Positions 1 to 64,000 of a stretch of DNA of 64,000 nucleotides are shown here, one piece after another; the first letter of the stretch is position 1; each line of letters opens with the position of its first letter. The stretch is from Oscillospiraceae bacterium (GTDB taxonomy: Bacteria > Bacillota > Clostridia > Oscillospirales > UBA929), in contig JAIRUW010000060.1 of NCBI GenBank assembly GCA_031254195.1, positions 1,778-65,777 on the forward strand. The letters are read 5' to 3'. Below the pieces are notes generated by a model. That model ran no database searches and was not told the origin of the DNA. It was given only the letters and a program-made list of their open reading frames with translations. The position numbers and the translations under genes are program-made.

Positions 1-427
1 CCAGGCAGTCGCCGTGCGCGTCCCGGTCATGGACGATGACCGGCAGGTTATACCGTTCCGCCAGACATAGATGCGCGTCAAACATCTCCCGCTGCGCCGC
101 GCGGTCGGGCGGCGGGTAGCCTTTCGCATTAAAATAATCCAGCCCACACTCCCCTACGGCGGCGATTTTATGCCGCTCCGAGGCGCGTAAATATCCTTCC
201 AGAACAGATAGCTCGTCTTTCGTGGCGGGGTAATGCGGGTGGATGCCGGCGGCGGCGTCTATAAATTCATACCGCGCCGCGATCGCTAAAACCGCCGGCT
301 GCTCTTTCACGGACGTTCCGGGCATCAGCACACGGCCAACGCCCGCGCCGGGCAGCGACGCGAGCAAAGCCTCACGGTCGCCGTCATAGCGCGGGTCGTT
401 ATAATGGGCGTGCGTATCGAATATCAT
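1..427 (-). CDS. TatD-family metal-dependent hydrolase, 5' part only (gene runs off window start)
   Basis: Not in ORF track (no stop in window). Own minus-strand translation from ATG 425-427 gives MIFDTHAHYNDPRYDG..., with the DTHAH metal motif. ATGA overlap with the ricT stop. Confidence 0.7.
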   Translation of the reverse strand, partial: MIFDTHAHYNDPRYDGDREALLASLPGAGVGRVLMPGTSVKEQPAVLAIAARYEFIDAAAGIHPHYPATKDELSVLEGYLRASERHKIAAVGECGLDYFNAKGYPPPDRAAQREMFDAHLCLAERYNLPVIVHDRDAHGDCL

Positions 428-1269
428 GGATCGTCCGGCGCGTCGGCGCGGCTCCGCCCGGACTTGATGACCTTGACCTCGGTGCGGTGCAGGGTCTTCA
501 GCGGCGCGTCCGGCGCGCTGTCGAGCCGCACCTTGATGTTGCCGCGCAGCAGCGACACGTCGGTCACGGTGCCCCTGCCGTGCGGCGTTTGTACTACGCT
601 GTCAACGCGGGGCGTGATGCTGTGCAGGTGCTCATAAGCGCTCTGCTCGTATTTCAAGCAACACATCAGCCTCCCGCAGGTCCCCGAGATTTTGGTCGGG
701 TTGAGCGAGAGGTTCTGCTCTTTGGCCATCTTGATGGAAACAGGCTGAAACTCGTCGAGGAAGGACGAGCAGCAAAACTGTTTGCCACAGACCCCCAGCC
801 CGCCCAGCATACGCGCTTCGTCGCGTACGCCGATCTGCCGCAGCTCGATACGGGTGCGGAAGACCGACGCGAGGTCTTTGACCAGTTCGCGGAAGTCCAC
901 CCGCCCGTCGGCGGTGAAATAGAAGATGATCTTGTTTCCGTCAAATGTGTAATCCACCTCGACGACCTTCATGGCAAGGCCGTGGCTCTCCACCTTTTGG
1001 CGGCAGACCTCCATCGCCTGTTTTTCCTTTTGGGCAATCTGCTCCAGCGTCTTTTTGTCATAGTCGCCGGCAACGCGAATTACCTTGCGCAAAGGCGGCA
1101 CAATCCGCTCGTCCTCCACCTCGAAAGGCCCCGTCACGCAATAGCCGTATTCCGTGCCGAGCTGCGTCTCTACGATGACCTGCGTTCCCTTGGCCAACGG
1201 CAGGCCGCAGGGGTCAAAATAATACATCTTGCTCCCTTTTTTGAAGTGTATGCCTACAACGGTCGTCAA
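424..1269 (-). CDS. ricT: PSP1-domain protein YaaT/RicT
   Basis: 281 aa. Cys-rich PSP1 core (GVCGKQFCCSSFL, TCGRLMCCLKYE). Follows holB as in Bacillus. Confidence 0.85.
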   Translation of the reverse strand: MTTVVGIHFKKGSKMYYFDPCGLPLAKGTQVIVETQLGTEYGYCVTGPFEVEDERIVPPLRKVIRVAGDYDKKTLEQIAQKEKQAMEVCRQKVESHGLAMKVVEVDYTFDGNKIIFYFTADGRVDFRELVKDLASVFRTRIELRQIGVRDEARMLGGLGVCGKQFCCSSFLDEFQPVSIKMAKEQNLSLNPTKISGTCGRLMCCLKYEQSAYEHLHSITPRVDSVVQTPHGRGTVTDVSLLRGNIKVRLDSAPDAPLKTLHRTEVKVIKSGRSRADAPDDP

Positions 1270-1271
1270 TG

Positions 1272-2093
1272 TCAGTTCTCCTTTGTTTGGTTACTGTCTC
1301 CCCCGCCCGCGGCGGGAGAGACGGCCAACACCCCGCATAGGGAGCCGGGGGAGGCATTCAATTCCAGCGACGGAAGCAATCGGGATACGGTATCCAGCGT
1401 TTCGGTGTAGAGGGGTTTCAGCCCGTCTTGGAGACAGCGGCCGCGCAGGCAGGCCAAAACGGCTTCCAATACGCTTTGTAAACTGTCGCGGGAAAGCCTG
1501 TCCCAGGAAAAGGCCACAGCCGCCCTCCGCCACGGGTCGTCCAAAGCGTCCACAAAGGCTTCGGTGCGGTGTATGATGTCCTCTTGCGAATCCTCCCCTT
1601 GCGCACCGGGCAGCAACCGCCGGACGGCGCACCGGGAACGGACGGTCGGCAGCAGGGCCTCCGCGTTTTGAACAAGCAGTACAAAGCGGACATAGGGCGG
1701 CGGCTCCTCCAATATGCGCAGCAGCGCATTTTGGGCGCTGACGTTCATGTTGTGGGCATGGGCGATGATATAGACCTTGACCTCACCGTCAAAGGGCCGC
1801 AATAAGGAATCGCGCCGTATGGCGCGGATGTCGTCCACCTTAATCATGGCGTCCGCCCCGTTGTCAAGGGACGATACATCGACATGCAGCCCGGCCAGCA
1901 CCTTGCGCTCGTCCCACATCCAGCCGGACGCGAGCTTCAAGGCTTCTTGGCGCAATGCGGCAGGTTCGCTTCCCTCCAATATGACGGGGGACGGCGTCAA
2001 GCCTCCCGACGCCCGCCAGACGGGAGCGGAAAGCACATTTCCCCTCCCTGCCGGACTGTCCGGCTCTTCTTTAGAATTTCTTGAATTCGTCAA
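1272..2093 (-). CDS. holB: DNA polymerase III delta-prime subunit
   Basis: 273 aa. Clamp-loader motifs NALLRILEEPP and TVRSRC. No clear Walker A. Start uncertain (overlaps darA end). Confidence 0.75.
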   Translation of the reverse strand: MTNSRNSKEEPDSPAGRGNVLSAPVWRASGGLTPSPVILEGSEPAALRQEALKLASGWMWDERKVLAGLHVDVSSLDNGADAMIKVDDIRAIRRDSLLRPFDGEVKVYIIAHAHNMNVSAQNALLRILEEPPPYVRFVLLVQNAEALLPTVRSRCAVRRLLPGAQGEDSQEDIIHRTEAFVDALDDPWRRAAVAFSWDRLSRDSLQSVLEAVLACLRGRCLQDGLKPLYTETLDTVSRLLPSLELNASPGSLCGVLAVSPAAGGGDSNQTKEN

Positions 2094-2394
2094 CGTTCAT
2101 GACAAATGCGGTCGCGCCACCCACCGTGACTTCGACCGGCATGGAGGAGAACATGCCCATCCCCATTTCGCTGGTGGCGGGGATGACCTGGCGGCGGGAG
2201 TTGGAATATTTGCCGATAATCTCCATCGCGCCCTCCATCCTGTCGTCGTCAACGCCGATCAGGATGGTTACGTTGCCCACCTGTAAAAAGCCGCCGGTGG
2301 TGGCCAGCTTGGTGACATGGTAGCCCCCCTGCGTCAAGTGCTGGATGACGCTGTGCGCATCGTCGTGGTTGATAATTGCGAGTATCAATTTCAT
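2071..2394 (-). CDS. darA: PII-like cyclic-di-AMP receptor (YaaQ/DarA family)
   Basis: 107 aa. Close to my memory of B. subtilis YaaQ (VTKLATTGGFL, VGGATxFVxxVDEF). Confidence 0.8.
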   Translation of the reverse strand: MKLILAIINHDDAHSVIQHLTQGGYHVTKLATTGGFLQVGNVTILIGVDDDRMEGAMEIIGKYSNSRRQVIPATSEMGMGMFSSMPVEVTVGGATAFVMNVDEFKKF

Positions 2395-2423
2395 AGCGGA
2401 CTCTCCTTATGTTTGGAATAGCG

Positions 2424-3635
2424 CTAACGCACGACCCATACGGGCGATACTCTATTATAACACATCTCCCATAAGATTTCGAGATGTTTTTTGTCGATGC
2501 GCTCGCCCGGCGCGAAAACCGGCGTTCCCGGCGCGTATGGGGCGAACGCACAGGCCGCGACCCGCCCGGCGGCGGCGGCCAGTTCGACCTGCTCCCGCTC
2601 GGCGAAAAACGCCTCCCGAGGCGTTAAGACCGCAACCGAAGGGATATGCGGGATGCCGCACTCAGCGTCCCGCACTTTACGGGCCGGAATAGCCTCCAAC
2701 GCCGCCGCCAGCCGCGCGAAGTCCCCATCTGTATTGTGCGGCGAGAGCATGAAAACGATGTGACATGCGTCGGCCATCTCGCAGACGACGCCAAGCTCCC
2801 TCTCCAGCCGCGCCGCATCGCCAAACCCGTCGCCGGTACGGACGGTCAACTTGGCGGGGTCGGCGTTTGGAAGGATACGCCTGTCTTTCTTCTTCATTGC
2901 ATTTGAAAACGCAATAACCCGTTCCCAATCGCCGCCCCCGCCGCGCGCGACCGCGTCAAGCGAGGCCAGCAAGAGAAACGACGGCGACGCGGTGCCGAAC
3001 TCCGCCGTCTTCCCGCGCAACAGCTCCGAGCCGGCCGTCCCGTCGGACAGCAGCATCGCCGTTTGCCCCAACGCGCCGAGGGTTTTATGCGCCGACACCA
3101 CCCAAAGGTTCCCCGGCGGGGTATAACCGTCCGTGCAAAACGGCAGGTGCGCGCCATGCGCCGCGTCGCAAAGCACAAGTCCGTCCGTTTCAGGCCGTTG
3201 GAATATTGTCCCGTAGTAATCGGGAGAAGTATACACCACCGGCTCCGCCGCTTGAGGGGGTTCTCCATAAAACCAAACCGGACGCAGGTCCAGCAAGGCC
3301 AGCGCGTTGTATACGCTGCGGTGGCACGCCCGGGCGACATGGACCGTATCCCCCGGCCGCGTCACGGCGCTCAGCATCGCATAGATCCCCTGTGTCGCGC
3401 CGCCGGTCAGGTAAAAGCAGTCCTCCGCGCCATACAGCGCCGCCATGGCGCGTTCGGAGCGGCGGATCGCGCCGTCCCGCTCATGATACAAATCGCCCGT
3501 GCCGGACAACTCGGTCACATCCAGCGGCGCGACGGCGTCAAACGGGGGCGGCAAGCGCCCCTTGTGCCCCGGCATGTGAAAACGCGCCGTCTGTTTGCCC
3601 GTGTAGGCATACAGTTCCGACAGCAGATCGCTCAC
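2424..3635 (-). CDS. Orn/Lys/Arg decarboxylase-family PLP enzyme (YaaO-like)
   Basis: 403 aa. N-terminal HMPGHKGR motif. GTGA overlap with the alr stop. Confidence 0.75.
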   Translation of the reverse strand: MSDLLSELYAYTGKQTARFHMPGHKGRLPPPFDAVAPLDVTELSGTGDLYHERDGAIRRSERAMAALYGAEDCFYLTGGATQGIYAMLSAVTRPGDTVHVARACHRSVYNALALLDLRPVWFYGEPPQAAEPVVYTSPDYYGTIFQRPETDGLVLCDAAHGAHLPFCTDGYTPPGNLWVVSAHKTLGALGQTAMLLSDGTAGSELLRGKTAEFGTASPSFLLLASLDAVARGGGGDWERVIAFSNAMKKKDRRILPNADPAKLTVRTGDGFGDAARLERELGVVCEMADACHIVFMLSPHNTDGDFARLAAALEAIPARKVRDAECGIPHIPSVAVLTPREAFFAEREQVELAAAAGRVAACAFAPYAPGTPVFAPGERIDKKHLEILWEMCYNRVSPVWVVR

Positions 3636-4693
3636 TGAATCTTCCGCGGCAAACCCCCGGCGAAGAGCGGGTTGACCTCGACATGGGCCATCGTTCCCAC
3701 CGCCGCGCCCGACTTCGTGAGGTCCACCACCATATGGTTCTGCCCAATCAGCCCGAGGACGGTGACGTCTTCCCCCGTCTCCAGCCGGACATGGATGTTT
3801 CCGTAGCCGCGCCGTACCGGCGTCAGCCCAATCAGCCCCGTATATACAGGCTTATCCATCGCGACGCCGCCCGCGTACCCTACCGGAATCAGCCCCGCGC
3901 GGATCGAACGGCGCAATTTCAGCCGCCCCGCGACAGGGACCCCGGCCGGAATCCACCGCACATCGGTGACAGGGACGGTTATCGCGCCTACCCGTGACAG
4001 CCCCGTCTTACCGGGGATGCGCCCGGTCATGGCCGCGCCGACGCGCACCATGTCATATTGTTGCAGTGAGGGATATTTGAACAGCGCCGTTGATCCCAGC
4101 GCGTGGACATGACCCGTCTCATAGGATTTTTCCCGCAGCGCGGCCAAAACTCCTTCAAAGCCTTCGAGGCAAACCCGCGCTTTTTTGAGGGACAGGCCGC
4201 CCGGCAAGTGCGTATACACCCCCGACACGGCGATGTTTTGCATATAGGAGAAAATGTTGAATATCTGGTCCGTCTCGCGCGGCAGGAAGCCATACCGCCC
4301 CAGGCCGCAGTCGATCTTAACGTGCGCCTCGGCCACGGCGCTGCGTTTTTCCGCGATGCCGCTCAAGGCCAGCGCCGCCTCCTGCGAGCCGACGGTGGCG
4401 ATGACATTGTTGTCCAGCAGCGCGTTGATCTCGTCCGGCACCGCGGTAGAGCGCATCAGCAGGATTTCCTCCTGCGTAAACCCCTCGGCGCGGAGCAGCG
4501 CCGCGTCGGCAGGGTCGCCCACCCCGAAGCGGCGCACGCCGATCTCCCGCCAAAATTTCGCCATCGGCAGCAGGCCCAGCCCGTAGGCGTTGTTTTTCAG
4601 CACCGCCATGACATGCGCGCCGGAGAGACGGCGGCAGACCTCATGGTAATTTTTCTTGAGCAGGGCTTTGTCTATATGGAGTTCCTTTGTCAC
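3632..4693 (-). CDS. alr: alanine racemase
   Basis: AVLKNNAYGLG PLP-lysine region. Start moved from the track TTG at 4753 (which is the -35 box) to GTG 4693 behind an AGAGGGGG RBS. Confidence 0.8.
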   Translation of the reverse strand: MTKELHIDKALLKKNYHEVCRRLSGAHVMAVLKNNAYGLGLLPMAKFWREIGVRRFGVGDPADAALLRAEGFTQEEILLMRSTAVPDEINALLDNNVIATVGSQEAALALSGIAEKRSAVAEAHVKIDCGLGRYGFLPRETDQIFNIFSYMQNIAVSGVYTHLPGGLSLKKARVCLEGFEGVLAALREKSYETGHVHALGSTALFKYPSLQQYDMVRVGAAMTGRIPGKTGLSRVGAITVPVTDVRWIPAGVPVAGRLKLRRSIRAGLIPVGYAGGVAMDKPVYTGLIGLTPVRRGYGNIHVRLETGEDVTVLGLIGQNHMVVDLTKSGAAVGTMAHVEVNPLFAGGLPRKIQ

Positions 4694-4724
4694 GGGTTGA
4701 CCCCCTCTTGTTTGGGTTGTTCTT

Positions 4725-4753
4725 ATATTACCCTTTTTTTCGGGGATTTGCAA
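4725..4753 (-). promoter_or_regulatory. sigma-A type promoter for alr operon
   Basis: TTGCAA-17 nt-TAATAT on the minus strand, directly after the terminator of the upstream PIN gene. Confidence 0.5.
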
Positions 4754-4761
4754 GCGGGATT

Positions 4762-4790
4762 GAAAAAACCCGTCCTTGCGGGCGGGTTTG
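4762..4790 (-). terminator. intrinsic terminator after PIN gene
   Basis: Minus strand AACCCGCCC-GCAA-GGACGGGTT followed by TTTTT. Confidence 0.65.
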
Positions 4791-4793
4791 CTT

Positions 4794-5174
4794 TTAGGCT
4801 TTGATTAACCTCTTCAATTTATCGTCAAATGTAAGGATTATATAGTTTTGTTGTTTTGAGTATTCATAAAGCACGCAATCAACAAAGTCAAGGTTTTTAC
4901 TGCCAAAAGTCTTAACAGCATTGACTAGGGTATCAGAATCACACCCGGCGTCAACAAAAAATCTTTCAAGATGCTCAGAAACTTTGGCGTGTGGTAAATT
5001 ATAGTATTTTGACAGAACATAGACAACCTCCGCAACGACTTCCGGTAAGAGTAATACTTCCTCGTTTTGCAGCGCTGTTTCGACTATATCAGCCTGTTCG
5101 GGTATATCGTCTATAATGTAACGCAAAATTGCATTTGCGTCAAGAATGATAATTTGCCGCATACCTTTCCACAA
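4794..5174 (-). CDS. PIN-domain toxin (VapC-like)
   Basis: 126 aa. IILDANAILRY... start with acidic residues typical of PIN. Overlaps the upstream small gene. Start is TTG 5174 or ATG 5162. Confidence 0.7.
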   Translation of the reverse strand: MWKGMRQIIILDANAILRYIIDDIPEQADIVETALQNEEVLLLPEVVAEVVYVLSKYYNLPHAKVSEHLERFFVDAGCDSDTLVNAVKTFGSKNLDFVDCVLYEYSKQQNYIILTFDDKLKRLIKA

Positions 5175-5409
5175 CCGCCCTTTCCCATGCGCCTTTTTCG
5201 CCCGGTATCATTTCGGGGTTAGCGCACTCGTGAAAAATCCCCCGCGACTTTAACACTTTGCCCTTTACTTGTTCTTCTACAGCGTCAACCGGTGTTAGCA
5301 TTATCACACCGTTTTCCTCATGCACTCGTACCCTGTCGCTGCGGAATCGGCGGTGTAGCGGCTCGGGCAAGGTGCTGACGTTCAAAATCATATCGTCCAT
5401 CATGCTCAA
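5140..5409 (-). CDS. putative antitoxin partner of PIN toxin
   Basis: 89 aa small ORF immediately upstream of and overlapping the PIN gene. Family not recognised with certainty. Confidence 0.5.
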   Translation of the reverse strand: MSMMDDMILNVSTLPEPLHRRFRSDRVRVHEENGVIMLTPVDAVEEQVKGKVLKSRGIFHECANPEMIPGEKGAWERAVVERYAANYHS

Positions 5410-5562
5410 CTCCTTCTAGTCGTAGTATACCCTAAACAAGACGGTTTGGCAATATCCCTTGTCATTGACGCCGAGCAGACGCAGAAACCCCGCCGCCACC
5501 CAGCGTGTGACCGGCGTGACGGCGGAGGGTTTCATTCTATGTAAGGCTTTGCGGGCCTAAAA

Positions 5563-6084
5563 TCACCAAATCACCTTTTTCGTTTCCGTGTCAAATTCTA
5601 CACTTCTTCCTACACCAAAATCTATACGGATACTTTTTGGCTGCTGATCTGTTGTGAAAGTGAATGTGTGATCACCGGCAAATGTATATGTATACCCCTC
5701 ATCGGCTTCAATAGGCTTGTTGCCGACATATAAAATGGTAGAGGTGATTTTTGGAGGACTCGAAAGAATGAGACCAATATTTACCACTACTTTTACCTTT
5801 TCGCCATCCCGCGCCACTTTCTTAAGAAAGACGTCAACAGAGCCACTTGCAAAACCAGTGTTGACACCTACGTTCTTTACATACTCACGCACTTCTTTTG
5901 CCTTTTCGGGCGCGTCTTTATAGTCGCCGAGCGCCTCAAATGCCTTGGCGGCTTTGCTATATTCGCCTTCCGAGAACAGCGCTTCGGCTTCCTCATAAGG
6001 CTTTTGGTTGCTGTCGCACCCCGCGAACATGCCGGCCGCTAAAACGGCGGCGATGAGCAATGCTATGATATGTTTCGTTTTCAT
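5563..6084 (-). CDS. lipoprotein, unknown function (paralog 1)
   Basis: 173 aa. Signal peptide plus lipobox MFAGC. C-terminus (DQQPKSIRIxF..FDTETKKVI) shared with the next gene. Confidence 0.7.
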   Translation of the reverse strand: MKTKHIIALLIAAVLAAGMFAGCDSNQKPYEEAEALFSEGEYSKAAKAFEALGDYKDAPEKAKEVREYVKNVGVNTGFASGSVDVFLKKVARDGEKVKVVVNIGLILSSPPKITSTILYVGNKPIEADEGYTYTFAGDHTFTFTTDQQPKSIRIDFGVGRSVEFDTETKKVIW

Positions 6085-6140
6085 TTCCAGCTTCCTTTCT
6101 ATTTGCTATCTTGTAGGTGTTGCTAAATATATGATCCCTT

Positions 6141-6169
6141 GTAGGGGCGGCCTTTGGCCGTCCGTCGTA
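6141..6169. repeat. REP-like hairpin repeat GTAGGGGCGGCCTTTGGCCGTCC (copy 1)
   Basis: 8-bp stem GGGCGGCC/GGCCGTCC (one G-T) with a TTT loop. Same motif at 6740, 23403, 28577 and 36041. Confidence 0.8.
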
Positions 6170-6230
6170 TCGATTGTAATTCCACCTACCACGAACCGCC
6201 AAAGGCTCCCCGGAAGAAGGCTTTTCGGGT

Positions 6231-6683
6231 CTATTCAATCACCTTTTTCGTTTCCGTGTCAAATATTACGATGCTTCCTCCGGCAAAATTTATTCGGATA
6301 CTTTTAGGCTGCTGATCTGTTATAAAAGTGAATTTGTGATCACCGCCAAGTGTAATTGTATACTCATCATCTTTTCCAATAAACCAGGCTTCATCACTTT
6401 GGTAAATACTCGCCCACTCTTCGGCATTGGTAATAGGCTTGTCGCCGACATATAAAATGACAGCGTCAAGATCTGGATAATTTGAAAGACCCATATTAAC
6501 CCATGCCGTTACCTTTTCACTGTCCCGCTCTATTTCCGTAAAAGAAACGTCAACATTGCCACTTATGTCAGTATTTCGGAATCTGACATTTACGGTCTTT
6601 ACATTGTTGCTGTCGCACCCCGCGAACATTCCAACCGCTAAAACGGCGGCGATAAGCAATGCGATGATATTTCTAGTTTTCAT
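6231..6683 (-). CDS. lipoprotein, unknown function (paralog 2)
   Basis: Track ORF 6231-7097 trimmed to the internal MKTRNIIALLIAAVLAVGMFAGC start (aa 139). The leader DNA is near-identical to that of paralog 1. Confidence 0.7.
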   Translation of the reverse strand: MKTRNIIALLIAAVLAVGMFAGCDSNNVKTVNVRFRNTDISGNVDVSFTEIERDSEKVTAWVNMGLSNYPDLDAVILYVGDKPITNAEEWASIYQSDEAWFIGKDDEYTITLGGDHKFTFITDQQPKSIRINFAGGSIVIFDTETKKVIE

Positions 6684-6739
6684 TTCCAGCTTCCTTTCTA
6701 TTTGCAATCTTGTAGGTGTTGCTAAATGTATGATCCCTT

Positions 6740-6768
6740 GTAGGGGCGGCCTTTGGCCGTCCGTCGTA
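6740..6768. repeat. REP-like hairpin repeat (copy 2)
   Basis: Identical core GTAGGGGCGGCCTTTGGCCGTCCGTCGTA. Confidence 0.8.
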
Positions 6769-6947
6769 ACGACTGTAATTCCAAGCTCCCTCCCCTCTAA
6801 AAGCCGGCCCGGAAGCCGGCTTGCCCGAGGAAAATCGCGCAAAACAAAAGCACACGCCGAAAGCGTGGCGGCCTTGCCGCCGTTCACCTTACGACATGTG
6901 CGAATACTCGCAGCTATTGCCGAACCGTACGAACCATATACACCCGC

Positions 6948-6977
6948 TTGAAAAAGTGCGCTGTTATAGTGTATAAT
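6948..6977 (+). promoter_or_regulatory. candidate strong promoter (TTGAAA-18-TGTATAAT)
   Basis: Extended -10. The next plus-strand CDS starts about 275 nt downstream. Confidence 0.4.
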
Positions 6978-7191
6978 GGGTTTGTCCTCGTGGCGCCGGT
7001 TTCGGTTGTGTAAGGTGGAGCTATCACCTTCACAGGGCTTTGGTGTGGGGACACCAAAGTCTGCCGCGGGGGCCTCTTTATGCGCAAAACGGCGCAAGCC
7101 GACTCCCGAATGTAGGATATGGCACGATTATACATCCTTTCCCCGAAATTGTCAAGCGTTTATGTGCAACCAGCAACAACAAGGCTTGGCA

Positions 7192-7220
7192 TTGCAAAAA
7201 AGAGCAGAACATGGTATACT
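7192..7220 (+). promoter_or_regulatory. candidate promoter of NYN gene (TTGCAA-17-TATACT)
   Basis: Consensus-like hexamers about 35 nt upstream of the ATG at 7254. Confidence 0.45.
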
Positions 7221-7253
7221 GGCACAAAGCCCCAACAGAAAGAAGGCTGTGCC

Positions 7254-8087
7254 ATGCAAGACCAAGACCTGCGGCTGGCGGTGCTGATTGACGCCGACAA
7301 CGTGCCGCGGCGGTGTATCAAGCCGGTGATGGAGGAAATAGCCGTCTACGGCAACCCCACGCTCAAGCGCATCTATGGCGACTGGACGACGCCCAACCTC
7401 GCCAAATGGAAGGACGACCTGCTGGAAAACGCGCTGACGCCCATCCAGCAATACAGCTATACCTATGGCAAAAACGCCACCGACTCGGCTATGATCATCG
7501 ACGCGATGGACATCCTGTACTCCGGCAATGTGGACGGTTTCTGCATCGTCTCCAGCGACAGCGACTTTACCCGCCTTGCCATACGCCTGCGCGAGGCGGG
7601 CAAGAAGGTCATCGGGCTGGGCGAGCGCAAAACGCCGAGCCCCTTCATCGTGGCCTGCGACCGCTTCATCTATATCGAGGTGCTGGGCAAACAGGCCGCG
7701 CCGCAGCCCGCCCCGGCCGTCAAGCCGCCGAAAAAGACAGCCAAAGCCGCGCCTCCCGCCGTCCCCACCCCGGCGGCGGACGTCCCGCAGCGGCCGGCCG
7801 GAAACCAGCAGCCGCAGCAGGAACCGGCGGCAAAACCGAAAGCGCCGATCCCGCAGGACATCATCGAATATATCTCCCTGACCATCGAGGACGTCGGCGA
7901 CGACGAGGGCTGGGCTTACCTCGGCGAAGTCGGCTCCCTTTTGCAAAAGAAGCGCCCCGACTTCGACTCGCGCAACTATGGGTATAAAAAACTCTCCAGT
8001 ATGCTGGAGAGCTGCGGGTATTTTGAGGTCGATTTCCGGGGGAATGCCAGCAACGGCAAACTAATTTATGTGAGAGTTAAGCGCTGA
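7254..8087 (+). CDS. NYN (LabA-like) domain protein with C-terminal OST-HTH/LOTUS domain
   Basis: Start trimmed to MQDQDLRLAVLIDADN behind an AGAAAGAAGG RBS. NYN core VSSDSDF, a Pro-rich linker, and a LOTUS-like tail. Confidence 0.7.
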   Translation: MQDQDLRLAVLIDADNVPRRCIKPVMEEIAVYGNPTLKRIYGDWTTPNLAKWKDDLLENALTPIQQYSYTYGKNATDSAMIIDAMDILYSGNVDGFCIVSSDSDFTRLAIRLREAGKKVIGLGERKTPSPFIVACDRFIYIEVLGKQAAPQPAPAVKPPKKTAKAAPPAVPTPAADVPQRPAGNQQPQQEPAAKPKAPIPQDIIEYISLTIEDVGDDEGWAYLGEVGSLLQKKRPDFDSRNYGYKKLSSMLESCGYFEVDFRGNASNGKLIYVRVKR

Positions 8088-8980
8088 TGCCGGGCAAACG
8101 CGAAGAGCCAAGGGAAAAACGCCGCCGTTCCAAAGGCTGTTTGGTCACGCTGATTCTTCTGGCGGCTGTTTTGTTTTGGCTGCCGACCGAGCTTTACCTT
8201 TCCAATAACGCGCCGCGCACCGAGCATATCACGGTGCGGTCTTCGCGTCTGCCCGCCGCTTTTGACGGCTTCCGCATCCTCCACCTCTCCGACCTGCACG
8301 AAAAGGGTTTCGGCAATGGCAATGAGACCCTTCTCCGCATGGCGCGGGACGCCAAGCCCGACGTCATCGCCGTCACCGGCGACCTGATCGATTCGGCGGA
8401 AGCGCTGTATTACGCGGAGACACTGCTGCCGGCATTGACGTCCATCGCGCCCGTATACTATGTCACCGGCAACCACGAATGGGCCGCAGACGGAAAGACC
8501 GCGCACGCCGGGCGGAACAGGCTGATCACACGCCTCGAAACGGTGGTCTGGGACAGCGGCGCGGTTTGGCTGGATTCAGGATACGATACGCTGGAGCGCG
8601 GCGGGGAACGCATCCTGCTCGCCGGGCTGTGCGACCCCAACGGCCCCAGGTCGGAGCCGAACGTACACGAGCTTCGGCAAAGGATAGACGCCGAACACGG
8701 AGACAGCCCGTTCACCGTCCTGCTCAGCCACCGCCATGACCTCGACTATACCGGCGCCGGATTTGACGTCGTTTTAACCGGCCACGCCCACGGCGGCGTG
8801 GTGCGCTTGCCGTTCACCGACGGGCTGATAGGGCCGGACCGGGAGTGGTTCCCGCGCGGGACGTCCGGTGTGCTCTCACAGGGGGGGGTGTCGGTGGTGG
8901 TCAATCGCGGGCTGGGGGATACGTATTTCCCGAGGTTTCTAAACCGCCCGCAAGTGCTGGTTGTGACGCTGTCGGCTTAG
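8087..8980 (+). CDS. membrane-anchored metallophosphoesterase (YkuE/YaeI-like)
   Basis: 297 aa. N-terminal TM segment. Motifs LSDLH, GDL, GNHE and GHAHGG. TGATG overlap with the NYN gene. Confidence 0.75.
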   Translation: MPGKREEPREKRRRSKGCLVTLILLAAVLFWLPTELYLSNNAPRTEHITVRSSRLPAAFDGFRILHLSDLHEKGFGNGNETLLRMARDAKPDVIAVTGDLIDSAEALYYAETLLPALTSIAPVYYVTGNHEWAADGKTAHAGRNRLITRLETVVWDSGAVWLDSGYDTLERGGERILLAGLCDPNGPRSEPNVHELRQRIDAEHGDSPFTVLLSHRHDLDYTGAGFDVVLTGHAHGGVVRLPFTDGLIGPDREWFPRGTSGVLSQGGVSVVVNRGLGDTYFPRFLNRPQVLVVTLSA

Positions 8981-9022
8981 TGTGAAATAGATATGTTTAT
9001 CGTAGGGACAGGAGAGTATCAT

Positions 9023-9727
9023 ATGGGTAAAAATTCAAAAATCCTTCATGACGACACGTTAATTGTTTGGAATAAACATCCTGTCGGCGAATACCGTAAG
9101 TATTTCCAACAGGCAACAGGCAAGGAAGAAATTGTAACGGTTTGCAGAGATTTTCAAACATGGCTGTTCACGCAGGCCGGCAAAACCCTAAAGGAAGCGC
9201 TGGAGGAGCTTAATCATCCGTCAGGTTCTAAAAACATGGAGGAACTTTTGACGGAGAGAAGGTTTGATATGGTCTCCGGGTCTGATAAGGCATTCATTAT
9301 AGCCTTTGACAAAGCGATACATGAATTTGGCTACGACTTCGGCGGTGCGATTGGAAGCGGGAATGTTTGGAGTTTGCTGGTGGTGGCCTATGGAAAGACC
9401 GGCACTAAAAGCAGGCCGTGCGCCGCGCGGATATATATCAGGGACGCCGGCAGCATTATGCTGCGGCTATACATGCGTAAAGTTGATGCTCACCGGCAAT
9501 ACGTAGAAAATGCCCCGTCATATATCAAGGAAGCATTTACAAGTGGTAACGGTAACTGTACATTCTGTTGGGATAAATGCCCGGCCCGACCCGCAGCTTA
9601 TACCATTGACGGGCAACTTTTCCATAAATGCCAACACGGCATGGTGTATTTCAATGCGCCATCGGTGGAAAAGCTGCCAGATTACATGGGTTTATTTTCG
9701 GAGTTTTATCCGGTAAAAACTAAATGA
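9023..9727 (+). CDS. hypothetical Cys/His-rich protein
   Basis: Track ORF 8993-9727. ATG 9023 has a GGAGAG RBS. C-terminal CTFCWDKCP...HKCQH cluster. Lower GC. No family recognised. Confidence 0.45.
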   Translation: MGKNSKILHDDTLIVWNKHPVGEYRKYFQQATGKEEIVTVCRDFQTWLFTQAGKTLKEALEELNHPSGSKNMEELLTERRFDMVSGSDKAFIIAFDKAIHEFGYDFGGAIGSGNVWSLLVVAYGKTGTKSRPCAARIYIRDAGSIMLRLYMRKVDAHRQYVENAPSYIKEAFTSGNGNCTFCWDKCPARPAAYTIDGQLFHKCQHGMVYFNAPSVEKLPDYMGLFSEFYPVKTK

Positions 9728-9767
9728 ACAGCGCTATAACACCACAGTATAAGTATTTTACCAGCCA

Positions 9768-11600
9768 TCAACCTTTTCCCCGCAACCAAATCATCAGCGC
9801 CGTCAAATCCGCCGGGCTGACGCCGGAGACGCGAGACGCCTGTCCCAGATTTTGGGGGCGTACGCGGTTTAGCTTCTCCCTCGCCTCCAGGCGCAGTCCT
9901 TGTATGGCGGCGTAATCCACATCCTCCGGCAACGCCCGGTTTTCCATGTGGGACAGCTCCTCCATCAGCGCCCGCTGGCGGCGCAGGTAGCCCTCATATT
10001 TGACCTGTATCTCCACCTGCTCCGCTACCTCATCCGATACGTCCGGGCGGGAGGGGTCGGACACCGCGAGCGACGCGTACGTAACCTCCGGGCGGCGCAA
10101 TTGCGCAGTCAAGCGCGCCTTATCCAGCCGCGCGATCTCGTCCTCCACCGCCTTGTTTTTTTCCATGACCGTATCGTATCGTTCCTTGGGCAGCAGCCCA
10201 AGCTCATACCCCAGCGGCGTCAGGCGGGCGTCGGCGTTGTCTTGCCGCAGCAGCAGACGGTATTCACTGCGCGAGGTCATCATGCGGTACGGCTCTTCCG
10301 TGCCGCGCGTTACGAGGTCGTCGATTAGTGTGCCAATATAGCTGGACGAACGAGGGAGGACAAAAGGCCCTTTCCCCTGTACATGCCTTGCCGCGTTGAT
10401 CCCCGCGACCAGCCCCTGCGCCGCCGCCTCTTCATACCCGGACGAGCCTAAAATCTGTCCGGCGGAAAACAGGCCGGGGAGTTGCTTCGCCATCAGCGTC
10501 GGCGTAAAACAGAGAGGGTCGGCGCAGTCATATTCGATGGCGTAGCCGGGGCGGGTCATCACGGCCCGTTCCAGCCCCGCGACGGCGTGAAGGACTCTCT
10601 CCTGCACATCCTCCGGCATGGACGACGACAGCCCCTGCAAGTAGTATTCGTCCGTGTCCAGCCCCATCGGCTCGCAGAAAACGGGGTGGCGCTCCTTGTC
10701 GGCAAAACGCACCACCTTATCCTCAATCGACGGGCAGTAACGCGCCCCTACGCCTTCGATCACACCCGAATACATCGGGCTTTTGTCCAGATTCTCCCGC
10801 AGTATCGCATGGACAGCTTCATTTGTCCATGTCATCCAGCAGGAGACGATGTTTTTTACGGGACGGGGCGTTGTGAACGAAAACGGGACGGTATCCTCCC
10901 CGTCCTGACGCTCCATTTGGGAAAAGTCAATCGTCCGCCCTAACGCGCGGGGCGGCGTGCCCGTCTTAAAGCGCCGCAGGCGCAACCCCAACCGCAGCAG
11001 CGCTTCCGACAACGCCTTTGCCGGCAGCAGCCCGTCCGGCCCGGCCTCGCTGACATGGGCGCCGGTGAGGACGCGGCTGTTGAGGAAGGTGCCGGTGGCG
11101 ATGACCACGGTTTTGGCAGTGTATTGCGTTCCGGCGGCGGCGGTGAGGATATAACTCCCTCCGCCGTCAGCGGACGGCACCTCCCTCGGCGAGGGAGGCA
11201 TAGCCCCCCTCCAGAGGGGGGCGGAGGGAGCAATATCAACAATCTCCGCCTGTTTGAGCGTGACTTCGCGCTCCAGCAGGCGTTTCATATGGGCGCGGTA
11301 AGCGATGCGGTCGGCCTGCGCGCGCAACGAATGCACCGCGGGGCCTTTGCCGCGGTTGAGCATCCGGTATTGGATACAGCAGGCGTCGGCGGCTTTGCCC
11401 ATCTCGCCGCCCAGCGCGTCGATTTCGCGCACCAGATGGCCTTTGGCCGTGCCCCCGACAGACGGGTTGCAGGGCATATTGCCCACGGCGTCGAGCTGTG
11501 TCGCGAAACAGATGACAGAACAGCCCAAACGTGAAGCCGCCAGAGCGGCCTCGATGCCGGCGTGCCCCGCGCCCACGACGGCGACGTCATATAGTCTCAT
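9768..11600 (-). CDS. mnmG: tRNA uridine-5-carboxymethylaminomethyl synthesis enzyme MnmG (GidA)
   Basis: 610 aa. VVGAGHAGIEAALA FAD motif, MPCNPSVGG, FKTGTPPR. Confidence 0.9.
   Translation of the reverse strand: MRLYDVAVVGAGHAGIEAALAASRLGCSVICFATQLDAVGNMPCNPSVGGTAKGHLVREIDALGGEMGKAADACCIQYRMLNRGKGPAVHSLRAQADRIAYRAHMKRLLEREVTLKQAEIVDIAPSAPLWRGAMPPSPREVPSADGGGSYILTAAAGTQYTAKTVVIATGTFLNSRVLTGAHVSEAGPDGLLPAKALSEALLRLGLRLRRFKTGTPPRALGRTIDFSQMERQDGEDTVPFSFTTPRPVKNIVSCWMTWTNEAVHAILRENLDKSPMYSGVIEGVGARYCPSIEDKVVRFADKERHPVFCEPMGLDTDEYYLQGLSSSMPEDVQERVLHAVAGLERAVMTRPGYAIEYDCADPLCFTPTLMAKQLPGLFSAGQILGSSGYEEAAAQGLVAGINAARHVQGKGPFVLPRSSSYIGTLIDDLVTRGTEEPYRMMTSRSEYRLLLRQDNADARLTPLGYELGLLPKERYDTVMEKNKAVEDEIARLDKARLTAQLRRPEVTYASLAVSDPSRPDVSDEVAEQVEIQVKYEGYLRRQRALMEELSHMENRALPEDVDYAAIQGLRLEAREKLNRVRPQNLGQASRVSGVSPADLTALMIWLRGKG
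11155..11230. repeat. 76-nt multi-hairpin palindromic element embedded in frame in mnmG
   Basis: Outer arms CTCCCTCCGCC/GGCGGAGGGAG enclose three short GC hairpins. Encodes ..PSAPLWRGAMPPSPREVPSADGGG.. Confidence 0.7.
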
Positions 11601-12133
11601 AGCTTCTTAACAGTCTTTTTCAGCGCTTTTTGCGTCCCGAAAACCAAAAGCGCATAGGGCAAAACCAGCGCGACCCGCCAAGGCAGGGATGCCCACAGCG
11701 CGATCCAAAAATCGGCATACCAGCCCGCCTGCGTTCCGAAATAGGCGGTCAGGGGCATCGTGATAACCACTTGGCTAAGCCCAACGGTAATCAGCGCGCG
11801 CCAAACGGAAGGGCCGCGTTTATACAGCAGAAATCCGAAAACCAGCCCATTCAGCGCCGCAATCAAGGTAAATCCCGGATTCAGCACTGCGTTTCCGGTC
11901 GGGTTGATCATCGCTCCCAGGACGTCCCCTGCCATGGCAACCCCCAGCCCCCAGCCCGGGCCAAGCAGCCATCCCGCGGACGCGTACCAAAGGGGCTGCA
12001 AGCTGACGCGGACAAGATTCGGCGGCACCGTCGGCATAAAATATGTGAGCGGCAATATCCGTACTGTTACGATTTCCAACGCGATAAACAGCCCGGCTAG
12101 GACGAGATACCGCAGCTCATACCCCTTTTTCAC
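11597..12133 (-). CDS. ECF transporter S component, folate (FolT)-like
   Basis: 178 aa, about 6 TM segments. Resembles FolT-type S components (GDxLGAxxxPxG, NPGFTL). Substrate assignment is tentative. Confidence 0.55.
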   Translation of the reverse strand: MKKGYELRYLVLAGLFIALEIVTVRILPLTYFMPTVPPNLVRVSLQPLWYASAGWLLGPGWGLGVAMAGDVLGAMINPTGNAVLNPGFTLIAALNGLVFGFLLYKRGPSVWRALITVGLSQVVITMPLTAYFGTQAGWYADFWIALWASLPWRVALVLPYALLVFGTQKALKKTVKKL

Positions 12134-13748
12134 GGTTGACCAGCTCCTCCGCCTGCTCGCGCAGCTTATATTTCAGAATCTTGCCCGCCGCGTTCATTGG
12201 CAGCGAATTGATAAAGAACACATGACTCGGCACCTTGTGGCGCGACATGCGGGCGCTCACATATTCCTTGATGTCCGCCTCAGACGCGGCCGAGCCTTCG
12301 CGCTTTATAACAAAGGCGGCCACCTCCTCGCCGAACTTTTTGCTCTGCACGCCCACCACCTGCGAATCCTGCACGTCGGGACAGGTGTATAAAAGCTCTT
12401 CGATCTCGCGGGGGTAGATGTTTTCGCCGCCCCGGATGATCATGTCTTTCAGCCGCCCGGTGATGACGTAATACCCTTCTTCGTCGCATGTCCCTATGTC
12501 GCCCGTGTGCAGCCAGCCGTCGGCGTCGATGGCGGCGGCGGTCGCCTCGGGCATGTTATAGTAGCCTTTCATCAGATGATACCCGCGCGTTACGATTTCG
12601 CCCGGCGTTCCCGGCGGGACCTCCTCGCCCGTTTCCGGGTCTATGACTTTGCCTTCGGTAAAAGGCAGCAGCTTGCCGACCGTCGTCGTGCGCCGCTCGA
12701 AAGTGTCTTCGGCATGGCTCATCGTCATGCCGGGGCTGCACTCGGTCTGCCCGAACACGCTGACCAGCTCGCGCTGCCCCAGTTCCTCGTTGGCACGGCG
12801 CATGACCTCCACGGGGCAGGTGGAACCGGCCATGATGCCGGTGCGCAGGGATGAAAAATCATATTTCGCGAAATCCGGGTGGTCGAGGATGAAGATGAAC
12901 ATGGTCGGCACGCCGTGCAGGGCGGTACACCGCTCCGCCTGCACCGTCTCCATGACGGCGGCGGGGCTGTAGACCTCTACCGGCACCATCGCCGACGCGT
13001 GGGTGATACATGCCATCTGCGCCAGCACCAGCCCAAAGCAATGGAAAAACGGCACGCAGATACAGAGCCTGTCCCGGGGTGTAAATTTCATATTCTCGCC
13101 AATGAAAAACCCATTGTTGAGGATGTTGTGGTGGGTCAGCATGACGCCTTTTGGGAAGCCGGTCGTGCCGGAGGTATACTGCATATTGATCATGTCGTGC
13201 TCGTCCAGCCCGGCTTGCACCTCGTCCAGCCTCTCCGCGGGCACTTCGTCCGACATTTGGATAAACCGGCTCCACGGCAGGATGCCGCCGGTCGCCTTCT
13301 TCCCGCCCGGCTCGTCCATATGGATAAGGTGCCGCAGCACCGGCACGCGGGAGAGGTCTTTGAGCAGCTCGCCCAGTATCTCATGGTAATCACTCGTTTT
13401 GATGCCGTCGCTAAAGATGAGGACTTTGGCGTCCGACTGGCGCAGCAGGTATTCCAGCTCGAAAATCTTATAGTTGGTGTTGACCGTCACCAGCACCGCG
13501 CCGATCTTGGCGCATCCGTGCAAGGTATAGACCCATTCCGGCGTATTGGTGGCCCAAACCGCCACATGGTCGCCCTTCTTCACGCCCAGCGCCACCAGGG
13601 CGCGCGCCGCCCGCCGCGCCACGTCGTTCAGCTCACGGTAGGTCAGGCGCAGGCCGCGGTCGTGGTAAACAAGCGCTTCGCGGTCCCCGTGCTCACGCGC
13701 CATTTTATCCATCCAGCCGCCGATGGTGGAATGTAATAATTCAGGCAT
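12117..13748 (-). CDS. AMP-forming acyl/aryl-CoA ligase (adenylate-forming enzyme)
   Basis: YTSGTTGFPKGV and GWLHTGDIG...GRLKDMIIRGGENIYPREIE motifs. Start trimmed to MPELLHST behind a GGAGGTGG RBS. Confidence 0.8.
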   Translation of the reverse strand: MPELLHSTIGGWMDKMAREHGDREALVYHDRGLRLTYRELNDVARRAARALVALGVKKGDHVAVWATNTPEWVYTLHGCAKIGAVLVTVNTNYKIFELEYLLRQSDAKVLIFSDGIKTSDYHEILGELLKDLSRVPVLRHLIHMDEPGGKKATGGILPWSRFIQMSDEVPAERLDEVQAGLDEHDMINMQYTSGTTGFPKGVMLTHHNILNNGFFIGENMKFTPRDRLCICVPFFHCFGLVLAQMACITHASAMVPVEVYSPAAVMETVQAERCTALHGVPTMFIFILDHPDFAKYDFSSLRTGIMAGSTCPVEVMRRANEELGQRELVSVFGQTECSPGMTMSHAEDTFERRTTTVGKLLPFTEGKVIDPETGEEVPPGTPGEIVTRGYHLMKGYYNMPEATAAAIDADGWLHTGDIGTCDEEGYYVITGRLKDMIIRGGENIYPREIEELLYTCPDVQDSQVVGVQSKKFGEEVAAFVIKREGSAASEADIKEYVSARMSRHKVPSHVFFINSLPMNAAGKILKYKLREQAEELVNREKGV

Positions 13749-13767
13749 CTCAGCCACCTCCGTATAA

Positions 13768-14078
13768 ACGTAAAAGCCCCTTGGAGCTGTCGCTCCAAGG
13801 GGCGTAAAAAGCATGTCACGCTCCATGCGCGGCTCTTTTCCTACGCGGTACCACCCTTGTTCCCCAAGCCGGTCGCCCGGCCCGGGCTTTGTGTCTCCAT
13901 GAGACGGCGCTAAGCGTACGCTCAGCGTGAAACGCTCGGGAGCGAGGAGCCTCCCCTCTGTCCGTACCGCCTCACACCAACGACCCGGCGCAGTCCAAGC
14001 GCAAGCTGGACATGCTAGATCTCCGGCGGCTCTCTGAACGGCGCTCGTGGGAAACGCTCTCCTTCATCGCGCTGGTAT
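13768..14078 (-). promoter_or_regulatory. T-box riboswitch leader
   Basis: Invariant GGGUGGUACCGCG (complement of 13844-13856), GCGAUGA K-turn start, AGAGA box and GGUGUGA. Terminator CCCCUUGGAGC-GACA-GCUCCAAGGGG plus a U tract at 13771-13802. Confidence 0.8.
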
Positions 14079-14085
14079 ATTGCGT

Positions 14086-14114
14086 ATTATGGCAGACCTT
14101 CACAGGTTTGTCAA
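14086..14114 (-). promoter_or_regulatory. promoter of T-box operon (TTGACA-17-CATAAT)
   Basis: Perfect -35 and a good -10 on the minus strand. Confidence 0.6.
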
Positions 14115-14389
14115 GGGGTTTTTCGTTGACAGTTTTGGCGGGGGTGTACTGTTTCCAGCTTATCACGCATTAAGGAACGGGGCGAGCCTTTTAACTAGGT
14201 GCCATCCTCCTTGGCAAAATAAACATATAGTATACCATATATTGAGGGGGTTGTGTATGCACAAATTTGAAGTATTTTTGCAGGAATTTCTTTCAATTTA
14301 GTGAATGGACAGATTTTTACAGATGTGGTATGGTATTGATGCGGGATGGTAGGCCTACTTTCCGACATAATGATTGGGGGTATTTACCA

Positions 14390-15145
14390 ATGAAGAAAGC
14401 AATCGCGGTGCTCCTCGCCTTAACATTCCTGTTTTCGTTCCCCATCACAGCGGAAGCGCGCTGTATGCACCCTGTCACATATCAGCAGACCCAGCCTCCC
14501 ACCTGTGCGGACGTTGGAAGAACCTTTAACATCTGCTCGTACTGCGGGGCTACGGTGTCATTCACAGTAACAGCATCGGCGTTAGGACATCAGTACAATA
14601 CTACAGGTACAACAGCAATGAACATCTGCATAAGGAATACGACTTGCGGATACATAAACGGAGCAACATCAAGCCATTTTCAACATTACATGTATCGGAC
14701 GACGAGCCTCACGGGTTCTACCAGCGATCGTCGCGCAAACTATATCTATCGTGAACATCCGACTCCGGGATTCAATTATCCAAATACCTCCGGGTCTATT
14801 AATGGGGGGATTGATATACAGACCGGTTCGGTGGGAGTTGTCATGGGATACCACATATATGCGCAAGGCACGGGGGTGGTTTCAAATTATGGGATAAATT
14901 TGAACACACCTGAAGGAAATTTCGTGGAAATAACATACACCAACGGTTGGAGGGTGCAGTATATGCACTTTATTGATCCGCCTAGTGTAGGCAAGGACGA
15001 ACCTGTATCAGTGTCAACACAGATTGGCCGAACGGGAATGTCAGGAACAACAAGCACAGGATACCACCTACATATTGATGTAAAGCAAAACGGCAATTTT
15101 GTCAGAACAAGAAACCTTTTCCCAAACGGGACAATGAGAAATTAG
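14390..15145 (+). CDS. secreted M23 (LytM-type) metallopeptidase
   Basis: Start trimmed to the MKKAIAVLLALTF signal peptide. N-terminal CxH..C..CxxC module. GMSGTTSTGYHLHID catalytic motif. Confidence 0.75.
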   Translation: MKKAIAVLLALTFLFSFPITAEARCMHPVTYQQTQPPTCADVGRTFNICSYCGATVSFTVTASALGHQYNTTGTTAMNICIRNTTCGYINGATSSHFQHYMYRTTSLTGSTSDRRANYIYREHPTPGFNYPNTSGSINGGIDIQTGSVGVVMGYHIYAQGTGVVSNYGINLNTPEGNFVEITYTNGWRVQYMHFIDPPSVGKDEPVSVSTQIGRTGMSGTTSTGYHLHIDVKQNGNFVRTRNLFPNGTMRN

Positions 15146-15157
15146 GAGGAAAGTGAA

Positions 15158-16033
15158 ATGAAAAAAATCTTATCATTGGCTATATCGGCCATACTGCTGC
15201 TCACCCTGTTCGCCTGCGCGGCAGAGACGCCTCCCGAGATTCCCGCCCCATTGGGAACAGACGCCGAATCGCCAACCCCGCAGGAAACACCCTCTTCTGA
15301 ACCGCCGGAAGATACAGGCACAGAATCCGATGACCCGCACGAGACACTTTCCTCTGAACCACTGGATTTTATTGACCCTCACGGGCTGTTTAGTGCAGCC
15401 GGAATGCCTGTCCCTTCTGAGGTAGGCGGAGGTGATATAGAGAAGTTCTATACCCCCTGTATTGATAAGCTATATGTGAGCTCTCCAATATGGGAAGACA
15501 TTGCCATGTACCTAGGGCTTACGGAGCGGGAGTTTCTTGATAATCTCTATGAAAAATATGAAGGGAACTTCTGGAGTACATTTGATAAGAGCAGTTTGAT
15601 GGAGACAACCAACTTACTCTCAATAATGGTCGTGTATGACATCCCCAACGAGGTCGTCCTTGCCTCCATCATGGAACTCAACGACATGAACGAAAATTTC
15701 GCCGTGCAATTTGGCGATGAAGATTTCAGAGATCGCAAATTCACTGACGCCGAGATTGAAGCCCTCCTCTCCCGCGACGCGGCAACGGTATTGGAGCACT
15801 TCGCCACAGAAAAGGCTGTCGTGATTGGCGATAAGGTTTACTCCCCCGTTTGGCTTTATCTCCACACCCCGGAAGACTATGAAAAAGCCGGCATAACAAT
15901 CGAAATGCTTGAGGAAAAGCTGAATTTATACGGCGATTTCAATCTAACTGCCGAGGCCGCCAAAGCATTTGAGGCGAAATTGTCGGAGTTTACAGGGCAA
16001 AGCGTGACGCTGGAACAACGCCAAGCCGACTAA
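15158..16033 (+). CDS. lipoprotein, unknown function
   Basis: 291 aa. Lipobox LFAC followed by an acidic Pro/Glu/Thr/Ser-rich linker. Confidence 0.6.
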   Translation: MKKILSLAISAILLLTLFACAAETPPEIPAPLGTDAESPTPQETPSSEPPEDTGTESDDPHETLSSEPLDFIDPHGLFSAAGMPVPSEVGGGDIEKFYTPCIDKLYVSSPIWEDIAMYLGLTEREFLDNLYEKYEGNFWSTFDKSSLMETTNLLSIMVVYDIPNEVVLASIMELNDMNENFAVQFGDEDFRDRKFTDAEIEALLSRDAATVLEHFATEKAVVIGDKVYSPVWLYLHTPEDYEKAGITIEMLEEKLNLYGDFNLTAEAAKAFEAKLSEFTGQSVTLEQRQAD

Positions 16034-16123
16034 GCAGCGAAAAGCTACAAGGGGGACGCAGAACGATTCGGGCTGTGTCCCTCTCTGTTCTAAGCAAGAA
16101 TATCGAGAAAGCAGGAAACAAAA

Positions 16124-16294
16124 ATGAAGATGCTTATGTTTGGAATCGCACTGCTTCTATTTAGCATTGTGTGGTTATTTTTCTGGAATCGCGGCAATTC
16201 TCAGTTCGCATATATTACTGATTATGGCACAATGATACTTGCCATCACAGGACTCTTTATATCAATCATAGGACTAATCAAGAAAGACAAGTGA
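16124..16294 (+). CDS. 56-aa two-TM membrane peptide
   Basis: Below the track cutoff. Own translation: MKMLMFGIALLLFSIVWLFFWNRGNSQFAYITDYGTMILAITGLFISIIGLIKKDK. AGGAAA RBS. Low GC. Confidence 0.4.
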   Translation: MKMLMFGIALLLFSIVWLFFWNRGNSQFAYITDYGTMILAITGLFISIIGLIKKDK

Positions 16295-16483
16295 AACAAC
16301 CCCCAAACGGCGGGGTCGTCCGAAGATTATGCGAAAGCGGGAATAACGCCGGAAATGATTGAAGCAAAACTAGATTTATACGGCGAGTTCAACCTAACCC
16401 TCGAGGCCGCCAGAGCGTTTGAAGCGAAGCTGTCGGAGTTTACGGGGCAAAACGTGACGCTGGAACAACGCCAAGCCGACTAA
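16295..16483 (+). pseudogene. 3' remnant of a paralog of lipoprotein gene 15158-16033
   Basis: 16319-16540 repeats 15869-16095, including the stop and 3' flank. The frame is open from the TGA of the small ORF but has no start codon. Confidence 0.7.
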
Positions 16484-16638
16484 GCAGAATTGAACCACAA
16501 AGGGGGAACGCAGAACGATTCGGTCTGTGTCCCTCTAAGCGTTTTTGCGGGCGGTTTCGTTTAAGCGTTCCCTAACCATTCCGTTTTTGAGATATATTTT
16601 CATTTATTTGCGGAAATGTGCCCGGGGAATAATTTTCA

Positions 16639-16667
16639 TTGCCAGAAGGGAGGTTTTGTGGTATACT
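16639..16667 (+). promoter_or_regulatory. candidate soj-spo0J promoter (TTGCCA-17-TATACT)
   Basis: Consensus-like hexamers about 115 nt upstream of soj. Confidence 0.45.
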
Positions 16668-16783
16668 GCAAAGAAGCGGACAGCTTGCGGGGCGGTAAGA
16701 TTCACTTTCAACGCCCGGTTGCGGGTGTTGTGAGACTTAACATGATATAGCGCATACTAAATATAGCGGCAAGGGGCCGGAAG

Positions 16784-17545
16784 ATGGGGAAAATCATCGC
16801 GGTCGTCAATCAAAAGGGCGGTGTGGGCAAGACCACTACCTGTGTCAATACGGCGTACGCCCTGTCGCAAGCGGGACGTCGTGTTTTGCTTTGCGATTTT
16901 GACCCGCAAGGCAACGCCACGTCGGGCATGGGCCTTTCCAAAAGTACCGCCCCCGGTTCCTACGACGCCGTCATCCGGCTGGAAGACCCCGCCGCCGCCG
17001 TACATACCACAAACTTCTGCGACGTCATGCCGGCCGGCAAGTCGCTCTCCGGCGCGGAAATCGAAATGATGGGCCTCCCCCGGCGCGAGCACCGCCTGCA
17101 CAGCGTCTTGCAGGCGCTGGCCGGGCGCTATGATTTTATCCTCATCGACTGCCCTCCTTCGCTCGGGCTGCTGACCCTCAACGGCCTTTGCGCCGCCGAT
17201 TCCTTCCTTGTGCCGGTGCAGTGCGAATATTACGCACTGGAGGGGCTTAGCGACTTACTCTACACCGTCCGCGCCGTCAAGCAAGGCGGTTTGAACGCGG
17301 AACTGGAGCTGGAAGGCGTCCTTTTGACGATGTTCGACGCGCGCACCAACCTGTCTTTGCAAGTGGCGGAGGAGGTCAAGCGTCATTTCCCCGGAAAGAT
17401 ATACAAAACGGTCGTCCCGCGCAACGTACGGCTGAGCGAGGCGCCCAGCCACGGGATGCCGGTGCAGAAATATGACCCCGCTTCCAAAGGGGCGGACAGC
17501 TATGACGCTTTGGCGCGGGAAATCGTGAAAAGAAACCGGCCTTAG
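16784..17545 (+). CDS. soj: ParA-family chromosome partitioning ATPase Soj
   Basis: 253 aa. Deviant Walker A NQKGGVGKTT. Followed by parB. Confidence 0.9.
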   Translation: MGKIIAVVNQKGGVGKTTTCVNTAYALSQAGRRVLLCDFDPQGNATSGMGLSKSTAPGSYDAVIRLEDPAAAVHTTNFCDVMPAGKSLSGAEIEMMGLPRREHRLHSVLQALAGRYDFILIDCPPSLGLLTLNGLCAADSFLVPVQCEYYALEGLSDLLYTVRAVKQGGLNAELELEGVLLTMFDARTNLSLQVAEEVKRHFPGKIYKTVVPRNVRLSEAPSHGMPVQKYDPASKGADSYDALAREIVKRNRP

Positions 17546-17557
17546 GGGTGGAAGAAG

Positions 17558-18400
17558 ATGAAAAATACAGGTCTTGGGCGCGGTTTAGGCGCGCTGCTGG
17601 GCGACGCGGCCATCCGCCCGCCCGAAAACAGCACGGTGGAGCTTCGCATAAGCGAAGTCGAGCCAAATTCCGCCCAGCCGCGCAAAGGCTTTGACGAGTC
17701 GGCACTGGCCGACCTGACCGAATCCATCCGCCAGCAAGGGATATTGATGCCGCTGTTGGTACGCCGGATGCCATCCGGCTCCTACCAGATCATCGCCGGG
17801 GAACGGCGCTGGCGCGCGGCCCGCGCGGCCGGACTGACGACAGTCCCCGCCATCGTCCACGACGCCGACGACCGCCGCGCTACCGAGCTGGCCCTAATCG
17901 AAAATCTCCAGCGCGAAGACCTCAACCCCATTGAAATCGCCGAGGGCTATAAGGCGCTGTCTGAGGAATACGGGCTGACGCAAGAGGAGATTTCCGAGCG
18001 GGTGGGGCGCAGCCGCCCTGCCATTGCCAACACCATGCGTATCCTATCCTTGTCAAAGACCATTTTGGACATGGTGCGCGGGGGGCGTTTGTCCGAGGGG
18101 CAGGCCCGTTCGCTGCTTCCGCTTTCCGGCCGTAAGGCGGTGGAAAAAGCCGCCCTGCAAATGGCCGACGGCGCTCTGACGGTGCGCCAGGGCGAGATGC
18201 TGGTCAAAAAACTGCTGGCGGAGCCTAAGACGGCGAAATCCAAGCCCTTGCGGCATGTAGGGGACTATGAGCGCGGCCTGACGGAACGCTGGGGGCGCAA
18301 GGTCATTGTATCCGGCGGCGTAAAAAAGGGTAAAATCGAGTTTGAATACTATGACGCGCGAGACTTAGAGGCCTTGGTCACACGATTGATGAAACCGTAG
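17558..18400 (+). CDS. spo0J: ParB/Spo0J chromosome partitioning protein
   Basis: 280 aa. ParB box IIAGERRWRAA and an HTH region. Confidence 0.9.
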   Translation: MKNTGLGRGLGALLGDAAIRPPENSTVELRISEVEPNSAQPRKGFDESALADLTESIRQQGILMPLLVRRMPSGSYQIIAGERRWRAARAAGLTTVPAIVHDADDRRATELALIENLQREDLNPIEIAEGYKALSEEYGLTQEEISERVGRSRPAIANTMRILSLSKTILDMVRGGRLSEGQARSLLPLSGRKAVEKAALQMADGALTVRQGEMLVKKLLAEPKTAKSKPLRHVGDYERGLTERWGRKVIVSGGVKKGKIEFEYYDARDLEALVTRLMKP

Positions 18401-18452
18401 GGGTGCGCATTGCGCGTCCGCGGACGGCCGGTGGCCGCCCCTGCGTTAAGGA

Positions 18453-19727
18453 GTGCAAATCATGCTGGACATCGCTTTTATCCGGCAAAATCCCGGCATA
18501 GTCAAAAAAGCAGCCGCCGACAAGCGAATACCGGTCGATGTTGACCGTCTGCTCGCGCTGGACACGGAATTGCGCGAAGGCGGGAAAAAGGCGGATACGC
18601 TGCGCGCCGAGCGGAATAAGCTGTCCAAAGAGATCCCGGCGCTGAAAGGCGACGAGCGCAACGCCCTTGTGGAGCGAGTGCGGCAAATCAAAGAGGAGTT
18701 GGCCGCCTTTGACGCCGGGACGGGTGACAAGCAAACGGAGTTTGACGGCCTGATGCTTCGCGTGCCGTCCGTCCCCGCCCCCGAAGTGCCTGTCGGCGCG
18801 GGTGAGGAGGACAATGTGGAGATTCGCCGGGTGGGGGAGATCCGTGAGTTTGATTTCACTCCCCGCGACCATGTGGAGCTTTGCGAGATGCACGACCTTT
18901 TGGATACCCAGCGCGGAGCCAAGGTGTCGGGCAGCCGGTTTTATTATCTGAAAAACGAAGCTGTTATCCTCGAAATGGCCATCTGCCGTTTTGTGATGGA
19001 TACCCTTCATAAGCGCGGGTTCACGCCGATGATCGTGCCGCATCTGGTACGCGAGGCCGCCATGCGCGGCACCGGCTACTTCCCCATCCTGTTTGACCAG
19101 GCCTATAAACTGCCCGAGGACGACCTCTTCCTGACCGGAACGAGCGAAGTCACTTTGGTGTCCTATCACGCGGATGAGATTCTTCCGCTTGAATCCCTCC
19201 CGCTGCGGTACGCGGGCTATTCCACCTGTTACCGCCGCGAGGCGGGGACATACGGCAAGGACACCCGCGGGCTGTACCGCGTCCACCAGTTCCAAAAGGT
19301 GGAGCAGGTCATCTTCTGCGAAGCCGACCATCAGAAGGCCGAAGCGCTGCACTATGAGATTTTGGGTAACGCGGAAGCGGTCATGCAAATGCTGGAGCTG
19401 CCCTACCGCGTCTGCCTTGCCTGCACCGGCGAGATTGGGCTGGGCCAGATACGCAAGCATGAAATAGAGACATGGATGCCCAGCCGCGAAGCCTACAGCG
19501 AGACCCATTCCTGCTCGACAATGGGCGATTTTCAGGCGCGGCGCGGCAACATCCGCTATCGCGCGGCGGACGGCGAGATGAGGGTTGCGTTCACACTCAA
19601 CAATACCGCCATCGCGTCCCCGCGCATCCTTATCCCGCTGCTGGAGGCGTATCAGAACGCCGACGGCAGCATAACGGTCCCCGAGGTTTTACGCCCGTAT
19701 ACGGGTTTTGATAAAATCGGGAGGTAA
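18453..19727 (+). CDS. serS: seryl-tRNA synthetase
   Basis: 424 aa. N-terminal coiled coil and class II core (GSRFYYLKNE, TGYFP). Confidence 0.9.
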   Translation: MQIMLDIAFIRQNPGIVKKAAADKRIPVDVDRLLALDTELREGGKKADTLRAERNKLSKEIPALKGDERNALVERVRQIKEELAAFDAGTGDKQTEFDGLMLRVPSVPAPEVPVGAGEEDNVEIRRVGEIREFDFTPRDHVELCEMHDLLDTQRGAKVSGSRFYYLKNEAVILEMAICRFVMDTLHKRGFTPMIVPHLVREAAMRGTGYFPILFDQAYKLPEDDLFLTGTSEVTLVSYHADEILPLESLPLRYAGYSTCYRREAGTYGKDTRGLYRVHQFQKVEQVIFCEADHQKAEALHYEILGNAEAVMQMLELPYRVCLACTGEIGLGQIRKHEIETWMPSREAYSETHSCSTMGDFQARRGNIRYRAADGEMRVAFTLNNTAIASPRILIPLLEAYQNADGSITVPEVLRPYTGFDKIGR

Positions 19728-19732
19728 GCGCT

Positions 19733-20809
19733 ATGCGGTTTATCAGCATAGAGCACGCGCAGGAGGGTATGATCGTCGGGCGCCCGCTTCGGGGGCGCAA
19801 CGGGGAGACTTTGCTGACCCCAGGCACGGCTTTGAAAGGCACGTTCATTGAAACCATCAAACGCCTCCGCTACTCCGGCCTTTACATACAGGACGAGTTT
19901 TCCGAAGGCATCGAGGTGGAGGACATCATCACCGATGACCTTCGCCAAAACGCCGTTTTGGCGGTGCGCCGGCTGGAGGCGGATATGGTTTCAGGGTCGT
20001 CGCGCGGCTTTGGCTCCCAGATCGAAGCATTTGCCGGGTTTATCGACGACATTATAGAAAGCGTTTTATCCAACAAGGATACCGTAATGAACCTTGTCGA
20101 TCTCAAAATCTTCGACCAGTATACATATCAGCACAGCGTCAATGTCTGCGTTCTCAGCTCCGTCATCGGCGTCGCCATGGGACTTGACCGCGCGCAGCTC
20201 TTCAACCTCGGCATGACCGCTATCCTCCATGACCTCGGCAAGTTCTTCATCGACAAAGAGCTGCTGAACAAGCCGGGGCGGCTGACAGGCGAGGAGTTTG
20301 CCGTCATCAAGAAGCACCCCGAAATGGGTTGCGACTATTTGCGGCGGAACTGCTACTATTCCTCCTCCATTTATATCGGCGTCCTTCAGCACCACGAACG
20401 TTACAACGGGACGGGTTACCCCCACGGACGGAGCGGCTCCGACATCCATATCTTCGGCCGCATCATCGCCGTAGCCGACGTGTACGACGCCATCACCTCC
20501 CTCCGCCCCTATCACGAGCCGGTCCTGCCCAGCGAGGCGCATGAGTATATCATGGGCAACTCGGGCCAGCATTTCGACCCCGATGTGGCCGGGGTGTTCA
20601 TCCGTAAGATCGCGCCGTTCCCCGAAGGTGTGGAAGTCCTGCTCAGCAACGGGCTGCGCGGTGTGGTATATAAAAACTATCCCGAATTTATGACCCGTCC
20701 GTTGATCAAGCTCCTGCCGATTGAAGGGTATACCCCCAAGGTGGAGTTTATTGACCTCAAAGACGATTCCTCCCTGTTCAACGTCACCATTACAAAGGTG
20801 TTCACATGA
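19733..20809 (+). CDS. HD-GYP domain protein (putative c-di-GMP phosphodiesterase)
   Basis: 358 aa. HDLGK ... HHERYNGTGYPHG motif. Confidence 0.8.
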   Translation: MRFISIEHAQEGMIVGRPLRGRNGETLLTPGTALKGTFIETIKRLRYSGLYIQDEFSEGIEVEDIITDDLRQNAVLAVRRLEADMVSGSSRGFGSQIEAFAGFIDDIIESVLSNKDTVMNLVDLKIFDQYTYQHSVNVCVLSSVIGVAMGLDRAQLFNLGMTAILHDLGKFFIDKELLNKPGRLTGEEFAVIKKHPEMGCDYLRRNCYYSSSIYIGVLQHHERYNGTGYPHGRSGSDIHIFGRIIAVADVYDAITSLRPYHEPVLPSEAHEYIMGNSGQHFDPDVAGVFIRKIAPFPEGVEVLLSNGLRGVVYKNYPEFMTRPLIKLLPIEGYTPKVEFIDLKDDSSLFNVTITKVFT

Positions 20810-21474
20810 CCGTCCGCACGGCTTTCCCCGCCGCCGAAGCCTATATGCGCTCGTGCATGAGCGACAGCGCCCATGACACGGAGCATGTATACCGTGTTTT
20901 GAACTACGCTCTTGATATAGCGGGGCATGAAGGCGGGGCGGATACGAATATCCTCACGATGGCGTGCCTGCTGCACGATGTCGGGCGGGCGGAGCAGTTC
21001 GCCGACCCCGGTGTTGACCATGCCGTTTGCGGCGCGGAAAGGGCATCTCTATGGTTGGTTCAGAACGGCTATCCGGCTGATTTCGCGGACGCGGTCAAAG
21101 CCTGCATACAGACGCACCGCTTCCGTTCGGACAGCCCGCCGCAAAGCCTTGAGGCGAAGATTTTGTTTGACGCGGATAAGCTGGACGTCTGCGGCGCCGT
21201 CGGGATTGCCCGCACCCTATTTTATCAGGCGCATGTGTCCGAGCCTCTGTATTTGCTCGACGAAAACGGCGGCGTATCCGACGGGGCAAACGATACCGAG
21301 CCTTCATTCTGCAAGGAATATCGGTTCAAACTGATAAAAATGTATGATAACTTCTACACCAAGCGCGGATCGGAGCTTGCCGCGAAACGAAAAGCCGCCG
21401 CCGAGCAGTTCTATCGCGCCCTGCTTGATGAAACACGGGAGTGCTATAATCCAGATAGAATTGCTCTATTTTAG
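20806..21474 (+). CDS. HD-domain phosphohydrolase
   Basis: 222 aa. H..HDVGR ... DADKLD motifs. ATGA overlap with the previous gene. Confidence 0.7.
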   Translation: MTVRTAFPAAEAYMRSCMSDSAHDTEHVYRVLNYALDIAGHEGGADTNILTMACLLHDVGRAEQFADPGVDHAVCGAERASLWLVQNGYPADFADAVKACIQTHRFRSDSPPQSLEAKILFDADKLDVCGAVGIARTLFYQAHVSEPLYLLDENGGVSDGANDTEPSFCKEYRFKLIKMYDNFYTKRGSELAAKRKAAAEQFYRALLDETRECYNPDRIALF

Positions 21475-21486
21475 GAGCAATGGGAT

Positions 21487-21735
21487 GTGGCTAAAATGCA
21501 AAGCATTAAAGTGGGGAAGGCTCTCGGTGCAAATATCCGACGAAAGAGAAAGGCACAAAGGCTTACACAGGATCAACTCTCAGCGCGTTTGCAAGTCCTT
21601 GATTGTGATTTATCTCGTAGCACTGTAGCTAAAATCGAAGTGGGGATCAGGCATTTATCAGCTAAAGAGCTGCAATCCATAAAGACAGTGCTTGATATGT
21701 CTTACGAAGAATTTTTTGAAAATTTAGACATTTGA
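21487..21735 (+). CDS. XRE-family HTH regulator
   Basis: 82 aa. LTQDQLSARL...STVAKIEVG helix-turn-helix. Confidence 0.7.
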   Translation: MAKMQSIKVGKALGANIRRKRKAQRLTQDQLSARLQVLDCDLSRSTVAKIEVGIRHLSAKELQSIKTVLDMSYEEFFENLDI

Positions 21736-21784
21736 AACTCCGTCACGTAAGTATGGCGGGGTTGCGTTTTGTGAGGTGATTAGA

Positions 21785-22003
21785 GTGTATGAGCGGATTC
21801 GTAACTTGCGGGAGGATAGAGATATTTCTCAGCGGGAACTCAGTGCCATACTTGGAATGTCACAAACAGGATACTCAAAATATGAAACAGGCGAAAATGA
21901 TGTTCCTACGGCTATTTTGAAAGCATTGGCATTATTCCACGGAACAAGTGTAGACTATATCCTAGGCATGACGGATGAAACAACGCCATACCCTTCAAAA
22001 TAG
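21785..22003 (+). CDS. XRE-family HTH regulator
   Basis: Track ORF 21776-22003. GTG 21785 has a GAGGTGA RBS. ISQRELSAILGMSQTGYSKYETG HTH. Confidence 0.7.
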   Translation: MYERIRNLREDRDISQRELSAILGMSQTGYSKYETGENDVPTAILKALALFHGTSVDYILGMTDETTPYPSK

Positions 22004-22020
22004 CTGCTCTGTTCTCAATA

Positions 22021-22052
22021 CCCCCTGTCCCGAATAGGTTTGGGACAGGGGG
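22021..22052 (+). terminator. hairpin terminator after XRE pair
   Basis: CCCCCTGTCCC-N10-GGGACAGGGGG followed by TTGTT. Confidence 0.55.
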
Positions 22053-22060
22053 TTGTTCCA

Positions 22061-23401
22061 TTGAGACAAAAAAACGCCGCGTGGCACGGCGCGCTTCTGC
22101 TGACGGCGGTCAGCCTGTTTTCGCAGATACTGGCCTTCTTTTACCGCGTATGGCTCGCGCGGCTGATCAGTGCGGAGGCCATCGGGCTATACCAGCTTGT
22201 CATCCCCGCTTACGCCATCATCATGAGTCTGTGCGTGTCGGGCTTCACGGTGGCGGTGTCGCGCCTGACAGCGTCTTACGCCGCGCTGGGCCGCACCCGC
22301 GCCATCCGGCAGGCCGTCAACACGGCCCGGGCGGGGTACCTTGTCATGGTCTTGGCGGTGTCGCTGGTTATCATACCGTTGTCCGACACCATTTCCGTCA
22401 CACTGCTGGGCGATGCGCGCTGCCGCCTGGGGCTGATTCTGCTGCTGCCATGTATTGTACTGACCGGCTGGGAGAATGTACATAAAAACTATTTTTACGG
22501 GCGCAAGAATGTCATCCCGCCTTCCATATCCGAGGTGCTGGAACAGACCGTCCGCGTGGCGTCCATCCTGGGTCTGCTGCTCTTCTTCAGTCCCGCCTAT
22601 GAAGAGACGCAGGTGGGGCTGATTGTACTGGGCATGGTCATCAGCGAGGTCGTCAGCGCCGCGCTTTTGACCGTTTTATACAGGCGCGACAAACGCCGGT
22701 GGCCCGTCCCCGCCCCAGAGGATACGCATGAGCCGGATATGCTGGGCACGGTACGCAAAATCGCCGTCCCGGTGGCGGCGGCCAACCTCCTCACAAACCT
22801 CATTGGCTCGGCCAACTCCATCATCATCCCCGGGCGGCTGATCATCTCCGGCGTTGATTCCTCCGAAGCGCTGAGCGCGTTCGGCATAGCGTTCGGTATG
22901 ACGATGCCGCTGCTCTTGCTGCCGCTGGTATTCTCCGGCTCCATCGGCACCGTGATGCTTCCCCGGCTCGCCGAAAACGCTGCCGTGCGGGATTTCGCCG
23001 CCATACGCCGGCAGATTAAAACCGCGCTGCTTGCCGCCGCCGCCGCCGTGTCACTGTGTACCGCCATCTTGATTCCTTTCGGCGCGGACATCGCGCGGAC
23101 GCTGTTTCAAAATCCCGATGCGGGGCGGTATATGGTCCCGCTCGCTGTCGCCACCGTTTTTATCTGCTTTGAAACCTTGCTCGGCACCTTCCTCAACGCT
23201 CTTGGCAAACAGAAGGACACAGCCGCCAATTTTATATTCGCGGGAATCGTGCAGCTTGTCCTGACTTGGTGGGGCGTAGGGCTGTCCGAGCTGCGCCTCG
23301 GCGGTTTCGTGCTGGCGTATATCGCCGGCGGTGTGATGGGGTCCGCGCTGTGCGCGTGGGATCTGTGGCAGGCGGTACGCGAAGAATCCGGCGAATCATA
23401 G
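22061..23401 (+). CDS. polysaccharide/lipid II flippase-family membrane protein (SpoVB/MurJ-like, MOP superfamily)
   Basis: About 12-14 TM segments. The track start TTG 22040 lies inside the terminator hairpin, so in-frame TTG 22061 is preferred. Start uncertain. Confidence 0.6.
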   Translation: MRQKNAAWHGALLLTAVSLFSQILAFFYRVWLARLISAEAIGLYQLVIPAYAIIMSLCVSGFTVAVSRLTASYAALGRTRAIRQAVNTARAGYLVMVLAVSLVIIPLSDTISVTLLGDARCRLGLILLLPCIVLTGWENVHKNYFYGRKNVIPPSISEVLEQTVRVASILGLLLFFSPAYEETQVGLIVLGMVISEVVSAALLTVLYRRDKRRWPVPAPEDTHEPDMLGTVRKIAVPVAAANLLTNLIGSANSIIIPGRLIISGVDSSEALSAFGIAFGMTMPLLLLPLVFSGSIGTVMLPRLAENAAVRDFAAIRRQIKTALLAAAAAVSLCTAILIPFGADIARTLFQNPDAGRYMVPLAVATVFICFETLLGTFLNALGKQKDTAANFIFAGIVQLVLTWWGVGLSELRLGGFVLAYIAGGVMGSALCAWDLWQAVREESGES

Positions 23402-23402
23402 A

Positions 23403-23429
23403 GCAGGGGCGGCCTTTGGCCGTCCGTGG
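23403..23429. repeat. REP-like hairpin repeat (copy 3)
   Basis: GCAGGGGCGGCCTTTGGCCGTCCGTGG. Confidence 0.8.
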
Positions 23430-23450
23430 ATTATGATCGCAAATTTAGGG

Positions 23451-23498
23451 TTGACAAGGAGAATCATCCCTGCTATTATAAATACATGTTGTATGTAT
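23451..23498 (+). promoter_or_regulatory. TetR gene promoter (TTGACA-17-TATTAT) plus palindromic operator ATACATGTTGTATGTAT
   Basis: The inverted repeat ATACAT/ATGTAT sits immediately after the -10. Confidence 0.55.
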
Positions 23499-23522
23499 GA
23501 TGGCGTTGCGGAGGTGATTTTC

Positions 23523-24173
23523 GTGCCCCGAAACAAATACCCCGAAGAAACTGTCAAAAAGATTTTAGACGTTTCATTGAAGCTGTTTCTTGAAAAAGGC
23601 TATGAGCAAACCACCGTCCTTGACATCGTAGATAACCTTGGCGGACTGACCCGCGGCGCGTTTTACCACCATTTCAAGTCTAAAGAAGAAGTGCTGACAG
23701 CCATATTTGAAAATGAATACGCGGAGTGCAACCCCTTTGTAAAGGCGAAACAAATGAACGCCGCCAATGGCTTGGAACGCTTAAAGCTCGCCTTGAAGTT
23801 GGGACTTAACAACAACATCGAAAACGAACAGCGCAAAGCAATGACCAGCATGGCTCACTCCCTGATGTCAAACCCACGCTTCTTGGCTGAACACATAAAA
23901 GGCATCCAACAGGACTCGAAAGACTTGGCTTTGATCATGGAAGAAGGCATGGCGGACGGTTCTTTGAAGCAAGGCAACGCAAAAGTGCTTGCGGAGTTAT
24001 TTATGCTGCTTTCAAATGTTTGGATGTTGCCGGGGATATTCCCGGCCGACGAGGATGAAATGATTCTAAAACTCACTATGCTTGAGGAGATTTTTGTGGC
24101 ATTGGGCTATAACTTCATCGAGGATGAAATGGGACACACATTTTTCGAGATATTGGACACATTAGAAGTCTAA
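23523..24173 (+). CDS. TetR/AcrR-family transcriptional regulator
   Basis: GTG start behind GGAGGTG. TVLDIVDNLGGLTRGAFYHHFKSKEE HTH signature. Confidence 0.8.
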   Translation: MPRNKYPEETVKKILDVSLKLFLEKGYEQTTVLDIVDNLGGLTRGAFYHHFKSKEEVLTAIFENEYAECNPFVKAKQMNAANGLERLKLALKLGLNNNIENEQRKAMTSMAHSLMSNPRFLAEHIKGIQQDSKDLALIMEEGMADGSLKQGNAKVLAELFMLLSNVWMLPGIFPADEDEMILKLTMLEEIFVALGYNFIEDEMGHTFFEILDTLEV

Positions 24174-24219
24174 GCATACGCACACCTGCCCGATAAGGGC
24201 ATTTTTTCCACAGCTATAC

Positions 24220-24236
24220 ATACATGGTGCGTGTAT
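24220..24236 (+). promoter_or_regulatory. second operator-like palindrome ATACATGGTGCGTGTAT
   Basis: Same ATACA..TGTAT half-sites as 23482-23498, 30 nt upstream of the ABC ATPase gene. Confidence 0.4.
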
Positions 24237-24266
24237 TTATAAACAATAAAGCAAAGGAGTCATCGT

Positions 24267-25037
24267 ATGGAAAGTATCATATCGGTATCATCGCTGAAAA
24301 AATCGTTCAAAAGCAACCATGTCCTGAACGACGTTAGCTTCAAAATCCCAAAAGGCAGCGTCTTTGCCCTTCTGGGTTCAAACGGCGCGGGGAAAACCAC
24401 CATCGTAAAAATCCTGTCCACCCTATTGAAACCGGATGGCGGCAGCGCCTTAATCTGCGGCTACGATGTAGTACGTCAAGGAGATTATGTGCGAGGGTGT
24501 ATCAGCCTGACAGGCCAGTTCGCGGCGGTGGACGAGGTGTTGACGGGCAGAGAGAACCTAAAATTGATCGGACAGCTGAAACGCCTGCCCGATGGTAAAA
24601 ACAAGGTGGACGAGTGGCTGAGATTTTTCGATTTAGAGGACGCGGCAAACCGCCAAGTGTCTACCTATTCGGGGGGTATGCGCCGCAGATTGGATATAGC
24701 CATGAGCCTGATGGACAGCCCGCAGGTGCTTTTCCTCGACGAACCCACCACGGGGCTTGACCCGCAAAACCGCATCGCCATGTGGGATTTGGTAAAGGGC
24801 TTAGTATCTGAGGGAACGACGGTGTTTCTCACCACGCAGTATTTAGAAGAAGCGGAGTATTTGGCCGACAATATCGCCATTCTTCACGGCGGCAAAATCA
24901 TTGCGGAGGGAACAACAGAGGAACTGCGAAAACTGCTTCCGCCGGCGAAAAAAGAATACATCGAAAAGCAACCGTCGCTTGAGGAAGTATTCCTCGCGCT
25001 GATTGGCGAGAAAAAGGAAGGTGGACATCATGAGTAA
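24267..25037 (+). CDS. ABC transporter ATP-binding protein (DrrA/ABC-2 type)
   Basis: 256 aa. Walker A GSNGAGKTT, signature YSGGMRRRL, Walker B LFLDEP. Confidence 0.85.
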   Translation: MESIISVSSLKKSFKSNHVLNDVSFKIPKGSVFALLGSNGAGKTTIVKILSTLLKPDGGSALICGYDVVRQGDYVRGCISLTGQFAAVDEVLTGRENLKLIGQLKRLPDGKNKVDEWLRFFDLEDAANRQVSTYSGGMRRRLDIAMSLMDSPQVLFLDEPTTGLDPQNRIAMWDLVKGLVSEGTTVFLTTQYLEEAEYLADNIAILHGGKIIAEGTTEELRKLLPPAKKEYIEKQPSLEEVFLALIGEKKEGGHHE

Positions 25038-25800
25038 GCCAAAAACAAATGTGCTTTACGATTCGTGGGTCATGTTCAAGCGTTGTTTGCTGATTGCCAT
25101 GCGAAACCCCGAAGCGCTGGCTATGGCGACAATCACACCTTTCGCTTTAATGTTTCTGTTTGGGACTGTGTTCGGAAGCATTGCGAATGTAGGAGACTTC
25201 AATTACATAGATTTCATAGTGCCAGGGATTATTCTGCAAAGCGTTGCCCAAGCGGCTCAGTATTCGGCCATCAATGTGACCACAGATATGACCAAGGGCA
25301 TCATTGACCGTTTTCGTTCTATGCCCATCTCAAAATCCGCCGTGCTGACAGGCCATACCGGCGCGGGAGTGGCGAGAAACACGATTACGACCACCGTTAT
25401 CATTGGCACCGCTTTCATTATAGGATTCAGGCCGCAAGCCGGGTTTATGGACTGGCTTATGATTGTGGGCTTTCTCTTGCTGATCATCATCGCGATGTCA
25501 TTGATCGCCGTACTCTGCGGGCTTATTTCAAAGACGCCGGAAGGCACCAGCGGATTGATGTTTCCGCTCTTTATCCTGCCTTTTGTAAGCTCAGGCTTCG
25601 CGCCCACCGAAACCATGCCCCGCGGTCTTAGCTGGTTTGCAGAAAATCAACCCATGACGCCGATTATTGATACCATTCGCAATTTGATGCTCGGTTTGCC
25701 TGCGGACAACAGTTTATGGATTGCTTTGGCTTGGTGCGTGGGTATAATCGTTGCGGCTTTCGTTGCGGCGGCACAGATTTATAGGCGTAAATTGCAGTAA
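25030..25800 (+). CDS. ABC-2 type transporter permease
   Basis: Start trimmed to MSKPKTN (overlaps the ATPase stop). 6 TM segments. Confidence 0.75.
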   Translation: MSKPKTNVLYDSWVMFKRCLLIAMRNPEALAMATITPFALMFLFGTVFGSIANVGDFNYIDFIVPGIILQSVAQAAQYSAINVTTDMTKGIIDRFRSMPISKSAVLTGHTGAGVARNTITTTVIIGTAFIIGFRPQAGFMDWLMIVGFLLLIIIAMSLIAVLCGLISKTPEGTSGLMFPLFILPFVSSGFAPTETMPRGLSWFAENQPMTPIIDTIRNLMLGLPADNSLWIALAWCVGIIVAAFVAAAQIYRRKLQ

Positions 25801-25907
25801 GGGAAAGCGATACTCGAAAAACACACATGACCAGAGTCATATTGACTTTCTTCAATGTATCAGGTACACTGTTGCCATCTTGAAACAAGAAACGCGGGGT
25901 GCTGTGA

Positions 25908-26945
25908 ATGAGTGGGAATTGCTGTACAAGGAGTAGCTGTTGCTCGGGTAGTGCAGAAATCATACCGACTGTTTCAACATCTTTGTCGATTGGCGACATC
26001 ATCGGCGGGTGGAAAGCGCGTTGGGGTATCGGTCGGATGGATTACAAAGTCAAACCGGGGCTATACGCCGTTGGGAAGCCGGATGGCGATTCGCCCGTTT
26101 TGGTGAGTGCAAACTACAAGCTGACATTTGACATACTGCGGAAGAACCTGACCAGCTTGGATTGCTGGCTGTTGATTCTCGACACCAAGGGTATTAACGT
26201 GTGGTGTGCGGCGGGCAAGGGTACGTTCGGTACAGATGAATTGGTCAATCGCATAGAAGCGACAAGGCTTGCTGATGTGGTATCGCATAGAAAGCTGATA
26301 CTGCCGCAGCTTGGCGCGTCCGGGGTGAGCGCCCATGAGGTGGCGAAGCGGATGGGGTTTACCGTCACTTACGGCCCGGTGCGGGCAGAAGATATAAAGG
26401 CTTTTGTGGACGCCGGATATAAGGCCACTAAAGAGATGCGGACGGTGGAGTTTACGTTCAAAGACAGAATTGTGTTGACGCCGATGGAGTTAGTCCCGGC
26501 TGTTCAAATGGCGTTGCCTGTTCTCGGCGCTTTGTTTCTAACAAATCAGTTCGCCGCGAGGCCGTTTGACAAAAAAGATGTTACTGCATATCTCGGTGCT
26601 GTTCTCACTGGAGCTGTTGTTACACCGGCATTGCTCCCGCACATCCCCGGAAAGGCTTTCGCGTGGAAAGGCTGGCTGTTGGGATTAGGTTGGACGGCGG
26701 GTTACTTGGGGCTGTCTAAGCGCTTCAAAAAGGAAGATAGGCTCATGTCGGTGGGCGAACTGTTATTGATGCCTGCCGTATCATCCTTCCTCGCCATGAA
26801 CTTCACAGGTTCGTCCACCTATACATCACCGTCCGGCGTCAAAAAGGAAATGAAACGGGCATTGCCTTTGATTATCGGCTCTGCCGCCGTTGGCGGCGCG
26901 CTGATGCTCGGCGTTCATCTGTTTTTTCGGAGGAAAGCGAAATGA
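25908..26945 (+). CDS. hgcA: mercury methylation corrinoid protein HgcA
   Basis: 345 aa. Cap-helix signature GINVWCAAGKGTFGT, followed by a C-terminal multi-TM domain. Immediately followed by hgcB. Confidence 0.8.
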   Translation: MSGNCCTRSSCCSGSAEIIPTVSTSLSIGDIIGGWKARWGIGRMDYKVKPGLYAVGKPDGDSPVLVSANYKLTFDILRKNLTSLDCWLLILDTKGINVWCAAGKGTFGTDELVNRIEATRLADVVSHRKLILPQLGASGVSAHEVAKRMGFTVTYGPVRAEDIKAFVDAGYKATKEMRTVEFTFKDRIVLTPMELVPAVQMALPVLGALFLTNQFAARPFDKKDVTAYLGAVLTGAVVTPALLPHIPGKAFAWKGWLLGLGWTAGYLGLSKRFKKEDRLMSVGELLLMPAVSSFLAMNFTGSSTYTSPSGVKKEMKRALPLIIGSAAVGGALMLGVHLFFRRKAK

Positions 26946-35340: not shown

Positions 35341-35867
35341 CAGCTTTTTATCTTGTTTCGGATGTACATACGAAACGCCTCCAGCATACGCTCACTCGGC
35401 TCAAAAATCAGCAGAGTACGCTTGCCGTCCTTCGCGTGGAATATCGCAAACCAGCGGCCCGGCGCTTCGGTGTGGCTCGATACGTCCACTACGGTTGTGA
35501 TGGCTTGCGACTCATACTCGCCGCGGTAGTCTGTTTTATAGGGGGCTAAGATGTCGAAATTGCGGCAATCAACCGTCATGATGCGCTTGCGGGAGTTGCG
35601 CCCCATGATCTTGTCCACATCCATCTCGCCGTTCGTGACGATGTATTCAAATTCCAAATTCAAGCGGCGGAACAGGATGAGCATCCCCCAGCCCGCGCCC
35701 ACGATCGTAAACGGCATGATCATACCCAACGGAATCCCCGTAAACGCTTCCAGAATCAGAGGCAGAAGCGCCACGATGACCGCCGAAAACGACAGCAGGC
35801 ACTTTTGCATAAAGATCTTCAGGGTCGGGCGCCGTATCACCATATGTTCTACAAATACATCGGCCAT
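35340..35867 (-). CDS. small membrane protein, unknown function
   Basis: Track ORF trimmed to MADVFVEHMV behind an AAGGAGGA RBS. Two TM segments. Confidence 0.5.
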   Translation of the reverse strand: MADVFVEHMVIRRPTLKIFMQKCLLSFSAVIVALLPLILEAFTGIPLGMIMPFTIVGAGWGMLILFRRLNLEFEYIVTNGEMDVDKIMGRNSRKRIMTVDCRNFDILAPYKTDYRGEYESQAITTVVDVSSHTEAPGRWFAIFHAKDGKRTLLIFEPSERMLEAFRMYIRNKIKS

Positions 35868-36040
35868 AGCGAATCCTCCTTTAGGCCATAGCTTCCTATT
35901 CCCGTCTTCCGTCGGTCTATTTATTATATCACCGTTATCCCCATCTGACAAGCACAGCATCCTGTAGTTCCAGCATTGACAGACCACAAGCGGACGCGCA
36001 AAGCGCGCCCTTATAATGTGATAATTTCATATATATGGTT

Positions 36041-36067
36041 GCAGGGGCGGCCTTTGGCCGTCCACAG
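36041..36067. repeat. REP-like hairpin repeat (copy 5)
   Basis: GCAGGGGCGGCCTTTGGCCGTCCACAGG. Confidence 0.8.
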
Positions 36068-36074
36068 GCGTAAA

Positions 36075-36169
36075 CTCCCCCTGTCGCCTTCGGGCGACAT
36101 CCCCCTCTTGGAGAGGACAAAAACCTCCCTCTGAGAGGGAGGTAGGCGCCTCATGGCGGTCGGAGGGAG
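36075..36169. repeat. multi-hairpin palindromic element, intergenic relative of the mnmG insert
   Basis: Ends CTCCCCCTGTCGCC...GGCGGTCGGAGGGAG. Hairpins TGTCGCC-TTCG-GGCGACA, CCTCT-TGG-AGAGG and CCTCCCT-CTGAG-AGGGAGG. Confidence 0.65.
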
Positions 36170-36186
36170 ATAAATGCGTCCCGCCG

Positions 36187-36435
36187 TCAGTCGGCCGGAC
36201 GCTCGTTTTTGAGAAGATCCCCAACCTCGCATTGCAGGACATAGCAGATTTTCGCCACTACATCCAAGTCAACCCCTGAAATACCGTCCCCTTGATAATA
36301 ACGGTTAATCGTATTATAGGACAACCCCGTCATTTTCGCAACTTTATTCCTATTGAATCCTCGCATCTCCATTGCTTCTCTAAACGTTATAATAACTTTA
36401 CCGTAATTTTTCAGAACAAAAATTCCGCTATCCAT
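36187..36435 (-). CDS. XRE-family HTH regulator
   Basis: 82 aa. FNRNKVAKMTGLSYNTINRYYQG HTH. Confidence 0.7.
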   Translation of the reverse strand: MDSGIFVLKNYGKVIITFREAMEMRGFNRNKVAKMTGLSYNTINRYYQGDGISGVDLDVVAKICYVLQCEVGDLLKNERPAD

Positions 36436-36477
36436 GATGTCCCCCCTTCATGGATAGGGTATCATAGAATATGCCAC

Positions 36478-36506
36478 TTGACATTTACACATATTATTAT
36501 TATAAT
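36478..36506 (+). promoter_or_regulatory. consensus promoter TTGACA-17-TATAAT
   Basis: Perfect hexamers in an AT-rich divergent intergenic region. The inverted repeat TCCATGA-N10-TCATGGA at 36431-36454 may be the operator. Confidence 0.6.
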
Positions 36507-36537
36507 ACTATATCATATATATACAGAGGTGAATCAA

Positions 36538-36711
36538 GTGCCAGATTACAAAACCATGTATCTCAAGCTGTTCAACTCGATTACGGACGCGATTAAGCTG
36601 CTTGCCCAGTGGGATGACAGGGACGGGGCGGTCATGCGGCTCGTCAAGGCGCAGATGGACGCAGAGGAGATGTATATCGACCCGGAGGCTAAGAAGTGGG
36701 GAGATAAATAG
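36538..36711 (+). CDS. small hypothetical protein (57 aa) divergent from XRE gene
   Basis: GTG behind an AGAGGTG RBS (or ATG 36556). The 5' part of track ORF 36292-36711 is rejected. Confidence 0.45.
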   Translation: MPDYKTMYLKLFNSITDAIKLLAQWDDRDGAVMRLVKAQMDAEEMYIDPEAKKWGDK

Positions 36712-36715
36712 AAAA

Positions 36716-36740
36716 ATACCCCGTCCGGCGGACGGGGTAT
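36716..36740. terminator. bidirectional terminator between small ORF and rplQ
   Basis: ATACCCCGTCC-GGC-GGACGGGGTAT flanked by an A-run and a T-rich stretch. Confidence 0.65.
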
Positions 36741-36752
36741 CTTGATTCGTTT

Positions 36753-37100
36753 CTAGCCTTCCAAAATCTCCAGCACAGCCATCTCGGCGGCGTCGCCGCG
36801 CCGCGGGCCGATACGGGTGACACGGGTGTACCCGCCGTTGCGCTCCGCGAAGCGGGGAGCGATGTCTTCAAAGAGCTTTTTCACGGTGTCTTCCTTGGTG
36901 ATGAACGACATGGCGCGGCGGCGCGCGGCAATCGTGCCCTCCTTGCCGAGGGTTATCATCTTTTCCACGAGGGCGGCCGTGTCTTTAGCGCGCGTGACGG
37001 TAGTTTCGATGCGTTCCTTCTCTATGGCGGCGGTGACCTGCCCGCGCAGCATTGACATGCGGTGCGCGGTCGGGCGGCTCAATTTTCTTGTTCCGGGCAT
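36753..37100 (-). CDS. rplQ: 50S ribosomal protein L17
   Basis: 115 aa. Follows rpoA, the last gene of the alpha operon. Confidence 0.9.
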   Translation of the reverse strand: MPGTRKLSRPTAHRMSMLRGQVTAAIEKERIETTVTRAKDTAALVEKMITLGKEGTIAARRRAMSFITKEDTVKKLFEDIAPRFAERNGGYTRVTRIGPRRGDAAEMAVLEILEG

Positions 37101-37102
37101 GG

Positions 37103-38047
37103 TTATATATCCTCCCTCAGCGCCAGACCCATCGTCTGGAGCTTGTTGATAACTTCCTCCAGGCTCTTGCGCCCGAGGTTGCGCACCTTCATCATATCGC
37201 TCTCGCTCTTGGCCACCAGGTCTTCGACGATGTTGATGCCGGCGCGTTGGAGGCAGTTGAAGCTGCGGACGGAGAGGTCAAGCTCCTCGATGGTCATCTC
37301 CAGCATCTTGTCCCTTTGGGATTCGGGCTTGACAATAACGGTATTGCTCTTCCCCAGCTCCTCGCTGAGGTCGGTGAAGATCATCAGCAGGTCTGCCAGA
37401 ATCTTCGCGCCCAGTGAAACAGCGTCGCGTGCCGACAGGGTGGAATCGGTCCATACTTCCAGCGTCAGCTTATCGAAGTCGGTCATATTGCCGACACGGG
37501 TATTCTCAACGGAGAAGTTGACCTTCAGCACAGGCGTATAGACGCTGTCCACAGGAATCAGCCCGATAACGGCCTGCGGCGGCTTGTTGCGTTCCGCCGG
37601 CGCATATCCGCGCCCGTGGCTCATGGTCAGCTCCATCTCCAGGCGGCCATCCTCGGCTAAGGTGGCGATGTGCAAGTCGGGGTTGAGGATTTCAACCTCG
37701 CTGTCGGTACGGATGTCGCCGGCTGTAACCTCGCCCTCGCCGCTGGCCTCGATGTAGACTGTTTTTATGCCGGGGGAATATATCTTGGCGATAATGCCCT
37801 TGATATTCAAAATCAGCTCGGTAACGTCTTCTTTCACGCCTGGAATGGTGGAAAACTCATGGTGGACGCCGGCAATCTTGACGGTAGTGACCGCTGTGCC
37901 GGGCAGGGAGGAGAGCAGGATGCGGCGCAGGGAATTGCCCAATGTCGTGCCGTAACCGCGTTCCAAGGGCTCCACAATAAACTTTCCGTAAGAGCTGTCC
38001 TCATCCGTTCCTATACACTCAATGCGCGGCTTCTCTATCTCAATCAT
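37103..38047 (-). CDS. rpoA: DNA-directed RNA polymerase alpha subunit
   Basis: 314 aa. C-terminal [12 protein letters not shown] domain motif. Confidence 0.95.
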
Positions 38048-38095
38048 GTGAGCACTCCTTTATTCAACTTGGTGTATGGGGACTGAAACAGCGCG

Positions 38096-38722
38096 CTACT
38101 TGGAATACAACTCGACGATCAGGTGCTCCTCGATTGGAAGGTCGATGTCCTCCCGGACGGGCAGCGCCACGACCGACGCCTGAGCGTTGTCGCGGTCAAG
38201 CGACAGCCACTGCGGAACGGGGCGGGACGCGTTGTTTTCCATCACCGTCTTGAACCTGTCCAGGCTGCGGCTCTTGTTGGCCAGCGCCACGGTCATACCG
38301 GGCTTGACTAAGAAGGATGGGATATTCACGCGCCTTCCGTCAACGGTGACATGGCCGTGTGTGACGGCTTGCCGGGCCTCGGCGCGGCTCATGGCAAAGC
38401 CAAGGCGGTAAATGACATTGTCAAGGCGGCGTTCCAGCAAGGAAAGCAGGTTGTCGCCGGTTTGGCCGCTCATGCCGGTCGCCATGTTGAAATAGAGTCC
38501 GAACTGGCGCTCTAAAACGCCGTAATGGCGGCGGGCCTTCTGCTTCTCGCGGAGCTGGGTGCCGTATTCGCTGGGCTTTTTGCGGCCTTGCCCGTGCTGT
38601 CCGGGGGCATACATGCGGCGGTCAACGGCGCATTTTTCCGAATAGCACCGGTCGCCCTTGAGAAACATCTTCAACCCCTCACGGCGGCACTGGCGGCACA
38701 CCGCGTCTGTATATCTGGCCAT
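38096..38722 (-). CDS. rpsD: 30S ribosomal protein S4
   Basis: 208 aa. [16 protein letters not shown] start. Confidence 0.95.
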
Positions 38723-38723
38723 A

Positions 38724-39125
38724 TTACACTCTCCTCCTCTTGGGCGGGCGGCAGCCGTTGTGCGGGATGGGCGTTACGTCTTTAATCATCGTTACGTCCA
38801 AGCCGACGGCCTGCAATGCCCGGATGGCGGCCTCGCGCCCCGATCCCGGACCCTTGACATAGACCTCGACTGATTTCAGGCCGTGCTCCATCGCCGCCTT
38901 CGCAGCGGTCTCGGCGGCGGTCTGTGCGGCAAACGGCGTGGACTTGCGGCTTCCGCGGAAGCCCAGTCCGCCCGACGACGCCCATGACAGGGCGTTGCCC
39001 TGCACGTCGGTGATGGTCACCATCGTGTTGTTGAAGGAGGAACGGATATGCACCGCGCCTTTTTCAATATTTTTGCGTTCGCGGCGTTTTCTGGACACGC
39101 CCCGTTTGGCTTTTGGTTGCGGCAT
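38724..39125 (-). CDS. rpsK: 30S ribosomal protein S11
   Basis: Start trimmed to MPQPKAKRG (GGAAAGGA RBS 8 nt upstream). [15 protein letters not shown]. Confidence 0.9.
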
Positions 39126-39143
39126 TGATTTCATCCTTTCCTA

Positions 39144-39212
39144 TGTCACGCTCCATGCGCGGCTTGCGGCTGGGTCAGAAGTGAATTCCTCCCCTGCAAG
39201 CCGATGGAGCAG
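39144..39212 (-). repeat. structured spacer element, type 1 (copy A, rpsM|rpsK)
   Basis: mRNA sense GCUCCAU-CGGCUUGC-[loop]-GCAAGCCG-CGC-AUGGAGCGUGACA. Ends 1 nt before the rpsK SD. Confidence 0.75.
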
Positions 39213-39214
39213 TT

Positions 39215-39583
39215 TTACTTCTTCTTATTGGCAATCGTACGCTTCGGGCCTTTGCGTGTGCGGGCGTTGGTCTTCGACCGCTGGCCGCGTACCGGCAGGC
39301 CCCTGCGGTGGCGCAGACCGCGGTAACTGCCGATCTCGATCAAACGCTTGATGTCCAGCGCAACGTCACGGCGCAGGTCGCCCTCCACTTTGAGGTCTTT
39401 TTCAATGACCTCGCGCAGCTTCGCGACTTCCTCTTCCGTCAGCTTCTTCACGCGCGTGTCAGGGCTGATGCCCGTTTGAGCGAGGATCTTGTTGGATGTG
39501 GTGCGGCCGATCCCGAAGATGTATGTCAGGCCAATCTCCACCCGTTTTTCTTTCGGCAGGTCTACGCCGGCAATACGAGCCAT
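39215..39583 (-). CDS. rpsM: 30S ribosomal protein S13
   Basis: 122 aa. [10 protein letters not shown] start. Confidence 0.95.
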
Positions 39584-39599
39584 GTGTTCTTCCCCCTAA

Positions 39600-39713
39600 T
39601 TAACCTTGACGTTGTTTGTGTTTAGGATTTTCGCAGATAATCATCACGCGCCCGTGGCGCTTGATGATCTTACACTTTTCGCACATCGGCTTGACCGAAG
39701 GACGCACTTTCAT
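39600..39713 (-). CDS. rpmJ: 50S ribosomal protein L36
   Basis: Track ORF trimmed to the 37-aa [37 protein letters not shown]. Confidence 0.9.
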
Positions 39714-39762
39714 GATTACCACCCTTTCGCCGCGCTCCGCTGTAGGAGCCGCTTGGTTTATT

Positions 39763-39981
39763 TTACTTGGATCTCCATGTAATTCTTCCACGAGTTAAGT
39801 CGTACGGCGACATTTGCAAGGTAACTTTATCGCCGGGGAGGATACGGATAAAGTTCATACGCAGTTTCCCTGAAATGTGAGCGTGGATCACATGCCCCCC
39901 GGAAATCTCCACTTTGAACTGCGCGTTGGGCAGCGCTTCCCGAACGACGCCTTCGACTTCGATCATATCGTCTTTTGCCAC
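39763..39981 (-). CDS. infA: translation initiation factor IF-1
   Basis: 72 aa. [13 protein letters not shown]...[10 protein letters not shown]. Confidence 0.95.
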
Positions 39982-40000
39982 GCGAGTTCACCTCCCCATT

Positions 40001-40762
40001 TCATACGGAACCCTCCGTCAATGTCAGCAATTCCGGCTCGCCCGCCATAACCAGCACCGTGTGCTCATAATGGGCGGCCAATGACCCGTCCGCCGTGACC
40101 ACTGTCCAATTATCGCGCAGGACCTCCGTCTTGCCTCTGCCGGCCGCGATCATCGGCTCAATGGCGAGCGTCATGCCGGGCAGCAGCCTCGAACCGCGTT
40201 TCCCGTCGGAAAAGTTAGGCACCTCCGGGTCTTCATGGAGACTGCGCCCCACGCCGTGACCGGTCCAGTCGCGCACGACGTCACAGCCGTTGCTCTGTGC
40301 GTAATCCTGGATAGCCGCCGAGATTTCGGAGACACGCGCCCCTGAAACTGCCCGCGCGGCACCCCTGAAAAAACATTCGCGCGCCACTCCGATCAGCCGC
40401 CGGGCCTTTTCGGAGACAGTGCCCACCGCGAAAGTGGCGGCGGTGTCCCCGTGGAACCCTTCAAAGCACGCGCCTACATCTATGCTGACAATATCGCCCT
40501 CTTGTAAAACCCGCCGCCGTGACGGAATCCCGTGGATGACTTCCTCGTTGACCGACGTGTTGCAGGAGGCGGGGTAGCCCCGGTAGCCTAGAAAACTGGG
40601 GGACGCGCCATGCCTCTGTATCAGTCGCCGTATGGCGTCGTCAATCTGCTTTGTCGTGACGCCCGGCCGGGCCAGCTTTCCGCCCTCTATGAGCGCCAGC
40701 GCCGCGATACGTCCGGCTTTTCGCATGGATTCAATCTCGCGCCCGGACTTGACCAAAATCAT
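40001..40762 (-). CDS. map: type I methionine aminopeptidase
   Basis: 253 aa. Metal ligand contexts DIVSIDVG, HGVG, EPM. Confidence 0.9.
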   Translation of the reverse strand: MILVKSGREIESMRKAGRIAALALIEGGKLARPGVTTKQIDDAIRRLIQRHGASPSFLGYRGYPASCNTSVNEEVIHGIPSRRRVLQEGDIVSIDVGACFEGFHGDTAATFAVGTVSEKARRLIGVARECFFRGAARAVSGARVSEISAAIQDYAQSNGCDVVRDWTGHGVGRSLHEDPEVPNFSDGKRGSRLLPGMTLAIEPMIAAGRGKTEVLRDNWTVVTADGSLAAHYEHTVLVMAGEPELLTLTEGSV

Positions 40763-41394
40763 GCCAAGGCTTCCATGATGCGGCGGTTGATTTCTTCCAA
40801 GCCACCCGTTCCCACAACACAGCGCAAGCGCCCCAGGCGTTCATAAAAGCCCTTCAGCGGCTCCGACTGCTCATGGTAGACGCGCAGCCGCTCCCGCACC
40901 GTTTCAGGGTTATCGTCAGCCCGCTGTATCAGCGAGCCCTTGCACAAATCGCATACGCCTTCCTGTTTAGGCGGGTTGTTTTGCTTGTGGAAGACCGCGT
41001 TGCAGGCGGGGCAGACGCGCCGCCCGGCCATGCGGTTTTCGATGTCGCTGTCGGGAACCTCGATCGAAAGCGCGACCTCCGGGCTGATACCCAGCTCTTC
41101 CAGCAATTCCGCCTGTGGGATGGTGCGCGGGAACCCGTCGAGAATGTAGCCGTTCGCGCAGTCGCTGTCTTCCAGCCGCTGTTTGAGCGCTTCCGCTACG
41201 ATCTCGTCCGGCACCAGCTTGCCTCCGTCCACGTACGCTTTGGCTTTGATGCCGATCTCCGTCTGCTCCCGTATGGCGCTCCGTAAAATGTCGCCTGTAG
41301 AGATGACCGGTACACTGAGATTCTTGCTGACCATGGCGGCCTGCGTTCCCTTACCGGAACCGGGCGCGCCGAGCAAAATCAAAACCAATTTCAT
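40759..41394 (-). CDS. adk: adenylate kinase
   Basis: Start trimmed to MKLVLILLGAPGSGKGTQ. Zinc-lid CPAC...CDLC. Confidence 0.9.
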   Translation of the reverse strand: MKLVLILLGAPGSGKGTQAAMVSKNLSVPVISTGDILRSAIREQTEIGIKAKAYVDGGKLVPDEIVAEALKQRLEDSDCANGYILDGFPRTIPQAELLEELGISPEVALSIEVPDSDIENRMAGRRVCPACNAVFHKQNNPPKQEGVCDLCKGSLIQRADDNPETVRERLRVYHEQSEPLKGFYERLGRLRCVVGTGGLEEINRRIMEALA

Positions 41395-41434
41395 CACCGT
41401 CCGCTCTGTATAACTGTTTAGTGTGAACCGTACT

Positions 41435-42706
41435 TTATTCAAGGAACCCTTTATAGTGCCGCATCATCATCTGGGATTCGATGGCTTTGACCGTCTCCAA
41501 GGCAACGCCGACAACAATCAGCAACGACGTGCCGCCCATGGCCAGCCCGGGGACCGTCAGCACACCGCTCATAATGATCGGCATGACGGCGATCATCCCC
41601 AAGAAGAGGGCGCCAAACAGGGTGATCCGGTTGAGTACCCTGCGGATGAAGTCGCTGGTTGGTTTGCCGGGACGGAACCCCGGTACAAAACCGCCGTTGT
41701 TCTTGAGGTTATTGGCAATTTCAATCGGATTGAACTGGATCGACTGATAAAAATAGCTGAAAGCGATAATCAAAAGCAGATAAAACACAGCGTAAGGCCA
41801 GGAACCGGGTCCGAACCATCTGTCCACCGTGTCGTTCGCACCTTGAGAGACGAACGTAGCGATGGTCGCGGGGAAGGAGACGATGGCGGAGGCAAAGATA
41901 ATCGGCATGACGCCCGACATATTCACTTTCAGCGGCAGATAGGTGCTCTGCCCGCCGTACATCTTGCGTCCGACCATCCGCTTGCTGTATTGGATTGGGA
42001 GACGGCGCTCCGCCTGGGTGATGAAGACGACAAATGTCACGGCAATGACAGCCACCAGAAGGATGCCAGCCAGCTGAATCCAGCCGTTCTGCATCCCGGC
42101 CAGGGCGATGCCGCTTTGCACCATATCCGGCCCGCGCGATACGATAGAGGCGAAGAGGATGATGGAGATGCCGTTGCCTACGCCAAATTCGGTAATCTGC
42201 TCGCCCAGCCACATGATGAAAGCCGAGCCGGCGGTCAGGGTCAGGACGATGACAAAGCCCGCGAATACGGAATCGTCGGTCAGCACCTGATAGTTGCGCA
42301 TCATTACGTATTGTCCGAAGCCCAGCAGGAGACCCAAAAGAACTGTGGCATAACGGGTGATCGCCGCGATTTTCTTACGGCCTTCCTCGCCGCCTTCCTT
42401 CTGAAGCCGCTCCAGCGCCGGGATGCCGACGGTGAGCAGGTTCATGATGATGGAGGCGTTGATATAGGGCTGAATGGAGAGGGAGAAAATAGACGCTTCG
42501 GAGAAGGCGCCGCCGCTCATCATATTGACCAGTCCCAGCGCCGTATTGGCGAGTTGCTCCTCAAACAGCGTGGCAAAAGCCCCGCTGTCTACAAAAGGCG
42601 TGAACACCTGCGCGCCAAAACGGTAGATGGCCAGTATGGCGATCGTGAACAGTATTTTGTTTCGCAGCTCCTTGATCTTCCATGCGTTACGCAGCGTTTC
42701 AATCAT
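41435..42706 (-). CDS. secY: preprotein translocase subunit SecY
   Basis: 423 aa, 10 TM segments. Canonical position after rplO. Confidence 0.95.
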   Translation of the reverse strand: MIETLRNAWKIKELRNKILFTIAILAIYRFGAQVFTPFVDSGAFATLFEEQLANTALGLVNMMSGGAFSEASIFSLSIQPYINASIIMNLLTVGIPALERLQKEGGEEGRKKIAAITRYATVLLGLLLGFGQYVMMRNYQVLTDDSVFAGFVIVLTLTAGSAFIMWLGEQITEFGVGNGISIILFASIVSRGPDMVQSGIALAGMQNGWIQLAGILLVAVIAVTFVVFITQAERRLPIQYSKRMVGRKMYGGQSTYLPLKVNMSGVMPIIFASAIVSFPATIATFVSQGANDTVDRWFGPGSWPYAVFYLLLIIAFSYFYQSIQFNPIEIANNLKNNGGFVPGFRPGKPTSDFIRRVLNRITLFGALFLGMIAVMPIIMSGVLTVPGLAMGGTSLLIVVGVALETVKAIESQMMMRHYKGFLE

Positions 42707-42733
42707 GATGAAAATCCTTTCAAGTCCAGCGGC

Positions 42734-43177
42734 TCAGCGCTTCGTTTCGCACTTGCCTCCGGCGGCCTCGATTTTTTCCTTCGCTGACGCCGAGAAGCTG
42801 TCCGCAACGATGGTCAGCGCCGCCTTGATCTCCCCGTTGCCCAACACCTTAAGCCCGTGAGGACATTTGCGCAGGATACGCTTTTCCAGTAAAAGCTCCG
42901 CCGTGACGGTGGAACCGGCTTCAAAGCCTTCGAGCACACTGAGGTTAATGGCGGTCAGCGGCGTCGCGAAACGGTTGTTGAAACCGCGCTTGGGCAAACG
43001 TATCTTGAGCGGCATCTGACCGCCCTCAAAGCCACGCTTCCTGCTGTAGCCGCTGCGGGATTTCTGGCCTTTATGCCCTCTGCCGGAGGTCTTGCCATTG
43101 CCCGACGCCGGACCGCGGCCTACGCGGAACCCTTCGCGCCGCGCGCCCTCCGCCGGGGCCAACTCATGCAGTTTCAT
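42734..43177 (-). CDS. rplO: 50S ribosomal protein L15
   Basis: 147 aa. [14 protein letters not shown]..GRGxxSGNGKTSGRG. Confidence 0.95.
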   Translation of the reverse strand: MKLHELAPAEGARREGFRVGRGPASGNGKTSGRGHKGQKSRSGYSRKRGFEGGQMPLKIRLPKRGFNNRFATPLTAINLSVLEGFEAGSTVTAELLLEKRILRKCPHGLKVLGNGEIKAALTIVADSFSASAKEKIEAAGGKCETKR

Positions 43178-43353
43178 TTCGTCTCCCCCTGTATCTTCAC
43201 AAGGTAGCGGATTTGGTTCAGCTTGCCGCGCGTCGCCTCGTTGTCGGGCTGCTCCGTAGTATTGCCTATGCGCCGCAAGCCGAGACTGTGGGCAGTGGCG
43301 ATGTGTTTGTCATGGCGGCCGTTGAGGCTTTTGATCAATGTAATTTTAACCAT
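43174..43353 (-). CDS. rpmD: 50S ribosomal protein L30
   Basis: Track ORF trimmed to [10 protein letters not shown] (59 aa). Confidence 0.85.
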
Positions 43354-43870
43354 GGCGGGCCTCCAGAATACTCTCCGGCGATTTTCCGCGCACCCGCGCC
43401 ACATCCGCGACGCTCTTCAAGGACATCAGCCCCTGCATCGTTGCGGTGACGACGTTTTGCGGATTGTTGGAGCGCAAGCACTTGGTGCGCACATCGCGAA
43501 TGCCCGCGGCTTCCATGACCGCGCGCACCGGACCGCCCGCGATAACTCCGGTACCGGGCGCGGCGGGCTTAAGCAGTACGCGCCCCGCGCCGAACGCACC
43601 GATGACCTCGTGCGGGATGGTCGTACCTTTAAGGTTGATTTTGACAAGGTTTTTCTTCGCGTCCTCGATACCCTTGCGGATGGCGTCGGGCACCTCGCCC
43701 GCTTTACCAAGCCCAAAGCCCACCGTACCGTTGCCGTCGCCCACGACGACCAGCGCGGCGAACTTAAAGATACGCCCGCCTTTCACGGTCTTAGAGACAC
43801 GGTTGAGGGAAATGACTTTTTCCTTCATATCGGACGCGCCCGCGTCGAATTTGTTTTGTTGATACGGCAT
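43346..43870 (-). CDS. rpsE: 30S ribosomal protein S5
   Basis: 174 aa. [24 protein letters not shown]. Confidence 0.95.
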
Positions 43871-43888
43871 ATTTTGTCATTCCCTCCC

Positions 43889-44251
43889 TTAAAATTCTAA
43901 TCCGGCTTCTCTCGCGCCTTCGGCCAGCTCCTGCACGCGCCCGTGGTAGAGATAGCCGCCGCGGTCGAAGACCACGCTTTTGATGCCCTTTTTGACGGCT
44001 CGCGCGGCGACCAGCTTGCCCACCTCGCGGGCTCCTTCCTTGTTGCTGCCGCTCTTGCCCTTGAACTCCTTGTCCAGCGACGAGGCAGAGCAGAGCGTCG
44101 TGCCTGTCCCGTCGTCGATGACCTGCGCGTAGATGTGGTTTAAGCTGCGGTATACGTTGAGGCGCGGACGGGACGCCGTCCCCTCGATCTTCCCGCGTAC
44201 GCGCCTGTGCCTTCTCTGGCGCTGTGCCTCGGTATCAGGCCGTTTGACCAT
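43889..44251 (-). CDS. rplR: 50S ribosomal protein L18
   Basis: 120 aa. [23 protein letters not shown]. Confidence 0.95.
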
Positions 44252-44266
44252 TTGTCCCCGCCCCCT

Positions 44267-44812
44267 TTACTTCTTCTTGCCGCCGGTCTTGCCTTCCTTG
44301 CGGCGAATGACCTCTCCGGCGTATTTGATGCCCTTGCCCTTATACGGCTCCGGCGGGCGCTTCTCGCGTATCTCGGCGGCCAGCTGGCCGACCCGCTGCT
44401 TGTCGCTGCCCGAAACGGTAATCTTGTTTCCTTCCACGGCGATGGCCAAGCCCTCGGGCGGATCAATGAACACTTGATGCGAGTATCCTACGTTGAGGAC
44501 CAGCTGTTTGCCCTGCATAGCGGCGCGGTAACCGACGCCGTTGACCTCCAGCTGTTTTGTAAAGCCCGCCGTGACGCCCACGACCATATTGTCGAGCAGT
44601 GTACGCCCCAGGCCGTGCTGGCTGCGGTGCTCCTTGCTGTCGGTAGAGCGCTTGGCATTGATGAAACCGCCGTCCCGCTCAAACGCAATCATCGGCGGGA
44701 GCTGCTGCGCGAGCGTCCCTTTCGGGCCTTTGACGGTGGCGAAGTTGGACTCACTGAGATTGACCTCTACGCCTGCCGGCACAGGGATGGGTTTCCTTCC
44801 GATTCGTGACAT
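44267..44812 (-). CDS. rplF: 50S ribosomal protein L6
   Basis: 181 aa. [15 protein letters not shown]. Confidence 0.95.
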
Positions 44813-44827
44813 GTTACTCCCCTCCCC

Positions 44828-45226
44828 TTACCATACGAACGCCAGGACTTCCCCGCCGACATGCGCCGCGCGCGCCTTCTTGTCGGTCATAAGCCCTTTT
44901 GAGGTCGAAATGATGGCGATGCCAAGGCCACGCAGCACCTGCGGCAGCTCTTCCGCGCCCGCGTAAATGCGCAGGCCGGGTTTGGAGACGCGGCGCAGGC
45001 CGGTGATGGCCTTCTCTTTGGTCGGCAGGTATTTCAGTGTGATGCGGATGACGCCCTGCCCTTTGTCGTCGATGTGCTGGACATTCTTGATATACCCTTC
45101 CTCAAGAAGGATGCCGGCAATCGACTTCTTTAGGTTGGAAGCCGGGATGTCCACGGTTTCGTGCCGGGCCGCGTTGGCGTTTCGGATGCGCGTCAGCAGA
45201 TCGGCTACGGGGTCGGTGATTTGCAT
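44828..45226 (-). CDS. rpsH: 30S ribosomal protein S8
   Basis: 132 aa. [13 protein letters not shown]. Confidence 0.95.
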
Positions 45227-45275
45227 AGTGCTACCTCCTGTTATGTTGAGGTGTCAGGAGGGACGGTTTTTGAGT

Positions 45276-45360
45276 GTTACGCTCCATGCGCGCCTCGCGG
45301 GCGGTCTTGTAAGCGGGAAGCGAGTTCCCCCTTACACTCCCTGCTCGGCGATGGAGCAGC
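45276..45360 (-). repeat. structured spacer element, type 1 (copy B, rpsN|rpsH)
   Basis: GCUCCAU-CGCC...GGCG-CGC-AUGGAGCGUAACA with a longer internal hairpin. The spacer is 159 nt. Confidence 0.7.
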
Positions 45361-45385
45361 TCATCTCAAACCTTTCTCCCCTGTT

Positions 45386-45571
45386 TTACCAAGAAGCCTT
45401 CCTGACTCCGGGAATCTGCCCTTTATAGGCGATCTCACGGAAACAGATGCGGCAGATGCCGTAATTGCGCAGATAGGCGTGCGGACGCCCGCAAATCTTG
45501 CAGCGGTTGTAGGCCCTTGTTGAATACTTGGGCGTTTTCTGCTGCTTGAGTACCAATGCTTTCTTAGCCAT
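45386..45571 (-). CDS. rpsN: 30S ribosomal protein S14 type Z (zinc form)
   Basis: 61 aa. CKICGRP...CRICFRE. Confidence 0.95.
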
Positions 45572-45588
45572 GTTCGGGCAATCCTCCT

Positions 45589-46134
45589 TTAAGCCGTTCT
45601 CGCGAACGGGGCGCCTAACAGTGTCAGCAGTTCCAGCGCTTCCTCGTCGGTGTTGGCGGTGGTGCAGATGACGATGTCCATCCCCCTGATCTTATCAATC
45701 TTGTCGTAGACGATTTCGGGGAAGATTAGCTGCTCCCTCAGACCCAGCGCGTAGTTGCCGCGTCCGTCAAAGGCCGAGGGGTTGATGCCGCGGAAGTCAC
45801 GGACACGGGGGAGCGCCACGTTGAGCAAGCGGTCGATGAACTCCCACATGCGCGCCCCGCGCAACGTCACTTTGACGCCGACCGGCATCCCAGTGCGTAC
45901 TTTGAAGTTCGCCACCGATTTGCGGGCGCGTGTGACGACGGCCTTCTGGCCGGTGATTTGGGATATATCGCCTACCACGGCGTCCAGAATTTTGGAGTTG
46001 TCGCGCGCGTCGCCGCAGCCGACATTGATGACAATCTTGTCAAGCCGGGGTATCTGCATCACGCTTTTATATGAAAACTTTTTCATCAAAGCGGGCGCGA
46101 TCTCTTTTTGATAGCGTTCTTTCAATCGCGGCAT
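45589..46134 (-). CDS. rplE: 50S ribosomal protein L5
   Basis: Track ORF 45589-46353 trimmed to [11 protein letters not shown] (AGGAGG 9 nt upstream). The extension would read through element C. Confidence 0.9.
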
Positions 46135-46148
46135 GTTCATCTGCCTCC

Positions 46149-46219
46149 TGTTGCGCTCCACACGCGTCTCACGGTCAGGAGCGGAAGTGAATTCCACCTT
46201 CTGTGAGCCGATAGAGCTG
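46149..46219 (-). repeat. structured spacer element, type 1 (copy C, rplX|rplE)
   Basis: GCUCUAU-CGGCUCAC-[..GGAAUUCACUUCC..CUGACC]-GUGAGACG-CGU-GUGGAGCGCAACA. Abuts the rplE SD. Confidence 0.75.
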
Positions 46220-46223
46220 TTCG

Positions 46224-46547
46224 TTAGATCGTATCTCCGCATTTTTTGCAAACGCGGCTCTTTGTGCCGTCCTCGGCGACATAAAAGGCGCCCCTGGTCG
46301 GCTTCTGGCACTTGGGGCATACGCGCATCACTTTGGGCGCGTAGATGGGGCACTCTTTTTCGACGATGCCGCCCGGGTCGTTTCGCTTGCGGGGCTTTGT
46401 ATGCCTCTTGGACACGTTGATGCCCTCGATCAGCACCTTGTTTTCCTTCGGGTAGGTGTGGAGGACCTTGCCCTTTCTGCCCTTGTCCTTGCCGGACAGG
46501 ACGATGACGATATCGTCTTTACGGACGGATAAGCTGTTCATGGTCAA
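46224..46547 (-). CDS. rplX: 50S ribosomal protein L24
   Basis: 107 aa. [23 protein letters not shown] KOW start plus a Cys-containing C-terminal extension. Confidence 0.9.
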
Positions 46548-46912
46548 ATTACCTCCGGGGCAAGGGATAGAATCTTCATATAGTCCTTGTCGCGCAATTC
46601 GCGGGCGACCGGGCCGAAGATGCGCGTCCCGCGCGGATTCTTGTCCTCTTTGATCAGCACGGCGGCGTTGTCGTCGAAGCGGACGTAAGAACCGTCAGGC
46701 CTGCGGATGGCGTGGGCGGTGCGTACGATGACCGCTTTGATCACGTCGCCCTTCCTCACGGCGCTGGCCGGGGCCGCCTTGCGGACGGAAGCGACGATGA
46801 CATCGCCCACACCGCCGTATTTACGGCCGGAACCGCCTAAAACGCGGATAACCTTAATTTCCTTGGCGCCGGTATTGTCGGCCACCGTCAGATATGATTC
46901 CTGTTGAACCAT
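46544..46912 (-). CDS. rplN: 50S ribosomal protein L14
   Basis: 122 aa. [18 protein letters not shown]. Confidence 0.95.
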
Positions 46913-46918
46913 GAGAAA

Positions 46919-47338
46919 TCACTTCGCTTTCTCGATGATCTCGACCAATCTCCAGCGTTTTTCCTTGGAGAGCGGGCGGGTTTCCATGACCCTGACCTTG
47001 TCGCCGACGCCGCATTCGTTGTTTTGGTCGTGCGCCTTGAGCTTATAGGTGCGTTTGATGGTCTTCTTGTAAAGCGGGTGGCGTTTGTGCGCTTCAATGG
47101 CCACCACGATTGTCTTGTCCATCTTGTCGCTCACGACCACGCCGATGCGCGTCTTGCGGAAGTTGCGGCCGTCTTCGGCAGCGGGAGCGGAGCTTTCTTC
47201 TGTAATGTTTTCAACGGGGGCAGAAGCCTCTTTCGCGACGCTCTCTTGGGGAGCGGCTATTTCCTCGGCAACATCCCCAGCGGGGGCGACGGCGTCCCCG
47301 GAGACAGGCTCTTCTTGGATTTTTTTCTCTTCGCTCAT
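46919..47338 (-). CDS. rpsQ: 30S ribosomal protein S17 with about 55-aa acidic N-terminal extension
   Basis: 139 aa. The S17 core starts near [23 protein letters not shown] coupling to the rpmC stop supports the long start. Confidence 0.8.
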
Positions 47339-47541
47339 CGTCCGGCCGCCTCCTTAAGCTCGTTTTCACGGATAAGCGTCTTGACCCGCGCTATATCCCT
47401 TTTGACATCGCTGATTCTGATGGGGTTGTCGAGTTGGTTGGTGGCGTGCTGCATACGCAGATTGAAAAGGTCTTTTTTTAAGTCGTGCAGCTTGGTATCC
47501 AGCTCCCCGGGGCTGAGGTCGCGCAGTTCATTGATCTTCAT
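47335..47541 (-). CDS. rpmC: 50S ribosomal protein L29
   Basis: Track ORF trimmed to [14 protein letters not shown] (68 aa). Confidence 0.9.
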
Positions 47542-47978
47542 TCCGCCTCGCCTCCCGTCCCGGTTTGCTCCCGCGTCACAAACCTGCATTTGATTGGCAG
47601 TTTGTGCATCGCAAGGCGCAGCGCTTCGCGCGCTAAGGCCTCGTCTACACCGGCAACTTCAAACAACACACGCCCCGGTTTGACCACGGCTACCCAATAC
47701 TCGGGCGAGCCTTTACCCGAACCCATGCGGGTTTCGGCCGGCTTTGACGTTACGGGCTTGTGCGGGAAAATCTTAATCCAAACCTTTCCGCCCCTCTTCA
47801 TATGGCGGGTCATGGCGATACGGGCCGCTTCTATCTGGTTGCTGGTGATCCAGCCCGGCTCGTCTGCCATCAGGCCAAACTCGCCGTTGCTGACGAAATT
47901 GCCCCTTTGCGCTTTGCCTTTCATGCGCCCGCGCTGTACGCGGCGGAACTTTACTCTCTTGGGTAACAGCATACTCAA
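47538..47978 (-). CDS. rplP: 50S ribosomal protein L16
   Basis: 146 aa. [19 protein letters not shown]. Confidence 0.95.
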
Positions 47979-48850
47979 ACGCCTCCTTCACGGCGGGGAG
48001 GGCCTCCGGGACGCTGCCCCTGTCCTCCTGGCCTCGGACCTCCGGGCCCGCCGCCCGGCCTTGGGCCGCCAAAGCCTCCGCCCGGTCTGCCGCCCGGCCT
48101 CCCGGGTCCGCCGGGGCGCCCTCCGTCGCGGCGGTCGCCTCTGTCGCGCCTGTCGCGGCGGTCACGCCTGTCGTCACGGATGCGGGGGGTCTCGATGGTA
48201 CGCGGCCCCATGCGGTTGCCCGCGGTGAGAACCTCGCCCTTATAAATCCATACTTTCACGCCAATGCGCCCGTAGGTGGTGTGCGCTTCGGCAAAACCGT
48301 AGTCAATGTCGGCGCGCAGGGTTTGCAGGGGAATGGTGCCCTCATGGTAATGCTCGTTGCGCGCGATTTCCGCGCCGCCCAAACGACCCGATACAGCCGT
48401 TTTGATGCCTCTCGCCCCAGCCCGCATCGAACGCATCATGGCCTGCTTCATCGCGCGGCGGAAGCTGATCCGCTTCTCCAGTTGCTGCGCGATATTTTCG
48501 GCGACAAGCTGGGCGTTGAGGTCGGGCTGTTTGACTTCGACGATGTTCAGCGCCACCGGCTTTTTCACCATCTTCTCGATCTCGGCCCGCAACTTTTCTA
48601 TGTCTTGCCCGCCGCGTCCGATGACCATGCCGGGCTTGGCGCAGTGCAGGAAAACGCGGACGCGGGCGCTGTCGCGCTCAATTTCGATGCGCGGCACCCC
48701 GGCGTTATGGAGCTTTTTCTTCAAAAACTCGCGAACGCGGTAATCCTCCACGATCAAGTCGCCGACCTTGTCCGGCCTCGCATACCAGCGGGAGTCCCAG
48801 CCCTTGATGACGCCTACGCGCAGCCCGTGCGGATTGACTTTCTGTCCCAT
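47975..48850 (-). CDS. rpsC: 30S ribosomal protein S3 with about 70-aa Arg/Gly/Pro-rich C-terminal tail
   Basis: 291 aa. [13 protein letters not shown] start. Tail [29 protein letters not shown]... Confidence 0.9.
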
Positions 48851-48864
48851 AGGTCGCCGCCTCC

Positions 48865-49218
48865 TTAGCTTTCTTCCCCGCTGCGCTCGGCAACGGTGAC
48901 GGTGATGTGGCTGGTGCGCTTGAGGATACGGTAGCCGCGGCCTTTGGCGCGGGCGTGCATCCGCTTGAGAGTCGGCCCGGGGCCGATCAGCACTTGGGAA
49001 ACATACAGCCCGTCGCGGTCGAGGTCATACTTGCTCTCGGCGTTGGCGCAGGCGCTGTCCAAGACCTTAATCAGCAGCTCCGACGCCGCCTTGGGGGTAT
49101 GCAGAAGGATGGCGCGGGCTTTTTTGACGTCCTTGCCCCGAATCAGCTCGCCCACGATCGAAACCTTGCGCGGCGAGATGCGGGCATATTTGTGGTGCGC
49201 TGTCGCTTGCATAGTCAA
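48865..49218 (-). CDS. rplV: 50S ribosomal protein L22
   Basis: 117 aa. [18 protein letters not shown]. Confidence 0.9.
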
Positions 49219-49227
49219 CTACCTCCG

Positions 49228-49300
49228 TGTCAAGCCTCGCAACGCCCGCCGGGCGGTGTCGGAAGTGAAATCCGTCACCTGGCGGCCTGCTCGGTTCTTC
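49228..49300 (-). repeat. structured spacer element, type 2 (copy D, rpsS|rplV)
   Basis: GAAGAACCGAGC..GCCGCC..AGGUGACGGAUUUCACUUCCGACACCGCCCGGCGGGCGUUGCGAGGCUUGACA. Ends 1 nt before the rplV SD. Confidence 0.75.
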
Positions 49301-49302
49301 AT

Positions 49303-49578
49303 TTATCTCCCGCTCGTCTTGCTTCCGGCATGGCCCCGGAAGGTGCGCGTCGGGGCAAATTCGCCCAGCTTATGCCCGACCATGTCTTCGGTGATATAGA
49401 CGGGTACGTGCTTGCGCCCGTCATGGACGGCGAAGGTGTGCCCCACAAAATCGGGGAAGACGGTGGAGGCGCGGCTCCATGTCTTCAGAACCTTCTTCTC
49501 GTTCTTCTTGTTCAGCTCATCCACGCGTTTCAAGAGCTCGGGGGCCGCGAACGGGCCTTTTTTAACGCTTCTGCTCAT
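49303..49578 (-). CDS. rpsS: 30S ribosomal protein S19
   Basis: 91 aa. [10 protein letters not shown]. Confidence 0.95.
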
Positions 49579-49597
49579 TGTTGGAAATCACCCTCCA

Positions 49598-49664
49598 TGT
49601 CAAGCTCCGCTGCATCCACGGACGGTCGGATACTGTATCCTCCCTGCGGATGCGCTCCGCTCTT
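49598..49664 (-). repeat. structured spacer element, type 2 (copy E, rplB|rpsS)
   Basis: GAAGAGCGGAGC-GCAUCCGC-[AGGGAGGAUACAGUAUCC..]-GUGGAUGC-AGCGGAGCUUGACA. Ends 1 nt before the rpsS SD. Confidence 0.7.
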
Positions 49665-50498
49665 CTATTTCACGTTTCTGCGCTTGACGATCAATTTATC
49701 GGTGCGGTGCTTCTTCTTGCGGGTCTTGTATCCCAGCGTCGGCTTGCCCCACGGCGTGACCGGTCCTGGGCGCCCAATCGGGCTTTTGCCCTCGCCGCCG
49801 CCGTGCGGGTGATCGCAGGGGTTCATGACAGAGCCGCGTACCGTGGGCCGGACGCCCATATGGCGCTTACGCCCCGCCTTGCCGATTTGGATGTTCTCAT
49901 GGTCGAGGTTGCCGATCTGGCCGATGGTGGCCTTGCAGTCCTGGCGCACAATGCGCACCTCGCCTGAGGGGAGCCTGATTTGCGCCGTCACACCCTCTTT
50001 GGCCATCAGCTGAGCCGACGCCCCGGCGCTGCGCGCCATCTGAGCCCCGCGCCCGGGGTAAAGTTCAATGTTGTGGATGACGGTGCCCAGCGGGATGTTC
50101 GCGATCGGCAGGCAGTTGCCCGGACGGATGTCCGCGCCTGTGCCCGATACAACGGTGTCGCCGTCTTTGAGGCCGGCCGGGGCGATGATGTAGCGCTTCT
50201 CGCCGTCTTCATACTGCACCAAAGCGATATTGGCGCTGCGGTTGGGGTCGTATTCTATGCCGATTACCTTGGCGGGCATATCAATTTTATCGCGCTTAAA
50301 GTCGATCTTGCGGTATTTGCGCTTCTCGCCGCCGCCGTGGTGGCGGACGGTGATGCGGCCGCTGTTGTTGCGGCCCGCCGTCTTTTTGATCGGCTCCAGC
50401 AGGGATTTTTCCGGTGTCTTCTTGGTGATTTCGGAAAAATCGCTGACGGTCATGTGCCGCCTGGACGGCGTGGTGGGGCGGTACTGTTTGATTCCCAT
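49665..50498 (-). CDS. rplB: 50S ribosomal protein L2
   Basis: 277 aa. [14 protein letters not shown]...HPHGGGEG. Confidence 0.95.
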
Positions 50499-50501
50499 AG
50501 C

Positions 50502-50795
50502 TTACACCATCCCCTCAAAGAACTCGATAGGCTTGCTCGTTTCGGCCAGACGGACGATGGCCTTCTTGCGGGCCGCGCGGCGCCCGATATGCACGCCCAT
50601 CCGTTTGACTTTGCCCTGTGTGTTCATCGTGTTGACAGATTTCACGTCGACGTTGAAAATCGCTTCCACGGCTTCGCGGATCTCAATTTTGTTGGCGTCG
50701 CGCGCCACTTCAAAAGTGTAAATCTTTTCGCCCGCTTTTTCCATCGAACGCTCGGTGATGACCGGGCGCAAAATGATGTCATAAGGTGCCTTCAT
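50502..50795 (-). CDS. rplW: 50S ribosomal protein L23
   Basis: 97 aa. Canonical position between rplD and rplB. Confidence 0.9.
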
Positions 50796-51418
50796 CTCGC
50801 GAACACCTCCTCGATCGTTCCCAGCGCGGCTTTATCGATAATCAGCGTTCCGGCGCTGACAATGTCGTAAACGCTCATCACGCTGGCAAACGTCGTCTTG
50901 ACGCCCTGAAGATTGCGGGCCGACTTGACGATGTTTTCGCGTACGTCCTTGGTAACGACATAGCTCTTGCCCTCCACGCCCAGCGCGGCCAAAAAGCCCA
51001 CGAACGCTTTGGTCTTAATCTCAGGCATGTCTAGGCCGTCGATAATCAGCACTTTGTTGTCGGCCGCCTTCTGAGACAGCGCGCTGCGCATCGCCAGACG
51101 GCGAATCTTTTTGTTGACGCTCATCGTATAATCGCGCGGCTTGGGGGCAAACGCTACGCCGCCGTGCGTCCATTGCGGGGCGCGGGTGCTGCCCTGACGG
51201 GCGCGGCCGGTTCCCTTCTGGCGGTACGGCTTGGCGCCGCCGCCCGAAACCTCGGCGCGGGTGAGCGCGGACTGTGTGCCCTGGCGGCAGGCGGCAAGAT
51301 GCGCCTTGACCACCGAATGGACGGAAGCCGCCGACGGCGCGATCCCAAAGACCGCTTCCGAAAGCTCCACTTCGCCCGTTTCGTTGCCGGACATATCATA
51401 TACCTTAGCTTTTGGCAT
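50792..51418 (-). CDS. rplD: 50S ribosomal protein L4
   Basis: 208 aa. [15 protein letters not shown]. Confidence 0.95.
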
Positions 51419-51433
51419 GTCGGTCGCCTCCTA

Positions 51434-52063
51434 TTACGCGTTTTTGACAGAATTTCTGATATAGACCAAACCTCCGCGGGGACCGGGGACCGCGCCCCTG
51501 ACCGCTATGATGCCTAACTCCGCGTCGGTTTTGACGACATCGAGGTTGAGTACGGTGACCTGCTCGCTGCCCATATGCCCTGCCATCTTCTTTCCTGGGA
51601 AAACACGGCTGGGATCGGAGCCCGAACCTGTGGAGCCTAAGTGGCGGTGAACGGGGCCGCCGCCGTGGGACATCGCCTTGCGGCCATATCCATGGCGTTT
51701 GATGACGCCCGCGTAGCCCTTGCCCTTGGAGACTCCGGTGACGTCCACGCGGTCGCCCGCTTCAAACGCGGCGGCTTCAATGACGTCGCCCGTCTTATAC
51801 TCGCCTTCCAGATCAAACTCCTTGAGATACTTTTTCAGCGGCACGCCGGCCTTCTCAAAGTGCCCGCGCTCGCTCTTGGTCAGCTTGCGTTCGGCAACAT
51901 CCTCAAACCCGAGCTGGACCGCCGTGTACCCGTCGCGCTCCGGCGTCCTGATCTGTGTGACCGTACACGGCCCCGCCTGTATGATGGTGACGGGGATGAC
52001 GCGCCCGGCTTCGTCGAATATTTGCGTCATGCCGACCTTCTTGCCGATGATGGCCTTTTGCAT
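51434..52063 (-). CDS. rplC: 50S ribosomal protein L3
   Basis: 209 aa. GKKVGMTQIFDE...GKGYAGVIKRHG. Confidence 0.95.
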   Translation of the reverse strand: MQKAIIGKKVGMTQIFDEAGRVIPVTIIQAGPCTVTQIRTPERDGYTAVQLGFEDVAERKLTKSERGHFEKAGVPLKKYLKEFDLEGEYKTGDVIEAAAFEAGDRVDVTGVSKGKGYAGVIKRHGYGRKAMSHGGGPVHRHLGSTGSGSDPSRVFPGKKMAGHMGSEQVTVLNLDVVKTDAELGIIAVRGAVPGPRGGLVYIRNSVKNA

Positions 52064-52121
52064 ATTATCGCCTCCTAATTATTGGTTGGCCAGTGGCCAA
52101 CATGATTTGGAGCTTTTTGCT

Positions 52122-52457
52122 TTACAGCTTGATCTCTATTTCAACGCCCGCGGGCAAATCGAGACTCATCAGCGCTTCCACCGTCTTTTGGCTGGGCTTG
52201 ATGATGTCGATTAGCCGCTTGTGCGTCCGGCGCTCAAACTGTTCGCGGCTGTCCTTATATTTATGGACGGCGCGCAGGATGGTGATAATCTCCTTGTGCG
52301 TGGGGAGGGGGATGGGGCCGGATACGCGCGCCCCGTTGCGTTTGGCCGTCTCGACGATGCGCTCCGCGCTCTGGTCGATCAGCTGATGGTCATAGGCCTT
52401 GAGGCGGATGCGGATTTTTTCCTTTACTCTTGGGGCTTGCGCCGCAGTGGCTGCCAT
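52122..52457 (-). CDS. rpsJ: 30S ribosomal protein S10
   Basis: Track ORF 52122-52709 trimmed to [23 protein letters not shown] behind a TAAGGAGGA RBS. Confidence 0.9.
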
Positions 52458-52552
52458 AATAGGTTTCCTCCTTATCGCCCAGCATACGCTCGGCGTAGTA
52501 GGCACCGGGATAAAGTTCTGTATTCCCCGCCGTGTGTGTCGCGGAAATCCCG

Positions 52553-52575
52553 CGAAAAAAGCCGCGCTGCGGCTT
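52553..52575 (-). terminator. intrinsic terminator-like hairpin inside the S10 operon leader (candidate attenuator)
   Basis: mRNA AGCCGC-AGC-GCGGCU followed by UUUUUU, about 95 nt upstream of the rpsJ AUG. Confidence 0.5.
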
Positions 52576-52680
52576 TGGCGGCAAAACAGCCATTCCCCGA
52601 ACCGCCCGATTGTCGGACATACTCCGCCGAAGTTACCAGCAACGCTGCAATCTCCGGCATCATCGCAAAGACGCTTGAGT

Positions 52681-52709
52681 AGTTTATCGCATGGGTTTTC
52701 ATTTGTCAA
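52681..52709 (-). promoter_or_regulatory. S10 operon promoter (TTGACA-17-TAAACT)
   Basis: Consensus -35. Gives a leader of about 215 nt. Confidence 0.5.
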
Positions 52710-52740
52710 GGGTTTTTTGAAGAAAATTTTTTGAAAAATA

Positions 52741-52780
52741 AAAAGGCCGATTCACTCACAAAAGAGGAACCGGCCTTTTT
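52741..52780. terminator. bidirectional-looking terminator downstream of zinc-ribbon membrane gene
   Basis: AAAAGGCCG-N-CGGCCTTTTT hairpin flanked by an A-run and a T-run. Confidence 0.6.
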
Positions 52781-52898
52781 GGCTTTGGTCACCAGGCAAC
52801 CAAGATTAGGAGGGCTCCGCCCCGTCCTTGTGGTTGTCCGGGTGTTTCGGCGTTTTCTTGCATTCTTAAAAGTTTGGGTTTTTAGGAGGTAGGCTCGA

Positions 52899-53819
52899 TT
52901 AACTCACATTGCTCCCACGATTATTTTTTAGGCTGTTGTTAAATTGGTTAAGAACAATAATGCAAATAACTGTGCCTGCACTTGCTACGAGCGAAAAGAA
53001 TACATAAAATGTCGCTGTAGACCCAGACCCTCCCATTAACAACGGTCTAATAATATTGCCTATATCTGAAGGCAAGCTCCATAAAGCCTCATTTATAGCT
53101 CTAAAAGACGCAGCTGTCATCAGCCCATTTAAGACAGAGAAGCCAATCCCGATATAACTTAGAATCGAGAAAACCGATATGTCAGGAATTGCGTCGAATG
53201 TGTTTCTTTCAATTCCATTTCTAATCCCTCCTACAACCTTTAATGTTGCTCGGAAATAGATTATCGAGAACGTAACAATACCACCAGTGATAAGTAAACC
53301 CACAAAGCCAATCCCGGCCAAAACACCTTGGCCTGACGAATAATAACTGTTGCCTACTTCTCCTGCGACATAAAATAAAGCTATAGACGCGATAAGGCAA
53401 AGCAACGCATACAAACACATAATCACAAGGTTTATAATGACATAAACCTTAAACAATGTAAGAGCAGGCAATGTTTTTTCGGGCATTGCAGGCGTTTTTG
53501 ATGCAGCGAATATTAACCAGAATCCCGTTATTGGCAATGCCAAGAGCATCAAATTGAAAATATTTTGAATATTGAAATTCATAAACGCAGAAAATAAATG
53601 TCCTGCCGAAAACAAGATGATTCCTACCAGAAACAGAACGGAACCACCAAAACCGTGTATTTTCTCAGTGTAACTGCTGGGAGCATAATGAGTAACGATC
53701 GCTTTTTGTAGATTATTGTGTCCACCACTAGTAGGCTGTTGATTTGTTGATTTCCCGCAATGCGGACAAAACGCGGTCTGTAGTGTTAATTCTTTGCCGC
53801 AATGAGCACAGAAGCTCAT
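52899..53819 (-). CDS. zinc-ribbon N-terminus + multi-TM membrane protein, unknown function
   Basis: 306 aa. CAHCGKx12CPHCG, then about 6 TM segments. Markedly AT-rich relative to its neighbours. Confidence 0.55.
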   Translation of the reverse strand: MSFCAHCGKELTLQTAFCPHCGKSTNQQPTSGGHNNLQKAIVTHYAPSSYTEKIHGFGGSVLFLVGIILFSAGHLFSAFMNFNIQNIFNLMLLALPITGFWLIFAASKTPAMPEKTLPALTLFKVYVIINLVIMCLYALLCLIASIALFYVAGEVGNSYYSSGQGVLAGIGFVGLLITGGIVTFSIIYFRATLKVVGGIRNGIERNTFDAIPDISVFSILSYIGIGFSVLNGLMTAASFRAINEALWSLPSDIGNIIRPLLMGGSGSTATFYVFFSLVASAGTVICIIVLNQFNNSLKNNRGSNVS

Positions 53820-53969
53820 TTTGTTCTACCTCCTTATTTGGTCATTTTGATATGGCACACAATAATAATGAGTTCATCAATGGTAAAATATTAACATGAA
53901 CCGCCCATCTGCGTCAAGCAATTTTTACAAAGTCCGGCAAATTTCACCCAAAACTGCCTCGGGCAGGGC

Positions 53970-53998
53970 TTGCAAATTCCACAAGTTACTGCTATACT
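53970..53998 (+). promoter_or_regulatory. promoter of hydrogenase cluster (TTGCAA-17-TATACT)
   Basis: Consensus-like hexamers 50 nt upstream of the first DRTGG gene. Confidence 0.5.
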
Positions 53999-54048
53999 GC
54001 ATAAAGGAAAATTCGATACCTTAAGATAAGGAAAGGCTGGCGGTACAT

Positions 54049-54396
54049 ATGACAATCAGAGACATCAGGGAGCTGTTGGGGGCACAAGTGCTATGCGGCG
54101 AAGATAATATGGATCAGGTCGTTTTGTCCGCCTGCGGGTCGGATCTGATGAGCGACGTGCTGGCCTATGTCAAGGAGCAGTCGGTCCTGCTGACCGGGCT
54201 TGTCAACCCACAGGTCATGCGCACCGCCGAGATGATGGACATGCGCTGCATCGTCTTCGTGCGCGGCAAAAAACCGGACGGCGCGATGCTGGATCTGGCC
54301 GACAGCCACGGCATGGTGGTCATGAACACGCCGCTGCGTATGTACACCGCCTGCGGGCGCTTGTACGCGGGCGGCCTCAAGGGAGAGGATGCTTAA
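54049..54396 (+). CDS. DRTGG-domain protein
   Basis: 115 aa. VLLTGLVNPQV (DRTGG-like) core. The same family recurs at 56137. Confidence 0.6.
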   Translation: MTIRDIRELLGAQVLCGEDNMDQVVLSACGSDLMSDVLAYVKEQSVLLTGLVNPQVMRTAEMMDMRCIVFVRGKKPDGAMLDLADSHGMVVMNTPLRMYTACGRLYAGGLKGEDA

Positions 54397-54827
54397 TGTC
54401 GCAGGGCAGCGGTTTCATAACAGAGCGGTATATCGTCAATGGCGATGATTTCCACGCGGCCGGGAGCGCGTCAAGCGCCATGAAGAAGCTGCTGCGCAGC
54501 ATCGGCGTACCGCCCGAAGCCATCCGCCGCGCCGCCATCTGCATGTATGAGGGCGAGATCAACATGGTCATTCACGCCTGCGGCGGTGAGGCCGAGGTGA
54601 GTTTTGACGGAGAATATATTACCATCCATCTGGCAGACAAAGGCCCCGGCATCGAAAACCCCCAGCTCGCCCTAAAAGAGGGTTACTCAACCGCCACCGA
54701 CGAGATCCGGGAGCTTGGGTTCGGCGCGGGGATGGGACTGCCCAATATGAAGCGGAATTCCGACGAATTGGAGATGGAGAGCGTCCTCGGCGAAGGGACG
54801 ACGATAGTGATGAAAATAAAGGTGTGA
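54396..54827 (+). CDS. HATPase_c-type ATP-binding protein (anti-sigma-factor-like Ser/Thr kinase)
   Basis: 143 aa. DKGPGI ... GFGAGMGL G-box motifs. Confidence 0.65.
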   Translation: MSQGSGFITERYIVNGDDFHAAGSASSAMKKLLRSIGVPPEAIRRAAICMYEGEINMVIHACGGEAEVSFDGEYITIHLADKGPGIENPQLALKEGYSTATDEIRELGFGAGMGLPNMKRNSDELEMESVLGEGTTIVMKIKV

Positions 54828-56107
54828 ACCTTATGACCCACAGCGTCACGCTCGATTCGGAAAAATGCAAAGGCTGCACCGTTTGTGTCCGTCAATGCCC
54901 CACCGAGGCAATCCGTGTGCGGGGCGGCAGGGCTTTGATTATGCCCGGGCGCTGCATTGACTGCGGACGCTGTATTTTGGACTGCCCGCACCACGCCAAA
55001 CAGGCGGTTTGCGACCCGCTGGAGCGCATGAAGGATTATCCGTACACCGTCGCCCTTCCCGCGCCCAGCCTGTACGGACAGTTTCGCAATCTTGACGATA
55101 TAAACATCGTGCTGGGCGGCTTGATTGAGATGGGCTTTGACGCCGTCTATGAGGTGGCGCGCGCCGCCGAGGAAATGAGCGCCCACGCATTGAGGAAGTA
55201 TGGGCTTGTGGCAAACGCGCCCATTATCTCCACGGCCTGCCCCGCCTGCGTCCGCCTAATCTGCCAGCGTTTCTCGCGCCTCATCCCCCATCTGGCTCCC
55301 GAAATCGCACCGGTAGAACTGGCGGCTCTGGCAGCCCGCGCCGAGGCGGTGCGCAAGACGGGCTTGAAACCGAACGAGATTGGCGTGTTTTTCATCACGC
55401 CCTGCCCCGCCAAGATGACGTCGGCGCATTTCCCGCTGGGGCTGAGCGAGCCTGTTTTAGACGGCGCGTTTTCGATGGCGGACGTCTACCTAAAGCTCCT
55501 TTCGGCGATGAAGCTGGCGGCTAAGAAGGGCACGGCGTTCCAAACGGCGGGCCTCTCCGGCGTCGGCTGGGCGGTGACGGGCGGGGAGAGCGCGTCTTTG
55601 AAGCAGCTGCGTACCATAGCCGTCGATGAGATTCCCAATGTCATCGACGTGCTCGAAGCCATCGAGGACGGCAACCTGACCGAGGTGGATTTTGTGGAGA
55701 TATCCGCCTGCACACAAGGCTGTGTCGGCGGCTGCCTGACGGTCGAAAACCCGTATGTCTCTAAAATGCGCGTCCGCAATTTAATGAAGTCGCTACCGGA
55801 CTCCTTGCGGTCCCGGCTGCGGCACGAAGAACCGGGTACCCCGCCGACGCGCGACCTGCCGCTGGAATACGCGCCCGCCGACATACTGGACGACGATATG
55901 GCAAAGGCCATCGAAAAGCGCCGTGTCATGGAAGCGCTGCTGGCGCGGCTGCCGGGCCTCAACTGCTCCTCCTGCGGCGCGCCCAGCTGCCGCGCTTTTG
56001 CCGAAGACGTAGCCCGCGGCCTCGCGCAGGAAACGGACTGTGTTTTTCTGATGCGCGAGAATATGGGCGAAGGGGACTATCTGCCGCCGCCGTTCAGGCG
56101 GTCTTAG
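54824..56107 (+). CDS. [FeFe]-hydrogenase-like sensory/regulatory protein (HydS-like, no PAS domain seen)
   Basis: 427 aa. Two N-terminal 4Fe-4S motifs. H-domain motifs STACPAC (Ala replaces the proton-relay Cys), TPCPAK and ACTQGCVGG. C-terminal CSSCGAPSC. Confidence 0.7.
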   Translation: MNLMTHSVTLDSEKCKGCTVCVRQCPTEAIRVRGGRALIMPGRCIDCGRCILDCPHHAKQAVCDPLERMKDYPYTVALPAPSLYGQFRNLDDINIVLGGLIEMGFDAVYEVARAAEEMSAHALRKYGLVANAPIISTACPACVRLICQRFSRLIPHLAPEIAPVELAALAARAEAVRKTGLKPNEIGVFFITPCPAKMTSAHFPLGLSEPVLDGAFSMADVYLKLLSAMKLAAKKGTAFQTAGLSGVGWAVTGGESASLKQLRTIAVDEIPNVIDVLEAIEDGNLTEVDFVEISACTQGCVGGCLTVENPYVSKMRVRNLMKSLPDSLRSRLRHEEPGTPPTRDLPLEYAPADILDDDMAKAIEKRRVMEALLARLPGLNCSSCGAPSCRAFAEDVARGLAQETDCVFLMRENMGEGDYLPPPFRRS

Positions 56108-56136
56108 GGCTGCAATCCCACAACTGCGCAAAGGAT

Positions 56137-56484
56137 GTGACACGCATGACCGTACAAGACCTTATTAAAAGCCTGGATCTTACCGTTCTGTCCGGCGATG
56201 AAGAAGCCCTGTCCCGCCCGGTGACAGGCGGCTACTGCGGCGACCTGTTGAGCTGGGTGATGGGCCGCGCGCCGCAGGACGGGGCGTGGTTTACGATCAT
56301 GAGCAACCTCAATGTGGCGGCTGTGGCGGCGCTGACCGATATTTCCTGCGTCGTGCTGACCGAAGGCGTTTCTCCCGACCCGGCGCTGCTGGAGCGGGCG
56401 AGGAAGGAAAATCTCGCGCTCCTGCAAAGCCCGGAAGGGGCGTTTCTGCTGGCGGGAAAACTATACGCGATGCTGCATGGATAG
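56137..56484 (+). CDS. DRTGG-domain protein
   Basis: 115 aa paralog of 54049-54396. Confidence 0.6.
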   Translation: MTRMTVQDLIKSLDLTVLSGDEEALSRPVTGGYCGDLLSWVMGRAPQDGAWFTIMSNLNVAAVAALTDISCVVLTEGVSPDPALLERARKENLALLQSPEGAFLLAGKLYAMLHG

Positions 56485-57154
56485 GTATTACGATTTGCAT
56501 ATACACTCCTGTCTGTCACCCTGCGCCGACGATGACATGACTCCCGGCAACATCTGCGCCATGGCCAAACTCGCGGGCTTGGAGATTGTCGCGCTGACCG
56601 ACCACAACACCTGCGGCAATGTACGCGCCTTTATGAAGCGGGCGGAGGAGAACGGGCTGGTGGGCGTCCCGGGGATGGAACTGACGACGCGGGAGGAAGT
56701 CCATGTCGTGTGCCTGTTTCCGGACTGCGACGCGGCGGAGCGGTTTTCGGAGGTTGTGTCCGCGCGGCTTCCTGATATTCAGAATAAACCCCATATTTTC
56801 GGAAACCAGCTCTATATTGGGGAAGACGATCTGCCTTGCGGCGAGGAGCCGCGCCTCCTGCTGCCCGCGGCCGATATCGGTATTTACGATACTGTCGCGA
56901 TGGCGGAAGAATACGGAGGGATTGCTTTCCCCGCGCACATCGGGCGTGACGCGTTCTCCCTGCTGGCGGTACTGGGCCTTTGGGACGACAGTTTAGGCTT
57001 TACCCTCACCGAAGGTACGGCAGGCGGCGTGTCTGTGCCCCATATCGTCAATTCCGACGCGCACCGGCTGGACGCCATCCCCGACGCGCAAAGGACATTA
57101 ACCATTGAAACACCGACGGCAAAAGCTGTCATTGACGCACTAAAAGCATTGTGA
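56477..57154 (+). CDS. PHP-domain phosphoesterase
   Basis: 225 aa. YDLHIHSCLSPCA ... LTDHN motifs. Confidence 0.7.
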   Translation: MDRYYDLHIHSCLSPCADDDMTPGNICAMAKLAGLEIVALTDHNTCGNVRAFMKRAEENGLVGVPGMELTTREEVHVVCLFPDCDAAERFSEVVSARLPDIQNKPHIFGNQLYIGEDDLPCGEEPRLLLPAADIGIYDTVAMAEEYGGIAFPAHIGRDAFSLLAVLGLWDDSLGFTLTEGTAGGVSVPHIVNSDAHRLDAIPDAQRTLTIETPTAKAVIDALKAL

Positions 57155-57185
57155 TATACTGCAATTTGAGTGTTAATAAGAGAGG

Positions 57186-57692
57186 ATGATTATCTTGCCA
57201 AACACCAAAACCGTCGTCCCCTTCTCCGCGACGCCGGAGCAGATGAAGGCGCTCGACGCCGTCATTGCAAGCCATAAAGGCCAGCCCGGCGCGACAATGC
57301 CCGTTTTGCAGGAGGCGCAGGAGATCTTCGGCTACCTCCCCGAGGAGGTGCAGCTGAAAGTCGCCGAGGGGCTTGGCCTCAGCCTCAGCGAAATTTACGG
57401 CGTCGTGAGCTTCTATACGCAATTTTCACTCAATCCCAAAGGCAAAAAGCAAGTGGCCGTCTGCATGGGCACAGCCTGCTATGTCAAAGGCGCGGGGGAT
57501 ATTTTGGAGCGCATCGAGAAGCTCATCGGCTGCAAGGCCGGGTCGGTCACCGACGACGGCATGTTCTCCATCGACGCCACCCGCTGCATCGGCGCCTGCG
57601 GGCTCGCACCCGTTATCCTCGTTGACGGAGACGTCTACGGAAATCTGGTATTGGACGAGGTTGACGGTATAATTAAGAAGTATATGGCATGA
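57186..57692 (+). CDS. hydC: NuoE-like [2Fe-2S] subunit of bifurcating hydrogenase (HydC)
   Basis: 168 aa. CMGTACYVKG ... CIGACGLAP thioredoxin-like 2Fe-2S motif. Confidence 0.8.
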   Translation: MIILPNTKTVVPFSATPEQMKALDAVIASHKGQPGATMPVLQEAQEIFGYLPEEVQLKVAEGLGLSLSEIYGVVSFYTQFSLNPKGKKQVAVCMGTACYVKGAGDILERIEKLIGCKAGSVTDDGMFSIDATRCIGACGLAPVILVDGDVYGNLVLDEVDGIIKKYMA

Positions 57693-58225
57693 AAGACCTT
57701 TCCCTGAGTGTCCTCGATATTGCGATGAACAGCGTCAAAGCTAAGGCGTCGCTTATCGAGATCACGCTTGCAAACGACGGCAAGACCCTCTCCGTCCGTA
57801 TCGCCGACAACGGCTGCGGCATGGACGCGGACTTTTTGGCCCGCGTGACCGACCCCTTCACCACCACCCGCGACACCCGCAGAGTGGGGATGGGCATCCC
57901 GCTGTTTAAGCTGGCGGCGGAACAGGCCGGCGGGACATTCGCCATCACGAGCGAGCCCGGCCGCGGCACCGATTTGATGGCGGCGTTCGCGGTGGATCAC
58001 ATGGACAGACCCCCACTGGGCGACATGGCGGCCACGGTGGCTACCCTGATCCAAGGTTCGCCGGACATTGACTTTGTTTACCGCCATACGGCCCCCTGCG
58101 GCGAGGCGTCTCTGGATACGCGGGAGTTGAGGCAAGCTCTGGACGGCGTGCCCCTTAACGAGCCGGAGGTTCTTCAGTGGATACAGGAAAATCTGGACGA
58201 GGAAGAAAGGATGATCGCCCTATGA
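57689..58225 (+). CDS. HATPase_c-type ATP-binding protein
   Basis: 178 aa. DNGCGM ... GMGIPL motifs. Inserted between hydC and the ferredoxin-like gene. Confidence 0.6.
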   Translation: MKDLSLSVLDIAMNSVKAKASLIEITLANDGKTLSVRIADNGCGMDADFLARVTDPFTTTRDTRRVGMGIPLFKLAAEQAGGTFAITSEPGRGTDLMAAFAVDHMDRPPLGDMAATVATLIQGSPDIDFVYRHTAPCGEASLDTRELRQALDGVPLNEPEVLQWIQENLDEEERMIAL

Positions 58226-58593
58226 AAAGCATAGAGGAACTCAAAAAAATACGCGAGCAGACGCTGAAAAACATCAACCTGCGCAAAGAGGACGGCGGGG
58301 ACACCACCCGTATTGTCGTCGGCATGGCGACCTGCGGCATCGCCGCCGGAGCGCGCCCTGTGCTGGCGGCGTGCGTTGATGAAGTCTCCAAGCGCAGCCT
58401 CGCCCACGTCTCGGTGACGCAGACCGGCTGTATCGGCGTCTGCCGCCTTGAGCCTATCGTCGAGATCTTTGTGCCCGGCGAGGAGAAAGTGACTTACGTC
58501 AAAATGGACGAAGAGAAAGCCCGCCGCGTCATCCACGAGCACATCGTAAACCACAAGGTCGTAACGGAACTTACCATAGGCGCGAACGAATAG
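58222..58593 (+). CDS. (2Fe-2S) ferredoxin-domain protein (HndB-like)
   Basis: Start trimmed to MKSIEELKKIRE (ATGA overlap). GMATCGIAAG ... GCIGVCRLEP. Confidence 0.7.
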   Translation: MKSIEELKKIREQTLKNINLRKEDGGDTTRIVVGMATCGIAAGARPVLAACVDEVSKRSLAHVSVTQTGCIGVCRLEPIVEIFVPGEEKVTYVKMDEEKARRVIHEHIVNHKVVTELTIGANE

Positions 58594-58606
58594 GAGGAAA
58601 CCCGTT

Positions 58607-60397
58607 ATGGAATTAGTCAGATCGCATATCCTGGTCTGCGCCGGGACAGGCTGCCACTCCTCGAAGAGCGACGATATTATCGAAAACCTCAACAAATGGA
58701 TCGCCGAGGAGAAAATGGACAAAGAAGCGCGCGTCATCAAGACGGGCTGTTTTGGCATATGCGCGCTGGGCCCGATCGTCGTCGTCTACCCTGAAGGCGC
58801 GTTTTACTCGCGGGTGAAACCGTCCGACGCCGAGGAAATCGTCAAAGAGCATATCGTCAAGGGGCGCTTGGTCACCCGCCTGCTCTACGACGAGACCAAG
58901 AAAGCCGAATCGATCTCCTCAATCAACGACACCAACTTCTACAAACACCAGATGCGCATCGCCCTGCGCAACTGCGGCATCATCAACCCCGAGTACATCG
59001 ACGAATACATAGCGTTCGAGGGGTATTCCGCCCTGGCCAGAGCGCTGACCGAGCAAACGCCCCAAGAGATCATCGACATCCTCACAAAAAGCGGGCTGCG
59101 CGGCCGCGGCGGAGCGGGTTTCCCGACCGGGCGGAAGTGGCAGTTCGCTCACGACGCGCCGGGCGACATAAAATATGTCGCGTGCAACGCCGACGAAGGC
59201 GACCCGGGCGCGTTTATGGACCGTTCGGTGCTGGAGGGCGACCCGCACAGCGTCGTGGAGGCAATGATCCTCGCTGGGTACGCCATCGGGGCGAATCAGG
59301 GCTATGTTTATATCCGCGCAGAATACCCCATCGCCGTCGAGCGCTTGCGGATTGCCATCAAACAGGCGAAAGAATACGGATTTTTGGGGGACAATATCTT
59401 CGGCACCGGTTTTCAATTCGACCTTGAGATCCGTCTCGGCGCGGGCGCGTTCGTCTGCGGCGAGGAAACGGCGCTGATTACCAGCATCGAGGGCAACCGC
59501 GGCGAGCCGCGCCCCCGCCCGCCCTTCCCGGCGGTCAAAGGCCTATTCGGCAAGCCGACCCTGCTCAACAATGTCGAGACCTATGCCAATATCCCCTGGA
59601 TTCTCCAAAACGGCTGGGAAGCCTTTGACAAGATTGGCACGGAAAAATCCAAGGGGACAAAAATCTTCGCTCTGGGCGGCAAGATCGTCAACACCGGCCT
59701 CGTCGAGGTTCCGATGGGTACCACCCTGCGCACCGTGGTCGAGGACATCGGCGGCGGCTGTCCCGGCGGCAAAAAGTTCAAAGCGGCGCAGACCGGCGGT
59801 CCCTCGGGCGGCTGTATCCCCGCCTCGCACATCGACACCCCGATCGACTATGAGTCCCTCGCCGCCATCGGCTCTATGATGGGTTCGGGCGGGCTGATCA
59901 TCATGGATGAGGACAACTGCATGGTGGACATCGCCCGCTACTTCCTCGACTTTACCGTGGAGGAATCCTGCGGAAAATGCACCCCCTGCCGTATCGGCAC
60001 CAAGCGCATGTGCCAGCTTCTCGATAAGATTGTGGAAGGCCACGGCACAATGGAGGACATTTCTCTGTTGGAGGATTTGTGCGGGCACCTCGCCCAAAAC
60101 AGCCTGTGCGCCCTCGGGCAGACCGCGCCCAACCCTGTGCTGTCCACCCTGCATTATTTCCGCGACGAGTATGAGGCGCATGTGCGCGAGAAGAGGTGCC
60201 CCGCCGGCATTTGCAAAAACCTGCTGACCTACAGCATCAACGACAAGTGCATCGGCTGCACCGCCTGCGTCCGCGTCTGCCCCACCGGCGCAATCTCCGG
60301 CAAGGTCAAGGAAAAGCACGTTATTGACCCGGCGAAATGTATCAAATGCAACGCTTGCATGGAAAAATGCAAGTTCAGCGCGATTGAGAAAGGTTAA
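58607..60397 (+). CDS. hydB: NuoF-like FMN/NAD(P)H-binding subunit of bifurcating hydrogenase (HydB)
   Basis: 596 aa. GRGGAGFPTGRKW FMN motif, ESCGKCTPCR, and C-terminal 2x[4Fe-4S]. Confidence 0.85.
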   Translation: MELVRSHILVCAGTGCHSSKSDDIIENLNKWIAEEKMDKEARVIKTGCFGICALGPIVVVYPEGAFYSRVKPSDAEEIVKEHIVKGRLVTRLLYDETKKAESISSINDTNFYKHQMRIALRNCGIINPEYIDEYIAFEGYSALARALTEQTPQEIIDILTKSGLRGRGGAGFPTGRKWQFAHDAPGDIKYVACNADEGDPGAFMDRSVLEGDPHSVVEAMILAGYAIGANQGYVYIRAEYPIAVERLRIAIKQAKEYGFLGDNIFGTGFQFDLEIRLGAGAFVCGEETALITSIEGNRGEPRPRPPFPAVKGLFGKPTLLNNVETYANIPWILQNGWEAFDKIGTEKSKGTKIFALGGKIVNTGLVEVPMGTTLRTVVEDIGGGCPGGKKFKAAQTGGPSGGCIPASHIDTPIDYESLAAIGSMMGSGGLIIMDEDNCMVDIARYFLDFTVEESCGKCTPCRIGTKRMCQLLDKIVEGHGTMEDISLLEDLCGHLAQNSLCALGQTAPNPVLSTLHYFRDEYEAHVREKRCPAGICKNLLTYSINDKCIGCTACVRVCPTGAISGKVKEKHVIDPAKCIKCNACMEKCKFSAIEKG

Positions 60398-60407
60398 GGT
60401 GACTGCC

Positions 60408-62168
60408 ATGGCTGACACCGTCAAGCTGAAAATCAACGGAATCGAAGTCGAAGCCCCGAAGGGTTCGACCGTCCTTGAAGCCGCGCGTCTGGCCGGCATC
60501 GAGATCCCCACCCTCTGCTATATGAAAGAGATCAACGCCATCGGTTCCTGCCGCGTCTGCGTTGTCGAGATCAAAGGAGCGCGCACGCTGGTGGCCGCTT
60601 GTGTATTCCCTGCGTCGGAAGGCATGGAGGTGTTCACCAATTCCGGCGCCGCCGTCAAGGCGCGCAAGGCGACGCTGGAGCTGATGCTCAGCAACCACCG
60701 GATGGACTGCCTCACCTGCCTGCGCAGCCAAAATTGCGAGCTGCAAAAACTGGCCAAGGATTTCGGCATCCAGGAGGTCCGCTTCCCCACCGACGCCACC
60801 GAGCCGCAAATTGAAGACTCCTCCCTCCATCTGGTGCGCGACAACTCCAAATGTATCCTGTGCCGCCGCTGTGTGGCTGTCTGCAAGCAGTACCAGAGCG
60901 TGGGCGTCATCGGCCCCAATGACCGCGGCTTTGCCACCCATATCTCCTGCGCGTTCGACCGCAATCTGGACGAAGTCCCTTGCGTATCCTGCGGCCAGTG
61001 CATCACCGTCTGCCCCACCGGCGCCCTGACCGAGCGCGACCAGACCGAAGAGGTCTGGGCGGCCTTGGCCGACCCCGCGAAGCATGTCGTTGTAGGCGCC
61101 GCGCCCTCGATCCGCGTCACACTGGGCGAGTGCTTTGACATGCCGGTCGGGACCAATGTGGAGGGCAAGATGGCCTCCGCCCTGCGCCACCTGGGCTTTG
61201 ACGGCGTTTTCGACGTCGATACGGCTGCCGACCTCACCATCATGGAAGAGGGGACGGAGTTTATTGAGCGTTTCACCAAGGGCGGGACACTGCCGCTGAT
61301 TACCTCTTGCTCGCCCGGCTGGATTCGCTTCTGCGAGCAGTATTATCCCGAATTTATCCCCAACCTCTCCTCCTGCAAGTCCCCGCAGCAAATGTTCGGC
61401 GCAATGATGAAGACCTATTACGCCCATCAAAAAGGGTTGGCGCCGGATGACATTTTTGTCGTGACCATCATGCCCTGCACCGCCAAAAAGTATGAAAACC
61501 ACCGGGAACACCAGGCCTCCGCTAAGGGCCTGCCGGATGTTGACGTAGCTCTGACCACGCGTGAGCTTGGGCGTATGATCGCGCGCGCGGGCATCATGTT
61601 CAAGGACCTGCCGGACAGCGAGTTTGACCCCGCCTTCGGCGTATCCACCGGCGCGGGCGTCATCTTCGGCGCGACCGGCGGCGTGATGGAGGCGACATTG
61701 CGCACCGTCTATGAGGTCCTCACCGGGAAGGAAGCCCCCAGCCCCGACTTTGACAAGGTGCGCGGGACAGACGGCATTAAAGAGGCGGCGTATGACATCG
61801 CGGGCAAAACCGTGCGTGTGGCCGTCGCGTCCGGCCTCGCCAACGCCAGAAAGCTGCTGGAAAGTGTCAAGAGCGGCGAGAAGGAATATGACTTTATCGA
61901 GATTATGGGCTGCCCCGGCGGCTGCGTCAACGGCGGCGGCCAGCCCGTCCAGCCGCAGAGCGTCCGCAATTTCACCGATTTGCGGGCCGTCCGCGCGAAG
62001 ACCATCTACGAAATAGACAAGTCTATGCCCCTCCGCAAGAGCCATGAAAACCCGGTCATCAAGAAGGTATACGACGAGTACCTCGGCGAGCCGGGCGGCC
62101 ATAAGGCGCACGATATACTGCATACGCGCTATCAAAAAAGAGCGAAATACCCGGATGTGAAAGTGTGA
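60408..62168 (+). CDS. hydA: [FeFe]-hydrogenase catalytic subunit (HydA, group A3-like architecture)
   Basis: Start trimmed to MADTVKLKINGIEV. 2Fe-2S plus 4Fe-4S N-terminal domains. L2 MPCTAKKYE, L3 EIMGCPGGCVNGGGQP. L1 reads TSCSPGW. Confidence 0.85.
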   Translation: MADTVKLKINGIEVEAPKGSTVLEAARLAGIEIPTLCYMKEINAIGSCRVCVVEIKGARTLVAACVFPASEGMEVFTNSGAAVKARKATLELMLSNHRMDCLTCLRSQNCELQKLAKDFGIQEVRFPTDATEPQIEDSSLHLVRDNSKCILCRRCVAVCKQYQSVGVIGPNDRGFATHISCAFDRNLDEVPCVSCGQCITVCPTGALTERDQTEEVWAALADPAKHVVVGAAPSIRVTLGECFDMPVGTNVEGKMASALRHLGFDGVFDVDTAADLTIMEEGTEFIERFTKGGTLPLITSCSPGWIRFCEQYYPEFIPNLSSCKSPQQMFGAMMKTYYAHQKGLAPDDIFVVTIMPCTAKKYENHREHQASAKGLPDVDVALTTRELGRMIARAGIMFKDLPDSEFDPAFGVSTGAGVIFGATGGVMEATLRTVYEVLTGKEAPSPDFDKVRGTDGIKEAAYDIAGKTVRVAVASGLANARKLLESVKSGEKEYDFIEIMGCPGGCVNGGGQPVQPQSVRNFTDLRAVRAKTIYEIDKSMPLRKSHENPVIKKVYDEYLGEPGGHKAHDILHTRYQKRAKYPDVKV

Positions 62169-63565
62169 ATGTATCCAGGCTGTTTAACCGTTCCTACAGA
62201 GATCACATTCAGGACAATGAGACTCTCAGGCTCTTAAATATCATCATCTTATCGGTAGCGGTGGGCATGTTCATGTTCACCGCTATCGGCGGTGCGGCGT
62301 TTACGGGGTACGCCTCGGCGCTCGGGGCGGGGGAGTTTACCTTCGGCCTGATCTCCGCGCTGCCGGTACTGGCGAGCCTTCTCCAGCTCCCGGTGTCGTT
62401 CCTTGTGCAAAAGAGCGGCAAATATAAGCGGTTTTTCATGATAGGCGGTATCATACAGCGGTCATCGTGGATTGTCGTGGCGTTTATCCCGTACATATTT
62501 CCGGTCGGGCAGTCGGGCCTGTGGATGCTGATCGTGCTTGTAACGCTGGCGGCGATGGGCGGCTCGTTTGTGTCGATCACGCACATGTCGCTGATGGCCA
62601 GTGTGGTCCCGATGGACATTCGGGGCCGCTACATCGCCACGCGGCAAAGGGTATCCACCGCCGTCTCGCTGGTGGCGGGCTTGGGGATCGCCTTTGTATT
62701 GGATCATGTGCCGGGATTTACAGGCTATACAATCGTCTTCGCAGTGGGCGGGCTTGCCGGGCTTGCGGATATATTGATGTATGCCGGCTATAAATTTTCC
62801 GGTATCCCGGCAGCCCCGGAAGGCTCCACCTTCCTCAGGGGCCTGAAATCCTGCTTCACATCGCACAAGACACGCAACTGGTTGCTCTTCTGGATATTCT
62901 GGAGCTTCACGGTCAACCTCAGCGCGCCCTTCTTCGGCAAGTACGCCATTGATAAGCTCCTTCTCTCCTACACGAGCATGATACTAGCCGGGCAGATCGT
63001 GGCGAACGTTCTCACGCTGCTCGTCATCTCCCGTTGGGGGAAATTTCTTGACCGCTACGGCGGTCCAGCGCTGATGATGATCTCCGCCACCATGTCAACG
63101 GTCTTTATCGCGGTATGGTTGTTTGCCGTGCCGGGCAGCGTATGGCCGCTCTTCCTATTTAATTTCTTCGGCGGCGTTTTTTGGTGCGCCAACGAGGCCT
63201 GCATGGTCAACATGCAGTTCTCCCACACGCCGGACACCGGCCGCCCGATCGCTCTCGCCGTCTACGCGGTGCTCACATCGGTCGCGACCGCCGCCGCCTT
63301 CATCTGCGGCGGGGCTTTACTGGAAATCCTCTCGCCCGTGATGGAAAGCCTTAACCGGACGATATTGGGTACGCCGTTTGACAATTACAAGCTGGTATTC
63401 AGCGGCACCATGGCGCTGCGGTTTATCGTTATCGCTATCTTCCTGCCCAGAGTCTGGAGCGAAAAGGGCATGACAATCCGCGGGGCATACGCCAAAGCGT
63501 TTGACGACGCCCGCTCCCGGTGGGTGTATGAGATGTCCCGGCTGAAGTGGTTTCATAAACGCTGA
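62165..63565 (+). CDS. MFS transporter
   Basis: 466 aa, about 12 TM segments. The GTG start overlaps the hydA stop (GTGA). Confidence 0.7.
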   Translation: MNVSRLFNRSYRDHIQDNETLRLLNIIILSVAVGMFMFTAIGGAAFTGYASALGAGEFTFGLISALPVLASLLQLPVSFLVQKSGKYKRFFMIGGIIQRSSWIVVAFIPYIFPVGQSGLWMLIVLVTLAAMGGSFVSITHMSLMASVVPMDIRGRYIATRQRVSTAVSLVAGLGIAFVLDHVPGFTGYTIVFAVGGLAGLADILMYAGYKFSGIPAAPEGSTFLRGLKSCFTSHKTRNWLLFWIFWSFTVNLSAPFFGKYAIDKLLLSYTSMILAGQIVANVLTLLVISRWGKFLDRYGGPALMMISATMSTVFIAVWLFAVPGSVWPLFLFNFFGGVFWCANEACMVNMQFSHTPDTGRPIALAVYAVLTSVATAAAFICGGALLEILSPVMESLNRTILGTPFDNYKLVFSGTMALRFIVIAIFLPRVWSEKGMTIRGAYAKAFDDARSRWVYEMSRLKWFHKR

Positions 63566-63579
63566 CGGGGTGTGAATGT

Positions 63580-64000
63580 ATGGACTTTAGGAAGGCAAAT
63601 GAGGGCGACATCCCTCTCCTCGCGCGGTTCCGCAAGCAGCAGCTCCTTGACGAAAAGCTGCCGCCTGTCGCGGATATAGACAGGGAACTGCTGGATTACT
63701 TTACTTTCAGTCTGGCGGACGGCTCGCTTATTTCATGGCTTGCCATAGACGGCGGCGAAATCATCGCGACGAGCGGAATCTGCTTTTATCAGCTTCCGCC
63801 GACATACACCAACCCTACCGGAAGGGTCGCTTATGTGACAAATATGTATACCCTTCCCTCCCATCGAAAACAGGGCATAGCCTCCCGGCTGCTTGGGCTT
63901 TTGCTTGACGAGGCAAGGACGCGGGGCTATACAATCGTCCGGCTTCACGCCTCCATTGACGGAAAATCTATATACAGAAAATTTGGTTTTGAGGATTCAG
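63580..64000 (+). CDS. GNAT-family N-acetyltransferase (3' end beyond window)
   Basis: Own translation MDFRKANEGDIPLLARF...HRKQGIASRLL (acetyl-CoA binding Q/RxxGxA motif). No stop before the window end. Confidence 0.65.
   Translation, partial: MDFRKANEGDIPLLARFRKQQLLDEKLPPVADIDRELLDYFTFSLADGSLISWLAIDGGEIIATSGICFYQLPPTYTNPTGRVAYVTNMYTLPSHRKQGIASRLLGLLLDEARTRGYTIVRLHASIDGKSIYRKFGFEDS

Follow-up and report, generated by a model that had tools for sequence, protein, structure and literature searches.

An in-frame copy of a dispersed, structured DNA repeat in mnmG of an Oscillospiraceae genome, from a repeat family linked to DUF559 genes

Results

A multi-hairpin repeat copy lies in frame within mnmG

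The window, a 64,000-nt stretch of one contig of an Oscillospiraceae bacterium, carries the tRNA-modification gene mnmG on its minus strand (Table 1). In addition to the GIDA family, both C-terminal domains of MnmG were matched by Pfam in its product, which also matched the E. coli MnmG structures 3CP2/3CES at 6.5e-169 and is identical to GenBank MDR0326107.1 from an Oscillospiraceae MAG. Within the coding sequence, at 11154–11231, an outer stem encloses three hairpins to form a closed junction (z about −7). A first-pass annotation had described a 76-nt element at 11155–11230; its arms, hairpins and reading frame held, while the unit proved to be 78 nt long. In the minimum-energy fold the outer stem comprises 8 bp, because the two outer hairpins share 2–3 bases with the outer arms, and GGAGGGAG in the right outer arm reads as the purine arm GAGGGAGG in mirror image. 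As DNA, the copy folds at −32.3 kcal/mol versus −16.5 ± 2.2 for shuffled sequences (z −7.1; none of 200 shuffles as good); as RNA, its mnmG coding strand folds at −61.9 kcal/mol (z −7.0), and so stable a structure within the coding region of the mRNA might have effects of its own. The copy is in frame and codes for MnmG residues A124–S149 (26 residues, APSAPLWRGAMPPSPREVPSADGGGS), a loop rich in Pro, Ser, Gly and Arg from which, by sequence, trypsin would release the peptides GAMPPSPR and EVPSADGGGSYILTAAAGTQYTAK.

Table 1 Features of the mnmG locus and the two repeat copies in the window
Feature	Position	Strand	Evidence
mnmG (gidA) CDS, host of the insertion	9768–11600	−	610 aa; ORF list; Pfam GIDA 5.3e-144
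mnmG repeat copy, solo, multi-hairpin	11154–11231	−	R1 57.0 bits, E 1.6e-10; three hairpins
Left outer arm CTCCCTCCGCC (plus strand)	11155–11165		Predicted pairing with 11220–11230
Variable GTC/GAC-type hairpin GCCGTC-AGCG-GACGGC	11163–11178		Sequence, fold; family covariation in hairpin class
Sequence-conserved hairpin CCTCCCTC-GGC-GAGGGAGG	11180–11198		Sequence, fold, motif count
Sequence-conserved hairpin GCCCCCCT-CCAG-AGGGGGGC, i.e. (G)CCCCCCT-CCAG-AGGGGGG(C)	11203–11222		Sequence, fold
Right outer arm GGCGGAGGGAG (plus strand)	11220–11230		Family consensus ends GGAGGGAGT; outer-stem covariation in family and divergent subfamilies
Full-length intergenic copy (outer stem and four hairpins)	36074–36170	+	R1 68.0 bits, E 6.5e-13; fold z −4.9

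We searched the 64 kb with R1, a covariance model built from foreign copies alone, without any window sequence. With filters off, the only matches were the mnmG copy, which scored on the plus strand as well (53.9 bits), and an intergenic copy that the first-pass annotation had already picked out as a relative; the next best score was 14 bits. The hairpin motif CCTCCCTCNNNGAGGGAGG likewise occurs exactly twice in the window (in the mnmG copy and at 36124) versus 0.02 expected by chance. Oriented like the mnmG coding strand and 70% identical to the mnmG copy over 84 nt, the intergenic copy is neighboured by an ORF at 35340–35987 (−) and a small HTH gene at 36187–36435 (−). Both copies align with R1 from end to end, and the mnmG copy does so with 30 family copies; in the alignment to the family and R1 it is without one of two GTC..GAC hairpins and, with three hairpins only, falls short of the full architecture of outer stem plus four hairpins. 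The sequence of 11154–11231 marks it as a solo copy, slightly truncated, of a structured and G+C-rich dispersed DNA repeat.

The repeat family is structurally conserved and spread across phyla

A full copy of the family measures ~95–120 nt and consists of an outer stem ACTCCCCC/GGAGGGAGT and four hairpins, in the order ACTCCCCC, a GTC..GAC hairpin, CCCCCTC-NNN-GAGGGGG, a T-rich spacer, CCTCCCTC-NNN-GAGGGAGG, a T, a G.C..G.C hairpin and GGAGGGAGT, and it thereby forms two inverted half-units closed by the outer stem. Scanning one genome per species with a sequence pattern returned 39 stretches with the common architecture, from Oscillospiraceae, Faecalibacterium, Schwartzia/Selenomonadales, Collinsella, Rhodocyclaceae, Deltaproteobacteria, Gracilibacteria and Caproiciproducens. 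Because both conserved hairpins were written into the pattern, they look invariant partly by construction; the CCTCCCTC/GAGGGAGG hairpin occurs in every aligned copy, though the search demanded it. Across 29 foreign copies, 95.3% of cells pair and 12 pairs show compensatory changes, a level reached by none of 500 shuffles, and registers slid along the alignment gave 50–58%. The closing pair of the CCCCCTC-NNN-GAGGGGG hairpin covaries (GC 13, CG 10, UA 4), and copies in the termite-gut MAG WRLG01 carry GCCGCC-CGCA-GGCGGC, which is nearly identical to the variable hairpin of the mnmG copy and differs by one compensatory pair. Repeats also form tandem arrays, and divergent subfamilies exist; an approximate mirror relation is kept in most of those checked by eye (L054, L069, L091, L092) and partially in two (L087, L075).

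At gathering score, no Rfam family matched any copy in the window, the local region or eight canonical loci; above threshold were only an S10 leader in the window and, in the loci, two tRNAs. Our literature search returned no description of this repeat family, which is absent from Rfam and, as far as we found, undescribed. Carriage by phages was considered and set aside: the GenBank "Bacteriophage sp." entries that match the repeat are unverified, unannotated fecal scaffolds, and in IMG/VR the strict two-hairpin pattern had no match, while a right-half pattern matched 50 viral contigs, of which 5 held a full-length copy.

The element was inserted into mnmG at the predicted tip of a beta-hairpin

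Orthologs of this mnmG with 77–86% identity and the same AMP-ligase/ECF-transporter/mnmG neighbourhood are 18 codons shorter exactly at the insert, and R1 had no match at six ortholog loci. Since these syntenic orthologs are without the element, we read it as an insertion. The net gain is 54 nt although the unit is 78 nt, because the element ends replace ~8 host codons. AlphaFold placed MnmG strands at residues 120–125 and 150–154, with pLDDT <50 for residues 130–146, and the insert is accordingly predicted to cap a beta-hairpin of the FAD-binding domain as a disordered loop. The first-pass annotation had anticipated much of this, namely that other MnmG proteins (those of E. coli and B. subtilis) would be roughly 15–20 aa shorter here, that a repeated palindrome had landed in frame in a housekeeping gene, and that it was translated as a surface loop; no unrelated lineage was found to carry the segment, and other copies of the element do exist. 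The intact frame suggests that the insert is translated, and the distribution of the repeat, together with its presence or absence between genomes 77–86% identical in MnmG, argues that it is mobile.

The target itself offers a hint of short homology, as the ortholog sequence CCCGCAGACGGCGGG and the element sequence CCCGCAGGCGGCGGA are identical at 13 of 15 positions; in sequence this rich in G+C such similarity could arise by chance, and the empty site of rsmG (see below) has no clear similarity to the element ends, so that the idea draws on mnmG alone. An alternative parsing, with a 54-nt insert, host-derived outer arms and a TCCGC target-site duplication, was dropped, as the family consensus assigns the whole 78 nt, including GGAGGGAGT, to the element. 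Preferential insertion into hairpin loops was also rejected as a general rule, with flanking inverted repeats of ≥6 bp in 2 of 44 copies (control mean 0.3).

In our proposed course of events, the copy would have arrived at the beta-hairpin tip of mnmG within the lineage leading to this Oscillospiraceae genome, and would have persisted as its net change is a multiple of three, its frame is free of stops and it falls on a surface turn; with these three circumstances coinciding, mnmG would be read through and its product would carry a disordered loop of 26 residues. Intragenic copies would be survivors of purifying selection among essentially random insertions rather than adaptations. Family copy lengths are evenly spread modulo 3, open frames number 70 of 174, and in the mnmG copy 4 of 6 frames are free of stops.

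In-frame copies lie within other conserved genes

Outside the window we found at least four in-frame copies in other conserved genes. The rsmG gene of another Oscillospiraceae MAG (L044) holds one, and the Pfam GidB match to its product (9.8e-44) is split into two stretches; in an 88%-identical rsmG ortholog (P0122), 38 aa are missing in total, 24 of them at the insertion site. Three more lie in a single class A penicillin-binding protein (PBP) gene of a Gracilibacteria MAG, translated with genetic code 25. These had been entertained as an integron-attC-like cassette array (L043) on account of their regular spacing, a reading we rejected once all were placed in one PBP gene under that code. 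Intragenic copies are sense in mnmG and the PBP gene and antisense in rsmG. At two further loci (L025, L035) the ORFs scanned with Pfam did not convincingly point to an intragenic copy, the latter locus yielding one weak, sub-threshold match downstream of the element, and the ORFs of another four (L012, L017, L019, L033), judged by appearance, were discarded as spurious-looking open frames in G+C-rich DNA. A census of in-frame copies with a peptide profile retrieved four tiny ORFs only, the peptide being too short.

Repeat copies bracket small DUF559 genes

At five element loci, copies bracket a gene for DUF559, a Vsr-like PD-(D/E)XK endonuclease domain, and a bracketed protein matched the endonuclease-like structure 3HRL at 1e-18. 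Among the bracketed genes is the one at L038 1373–1729. We then took metagenomic loci chosen by DUF559 homology alone and found R1 matches at 53 of 80; within 200 nt of the gene, 40 had a match upstream, 33 had one downstream and 21 had both. The gaps between copy and gene measured 6–46 nt upstream and 1–30 nt downstream. After dereplication at 90% identity, the element accompanied 40 of 59 DUF559 clusters. The repeat family is thus in tight physical association with small DUF559 genes. R1 had no match at 27 of the 80 loci, most dispersed copies lie far from any DUF559 gene, and no such gene was found within the 64-kb window. One member of the Vsr/DUF559 clade is a homing endonuclease of a group I intron (PMC3424549).

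Discussion

We put the probability of our overall account, an in-frame insertion into mnmG of a repeat from a DUF559-linked family whose spread we infer to be driven by a nuclease, at roughly 0.8. Under this account the DUF559 protein would act in trans as the nuclease that mobilises the repeats, and new copies would arise by break-and-copy, that is by repair of a homing-like kind primed by short homology, and not by cut-and-paste. The active form would be a DNA structure on either strand, be it cruciform, hairpin or triplex, since the element, a pseudo-dyad, matches R1 on both strands and sits in genes in both orientations. The DUF559 gene could also be a preferred neighbour or cargo and not the engine.

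In-frame palindromic repeats in conserved genes are best known from Rickettsia, and the first-pass annotation had likened the mnmG element to the Rickettsia palindromic elements (RPEs). The likeness applies to the way of working, in frame as well as between genes, and does not extend to membership of an RPE family. RPEs and intragenic REPs are small palindromic repeats (Ogata et al.; Di Nocera et al. 2013, PMC3733652). Like them, the present repeat has both intergenic copies and in-frame copies in conserved genes (mnmG, rsmG and a PBP gene with three), adds 20–30 residues at what are presumed to be tolerant surface sites, and leaves no evident target-site duplication. Unlike RPEs, it is hosted by Firmicutes and several other phyla, with no Rickettsia; it forms a multi-hairpin junction in place of a single or long hairpin, is conserved across phyla and is associated with DUF559. 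RPE-4 and RPE-6 are CGTC REPs with 8–9 bp stems that start A/T and a CCA tail (Di Nocera et al., PMC3733652), whereas the repeat has none of these RPE/REP marks (GTAG or CGTC tag, A/T-started stem, CCA tail), and the published descriptions set it apart from RPEs. Tagged REPs are single palindromes of 20–40 bp with an unpaired GTAG or CGTC tag; here the junction spans 78–120 nt and the GTC lies inside the stems of the variable hairpins. By this comparison the repeat appears to be an analogue of RPEs and not a member of any RPE family.

An organisational parallel is the REPIN/RAYT system ('REPtron'), in which a small nuclease-type gene is likewise bracketed by a dispersed structured repeat and the repeats form inverted dimers. 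RAYT, however, is an IS200/IS605-type tyrosine (HUH) transposase, whereas the bracketed gene here encodes a DUF559/Vsr-like PD-(D/E)XK protein, the repeats are four-hairpin junctions, and the system is known from sequence alone. No Y1 transposase was among the 25 most widely shared of 141 Pfam families in neighbouring ORFs.

The blocks of the element also recall the BoxC/PIT elements of E. coli, an intrastrand triplex motif reportedly treated by Bergler in 1992 and by Hoyne and Maher in 2000, and for which we know of no explanation in thirty years. BoxC, PIT and TMECO share a highly conserved triplex motif with no known function and the published pattern CCCTCNCCC N3-6 GGGNGAGGG N3 GGGNGAGGG (PMC4666352), and TMECO was reported to be confined to proteobacteria and to intergenic positions, with no link to mobile elements (Holder et al. 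2015, PMC4666352). As in these elements, G+C-rich blocks follow one another as pyrimidine block, loop, purine block and a second purine block in mirror relation (GGAGGGAG versus GAGGGAGG, CTCCCCC versus CCCCCTC), and units are paired in inverted orientation, the element resembling two inverted units. By inspection, however, the published pattern is unmatched: the blocks are 8 nt long (CCTCCCTC / GAGGGAGG / GGAGGGAG), and a hairpin of 15–30 nt takes the place of the 3-nt second loop. The mirror blocks suggest a potential for triplex formation. The E. coli DUF559 gene ycjD adjoins a BoxC-like sequence in the fabI (envM) region, which we take to be the place where BoxC was first described; R1 had no match in this ycjD–fabI region. 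We offer only tentatively, as a reading with less than even odds, that repeats and bracketed DUF559 genes form an unrecognised selfish unit, similar to REP/RAYT and based on a PD-(D/E)XK nuclease, which would carry BoxC-type repeats, able to form cruciforms or triplexes, into many bacterial phyla and at times in frame into conserved genes, with E. coli BoxC/PIT and ycjD as its enterobacterial version.

The strongest competitor, although we consider it unlikely, is a miniature transposon moved by a conventional transposase, with DUF559 merely as cargo or as a favoured landing zone in repeat arrays. Bacterial MITEs are sometimes co-transcribed, and like Correia, ERIC and Nezha elements the repeat is ~100 nt long, dispersed, sometimes intragenic and bounded by terminal inverted repeats (ACTCCC(C/T)CC ... 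GGAGGGAGT) that form the covarying outer stem. Two neighbouring ORFs carry PDDEXK_2, a PD-(D/E)XK transposase-type domain, and a cargo role would also suit the copies away from DUF559 and the 27 of 80 DUF559 loci where the element is missing. Unlike MITEs, however, the repeat keeps its internal hairpins by covariation, and the flanks of 69 copies contain no direct repeats, target-site duplication or conserved target motif, only a weak A...T bias extending the palindrome. Apart from the two PDDEXK_2 matches, no transposase family and no parent insertion sequence was seen among the 25 most widely shared of the 141 Pfam families in 148 neighbouring ORFs, and the DUF559 association is positionally precise and holds in about two-thirds of dereplicated clusters.

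We hold it improbable that the element is a functional RNA, either an mRNA structure that tunes mnmG translation or decay or a small RNA from the opposite strand, with other repeats serving as terminators or stabilisers. Its very stable RNA fold and the pairing preserved by covariation fit such a role, and transcription of REP-type repeats is common, with stabilised mRNAs as one possible effect (PMC3733652). Against it stand the lack of any Rfam match, the pseudo-dyad with near-equal scores on both strands, the occurrence of copies in tandem arrays and in either orientation relative to genes, and the close mnmG orthologs that function without the element. Wobble and mismatch counts in the family show no overall strand bias either, and the conserved G.T pair that closes one half has its mirror in an A.C position on the other.

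Very improbable is a lineage-specific loop kept for MnmG function, with an incidental palindrome, or an artefact of MAG assembly. The frame is intact, the D-G-G-G residues of the insert resemble the ADGG turn of orthologs and the source is indeed a MAG contig, but the same DNA is found outside coding sequence and, in different frames and orientations, within other genes, disorder is predicted for the loop, and a chimeric join would rarely leave mnmG colinear and in frame on both flanks. Less probable still is a local origin of the palindrome from mnmG by template switching or quasi-palindrome correction around pre-existing GCTCCC / GACGGCGG motifs: conserved host codons (AP and ADGG) do flank the net gain, with parts of the insert complementary to them, but copies of unrelated genomes align with all 78 nt of the segment from one end to the other, a model from those copies alone scores it at 57 bits, 3 differences in 33 positions separate its right end from that of copies in another termite-gut MAG, and a second copy lies 25 kb away, so that by sequence this origin is already contradicted by family membership.

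With the in-frame copies described here, an RPE-type phenomenon is seen in free-living gut anaerobes and a candidate-phyla-radiation bacterium, with one family across phyla. Such repeats enlarge and diversify conserved proteins, and they can mislead gene calling, orthology assignment and MAG quality checks; annotating the family would account for many orphan "hypothetical" mini-ORFs. The association with DUF559, finally, suggests a function, open to testing, for a widespread domain that has had none assigned, and a possible explanation for the BoxC/PIT elements of E. coli.

An in-frame insertion in mnmG

The element in mnmG was predicted to fold as single-stranded DNA into one closed junction made up of an outer stem and three hairpins, with a folding energy of -32.3 kcal/mol compared with -16.5 ± 2.2 in dinucleotide shuffles (z -7.1); the coding-strand RNA gave -61.9 kcal/mol (z -7.0). 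The host ORF encodes MnmG/GidA, matching Pfam GIDA (5e-144), both C-terminal domains and solved MnmG structures (6.5e-169). The motif CCTCCCTCNNNGAGGGAGG occurred only twice in the window, in this copy and at 36124, against a chance expectation of 0.02. The first-pass annotation, which had reported a palindromic junction inside mnmG and a related copy elsewhere in the window, was accurate as to fold, location and motif recurrence.

The window MnmG has the same sequence as GenBank MDR0326107.1, a protein of an Oscillospiraceae MAG, and its nearest relatives among 5.8 billion proteins, mostly 584-604 aa long, were 77-86% identical at aligned positions. Orthologs read EI(V/T)DI(I/A)P-ADGG-F where the window protein reads EIVDIAP-SAPLWRGAMPPSPREVPS-ADGGGSY. 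In five ortholog loci compared at the DNA level, mnmG had the same neighbours, genes for an AMP-dependent ligase and for the S component of an ECF transporter. Ortholog alignment, a check proposed with the original observation, showed the segment to be an insertion absent from relatives, with a net gain of 54 bases between GCT CCC and GCT GAC GGC GG. A scan of six ortholog loci with R1, a covariance model of the element trained only on copies from other genomes, returned no match.

The element-encoded residues are A124-S149. An AlphaFold model of the window MnmG, for which the ortholog alignment served as input and the mean pLDDT was 74.6, contained strands at 120-125 and 150-154 with coil throughout between them, and pLDDT fell below 50 at residues 130-146. 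Structure mapping placed the insert as low-confidence coil between the two strands, and the predicted insertion site is a beta-hairpin turn in the FAD-binding domain, the ortholog equivalent being a short P-A-D-G-G turn.

A dispersed family with one architecture

A pattern scan of one genome per species returned 39 stretches; the pattern comprised the two central hairpins, which are thereby fixed in every collected copy. Their origins include several termite-gut Oscillospiraceae MAGs (at least 9 copies in one MAG), Faecalibacterium prausnitzii, F. hattorii, Faecousia, Ruminococcus, Caproiciproducens sp. R1, Schwartzia and other Selenomonadales, Collinsella, Rhodocyclaceae/Zoogloeaceae, one deltaproteobacterium and one Gracilibacteria MAG. 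Almost all copies extracted with flanks shared one architecture: ACTCCCCC, a variable hairpin (usually starting with GTC and ending with GAC), a CCCCCTC-NNN-GAGGGGG hairpin, a short T-rich spacer, a CCTCCCTC-NNN-GAGGGAGG hairpin, T, a second variable hairpin and GGAGGGAGT. Divergent subfamilies had other block sequences, yet their outer arms were still mutually complementary and kept an approximate mirror relation to the hairpin arms.

When a hand-drawn structure was imposed on 29 foreign copies, 95.3% of cells were paired, falling to 50-58% when partners were slid by 1-3 columns. Compensatory changes occurred in 12 of 34 pairs, a count equalled by none of 500 shuffles, and covariation was found at the pair that closes the C-rich hairpin, at one pair of the outer stem and within both variable hairpins. 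The CCTCCCTC hairpin was invariant in these copies, as the search pattern demanded. R1, built from the same 29 copies and applied to the entire window with its filters disabled, recovered both copies, and the next match reached 14 bits. No Rfam family matched any element copy.

The outer arms of the mnmG copy were initially read as host sequence, a reading overturned by the family architecture and the WRLG01 match. The copy aligned end to end with family copies, lacking only one variable hairpin, and its right end TGCCGTCCGCTGACGGCGGAGGGAG differed from TGCCGCCCGCAGGCGGCGGAGGGAG in the copies of MAG WRLG01 at 3 positions, two of them a compensatory pair. The whole 78 nt is element-derived and stands in place of about eight host codons.

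At one termite-gut locus (L008) the flanks downstream of clustered copies held more GGAGGGAG-like words, and the density of copies together with these words suggests local amplification or nested partial copies. The F. prausnitzii copy in the loop of a terminator-like hairpin represents an arrangement not general among copies. Among IMG/VR viral contigs (L131-L180), 50 carried single half-units (CCTCCCTC NNN GAGGGAGG T ... GGARGGAG) and 5 the rarer full-length element; in one (L160) a DUF559 gene and the half-unit match were ~165 nt apart. The half-unit may represent the basic module.

Coordinates of the element copies and associated features
Feature	Position	Strand	Remarks
mnmG element sequence	11155-11230	plus	CTCCCTCCGCCGTCAGCGGACGGCACCTCCCTCGGCGAGGGAGGCATAGCCCCCCTCCAGAGGGGGGCGGAGGGAG, read directly
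mnmG host ORF	9768-11600	minus	610 codons, from ORF list
R1 match, mnmG copy	11154-11231	both	57 bits minus, 53.9 bits plus
R1 match, intergenic copy	36074-36170		68 bits, E 6.5e-13
Second short repeat, exact copies	6145-6163, 6744-6762, 23407-23425, 36045-36063
Second short repeat, variant copies	18422-18440, 28582-28600	minus (18422-18440)
S10-Clostridia ribosomal protein leader	52610-52671	minus	RF03136, 42.9 bits; upstream of ribosomal protein cluster; ordinary
Class A penicillin-binding protein ORF, Gracilibacteria MAG-60	L043 2608-4893	minus	762 codons, genetic code 25
In-frame sense copies in that ORF	L043 3112-3213, 3811-3912, 4532-4630
Fourth copy	L043 5367-5469		directly upstream of DUF559 gene
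Four copies in 4 kb	L008 1690-5732		MAG Th196P3bin149, WRLG01000024
Copy in loop of 12-bp terminator-like hairpin	L016 6160-6304		AAAAAACAGGGCTGTTGC ... GCAACAGCCCTGCTTTT; F. prausnitzii strain 2 chromosome
Tandem arrays on both sides of DUF559	L069 938-2062; L059 667-1693; L087 838-1703		human-gut metagenome contigs
ycjD and BoxC-like motifs	L129 11030-11850		NC_000913.3 about 1351030-1351850

Further copies within genes

Intergenic and intragenic copies, which the first-pass annotation had recommended searching for, were found both in the window and in other genomes. MAG Hs463_bin100 (L044) carried an antisense copy in a 267-codon rsmG (Pfam GidB 9.8e-44, the match split in two stretches), in the variable loop immediately before the SAM-binding motif DVGSGAGFPG; an 88% identical ortholog (P0122) has 226 aa. 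The penicillin-binding protein gene of Gracilibacteria MAG-60 held three sense copies, and sense-frame peptides resembled the MnmG insert (..SP.LRG....PPS.REV....GGS). The mnmG copy had 4 of 6 frames open. Since family frames were mostly closed (70 of 174 open) and lengths were evenly spread modulo three, the in-frame state would be a residue of selection and not a property of the element.

Association with DUF559 nuclease genes

In a Pfam scan of 148 ORFs near element copies, DUF559 (PF04480), a small Vsr-like endonuclease family, ranked in the best 25 of 141 families by number of ORFs. At five loci (L011, L013, L038, L041 and L043) copies stood close to a gene of one DUF559 subfamily, ~115-137 codons long, and at four of these loci they stood on both sides of it; in L013 and L038, read base by base, the distance from either end of the coding sequence to the nearest copies was ~15-80 nt.

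For a reciprocal test, 80 metagenomic loci picked solely by homology to these DUF559 proteins were scanned with R1. Matches were found in 53 of them, within 200 nt upstream of the gene in 40 (commonly 6-46 nt), within 200 nt downstream in 33 (commonly 1-30 nt) and on both sides in 21, mostly co-oriented with the gene. At some loci the matches formed tandem arrays with a 130-nt period; in the arrays on both sides of DUF559 genes in L069, L059 and L087 the period was about 120-200 nt. After clustering of the proteins, the element was present in 40 of 59 clusters at 90% identity and 29 of 39 at 70%. The subfamily matched an endonuclease-like structure, 3HRL (1e-18). It also matched the E. coli YcjD-type model with a score short of the cut-off set for it. 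Among the PD-(D/E)XK nucleases of the Vsr/DUF559/DUF2726 clade are an enzyme that nicks specifically at mismatches and a homing endonuclease of a group I intron (PMC3424549). No DUF559 gene was found in the 64-kb window.

Relation to known repeats

The element has the layout of E. coli BoxC/PIT/TMECO: in its half-unit a loop separates a pyrimidine block from a purine block, after which comes a second purine block mirroring the first. The E. coli "intrastrand triplex motif" also occurs in inverted pairs and has no known function (PMC4666352). The element does not match the published pattern and R1 found no match in the E. coli ycjD-fabI region, so we did not file it as BoxC. In E. coli K-12, sapF and fabI flank the DUF559 gene ycjD. 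Its stop codon shares bases with a G+C-rich inverted-repeat motif, CCCTCTCCC-TGAAAGAGC-GAGGGGG, BoxC-like CCCCTCGCCCCTCTGGGGAGAGGGTTAGGGTGAGGGG follows ~185 nt beyond that motif, and the start of the gene lies within a perfect inverted repeat of 17 bp. BoxC was reportedly first described in the fabI (envM) region by Bergler in 1992. Given the motifs after ycjD and the inverted repeat at its start, enterobacterial BoxC may share in the DUF559-repeat association.

Unlike GTAG/CGTC REPs, including RPE-4 and RPE-6, the element lacks their tags, stems and tails. A second short repeat in the window looks like a GTAG-tagged REP. It forms a hairpin, GGGCGGCC-TTT-GGCCGTCC, with GTAG or GCAG ahead of it in the three copies read, and occurs six times in the 64 kb, where 0.07 would be expected. 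One copy of this repeat lies upstream of the intergenic multi-hairpin element at a distance of 10 nt, and an element copy in MAG WRLG01 (L022) was also flanked by GTAGGGG... sequences. The element fails the definition of a MITE because its copies showed neither target-site duplication nor target motif, their flanks having only a weak A...T bias in continuation of the palindrome. The RPE-like interpretation advanced by the first-pass annotation holds as an analogy, and the element adds a new form, shared across phyla, to the REP/RPE/BoxC kind.

A possible route of spread

The element is a pseudo-dyad DNA repeat with a defined structure, found at scattered sites in single genomes and in several phyla. 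Some orthologous sites have it and others lack it, surface loops tolerate it in frame, and its copies cluster around a gene for a Vsr-like nuclease. Its strand symmetry, its occurrence in genes in both orientations and wobble pairs without strand bias favour action on DNA over action on RNA. We infer that the nuclease would recognise an extruded hairpin or cruciform and make a nick or break, repair of which, templated by another copy, would yield a new one. Conserved mismatches at the bases of the hairpins may play a part in this; the invariant hairpin had a G.T closing pair in 28 of 29 copies.

The mnmG site fits a copy-by-short-homology route: orthologs carry GC(C/T)CC(C/G) directly followed by GC(A/T)GACGGCGG, resembling joined element ends, with 13 of 15 positions identical to the WRLG copy. 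The rsmG junction had no comparable signal, so this putative route is weakly supported. The link to DUF559 is the most interesting lead from the element.

Follow-up and report, generated by a model that had tools for sequence, protein, structure and literature searches.

T-box riboswitches with leucine specifiers are known upstream of leuS and of ilv-leu or leuA genes (RF00230), as in Geobacter leuA with tRNA-Leu(GAG) (PMC2700814). The leader analyzed here follows the same CUC logic, UGGN:NCCA pairing, and switch and, like those Leu T-boxes, which are induced under leucine scarcity (PMC2700814), is predicted to respond in that direction. Its target is an acyl-CoA ligase, whereas known Leu T-box targets are an aminoacyl-tRNA synthetase, leu/ilv biosynthesis genes, and a transporter. 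In its layout, the leader resembles glyQS-type T-boxes (PMC7583486), with which it shares a long Stem I, a predicted double T-loop platform, a short linker, Stem III, and the discriminator domain, as well as the lack of a full Stem II and of a pseudoknot; it differs from them in being specific for leucine instead of glycine and in carrying a small leftover hairpin at the Stem II position. As in the 'stem Sa' of staphylococcal glyS and in other reported insertions (PMC4574755, PMC9177973), lineage-specific nucleotides (30–42 nt) sit atop antiterminator helix A2 and lengthen the antiterminator stem. Stem Sa is genus-wide, whereas the A2 block described here occurs in one lineage only and comes from an unrelated intergenic hairpin element of its own genome (22-nt identity), and the leader has two further insertions that stem Sa T-boxes lack, one of them in the Stem I distal loop. 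We know of no described precedent for a T-box insertion at that site.

The leader occupies positions 13766–14114 of the window (the whole 64-kb stretch of DNA that was analyzed) and is a genuine T-box riboswitch, predicted to sense a tRNA. The leader and the genes behind it lie on the minus strand, to which all coordinates of their parts refer. Transcription is predicted to start from a sigma-70-type promoter at 14086–14114, TTGACA-17-(TG)CATAAT. The match covers 11 of 12 positions, a TG precedes the −10 element, and no other site within 9000–14600 resembles a promoter as well; TTGACAA and CTGNCATAAT are kept in the leader alignment of relatives. A preliminary description of this DNA had already named the promoter, the K-turn, the AGAGA box, a distal-loop motif, and a T-box with a terminator/antiterminator switch, and every one of these elements was located where it had been placed, now with comparative support from relatives. 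The comparison with the Rfam T-box model that the same description proposed gave a more mixed outcome. A scan of the whole window at the gathering threshold (93 bits for RF00230) does not report a T-box, and the leader was recovered only by a permissive scan of the 701-nt local region, in which it matches locally with an E-value of 1.3e-4 and a score of 29.3 bits, below the gathering score. The alignment nevertheless runs end to end and includes all conserved boxes, and we attribute the low score to approximately 93 nt of insertions (43, 20, and 30 nt) and to a reduced Stem II. Compact orthologous leaders of the closest relatives score 55–74 bits (E-values of 1e-9 to 1e-14), ten more distant ligase orthologs have T-box leaders scoring 100–153 bits, above the gathering score, and the positionally orthologous leaders overall have E-values from 1e-9 to 1e-34. 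Across eight leaders of the clade, the canonical architecture leaves 89.9 per cent of cells paired, compared with 40–51 per cent when partners are slid, and 21 of the 47 pairs show double-sided changes, a result reached in none of 500 shuffles. Judging from these alignments, the evidence that decides for a T-box is comparative rather than the score of a single sequence.

Stem I spans 13933–14070 in the Rfam alignment. It comprises a K-turn base (GCGAUGA...UGAGC-type, with GAUGA...GA; GCGATGAAGGAG at 14059–14070), the specifier loop, an AG bulge (CAGAGAG, 14030–14036), a distal helix (GCCGCC/GGCGGU), and a distal T-loop (UGGUGUGA, or TGGTGTGA in DNA; 13972–13979), and its helices are 95–100 per cent paired over the eight clade leaders, with compensatory changes. 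The codon in the position homologous to the Rfam specifier slot, which the preliminary description could not assign and proposed to read by folding Stem I, is CUC, a leucine codon (13944–13946), and the conserved purine on its 3' side is G, at 13943 (CUC-G, 13943–13946). Among 19 ligase-linked leaders, the slot holds CUC in 18 and CUG in 1 (locus L004), each with the purine. As read from its specifier, the specificity of the leader is leucine. The discriminator base of bacterial tRNA-Leu is A, which suits the T-box bulge UGGU and lends further support to leucine specificity. The CUC specifier also conforms to the 'C-rule' for T-box specifiers (PMC7778990), and the S-turn consensus of the specifier loop, AGUA/GAA, is replaced by AGCG/GCUC in the clade to which the window belongs. 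No tRNA-Leu gene was found in the 64-kb window or in the related loci, where the tRNA genes near the leaders are those for Arg, Ala, Lys, and Gln.

Downstream of Stem I, a small hairpin (GUCUC-AUG-GAGAC, 13893–13905; 65 per cent of cells paired across the clade) replaces the full Stem II and IIA/B domain; most Stem II model positions are deleted in the Rfam alignments of the clade, leaving this 5-bp hairpin, and the window leader has neither the Stem II S-turn nor the IIA/B pseudoknot. Such a reduction is usual for Gly T-boxes and less so for Leu T-boxes. Stem II and the IIA/B domain are optional in the T-box family (PMC7583486). The hairpin of Stem III (13863–13886) has 10 bp, a GCGA loop, and compensatory changes across the clade, and the purines that border it, AAAG and GAA, agree with the RRRxG-Stem III-AA motif (PMC7583486). 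The T-box sequence AACAAGGGUGGUACCGCG (AACAAGGGTGGTACCGCG in DNA; 13844–13861) is invariant across the clade, and a second AGGGTGGTACC at ~59720 lies inside a coding region and was dismissed as a chance occurrence. Antiterminator helices A1 (CAAGGG:CCCTTG) and A2 (GCGTA:TACGC) enclose the 7-nt bulge UGGUACC, which has the UGGNACC form and whose UGGU (13850–13853) is predicted to pair with the tRNA 3' end ACCA. The antiterminator 3' strand (UACGC + CCCUUG, 13796–13806) overlaps the 5' arm of an intrinsic terminator (13766–13803), a G+C-rich hairpin at 13776–13803 (GCCCCTTGGAGC-GACA-GCTCCAAGGGGC) followed by TTTTACGTTT in DNA, or UUUUACGUUU, and likewise showing compensatory changes across the clade. 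The strand UACGCCCCUUG is common to antiterminator and terminator, so the two folds are mutually exclusive. The pairing of the terminator 5' arm with CAAGGG that had been proposed earlier is thus borne out and extended by helix A2; the terminator, its GACA loop, and its U tract were also described correctly, but the stem has 12 bp, not 11.

The pair at the base of A2 is Watson–Crick in all ten clade members, including the window (G-C in nine, A-U in L001), whereas the 12 canonical Leu T-boxes of ligases from beyond this clade all keep the G-U wobble. This wobble is the steric sensor of aminoacylation, and G-C is reported as a functional minority variant (PMC11404447); we considered the clade-wide loss of the wobble as a sign of a broken aminoacylation sensor and rejected that idea on account of this report. 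Streptococcal glyQS leaders also have G-C in place of G-U (Li et al. 2019, as cited in PMC11404447). Here, in contrast to the streptococcal case, the change marks a clade, and ligase Leu T-boxes elsewhere retain G-U.

The window leader bears three lineage-specific hairpin insertions. They are placed in peripheral loops and, to judge from the alignment, leave all recognition elements intact. Insertion 1 (13980–14022), which corresponds to the extra Stem I hairpin suspected earlier, is a 43-nt self-folding hairpin (−17.1 kcal/mol on its own) in the Stem I distal loop, immediately 5' of the T-loop. It is missing from loci L001–L004 and L082–L084, and L185 has a homologous 21-nt hairpin at the same site. 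An origin as a repeat or mobile element was considered and rejected, as the 64-kb window has no other copy and the metagenome contigs gave no exact match; a CGCCGG direct repeat flanks the insertion and was not counted as evidence. The loop that it occupies forms the tRNA-elbow platform, and its presence there could impair tRNA docking. Insertion 3 (13908–13927), a 20-nt palindromic hairpin (CGCUGAGCG-UA-CGCUUAGCG; −12.7 kcal/mol, z = −3.9), lies in the linker after Stem I and is missing from all relatives. Insertion 2 (13811–13840), also missing from all relatives, places 30 nt atop A2 and includes a 22-nt exact match (13813–13834) to positions 39143–39164 (blastn-short E-value of 8e-8), which are the 3' half of a ribosomal-protein spacer hairpin element. 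The 'half-copy' reported in the preliminary description is therefore real, and the antiterminator loop is indeed oversized, although at 34–37 nt instead of about 39. Insertion 2 lengthens A2 through GGAAAAG:CUUUUU pairing, and because of this extension, the antiterminator of the window leader is predicted to be about as stable as its terminator (−24.1 versus −24.8 kcal/mol). The corresponding values in five relatives are −12 to −16 versus −21 to −23 kcal/mol. On these predicted energies, we infer that the A2 extension should bias the switch toward read-through, that is, toward leakier control.

These features permit two skeptical views of the leader. One is that its motif matches are coincidences in a G+C-rich sequence that is not a T-box at all, as might be suggested by a score of 29.3 bits, far under the gathering score of 93, and by a minimum-free-energy fold of Stem I alone that is no better than that of shuffled sequences (z = +0.79, an uninformative value). 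Positional orthology with leaders at E-values of 1e-9 to 1e-34, the alignment with relatives, the clade-wide covariation, and the strong folding signal of the terminator region (z = −5.0) already refute that view, and we give it practically no credence. The other holds that the T-box is real and is now a decaying or ON-locked relic, in which the insertions have disabled sensing and left the operon constitutive or silenced by the terminator. Insertion 1 does break into the distal loop beside the T-loop, insertion 2 does equalize the stabilities of antiterminator and terminator, and a close relative (L081) has lost the whole T-box, with its promoter fused to the ligase start, which indicates that loss of this regulation is tolerated in the clade. 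Yet the K-turn, the specifier with its purine, the AGAGA box, the T-loop, the T-box bulge, A1 and A2, and the terminator are all intact, the three insertions are self-contained hairpins within loops, and the shorter hairpin that L185 has at the insertion 1 site implies persistence through speciation. Insertions on A2, moreover, do not preclude function in the glyS leaders of staphylococci or in translational T-boxes (PMC4574755, PMC7583486, PMC9177973). We consider a relic unlikely.

The gene directly behind the leader (12117–13748; Shine–Dalgarno sequence GGAGGTG at 13755–13761) encodes a 543-aa acyl-CoA ligase of the ANL superfamily. It matches Pfam AMP-binding (346.6 bits) and AMP-binding_C, both well over their cutoffs, and its best subfamily match is NF009233 (PRK12583), at 704.3 bits and under the cutoff of 832 for that subfamily, making it PRK12583-like. 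Solved structures include no close relative, and its close relatives carry no specific name, being annotated merely as fatty-acid CoA ligases. A Leu T-box heads this ligase family at ~20 loci spread over Clostridia (Oscillospiraceae, Christensenellaceae, Ruminococcus, Anaerofustis, Guopingia, and others), where the ligase mostly stands alone. One carrier of the T-box–ligase unit is the isolate Guopingia tenuis NSJ-63 (L019). Outside the clade of the window, the genes 3' of the ligase vary by lineage (S-methyltransferase, PASTA kinase, thioesterase, lgt, and others), and in the canonical T-box–ligase loci, the remaining neighbors are unrelated to leucine metabolism. Because the T-box–ligase pairing persists while the downstream genes differ between lineages, gene context identifies the ligase, and not mnmG, as the conserved target of the T-box. 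No mention of this ligase target was found in the T-box surveys consulted (PMC2494555, PMC3766115 with its supplements, and PMC7778990), and literature searches for T-boxes with a CoA ligase, an acyl-CoA synthetase, or mnmG returned nothing specific. The ligase is thus apparently an undescribed member of the T-box regulon, controlled by an ordinary mechanism.

Anaerobes of the rumen and gut are documented to make leucine from isovalerate by reductive carboxylation (Allison, Baetz & Wiegel 1984, as cited in PMC7709123), with oxidoreductases of the EC 1.2.7.7 type. In the pathway proposed here, the acid is likewise converted to an acyl-CoA, then to a 2-oxoacid, and then to the amino acid, and the ligase–oxidoreductase operons of sister lineages agree with this order. 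In 11 loci of these lineages, genes for the gamma-delta, alpha, and beta subunits of a 2-oxoacid:ferredoxin oxidoreductase of the pyruvate/2-ketoisovalerate (POR/VOR) family lie behind the ligase gene on its strand, and a neighbor-joining tree places these loci interspersed among the ligases linked to T-boxes. In Bacilli, the gene ahead of the ligase encodes an acyl-CoA dehydrogenase, which we also weighed as context for the substrate. The ligase-linked specifiers are all Leu, with none for Ile or Val. Given the Leu specifier and the POR/VOR operons, the ligase would most simply be a leucine-supply gene, and we propose that it probably activates isovalerate for reductive carboxylation to leucine; the tie between this route and the ligase family is drawn from gene context and the Leu T-box. 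The literature consulted assigns the route neither an activating enzyme nor a regulator, and searches for isovalerate carboxylation genes returned nothing specific. The preliminary description had presented the ligase as a target 'instead of an aaRS or amino-acid gene'; this contrast does not survive the leucine specifier and the probable role in leucine supply, and the outcome that it named as fatal to its own view, a ligase belonging to an amino-acid pathway already known to be T-box regulated, is nearly reached on that reading. Most ligases linked to a T-box have no oxidoreductase gene next to them. Locus L014 alone may combine both, but its leader, in which the core and A1/A2 are present, has a degenerate Stem I and no Rfam match and is only suggestive. 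The TGGCACCGCG core between ligase and oxidoreductase in L011 was judged not to be a T-box.

Two genes follow the ligase. The first (11597–12133), which overlaps the ligase stop by 17 nt, encodes a 178-aa putative ECF S component of the folate family with a GTG start (TIGR04518, 78.7 bits, over the cutoff of 60); its relatives, which are labeled 'ECF transporter S component (folate family)' by JGI, retain both this start and the GGAGGA ahead of it. No Ecf energizing module was found after rplQ in the window. The second, mnmG (gidA; 9768–11600), encodes a 610-aa protein (TIGR00136, 747.7 bits versus a cutoff of 524.85; GIDA, GIDA_C_1st, and SAM_GIDA_C all present) and overlaps the S component gene by an ATGA that is found throughout the clade and predicts translational coupling. 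The gene layout and both overlaps are as first described. ParA/ParB are encoded nearby (16784–18400), and rsmG follows mnmG in L186; by this context, mnmG occupies its ordinary origin-proximal gidA(-gidB)/parAB neighborhood. Only nine loci, all closely related (at least 71 per cent ligase identity), have the S component and mnmG behind the ligase, and L003 and L004 have the T-box–ligase unit without them. Neither a terminator nor a convincing promoter, either of which would have told against the transcription unit proposed earlier, was found between the three genes, and the S component and mnmG are probably passengers co-transcribed with the ligase. These two genes may also have a promoter of their own inside the ligase gene.

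The same gene string invites other interpretations of what the T-box controls. The preliminary description had tentatively linked a tRNA sensor, a folate importer, and a tRNA modifier in one transcription unit. On a reading along these lines, the purpose of the riboswitch would be to make folate import and the folate-dependent modification of U34 respond to tRNA status, with the ligase as an accessory. The three genes do overlap or abut without a terminator in nine loci, the ATGA coupling is clade-wide, the S component belongs to the folate family, and MnmG uses methylene-tetrahydrofolate. However, at least 12 lineages farther away have the Leu T-box attached to nothing but the ligase, L003 and L004 have the unit without the two genes, mnmG retains its ancestral gidA-gidB/parAB context, and tRNA-Leu(GAG), the tRNA recruited by CUC, carries G34 and is no substrate of MnmEG. 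Because the gene order is limited to one narrow clade and the mnmG neighborhood is ordinary, the link looks like a consequence of gene order, and we find the coupling improbable. A further proposal, which we regard as speculative and quite unlikely, is that in this clade, mnmG(-rsmG) and the folate-type importer lack a promoter of their own and are transcribed only by read-through of the Leu T-box. If that were true, U34 modification and folate uptake would be governed by tRNA-Leu charging, with the A2 extension of the window leader and the complete loss of the T-box in L081 as separate adaptations, arisen independently, that each relax this dependence. For the ligase itself, it could be argued that the T-box works as described while the enzyme does not feed leucine synthesis, instead activating exogenous isovalerate, or some other branched acid, as a branched-chain fatty-acid primer (a leucine-sparing role) or acting on a different acid. 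Isocaproate and 2-methylbutyrate are examples of the latter. The family annotation as fatty-acid CoA ligase alone, an acyl-ACP thioesterase 3' of the ligase in L054, an acyl-CoA dehydrogenase preceding the ligase in Bacilli, which suggests catabolic use, and the lack of an encoded oxidoreductase alpha or beta subunit in the 64-kb window point that way. Against this stand the same-strand linkage to POR/VOR-type oxidoreductases in 11 loci interleaved with T-box-linked ligases and the exclusively Leu specifiers, as fatty-acid primers come also from Ile and Val; a role outside leucine synthesis is possible but rather doubtful.

On balance, we think it somewhat probable that the locus as a whole is best explained as a Leu transcription-attenuating T-box whose target ligase serves leucine supply, with the S component and mnmG as passengers and with insertions specific to the window. 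The identity of the T-box, its Leu specifier, the conservation of the T-box–ligase pairing, the clade-limited gene order, and the insertions with their predicted energetics are what the comparisons establish. The substrate and pathway of the ligase, the co-transcription, and the leakiness are inferred from them. Under this explanation, uncharged tRNA-Leu would dock on Stem I, with its anticodon GAG paired to the specifier CUC and its ACCA 3' end to the bulge UGGU, and the 3' end would stabilize antiterminator helices A1 and A2, allowing RNA polymerase to pass the 12-bp terminator into the operon; with charged tRNA-Leu, the terminator would form. Insertion 2 would shift this switch toward read-through in the window leader. 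The ligase would form the CoA ester of a short-chain branched acid, with isovalerate as the likeliest substrate, and POR/VOR-type reductive carboxylation of this ester would yield 2-oxoisocaproate and then leucine; alternatively, the ester may spare leucine-derived isovaleryl-CoA. In one Oscillospiraceae clade, the T-box–ligase cassette would have come to lie directly upstream of a translationally coupled, FolT-like S component/mnmG(-rsmG) unit.

Several implications follow for the T-box family and its hosts. Scans that apply Rfam's gathering threshold overlook the T-boxes of an entire clade. The leader illustrates, as a case from nature, the amount of additional structure that a T-box may accommodate, with a 43-nt hairpin beside the tRNA-elbow platform and an A2 extension borrowed from an unrelated RNA element. 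Operon order proved a poor guide to function here, the link to tRNA modification being most likely incidental. Finally, the recurrence of the T-box–ligase pairing, together with the oxidoreductase operons, nominates a gene for the activation of isovalerate, in a route long known physiologically.

The minus strand from 14114 to 13766 carries a leader upstream of an AMP-binding acyl-CoA ligase gene (12117–13748, minus strand), and all of the leader elements listed in the preliminary description are present there. The promoter at its upstream end, TTGACA-17-CATAAT (11 of 12 positions matched, with a TG extension), is the top promoter-like site in 9000–14600. It is followed by three conserved boxes (GCGATGAAGGAG, 14059–14070; CAGAGAG, 14030–14036; TGGTGTGA, 13972–13979), the T-box sequence AACAAGGGTGGTACCGCG (13844–13861) and a terminator (13766–13803) that consists of a G+C-rich hairpin with a GACA loop and TTTTACGTTT. 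The hairpin and U tract are as originally described, but the stem has 12 bp, not 11. The 5' arm of the terminator can instead pair with CAAGGG of the T-box and with GCGTA, leaving a 7-nt UGGUACC bulge between them, and this alternative pairing is the canonical antiterminator. Downstream of the ligase gene on its strand lie a folate-family ECF S component (11597–12133; 17-nt overlap) and mnmG (9768–11600; ATGA overlap), which encodes a full-length MnmG equivalog, confirming the proposed gene order.

An Rfam scan of the whole window at the gathering threshold reported no T-box; the sole family to pass was the S10-Clostridia ribosomal protein leader (RF03136, 42.9 bits) at 52610–52671 (minus strand). 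In a permissive regional scan, the Rfam T-box model RF00230 aligns end to end to the leader region with an E-value of 1.3e-4, yet scores only 29.3 bits, well short of the gathering score of 93. The Stem I distal loop spans 51 nt in this alignment versus 9 in the model, and the antiterminator loop, whose unusual size had been recognized earlier, spans 34 nt versus 4; the low score is due to three blocks inserted in the window leader. Because the single-sequence score is weak, the case for a T-box depends on comparison with relatives, for which we used 80 genomic loci encoding relatives of the ligase and contigs of closer relatives. T-boxes above the Rfam threshold (100–153 bits) precede ten ligase orthologues with 51–58 per cent identity (loci L005, L006, L013, L019, L023, L025, L040, L045, L054, and L063), and a compact version of the window's leader is found in its own clade of close relatives (L001–L004, L082–L084; 55–74 bits, E-values of 1e-9 to 1e-14). 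With the canonical T-box architecture imposed on eight aligned clade leaders, 89.9 per cent of cells were paired, versus 40–51 per cent with partners slid by 1–3 columns, and 21 of 47 pairs had changes on both sides; none of 500 shuffles attained these values. Within Stem I, pairing was 95–100 per cent in the basal, middle, and distal helices. Judged by these sequence comparisons, the leader is a T-box, and its mechanism is the standard transcriptional one.

Homology to the Rfam specifier slot identifies the specifier, which could not be assigned by eye, as CUC (leucine): the 3' loop side has the sequence GCUC-CUC-G and is immediately followed by the basal-helix strand CUCC. In 18 leaders the slot contains CUC followed by a purine; in the clade locus L004 it contains CUG followed by G. 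Both are leucine codons, and this synonymous switch suggests that leucine identity is the conserved property. From the UGGU bulge, the expected discriminator base is A, as in bacterial tRNA-Leu. No cognate tRNA gene was found in the window or adjoining the relatives' leaders.

In the leader alignment, the three blocks are unique to the window relative to its nearest relatives. Insertion 1 (13980–14022, minus strand; 43 nt) lies in the Stem I distal loop directly 5' of the UGGUGUGA T-loop and is the extra hairpin suspected in the distal region; insertion 3 (13908–13927, minus strand) is a 20-nt palindrome in the linker; and insertion 2 (13811–13840, minus strand; 30 nt) sits atop the antiterminator helix A2. 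Each is predicted to fold into a self-contained hairpin (-17.1, -12.7, and -10.9 kcal/mol, respectively), and all three leave the recognition elements untouched. The closest relative, L185, which is syntenic with the window, has a 21-nt hairpin at the site of insertion 1 with the outer AGAYC...CGGGTCG in common; insertion 1 looks like an inherited expansion that was lengthened further in the window. No second copy of it was found in the window or in metagenome contigs. Insertion 2 includes 22 nt identical (E-value 8e-8) to the 3' half of a hairpin element that is present in full in the intergenic spacers ahead of rpsK, rpsH, and rplE, so the 'half-copy' of a spacer element noticed in the antiterminator loop was correctly identified.

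The hairpin element is a conserved structured intergenic element of the form GAGCTGCTCCATCG...GCAGG...(variable inner hairpin)...CCGCGAG-CGCGCATGGAGCGTGACA. Its window copies (~39143–39212, ~45275–45362, and ~46150–46220, minus strand) are directly 5' of the rpsK, rpsH, and rplE ribosome-binding sites, and others occur in L093, L117, L118, L130, L140, L141, L179, and L182. It is found again in termite-gut metagenome contigs, where one copy directly precedes tRNA-Ile(GAU)/tRNA-Ala(UGC) in an apparent rRNA spacer. The element has no Rfam match at the gathering threshold and may serve in intercistronic processing or stability. Large local direct repeats lie in 5569–6783 (178 nt, 93 per cent identity, at 6007 and 6606; 145 nt, 83 per cent, at 5569 and 6237) and 15872–16536 (184 nt, 81 per cent, at 15872 and 16322), and a 25-nt family, TTGTAGGGGCGGCCTTTGGCCGTCC, has five copies in the window (6139, 6738, 23401, 28576, and 36039).

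In five compact relatives, the predicted antiterminator (-12 to -16 kcal/mol) is much weaker than the terminator (-21 to -23 kcal/mol), as is normal for a switch that only tRNA can tip. In the window, GGAAAAG of insertion 2 is predicted to pair with a pre-existing CUUUUU, giving an A2 of ~9 bp plus an apical hairpin, and the predicted energies become -24.1 (antiterminator) and -24.8 kcal/mol (terminator). Such near-equal energies predict that basal read-through would be raised. In the clade locus L081 (440–515), the whole T-box is missing: the conserved promoter and the initial ~25 nt of leader (to GGAGAGTGTGTTACC) are fused to the ATG of an 86 per cent identical ligase, with the leftover GGAGAG as its Shine–Dalgarno sequence. 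This loss is either natural deregulation or an assembly artefact.

Other departures are shared by the whole clade. The specifier-loop S-turn is non-consensus, and Stem II is reduced, unlike in the Rfam consensus; the glyQS T-boxes are a precedent for the lack of Stem II (PMC7583486). The base of helix A2 is a Watson–Crick pair throughout the clade versus G-U in all 12 canonical ligase leaders. We rejected the reading of this pair as a broken aminoacylation sensor, because G-C at this position is also functional, merely rarer, according to PMC11404447 (citing Li et al. 2019), which also provides a precedent in streptococcal glyQS; we therefore treat the change as a known minor variant. Staphylococcal stem Sa and translational T-boxes provide precedents for insertions on helix A2 (PMC4574755, PMC7583486, PMC9177973).

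Outside the clade, the gene 3' of the ligase varies lineage by lineage (S-methyltransferase, PASTA kinase, acyl-ACP thioesterase, lgt, and others) and the upstream genes are likewise unrelated, leaving the leucine T-box and the ligase as the conserved unit. In L003, a c-di-GMP-I-GGC riboswitch (RF03167, 64.1 bits; 4145–4230) lies ~1.5 kb upstream of the unit and precedes a 347-aa ORF. The ligase best fits PRK12583, 'fatty acid CoA ligase family' (704 bits, below the cutoff of 832); its database names are generic only, and no close relative was found among solved structures. The best clue to its substrate is gene context. At 11 loci (L009, L011, L014, L024, L028, L064, L065, L071, L074, L075, and L080), the genes after the ligase on its strand encode the gamma-delta, alpha, and beta subunits of a pyruvate/2-ketoisovalerate-family 2-oxoacid:ferredoxin oxidoreductase, and on a neighbour-joining tree these ligases and the T-box-linked ones interleave within the clostridial branch. 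In Bacilli, an acyl-CoA dehydrogenase is upstream of the ligase. This VOR-type context and the expected induction by uncharged tRNA-Leu fit a role in isovalerate activation: uncharged tRNA-Leu would induce the ligase, which would activate isovalerate to its acyl-CoA for a VOR-type enzyme, and reductive carboxylation would then yield 2-oxoisocaproate and leucine. In rumen and gut anaerobes, the route from isovalerate to leucine is known at the physiological level (Allison et al. 1984, as cited in PMC7709123). No POR/VOR-type oxidoreductase is encoded within the 64-kb window, and the sole locus possibly joining T-box and oxidoreductase, L014, has a degenerate Stem I. We found no published description of the ligase–oxidoreductase operons, which often include a xylose-isomerase-like TIM-barrel protein and, in Desulfuromonadales and Methanosarcina, have an HTH-cupin regulator upstream. 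In L011, a long inverted repeat (CTTCGTAATGATAGCC...GGCTATTCATTACGAAG; 8560–8740) occupies the 500-nt spacer between the TIM-barrel and oxidoreductase genes.

The gene order ligase–S component–mnmG is restricted to the window, L001, L002, L081–L084, L185, and L186, where ligase identity is at least 71 per cent; L003 and L004 have the T-box–ligase unit without the other two genes. The ATGA overlap couples the S component to mnmG in every case, whereas the ligase and S component overlap by 17 nt at one extreme and are separated by 105 nt at the other. No same-strand terminator or convincing promoter lies in either spacer, which makes co-transcription from the T-box promoter plausible. The preliminary description tentatively linked tRNA sensor, folate importer, and tRNA modifier. 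However, parA/parB lie near mnmG (ParA and ParB at 16784–18400 in the window, which is therefore origin-proximal), and rsmG follows mnmG in L186; the setting is the usual origin-proximal gidA-gidB neighbourhood. Moreover, MnmEG does not act on tRNA-Leu(GAG). The link to tRNA modification is best explained as incidental, arising from the cassette's landing site. In Firmicutes, mnmE is usually upstream of mnmG; in the window, the ligase and S component are there instead. In L082, mnmA (tRNA 2-thiouridylase) is divergently oriented upstream of the leader.

In the surveys and literature searches that we used, we found no T-box described ahead of a CoA ligase or of mnmG. The T-box–ligase unit points to a leucine-regulon member that is widely conserved and apparently undescribed, and the window leader adds lineage-specific expansions to a known T-box mechanism. 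We speculate that insertion 2 and the T-box loss in L081 fit relaxed control that was tolerated or favoured once housekeeping genes lay downstream.

Follow-up and report, generated by a model that had tools for sequence, protein, structure and literature searches.

Hairpin elements in five spacers of an Oscillospiraceae ribosomal protein operon: a probable dispersed REP/MITE-like repeat

Introduction

REP and BIME sequences are short imperfect palindromes that are dispersed in intergenic DNA, also inside operons, where they are co-transcribed with host genes, and their structure is maintained by compensatory change. REPs that lie near a stop codon can make the upstream mRNA more stable or disturb the termination of translation. 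Here we describe a family of hairpin elements from a 64-kb stretch of Oscillospiraceae DNA, the whole of which we call the window, that resembles REPs in its dispersal, co-transcription, and compensatory change but differs from them in form. A REP is about 20 to 40 nt long, carries a 5′ GTAG, and is often found in inverted pairs; our elements measure 67 to 130 nt, have AGAAGA or GCUCCAU at their start, and always stand alone in a fixed orientation. On these grounds we do not class them as RAYT-associated REPs. Their internal loops are conserved, they have an apical loop, and their tails (AGAAGA ... UUGACA) are single-stranded. No RAYT was seen among the scanned window ORFs. The window also carries a separate family that looks like classical REPs, with GTAG followed by a palindrome.

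MITEs such as Correia/NEMIS, ERIC, BOX, and RUP are likewise small, non-autonomous repeats that lie between genes, are transcribed, and form long hairpins. Classical MITEs, however, have terminal inverted repeats that match those of an insertion sequence (IS) and a fixed target-site duplication (TSD). Our elements have no TSD and in this are not classical MITEs; their arms are inverted repeats only in that the whole element is a hairpin, they have no known parent IS, and the 20 window ORFs scanned included none from an IS. Operon-borne MITEs can alter mRNA processing or stability (for a review, see PMC10969869). The PATEs of IS200/IS605 are similar in other respects, having no terminal inverted repeats beyond the hairpin, no TSD, a strand-specific fold, and a fixed orientation. 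Our elements also appear to be inserted directly 3′ of a short AT-rich target, TAA/TAG (11 copies), and their pattern of presence and absence would fit seamless insertion. In contrast, IS200/IS605 ends consist of two different subterminal hairpins with cleavage tetranucleotides, where we see a single long hairpin, and neither a Y1 transposase nor TnpB was present among the 20 window ORFs scanned.

Two further systems share the position of the elements. Integron attC sites lie directly after stop codons, conserve structure more than sequence, have bulges on one strand and a variable apex (the elements span 67 to 130 nt), and act through one strand; our elements lack R′′/R′ cores and an integrase, and their hosts are essential core genes rather than cassettes. 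In Clostridium cellulolyticum, intergenic stem-loops of the cip-cel operon are reported to control stoichiometry (PMC4423207). There, as here, stable stem-loops separate the cistrons of an operon for a multi-subunit complex, and a role in segment stability has been proposed. Those stem-loops are gene-specific and are not known to belong to one repeated family.

Results

The ribosomal protein operon occupies the minus strand, from S10 at 52457 to S13 at 39215 (tblastn with the r-proteins of relative L081). As context, its predicted transcription unit (36713..52709, minus strand) runs from a promoter-like site of the S10-spc-alpha operon (52709-52681), through an S10-Clostridia leader (52671-52610), to a terminator-like hairpin 3′ of rplQ (36743-36713). 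A sequence-only reading of this DNA had reported five long spacers in the operon, each filled by an element, and these proved to be real, with the elements where it had placed them on the minus strand, which is the mRNA sense. The spacers measure 86 nt (rplB-rpsS), about 90 nt (rpsS-rplV), about 89 nt (rplX-rplE), 159 nt (rpsN-rpsH), and 80 to 89 nt (rpsM-rpsK); all remaining spacers are at most about 58 nt, and the operon is otherwise compact.

With a covariance model (CM), we identified eight full copies in the window, of which the five in the operon scored 52 to 86 bits (E 1e-12 to 1e-22). Three of these belong to type 1: copy A, in the rpsM-rpsK spacer (39144..39212; 60-65 bits), which sits between the TAA stop codon and the ancestral Shine-Dalgarno sequence (SD); copy B, with a longer apical stem, in rpsN-rpsH (45276..45360; 59-63 bits); and copy C, with G-U pairs in P1, in rplX-rplE (46149..46219; 55-64 bits). 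The other two belong to type 2: copy D in rpsS-rplV (49228..49300; 84-86 bits) and copy E in rplB-rpsS (49598..49665; 52-57 bits), whose start is the TAG stop codon itself.

The family had been treated as particular to this operon, a view that does not hold, since the repeat search and CM located three full copies elsewhere in the window and others adjoin unrelated genes in other genomes. Copy G (type 2; 1995..2069, minus strand; 77-79 bits) lies in the darA(yaaQ)-holB spacer, 1 nt past the TAA stop codon. Copy F (type 2 with a long apical stem; 29599..29686, minus strand; 79 bits) lies where the leader of a CheW-receiver (CheV-like) gene starts, and begins 1 to 2 nt past a promoter-like TTGTCA-17-TATAAT at 29716-29688. 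Copy H (divergent type 2; 16673..16742; 27 bits with R1, 56 bits with R2) is at the start of the parA/soj leader, on the plus strand like parA and parB, and begins 4 to 5 nt past TTGCCA-17-TATACT at 16639-16667. At least three populations of related Oscillospiraceae, known as MAGs or metagenomes, have further copies beside unrelated genes: three in MAG WRIZ01 Nt197P3bin64, three on Ga0123356 contigs, and type-1-like long variants in L082 and L095. The Nt197P3 bins derive from a termite-gut metagenome (PMC9386147); the repeat occurs in Oscillospiraceae related to termite-gut MAGs. Its host genes are functionally unrelated, comprising r-proteins, holB, parA, the cheV-like gene, an ABC transporter, and a RelE-like toxin. 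Exact pattern scans returned few copies elsewhere. This speaks against a family of high copy number beyond this lineage, with the reservation that strict patterns were used.

We compared the same spacers in relatives, as the sequence-only reading had proposed, and found them short and element-free at all five operon positions, an outcome that this reading had listed among those counting against its own proposal. In the nearest relatives these spacers measure 5 to 16 nt (44 to 71 nt for rpsN-rpsH), and relatives whose S19 is 96 to 98% identical have spacers of 5 to 16 nt with no CM match. In L081, the empty rpsM-rpsK site reads TAA-AGGAGGGAACAAAA-atg, and the empty rpsN-rpsH site is a 71-nt spacer with the flanks GGTTTGRG ... 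AAAAACC, as at copy B. The rplX-rplE spacer of relatives is 13 to 15 nt (TAG-TAGGAGGCAAAACCT-atg), rpsS-rplV 5 to 13 nt, and rplB-rpsS 13 to 16 nt, and the parA leaders of L095 and L096 are without copy H. This distribution indicates that the copies are lineage-specific insertions between stop codon and SD. The sequence-only reading had also noted that the 3′ tail ends 0 to 1 nt before the downstream SD in four of the five operon copies, as we observe too; at sites A, C, and E that SD was already part of the flank before insertion.

Occupancy also varies where the element is present. The rpsS-rplV spacer of L082 holds a decayed or deleted remnant, and holB-ricT of L095 a divergent copy (31 bits with R2). 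Two spacers, rpsS-rplV and darA-holB, carry different subtypes in different lineages; in L095, the darA-holB spacer has a subtype other than that of copy G. The r-protein operon has five of the eight window copies, yet its ancestral spacers account for only about 9% of the intergenic DNA of the window (p about 2e-4 in a rough binomial test). Together, this enrichment and the repeated occupancy of the same spacers would need either a strong target preference or selection for function.

The copies tend to follow TAA/TAG, in stop codons and -10 boxes alike. Among type-2 copies, TAA/TAG adjoins the 5′ end in 9 of 11, which, with the lack of TSD and the strand asymmetry, recalls PATEs, but the element is a single hairpin and the sample is small. 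TAA occurs within 6 nt upstream of GAAGA in 7/11 type-2 copies, and in four of the five that have no stop codon before them, against an intergenic background of about 5%. We found no TSD: the best local match between 25-nt flanks averaged 4.68 within a copy and 4.54 between different copies (Mann-Whitney p=0.18). No transposase, RAYT, or integrase was present among the 20 window ORFs scanned for domains.

All copies share a rod-like hairpin composed of P1, an internal loop, P2, a 1x4 loop (A / RYCC), P3 (GG/CC), and P4, with an apical loop that is usually 5 nt; total length is 67 to 130 nt, with a variable apical part. The sequences on which the hairpin had been proposed are present as written, including GCUCCAU/AUGGAGC, the outer helix GCUCUAU/GUGGAGC with two G-U pairs, the inner-helix variants CGGCUUGC/GCAAGCCG versus CGGCUCAC/GUGAGACG, and the type 2 ends GAAGARCSGAGC...GCGRGCUUGACA. 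Covariation supports the structure. In 15 copies, in an alignment that was fitted to the model, 89.1% of helix cells are paired versus 32 to 41% with slid partners, both sides change in 14 of 21 helix pairs, which are thus compensatory, and none of 500 shuffles reached the observed values. Single-sequence folds of the operon copies range from -24 to -44 kcal/mol. Copies A, B, and E have z-scores of about -3.3 to -3.7, and those of C and D are weaker.

In the helices, G-U/U-G (25) outnumber A-C/C-A (7), and folding favors the sense strand by a mean of 4.9 kcal/mol (better in 14/16 copies, p=4e-4). The basal helix region is entirely different in types 1 and 2. Conservation across species and subtypes extends to unpaired nucleotides and to the apical AAUUCACUU loop, which exceeds the needs of a neutral palindrome and so speaks against a mobile repeat. 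A UUCAC loop, which had been described for every copy, and a tandem G-A block are indeed common, but B, E, and G differ. A kink-turn (L7Ae/YbxF site) was rejected because, as read from the sequences, the tandem G-A loops of A, E, and L089 have no adjacent 3-nt bulge; in L091 and L093 the tandem G-A is replaced by Watson-Crick pairs.

The sequence-only reading had recognized no named family, and this was borne out against Rfam 15. No window copy matched at the gathering threshold, at E ≤ 10 (38.5-50.5 kb), or at E ≤ 1 (whole window), and the element copies of L082 and L095 had no match at E ≤ 1. An intrinsic terminator was also rejected, as the sense strand has no U-tract and no sense-strand terminator was called at any copy. 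Terminator-like scores appeared on the antisense strands of E and F only, and terminator and promoter scoring predicted neither feature on the sense strand of any operon copy.

Discussion

We think it probable that the elements are a lineage-restricted, non-coding, dispersed hairpin repeat of a REP/MITE/PATE-like kind, which in this genome recently colonized the S10-spc-alpha operon at five junctions of stop codon and Shine-Dalgarno sequence. Our best reading is that of a new mobile hairpin element, REP/MITE-like and transcribed together with its host genes, and it is the presence/absence pattern that suggests mobility. Of the roles that the sequence-only reading had offered, the one backed by the comparative data is a small mobile palindrome that an essential operon tolerates.

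Such an element may move as a folded single strand and land just 3′ of TAA/TAG, which would explain its position directly after stop codons and -10 boxes; mobilization could resemble that of hairpins moved by HUH systems (IS200/IS605 or RAYT-type). Within operons, only sense-oriented copies would survive, since the sense strand gives a hairpin followed by UUGACA and no termination, while the antisense strand would give a hairpin followed by UCUUCUAUUU. After insertion, it would be co-transcribed, would probably break translational coupling, and would probably serve as an exonuclease barrier or RNase guide, leading to segment-specific mRNA stability. At rplV, an SD would lie 3′ of the element (CGGAGGTAG...), and the ancestral SD would lie inside rpsS.

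Alternatively, it is possible, if a good deal less probable, that the elements are a functional cis-acting RNA that punctuates operons and is kept by selection for the RNA-binding protein or RNase that it recruits. [quoted passage not shown] Strand-specific folding, the conservation of loop and junction nucleotides across species, the enrichment in the r-protein operon with the same spacers repeatedly occupied in different lineages, and the three leader copies that begin within a few nucleotides of the predicted transcription start are all consistent with such a function, and the cip-cel stem-loops offer a reported parallel (PMC4423207). Fifteen of 16 copies are oriented as their flanking genes, although this bias is explicable by selection against antisense termination alone. 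The closest relatives, however, do without the element in every orthologous operon spacer and in the parA leader, one deleted remnant and one strongly diverged copy exist, and the host genes are functionally unrelated.

A multi-copy self-cleaving ribozyme or ligand-sensing riboswitch of a new class seems improbable to us. Conserved unpaired nucleotides flanked by covarying helices and the tolerance of length-variable apical insertions would suit one, as would an attenuator-like layout in L092 (element, intrinsic terminator, SD, ATG), but only that one copy has a downstream terminator. In addition, no Rfam ribozyme or riboswitch matched even at permissive E-values, the basal helix regions of the two types are completely different, and several copies in one essential operon together with unrelated host genes misfit a single ligand.

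We give still less credence to a DNA-level site, be it an attC-like recombination site or a portable promoter with a TTGACA -35 box. The bulged, imperfect hairpin with its variable apex, set right after stop codons in gene orientation, does recall attC, but the ends (AGAAGAGCC at 5′, GGCUUGACA at 3′) have no complementary RYYYAAC/GTTRRRY cores; only AAG/CUU can pair, the GACA tail is unpaired, and none of the 20 window ORFs scanned is an integrase. The sense 3′ end is (C/G)UUGACA or GUGACA, so that type 2 ends in a perfect TTGACA, which in L090 stands 17 nt before a TATACT ahead of the RelE-like gene; downstream -10 boxes are absent except there, and none of the operon copies has a predicted promoter on its sense strand.

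The S8 protein of Escherichia coli acts on the spc operon at a position before rplE. Autoregulatory r-protein binding sites that mimic rRNA (for S8, L5, S19, and so on) would fit the five copies that precede r-protein cistrons, copy C before rplE among them, and the purine-rich internal loops typical of protein sites, but we consider this hardly credible and reject such leaders, because the distribution of the element already contradicts them (it also precedes holB, parA, the cheV-like gene, and others, and is missing from the same spacers of close relatives) and no single sequence family can mimic several different rRNA sites.

A partial copy is present in the window as well (13814..13839, minus strand; 16 bits). 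Over 22 nt it matches the 3′ end of copy A exactly (GCCGCGCATGGAGCGTGACAT), and it lies inside a weak T-box leader (13796-14076; 29 bits versus a gathering score of 93).

A compact operon interrupted by hairpins that its relatives lack

Few bacterial transcription units are as compact and conserved as the ribosomal protein operons, which depend on translational coupling. The rpsJ-rplQ (S10-spc-alpha) cluster of the window lies on the minus strand, running from S10 at 52457 to S13 at 39215 as located by tblastn with the ribosomal proteins of a relative, L081. It is preceded by a promoter-like site (52709-52681) and an S10-Clostridia leader (52671-52610), the sole match in the window at the Rfam gathering threshold, and a terminator-like hairpin follows rplQ (36743-36713). 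Five of its spacers are long, namely rplB-rpsS (86 nt), rpsS-rplV (~90 nt), rplX-rplE (~89 nt), rpsN-rpsH (159 nt) and rpsM-rpsK (80-89 nt). The sequence-only reading had placed one related element, in mRNA sense, in each of them, and we found all five quoted sequences there (copies E, D, C, B and A, respectively), with individual predicted folds of -24 to -44 kcal/mol.

We compared these spacers with those in the S10-spc operons of relatives whose S19 proteins are 91-98% identical. There, rplB-rpsS measures 13-16 nt, rpsS-rplV 5-13 nt (64 nt in relative L082), rplX-rplE 13-15 nt, rpsM-rpsK 14 nt and rpsN-rpsH 13-71 nt, and scans of these operons with two covariance models of the family (R1 and R2, described below) returned no copy. 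The same five spacers are therefore short and element-free in the relatives examined, an outcome that counts against the element as it had originally been framed.

Flank alignments put the insertions between a stop codon and a pre-existing Shine-Dalgarno sequence (SD). At site A, L081 reads TAA-AGGAGGGAACAAAA-atg and the window reads TAA-AACT-(copy A)-T-AGGAAAGG; for copy B, the corresponding empty site is the 71-nt rpsN-rpsH spacer of L081, where the flanks are the same. At rpsS-rplV, the ancestral SD lies inside rpsS and the window has a new GGAGG after the element. Outside the operon, two relatives whose ParA proteins are 87-90% identical share the promoter of the parA leader with the window, but their leaders lack copy H, the element found in that of the window. 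Since both the operon sites and the parA site are empty in relatives, all six testable copies are specific to the lineage of the window.

Members of the family beyond the operon

A repeat search tied the operon copies to sequences at 1995-2075, 29599-29692 and 13814-13839. When we scanned the window without filters using R1, a covariance model built from seven copies, we recovered eight full copies, and R2, built from 15 copies, supports all eight at 52-84 bits. The initial description of a family belonging to the ribosomal protein operon does not hold, as three of these eight copies lie elsewhere. Copy G sits in the darA(yaaQ)-holB spacer, 1 nt after a TAA. Copy F, ahead of a CheW-receiver gene, starts 1-2 nt past TTGTCA-17-TATAAT, which has an extended TG and is the best promoter-like site of that region. 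Copy H, on the plus strand ahead of parA-parB, starts 4-5 nt past TTGCCA-17-TATACT; the ParA encoded here is identical to MDR0326113.1. In addition, 22 nt identical to the 3' end of A follow GGGUGGUACCGCG within a weak T-box-like leader (13796-14076, minus strand; 29 bits, where the gathering score is 93) that precedes an AMP-binding-enzyme gene (12117-13826).

The absence of a named family, as the sequence-only reading had it, was borne out: Rfam 15 matched no copy at the gathering threshold, at E<=10 on the operon region or at E<=1 across the entire window, and it likewise matched none of the long variants at the loci of two relatives (L082 and L095). When we scanned one genome per GTDB species with a degenerate type-2 pattern, 77 loci came up, of which the covariance model confirmed only three, all in the metagenome-assembled genome WRIZ01 ("Oscillospiraceae bacterium Nt197P3bin64"); the remaining 74 are chance matches. 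A termite-gut metagenome is the source of the Nt197P3 bins (PMC9386147). A stricter pattern run on JGI metagenomes gave six loci, the same three WRIZ01 loci and three short Ga0123356 contigs, and the viral contigs searched held no copies.

These outside copies have unrelated hosts. They occur in the gap that separates a membrane protein gene from an ABC ATPase gene, in a leader downstream of TATAAT, behind a terminator, upstream of a RelE/ParE-like gene, and upstream of a small ORF from which an intrinsic terminator separates the element. At one element-bearing locus, L092 (the same as L039; 1333-1427, plus strand), a strong intrinsic terminator (AAAAAGCCCUCGCUCACGAAAGCGGGGGCUUUUU) lies downstream of the copy, and an SD and the start codon (ATG) of a small ORF come next; this arrangement is attenuator-like, and the 3' strand of the basal helix (GGGAGGCUU) has near-complete complementarity to the terminator's 5' arm. 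At another, L090 (630-724, minus strand), the terminal TTGACA, exactly 17 nt and TATACT form a consensus-like promoter before a RelE/ParE-like toxin gene, and the element may have donated the -35 box. As a general role we rejected a portable promoter, because the TTGACA lacks a usable downstream -10 everywhere except L090.

A conserved, strand-specific fold

One rod-like architecture is common to all copies. The basal helix P1 is a perfect GCUCCAU/AUGGAGC with a 3-nt bulge on the 3' side in type 1, and AAG/CUU plus CC/GG flanking a purine loop in type 2. P2, of 7-8 bp, varies in sequence. Beyond it come an asymmetric loop, in which A faces RYCC, and a GG/CC step that is invariant; the apical stem differs in length among copies and in most cases ends in AAUUCAYUU, and the 3' tail, GAGC(G/U)UGACA, is single-stranded. 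Loop and junction nucleotides are kept across species.

The proposal that compensatory change maintains the helices was upheld among 15 distinct copies, in an alignment that was itself fitted to the model: 89.1% of cells pair, as opposed to 32-41% with slid partners, both sides change in 14 of 21 pairs, and none of 500 shuffles attains these values. Helix pairs include 25 G-U/U-G against 7 A-C/C-A, and the fold of the sense strand is, on average, 4.9 kcal/mol more stable than that of the antisense strand, with 14 of 16 copies showing this advantage (Wilcoxon p=4e-4). The fold is strand-specific, and it fits either RNA or one specific DNA strand.

By eye, neither a loop-tail pseudoknot (UUCAC with GUGA), a k-turn nor an attC site was consistent across the aligned copies. 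We also dismissed a mini-ORF, which in D and E would be read in one frame from an AUU/AUA past the SD-like block to a UGA; it has no canonical start, and the pattern fails in other copies.

Insertion at TAA/TAG and fixed orientation

TAA or TAG immediately precedes nine of the 11 type-2 copies. TAA occurs within 6 nt upstream of seven of the 11, against an intergenic background of ~5%, and of four of the five copies that do not follow a stop codon. In a genome of ~57% G+C, TAA and TAG are mostly found in stop codons and -10 boxes, which would explain both favored positions. We detected no target-site duplication (TSD): the two flanks of a copy are no more similar to each other than are flanks taken from different copies (p=0.18). 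The 15 nt from D to the start of rplV (49213-49227, minus strand; CGGAGGTAGTTGACT) look like a further copy of the ancestral junction GGGAGGTAAATGATT and supply the new SD, with no comparable duplication at other sites; this apparent duplication of the SD region was set aside as a TSD because it is a single case.

All but one of 16 copies are co-oriented with their neighboring genes. No terminator was predicted for copies in the sense orientation, while antisense E and F score as terminator-like, with a hairpin and then TCTTCTATT, so selection against termination inside operons can account for the bias. As for an explanation of the bias by replication strand, GC skew in the window follows gene orientation and shows no clear origin or terminus. 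A Pfam scan of 20 window ORFs found no transposase or integrase.

Turnover in a sister lineage

Two relatives from sample 3300042610 carry type-1 variants. In L082, a 141-nt copy (6802-6942, minus strand) lies antisense, upstream of the S10 leader, and the 64-nt rpsS-rplV spacer retains E-like ends (AAAGAGCGGGG...GCGGAGCCCGACA) with the core missing. In L095, a type-1-like copy of 100 nt (16492-16594, minus strand) directly follows the darA TAA, in the spacer where the window carries type-2 copy G; its P1, GCUCCGC/GCGGAGC, is a double compensatory change relative to GCUCCAU/AUGGAGC, and the holB-ricT spacer of L095 holds a diverged copy (31 bits). Together, these copies, the remnant and their divergence indicate that copies arise, diverge and decay, and that the same spacers are repeatedly occupied; two spacers carry different subtypes in different lineages. 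The long variants have a common extra apical module, AGGUCUAGCGARCC...GAGCGUAACCGGAG, which matches no Rfam family and in L082 contains a nested hairpin.

A recent invader or a functional RNA

The evidence best supports reading the element as a hairpin repeat that is new, non-autonomous and restricted to this lineage, and whose invasion of the operon is recent. In behavior it resembles REPs, MITEs and PATEs, yet it lacks the GTAG and the short palindrome of REPs, the TSD of MITEs and the second hairpin of PATEs. Judging from the strand specificity of the fold, the absence of TSDs, the position next to TAA/TAG and the seamless-looking empty sites, it would be mobilized as a single strand, in the manner of HUH-type systems.

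Alternatively, the hairpins could be functional RNAs that punctuate operons. Five of the eight window copies fall in the operon, whose ancestral spacers make up ~9% of the intergenic DNA of the window (rough p ~2e-4), and this concentration, the spacers that hold different subtypes by lineage, and the loop and junction nucleotides kept across species leave room for either functional RNA or strongly targeted insertion. With the spacers of relatives short and empty, we consider a functional RNA unlikely. Less probable still is a combination of the two, an undescribed mobile hairpin that inserts seamlessly, always in one orientation, where TAA/TAG meets a purine in highly transcribed DNA (stop codon/SD, -10 boxes) and is co-opted by its host as modular punctuation, setting processing sites and protective 5' and 3' ends in polycistronic mRNAs, including that of S10-spc-alpha. 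The TAA/TAG adjacency, the strand-specific fold and the repeatedly occupied spacers point to a targeted insertion mechanism; to our knowledge, none of this kind has been described for Clostridia-class bacteria.

An analogy with REPs and with intergenic stem-loops of clostridia (PMC4423207) makes effects at the RNA level plausible: translational coupling could be lost, and the hairpins could act as barriers to exonucleases. By similar analogy, RNase Y might plausibly be guided by structure downstream of a single-stranded A-rich tract. Five recent insertions of such stable hairpins at stop-codon/SD junctions mean that a compact ribosomal protein operon tolerates invasion and still works. As sister lineages hold the same operon with and without elements, they constitute a natural experiment, in which the influence of intercistronic hairpins on coupling, mRNA decay and ribosomal protein stoichiometry can be tested directly by comparing filled and empty operons.

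Other features of the region

A second repeat family, unrelated to the hairpin, has five copies in the 64 kb (6139-6163, 6738-6762, 23401-23425, 28576-28600 and 36039-36063). It reads (T)TGTAGGGGCGGCCTTTGGCCGTCC, in which a short GC-rich palindrome comes after a GTAG, the arrangement that typifies classical REP elements. A pair of neighboring paralogous ORFs (173 and 288 aa; 5563-7097, minus strand), with no Pfam match, lies within direct repeats of 145-184 nt that are 74-93% identical (families D1, D3, D7 and D12), and each ORF is followed by a GTAG-palindrome copy. Within the operon, S17 (46919-47338, minus strand) has an acidic N-terminal extension of ~55 aa. The called S17 product of L081 (12166-12759) is 197 aa long, a 485-nt gap (11341-11827) runs from rpmC to rpsQ in relative L078, and the S17 of more distant relatives has the usual 86 aa.
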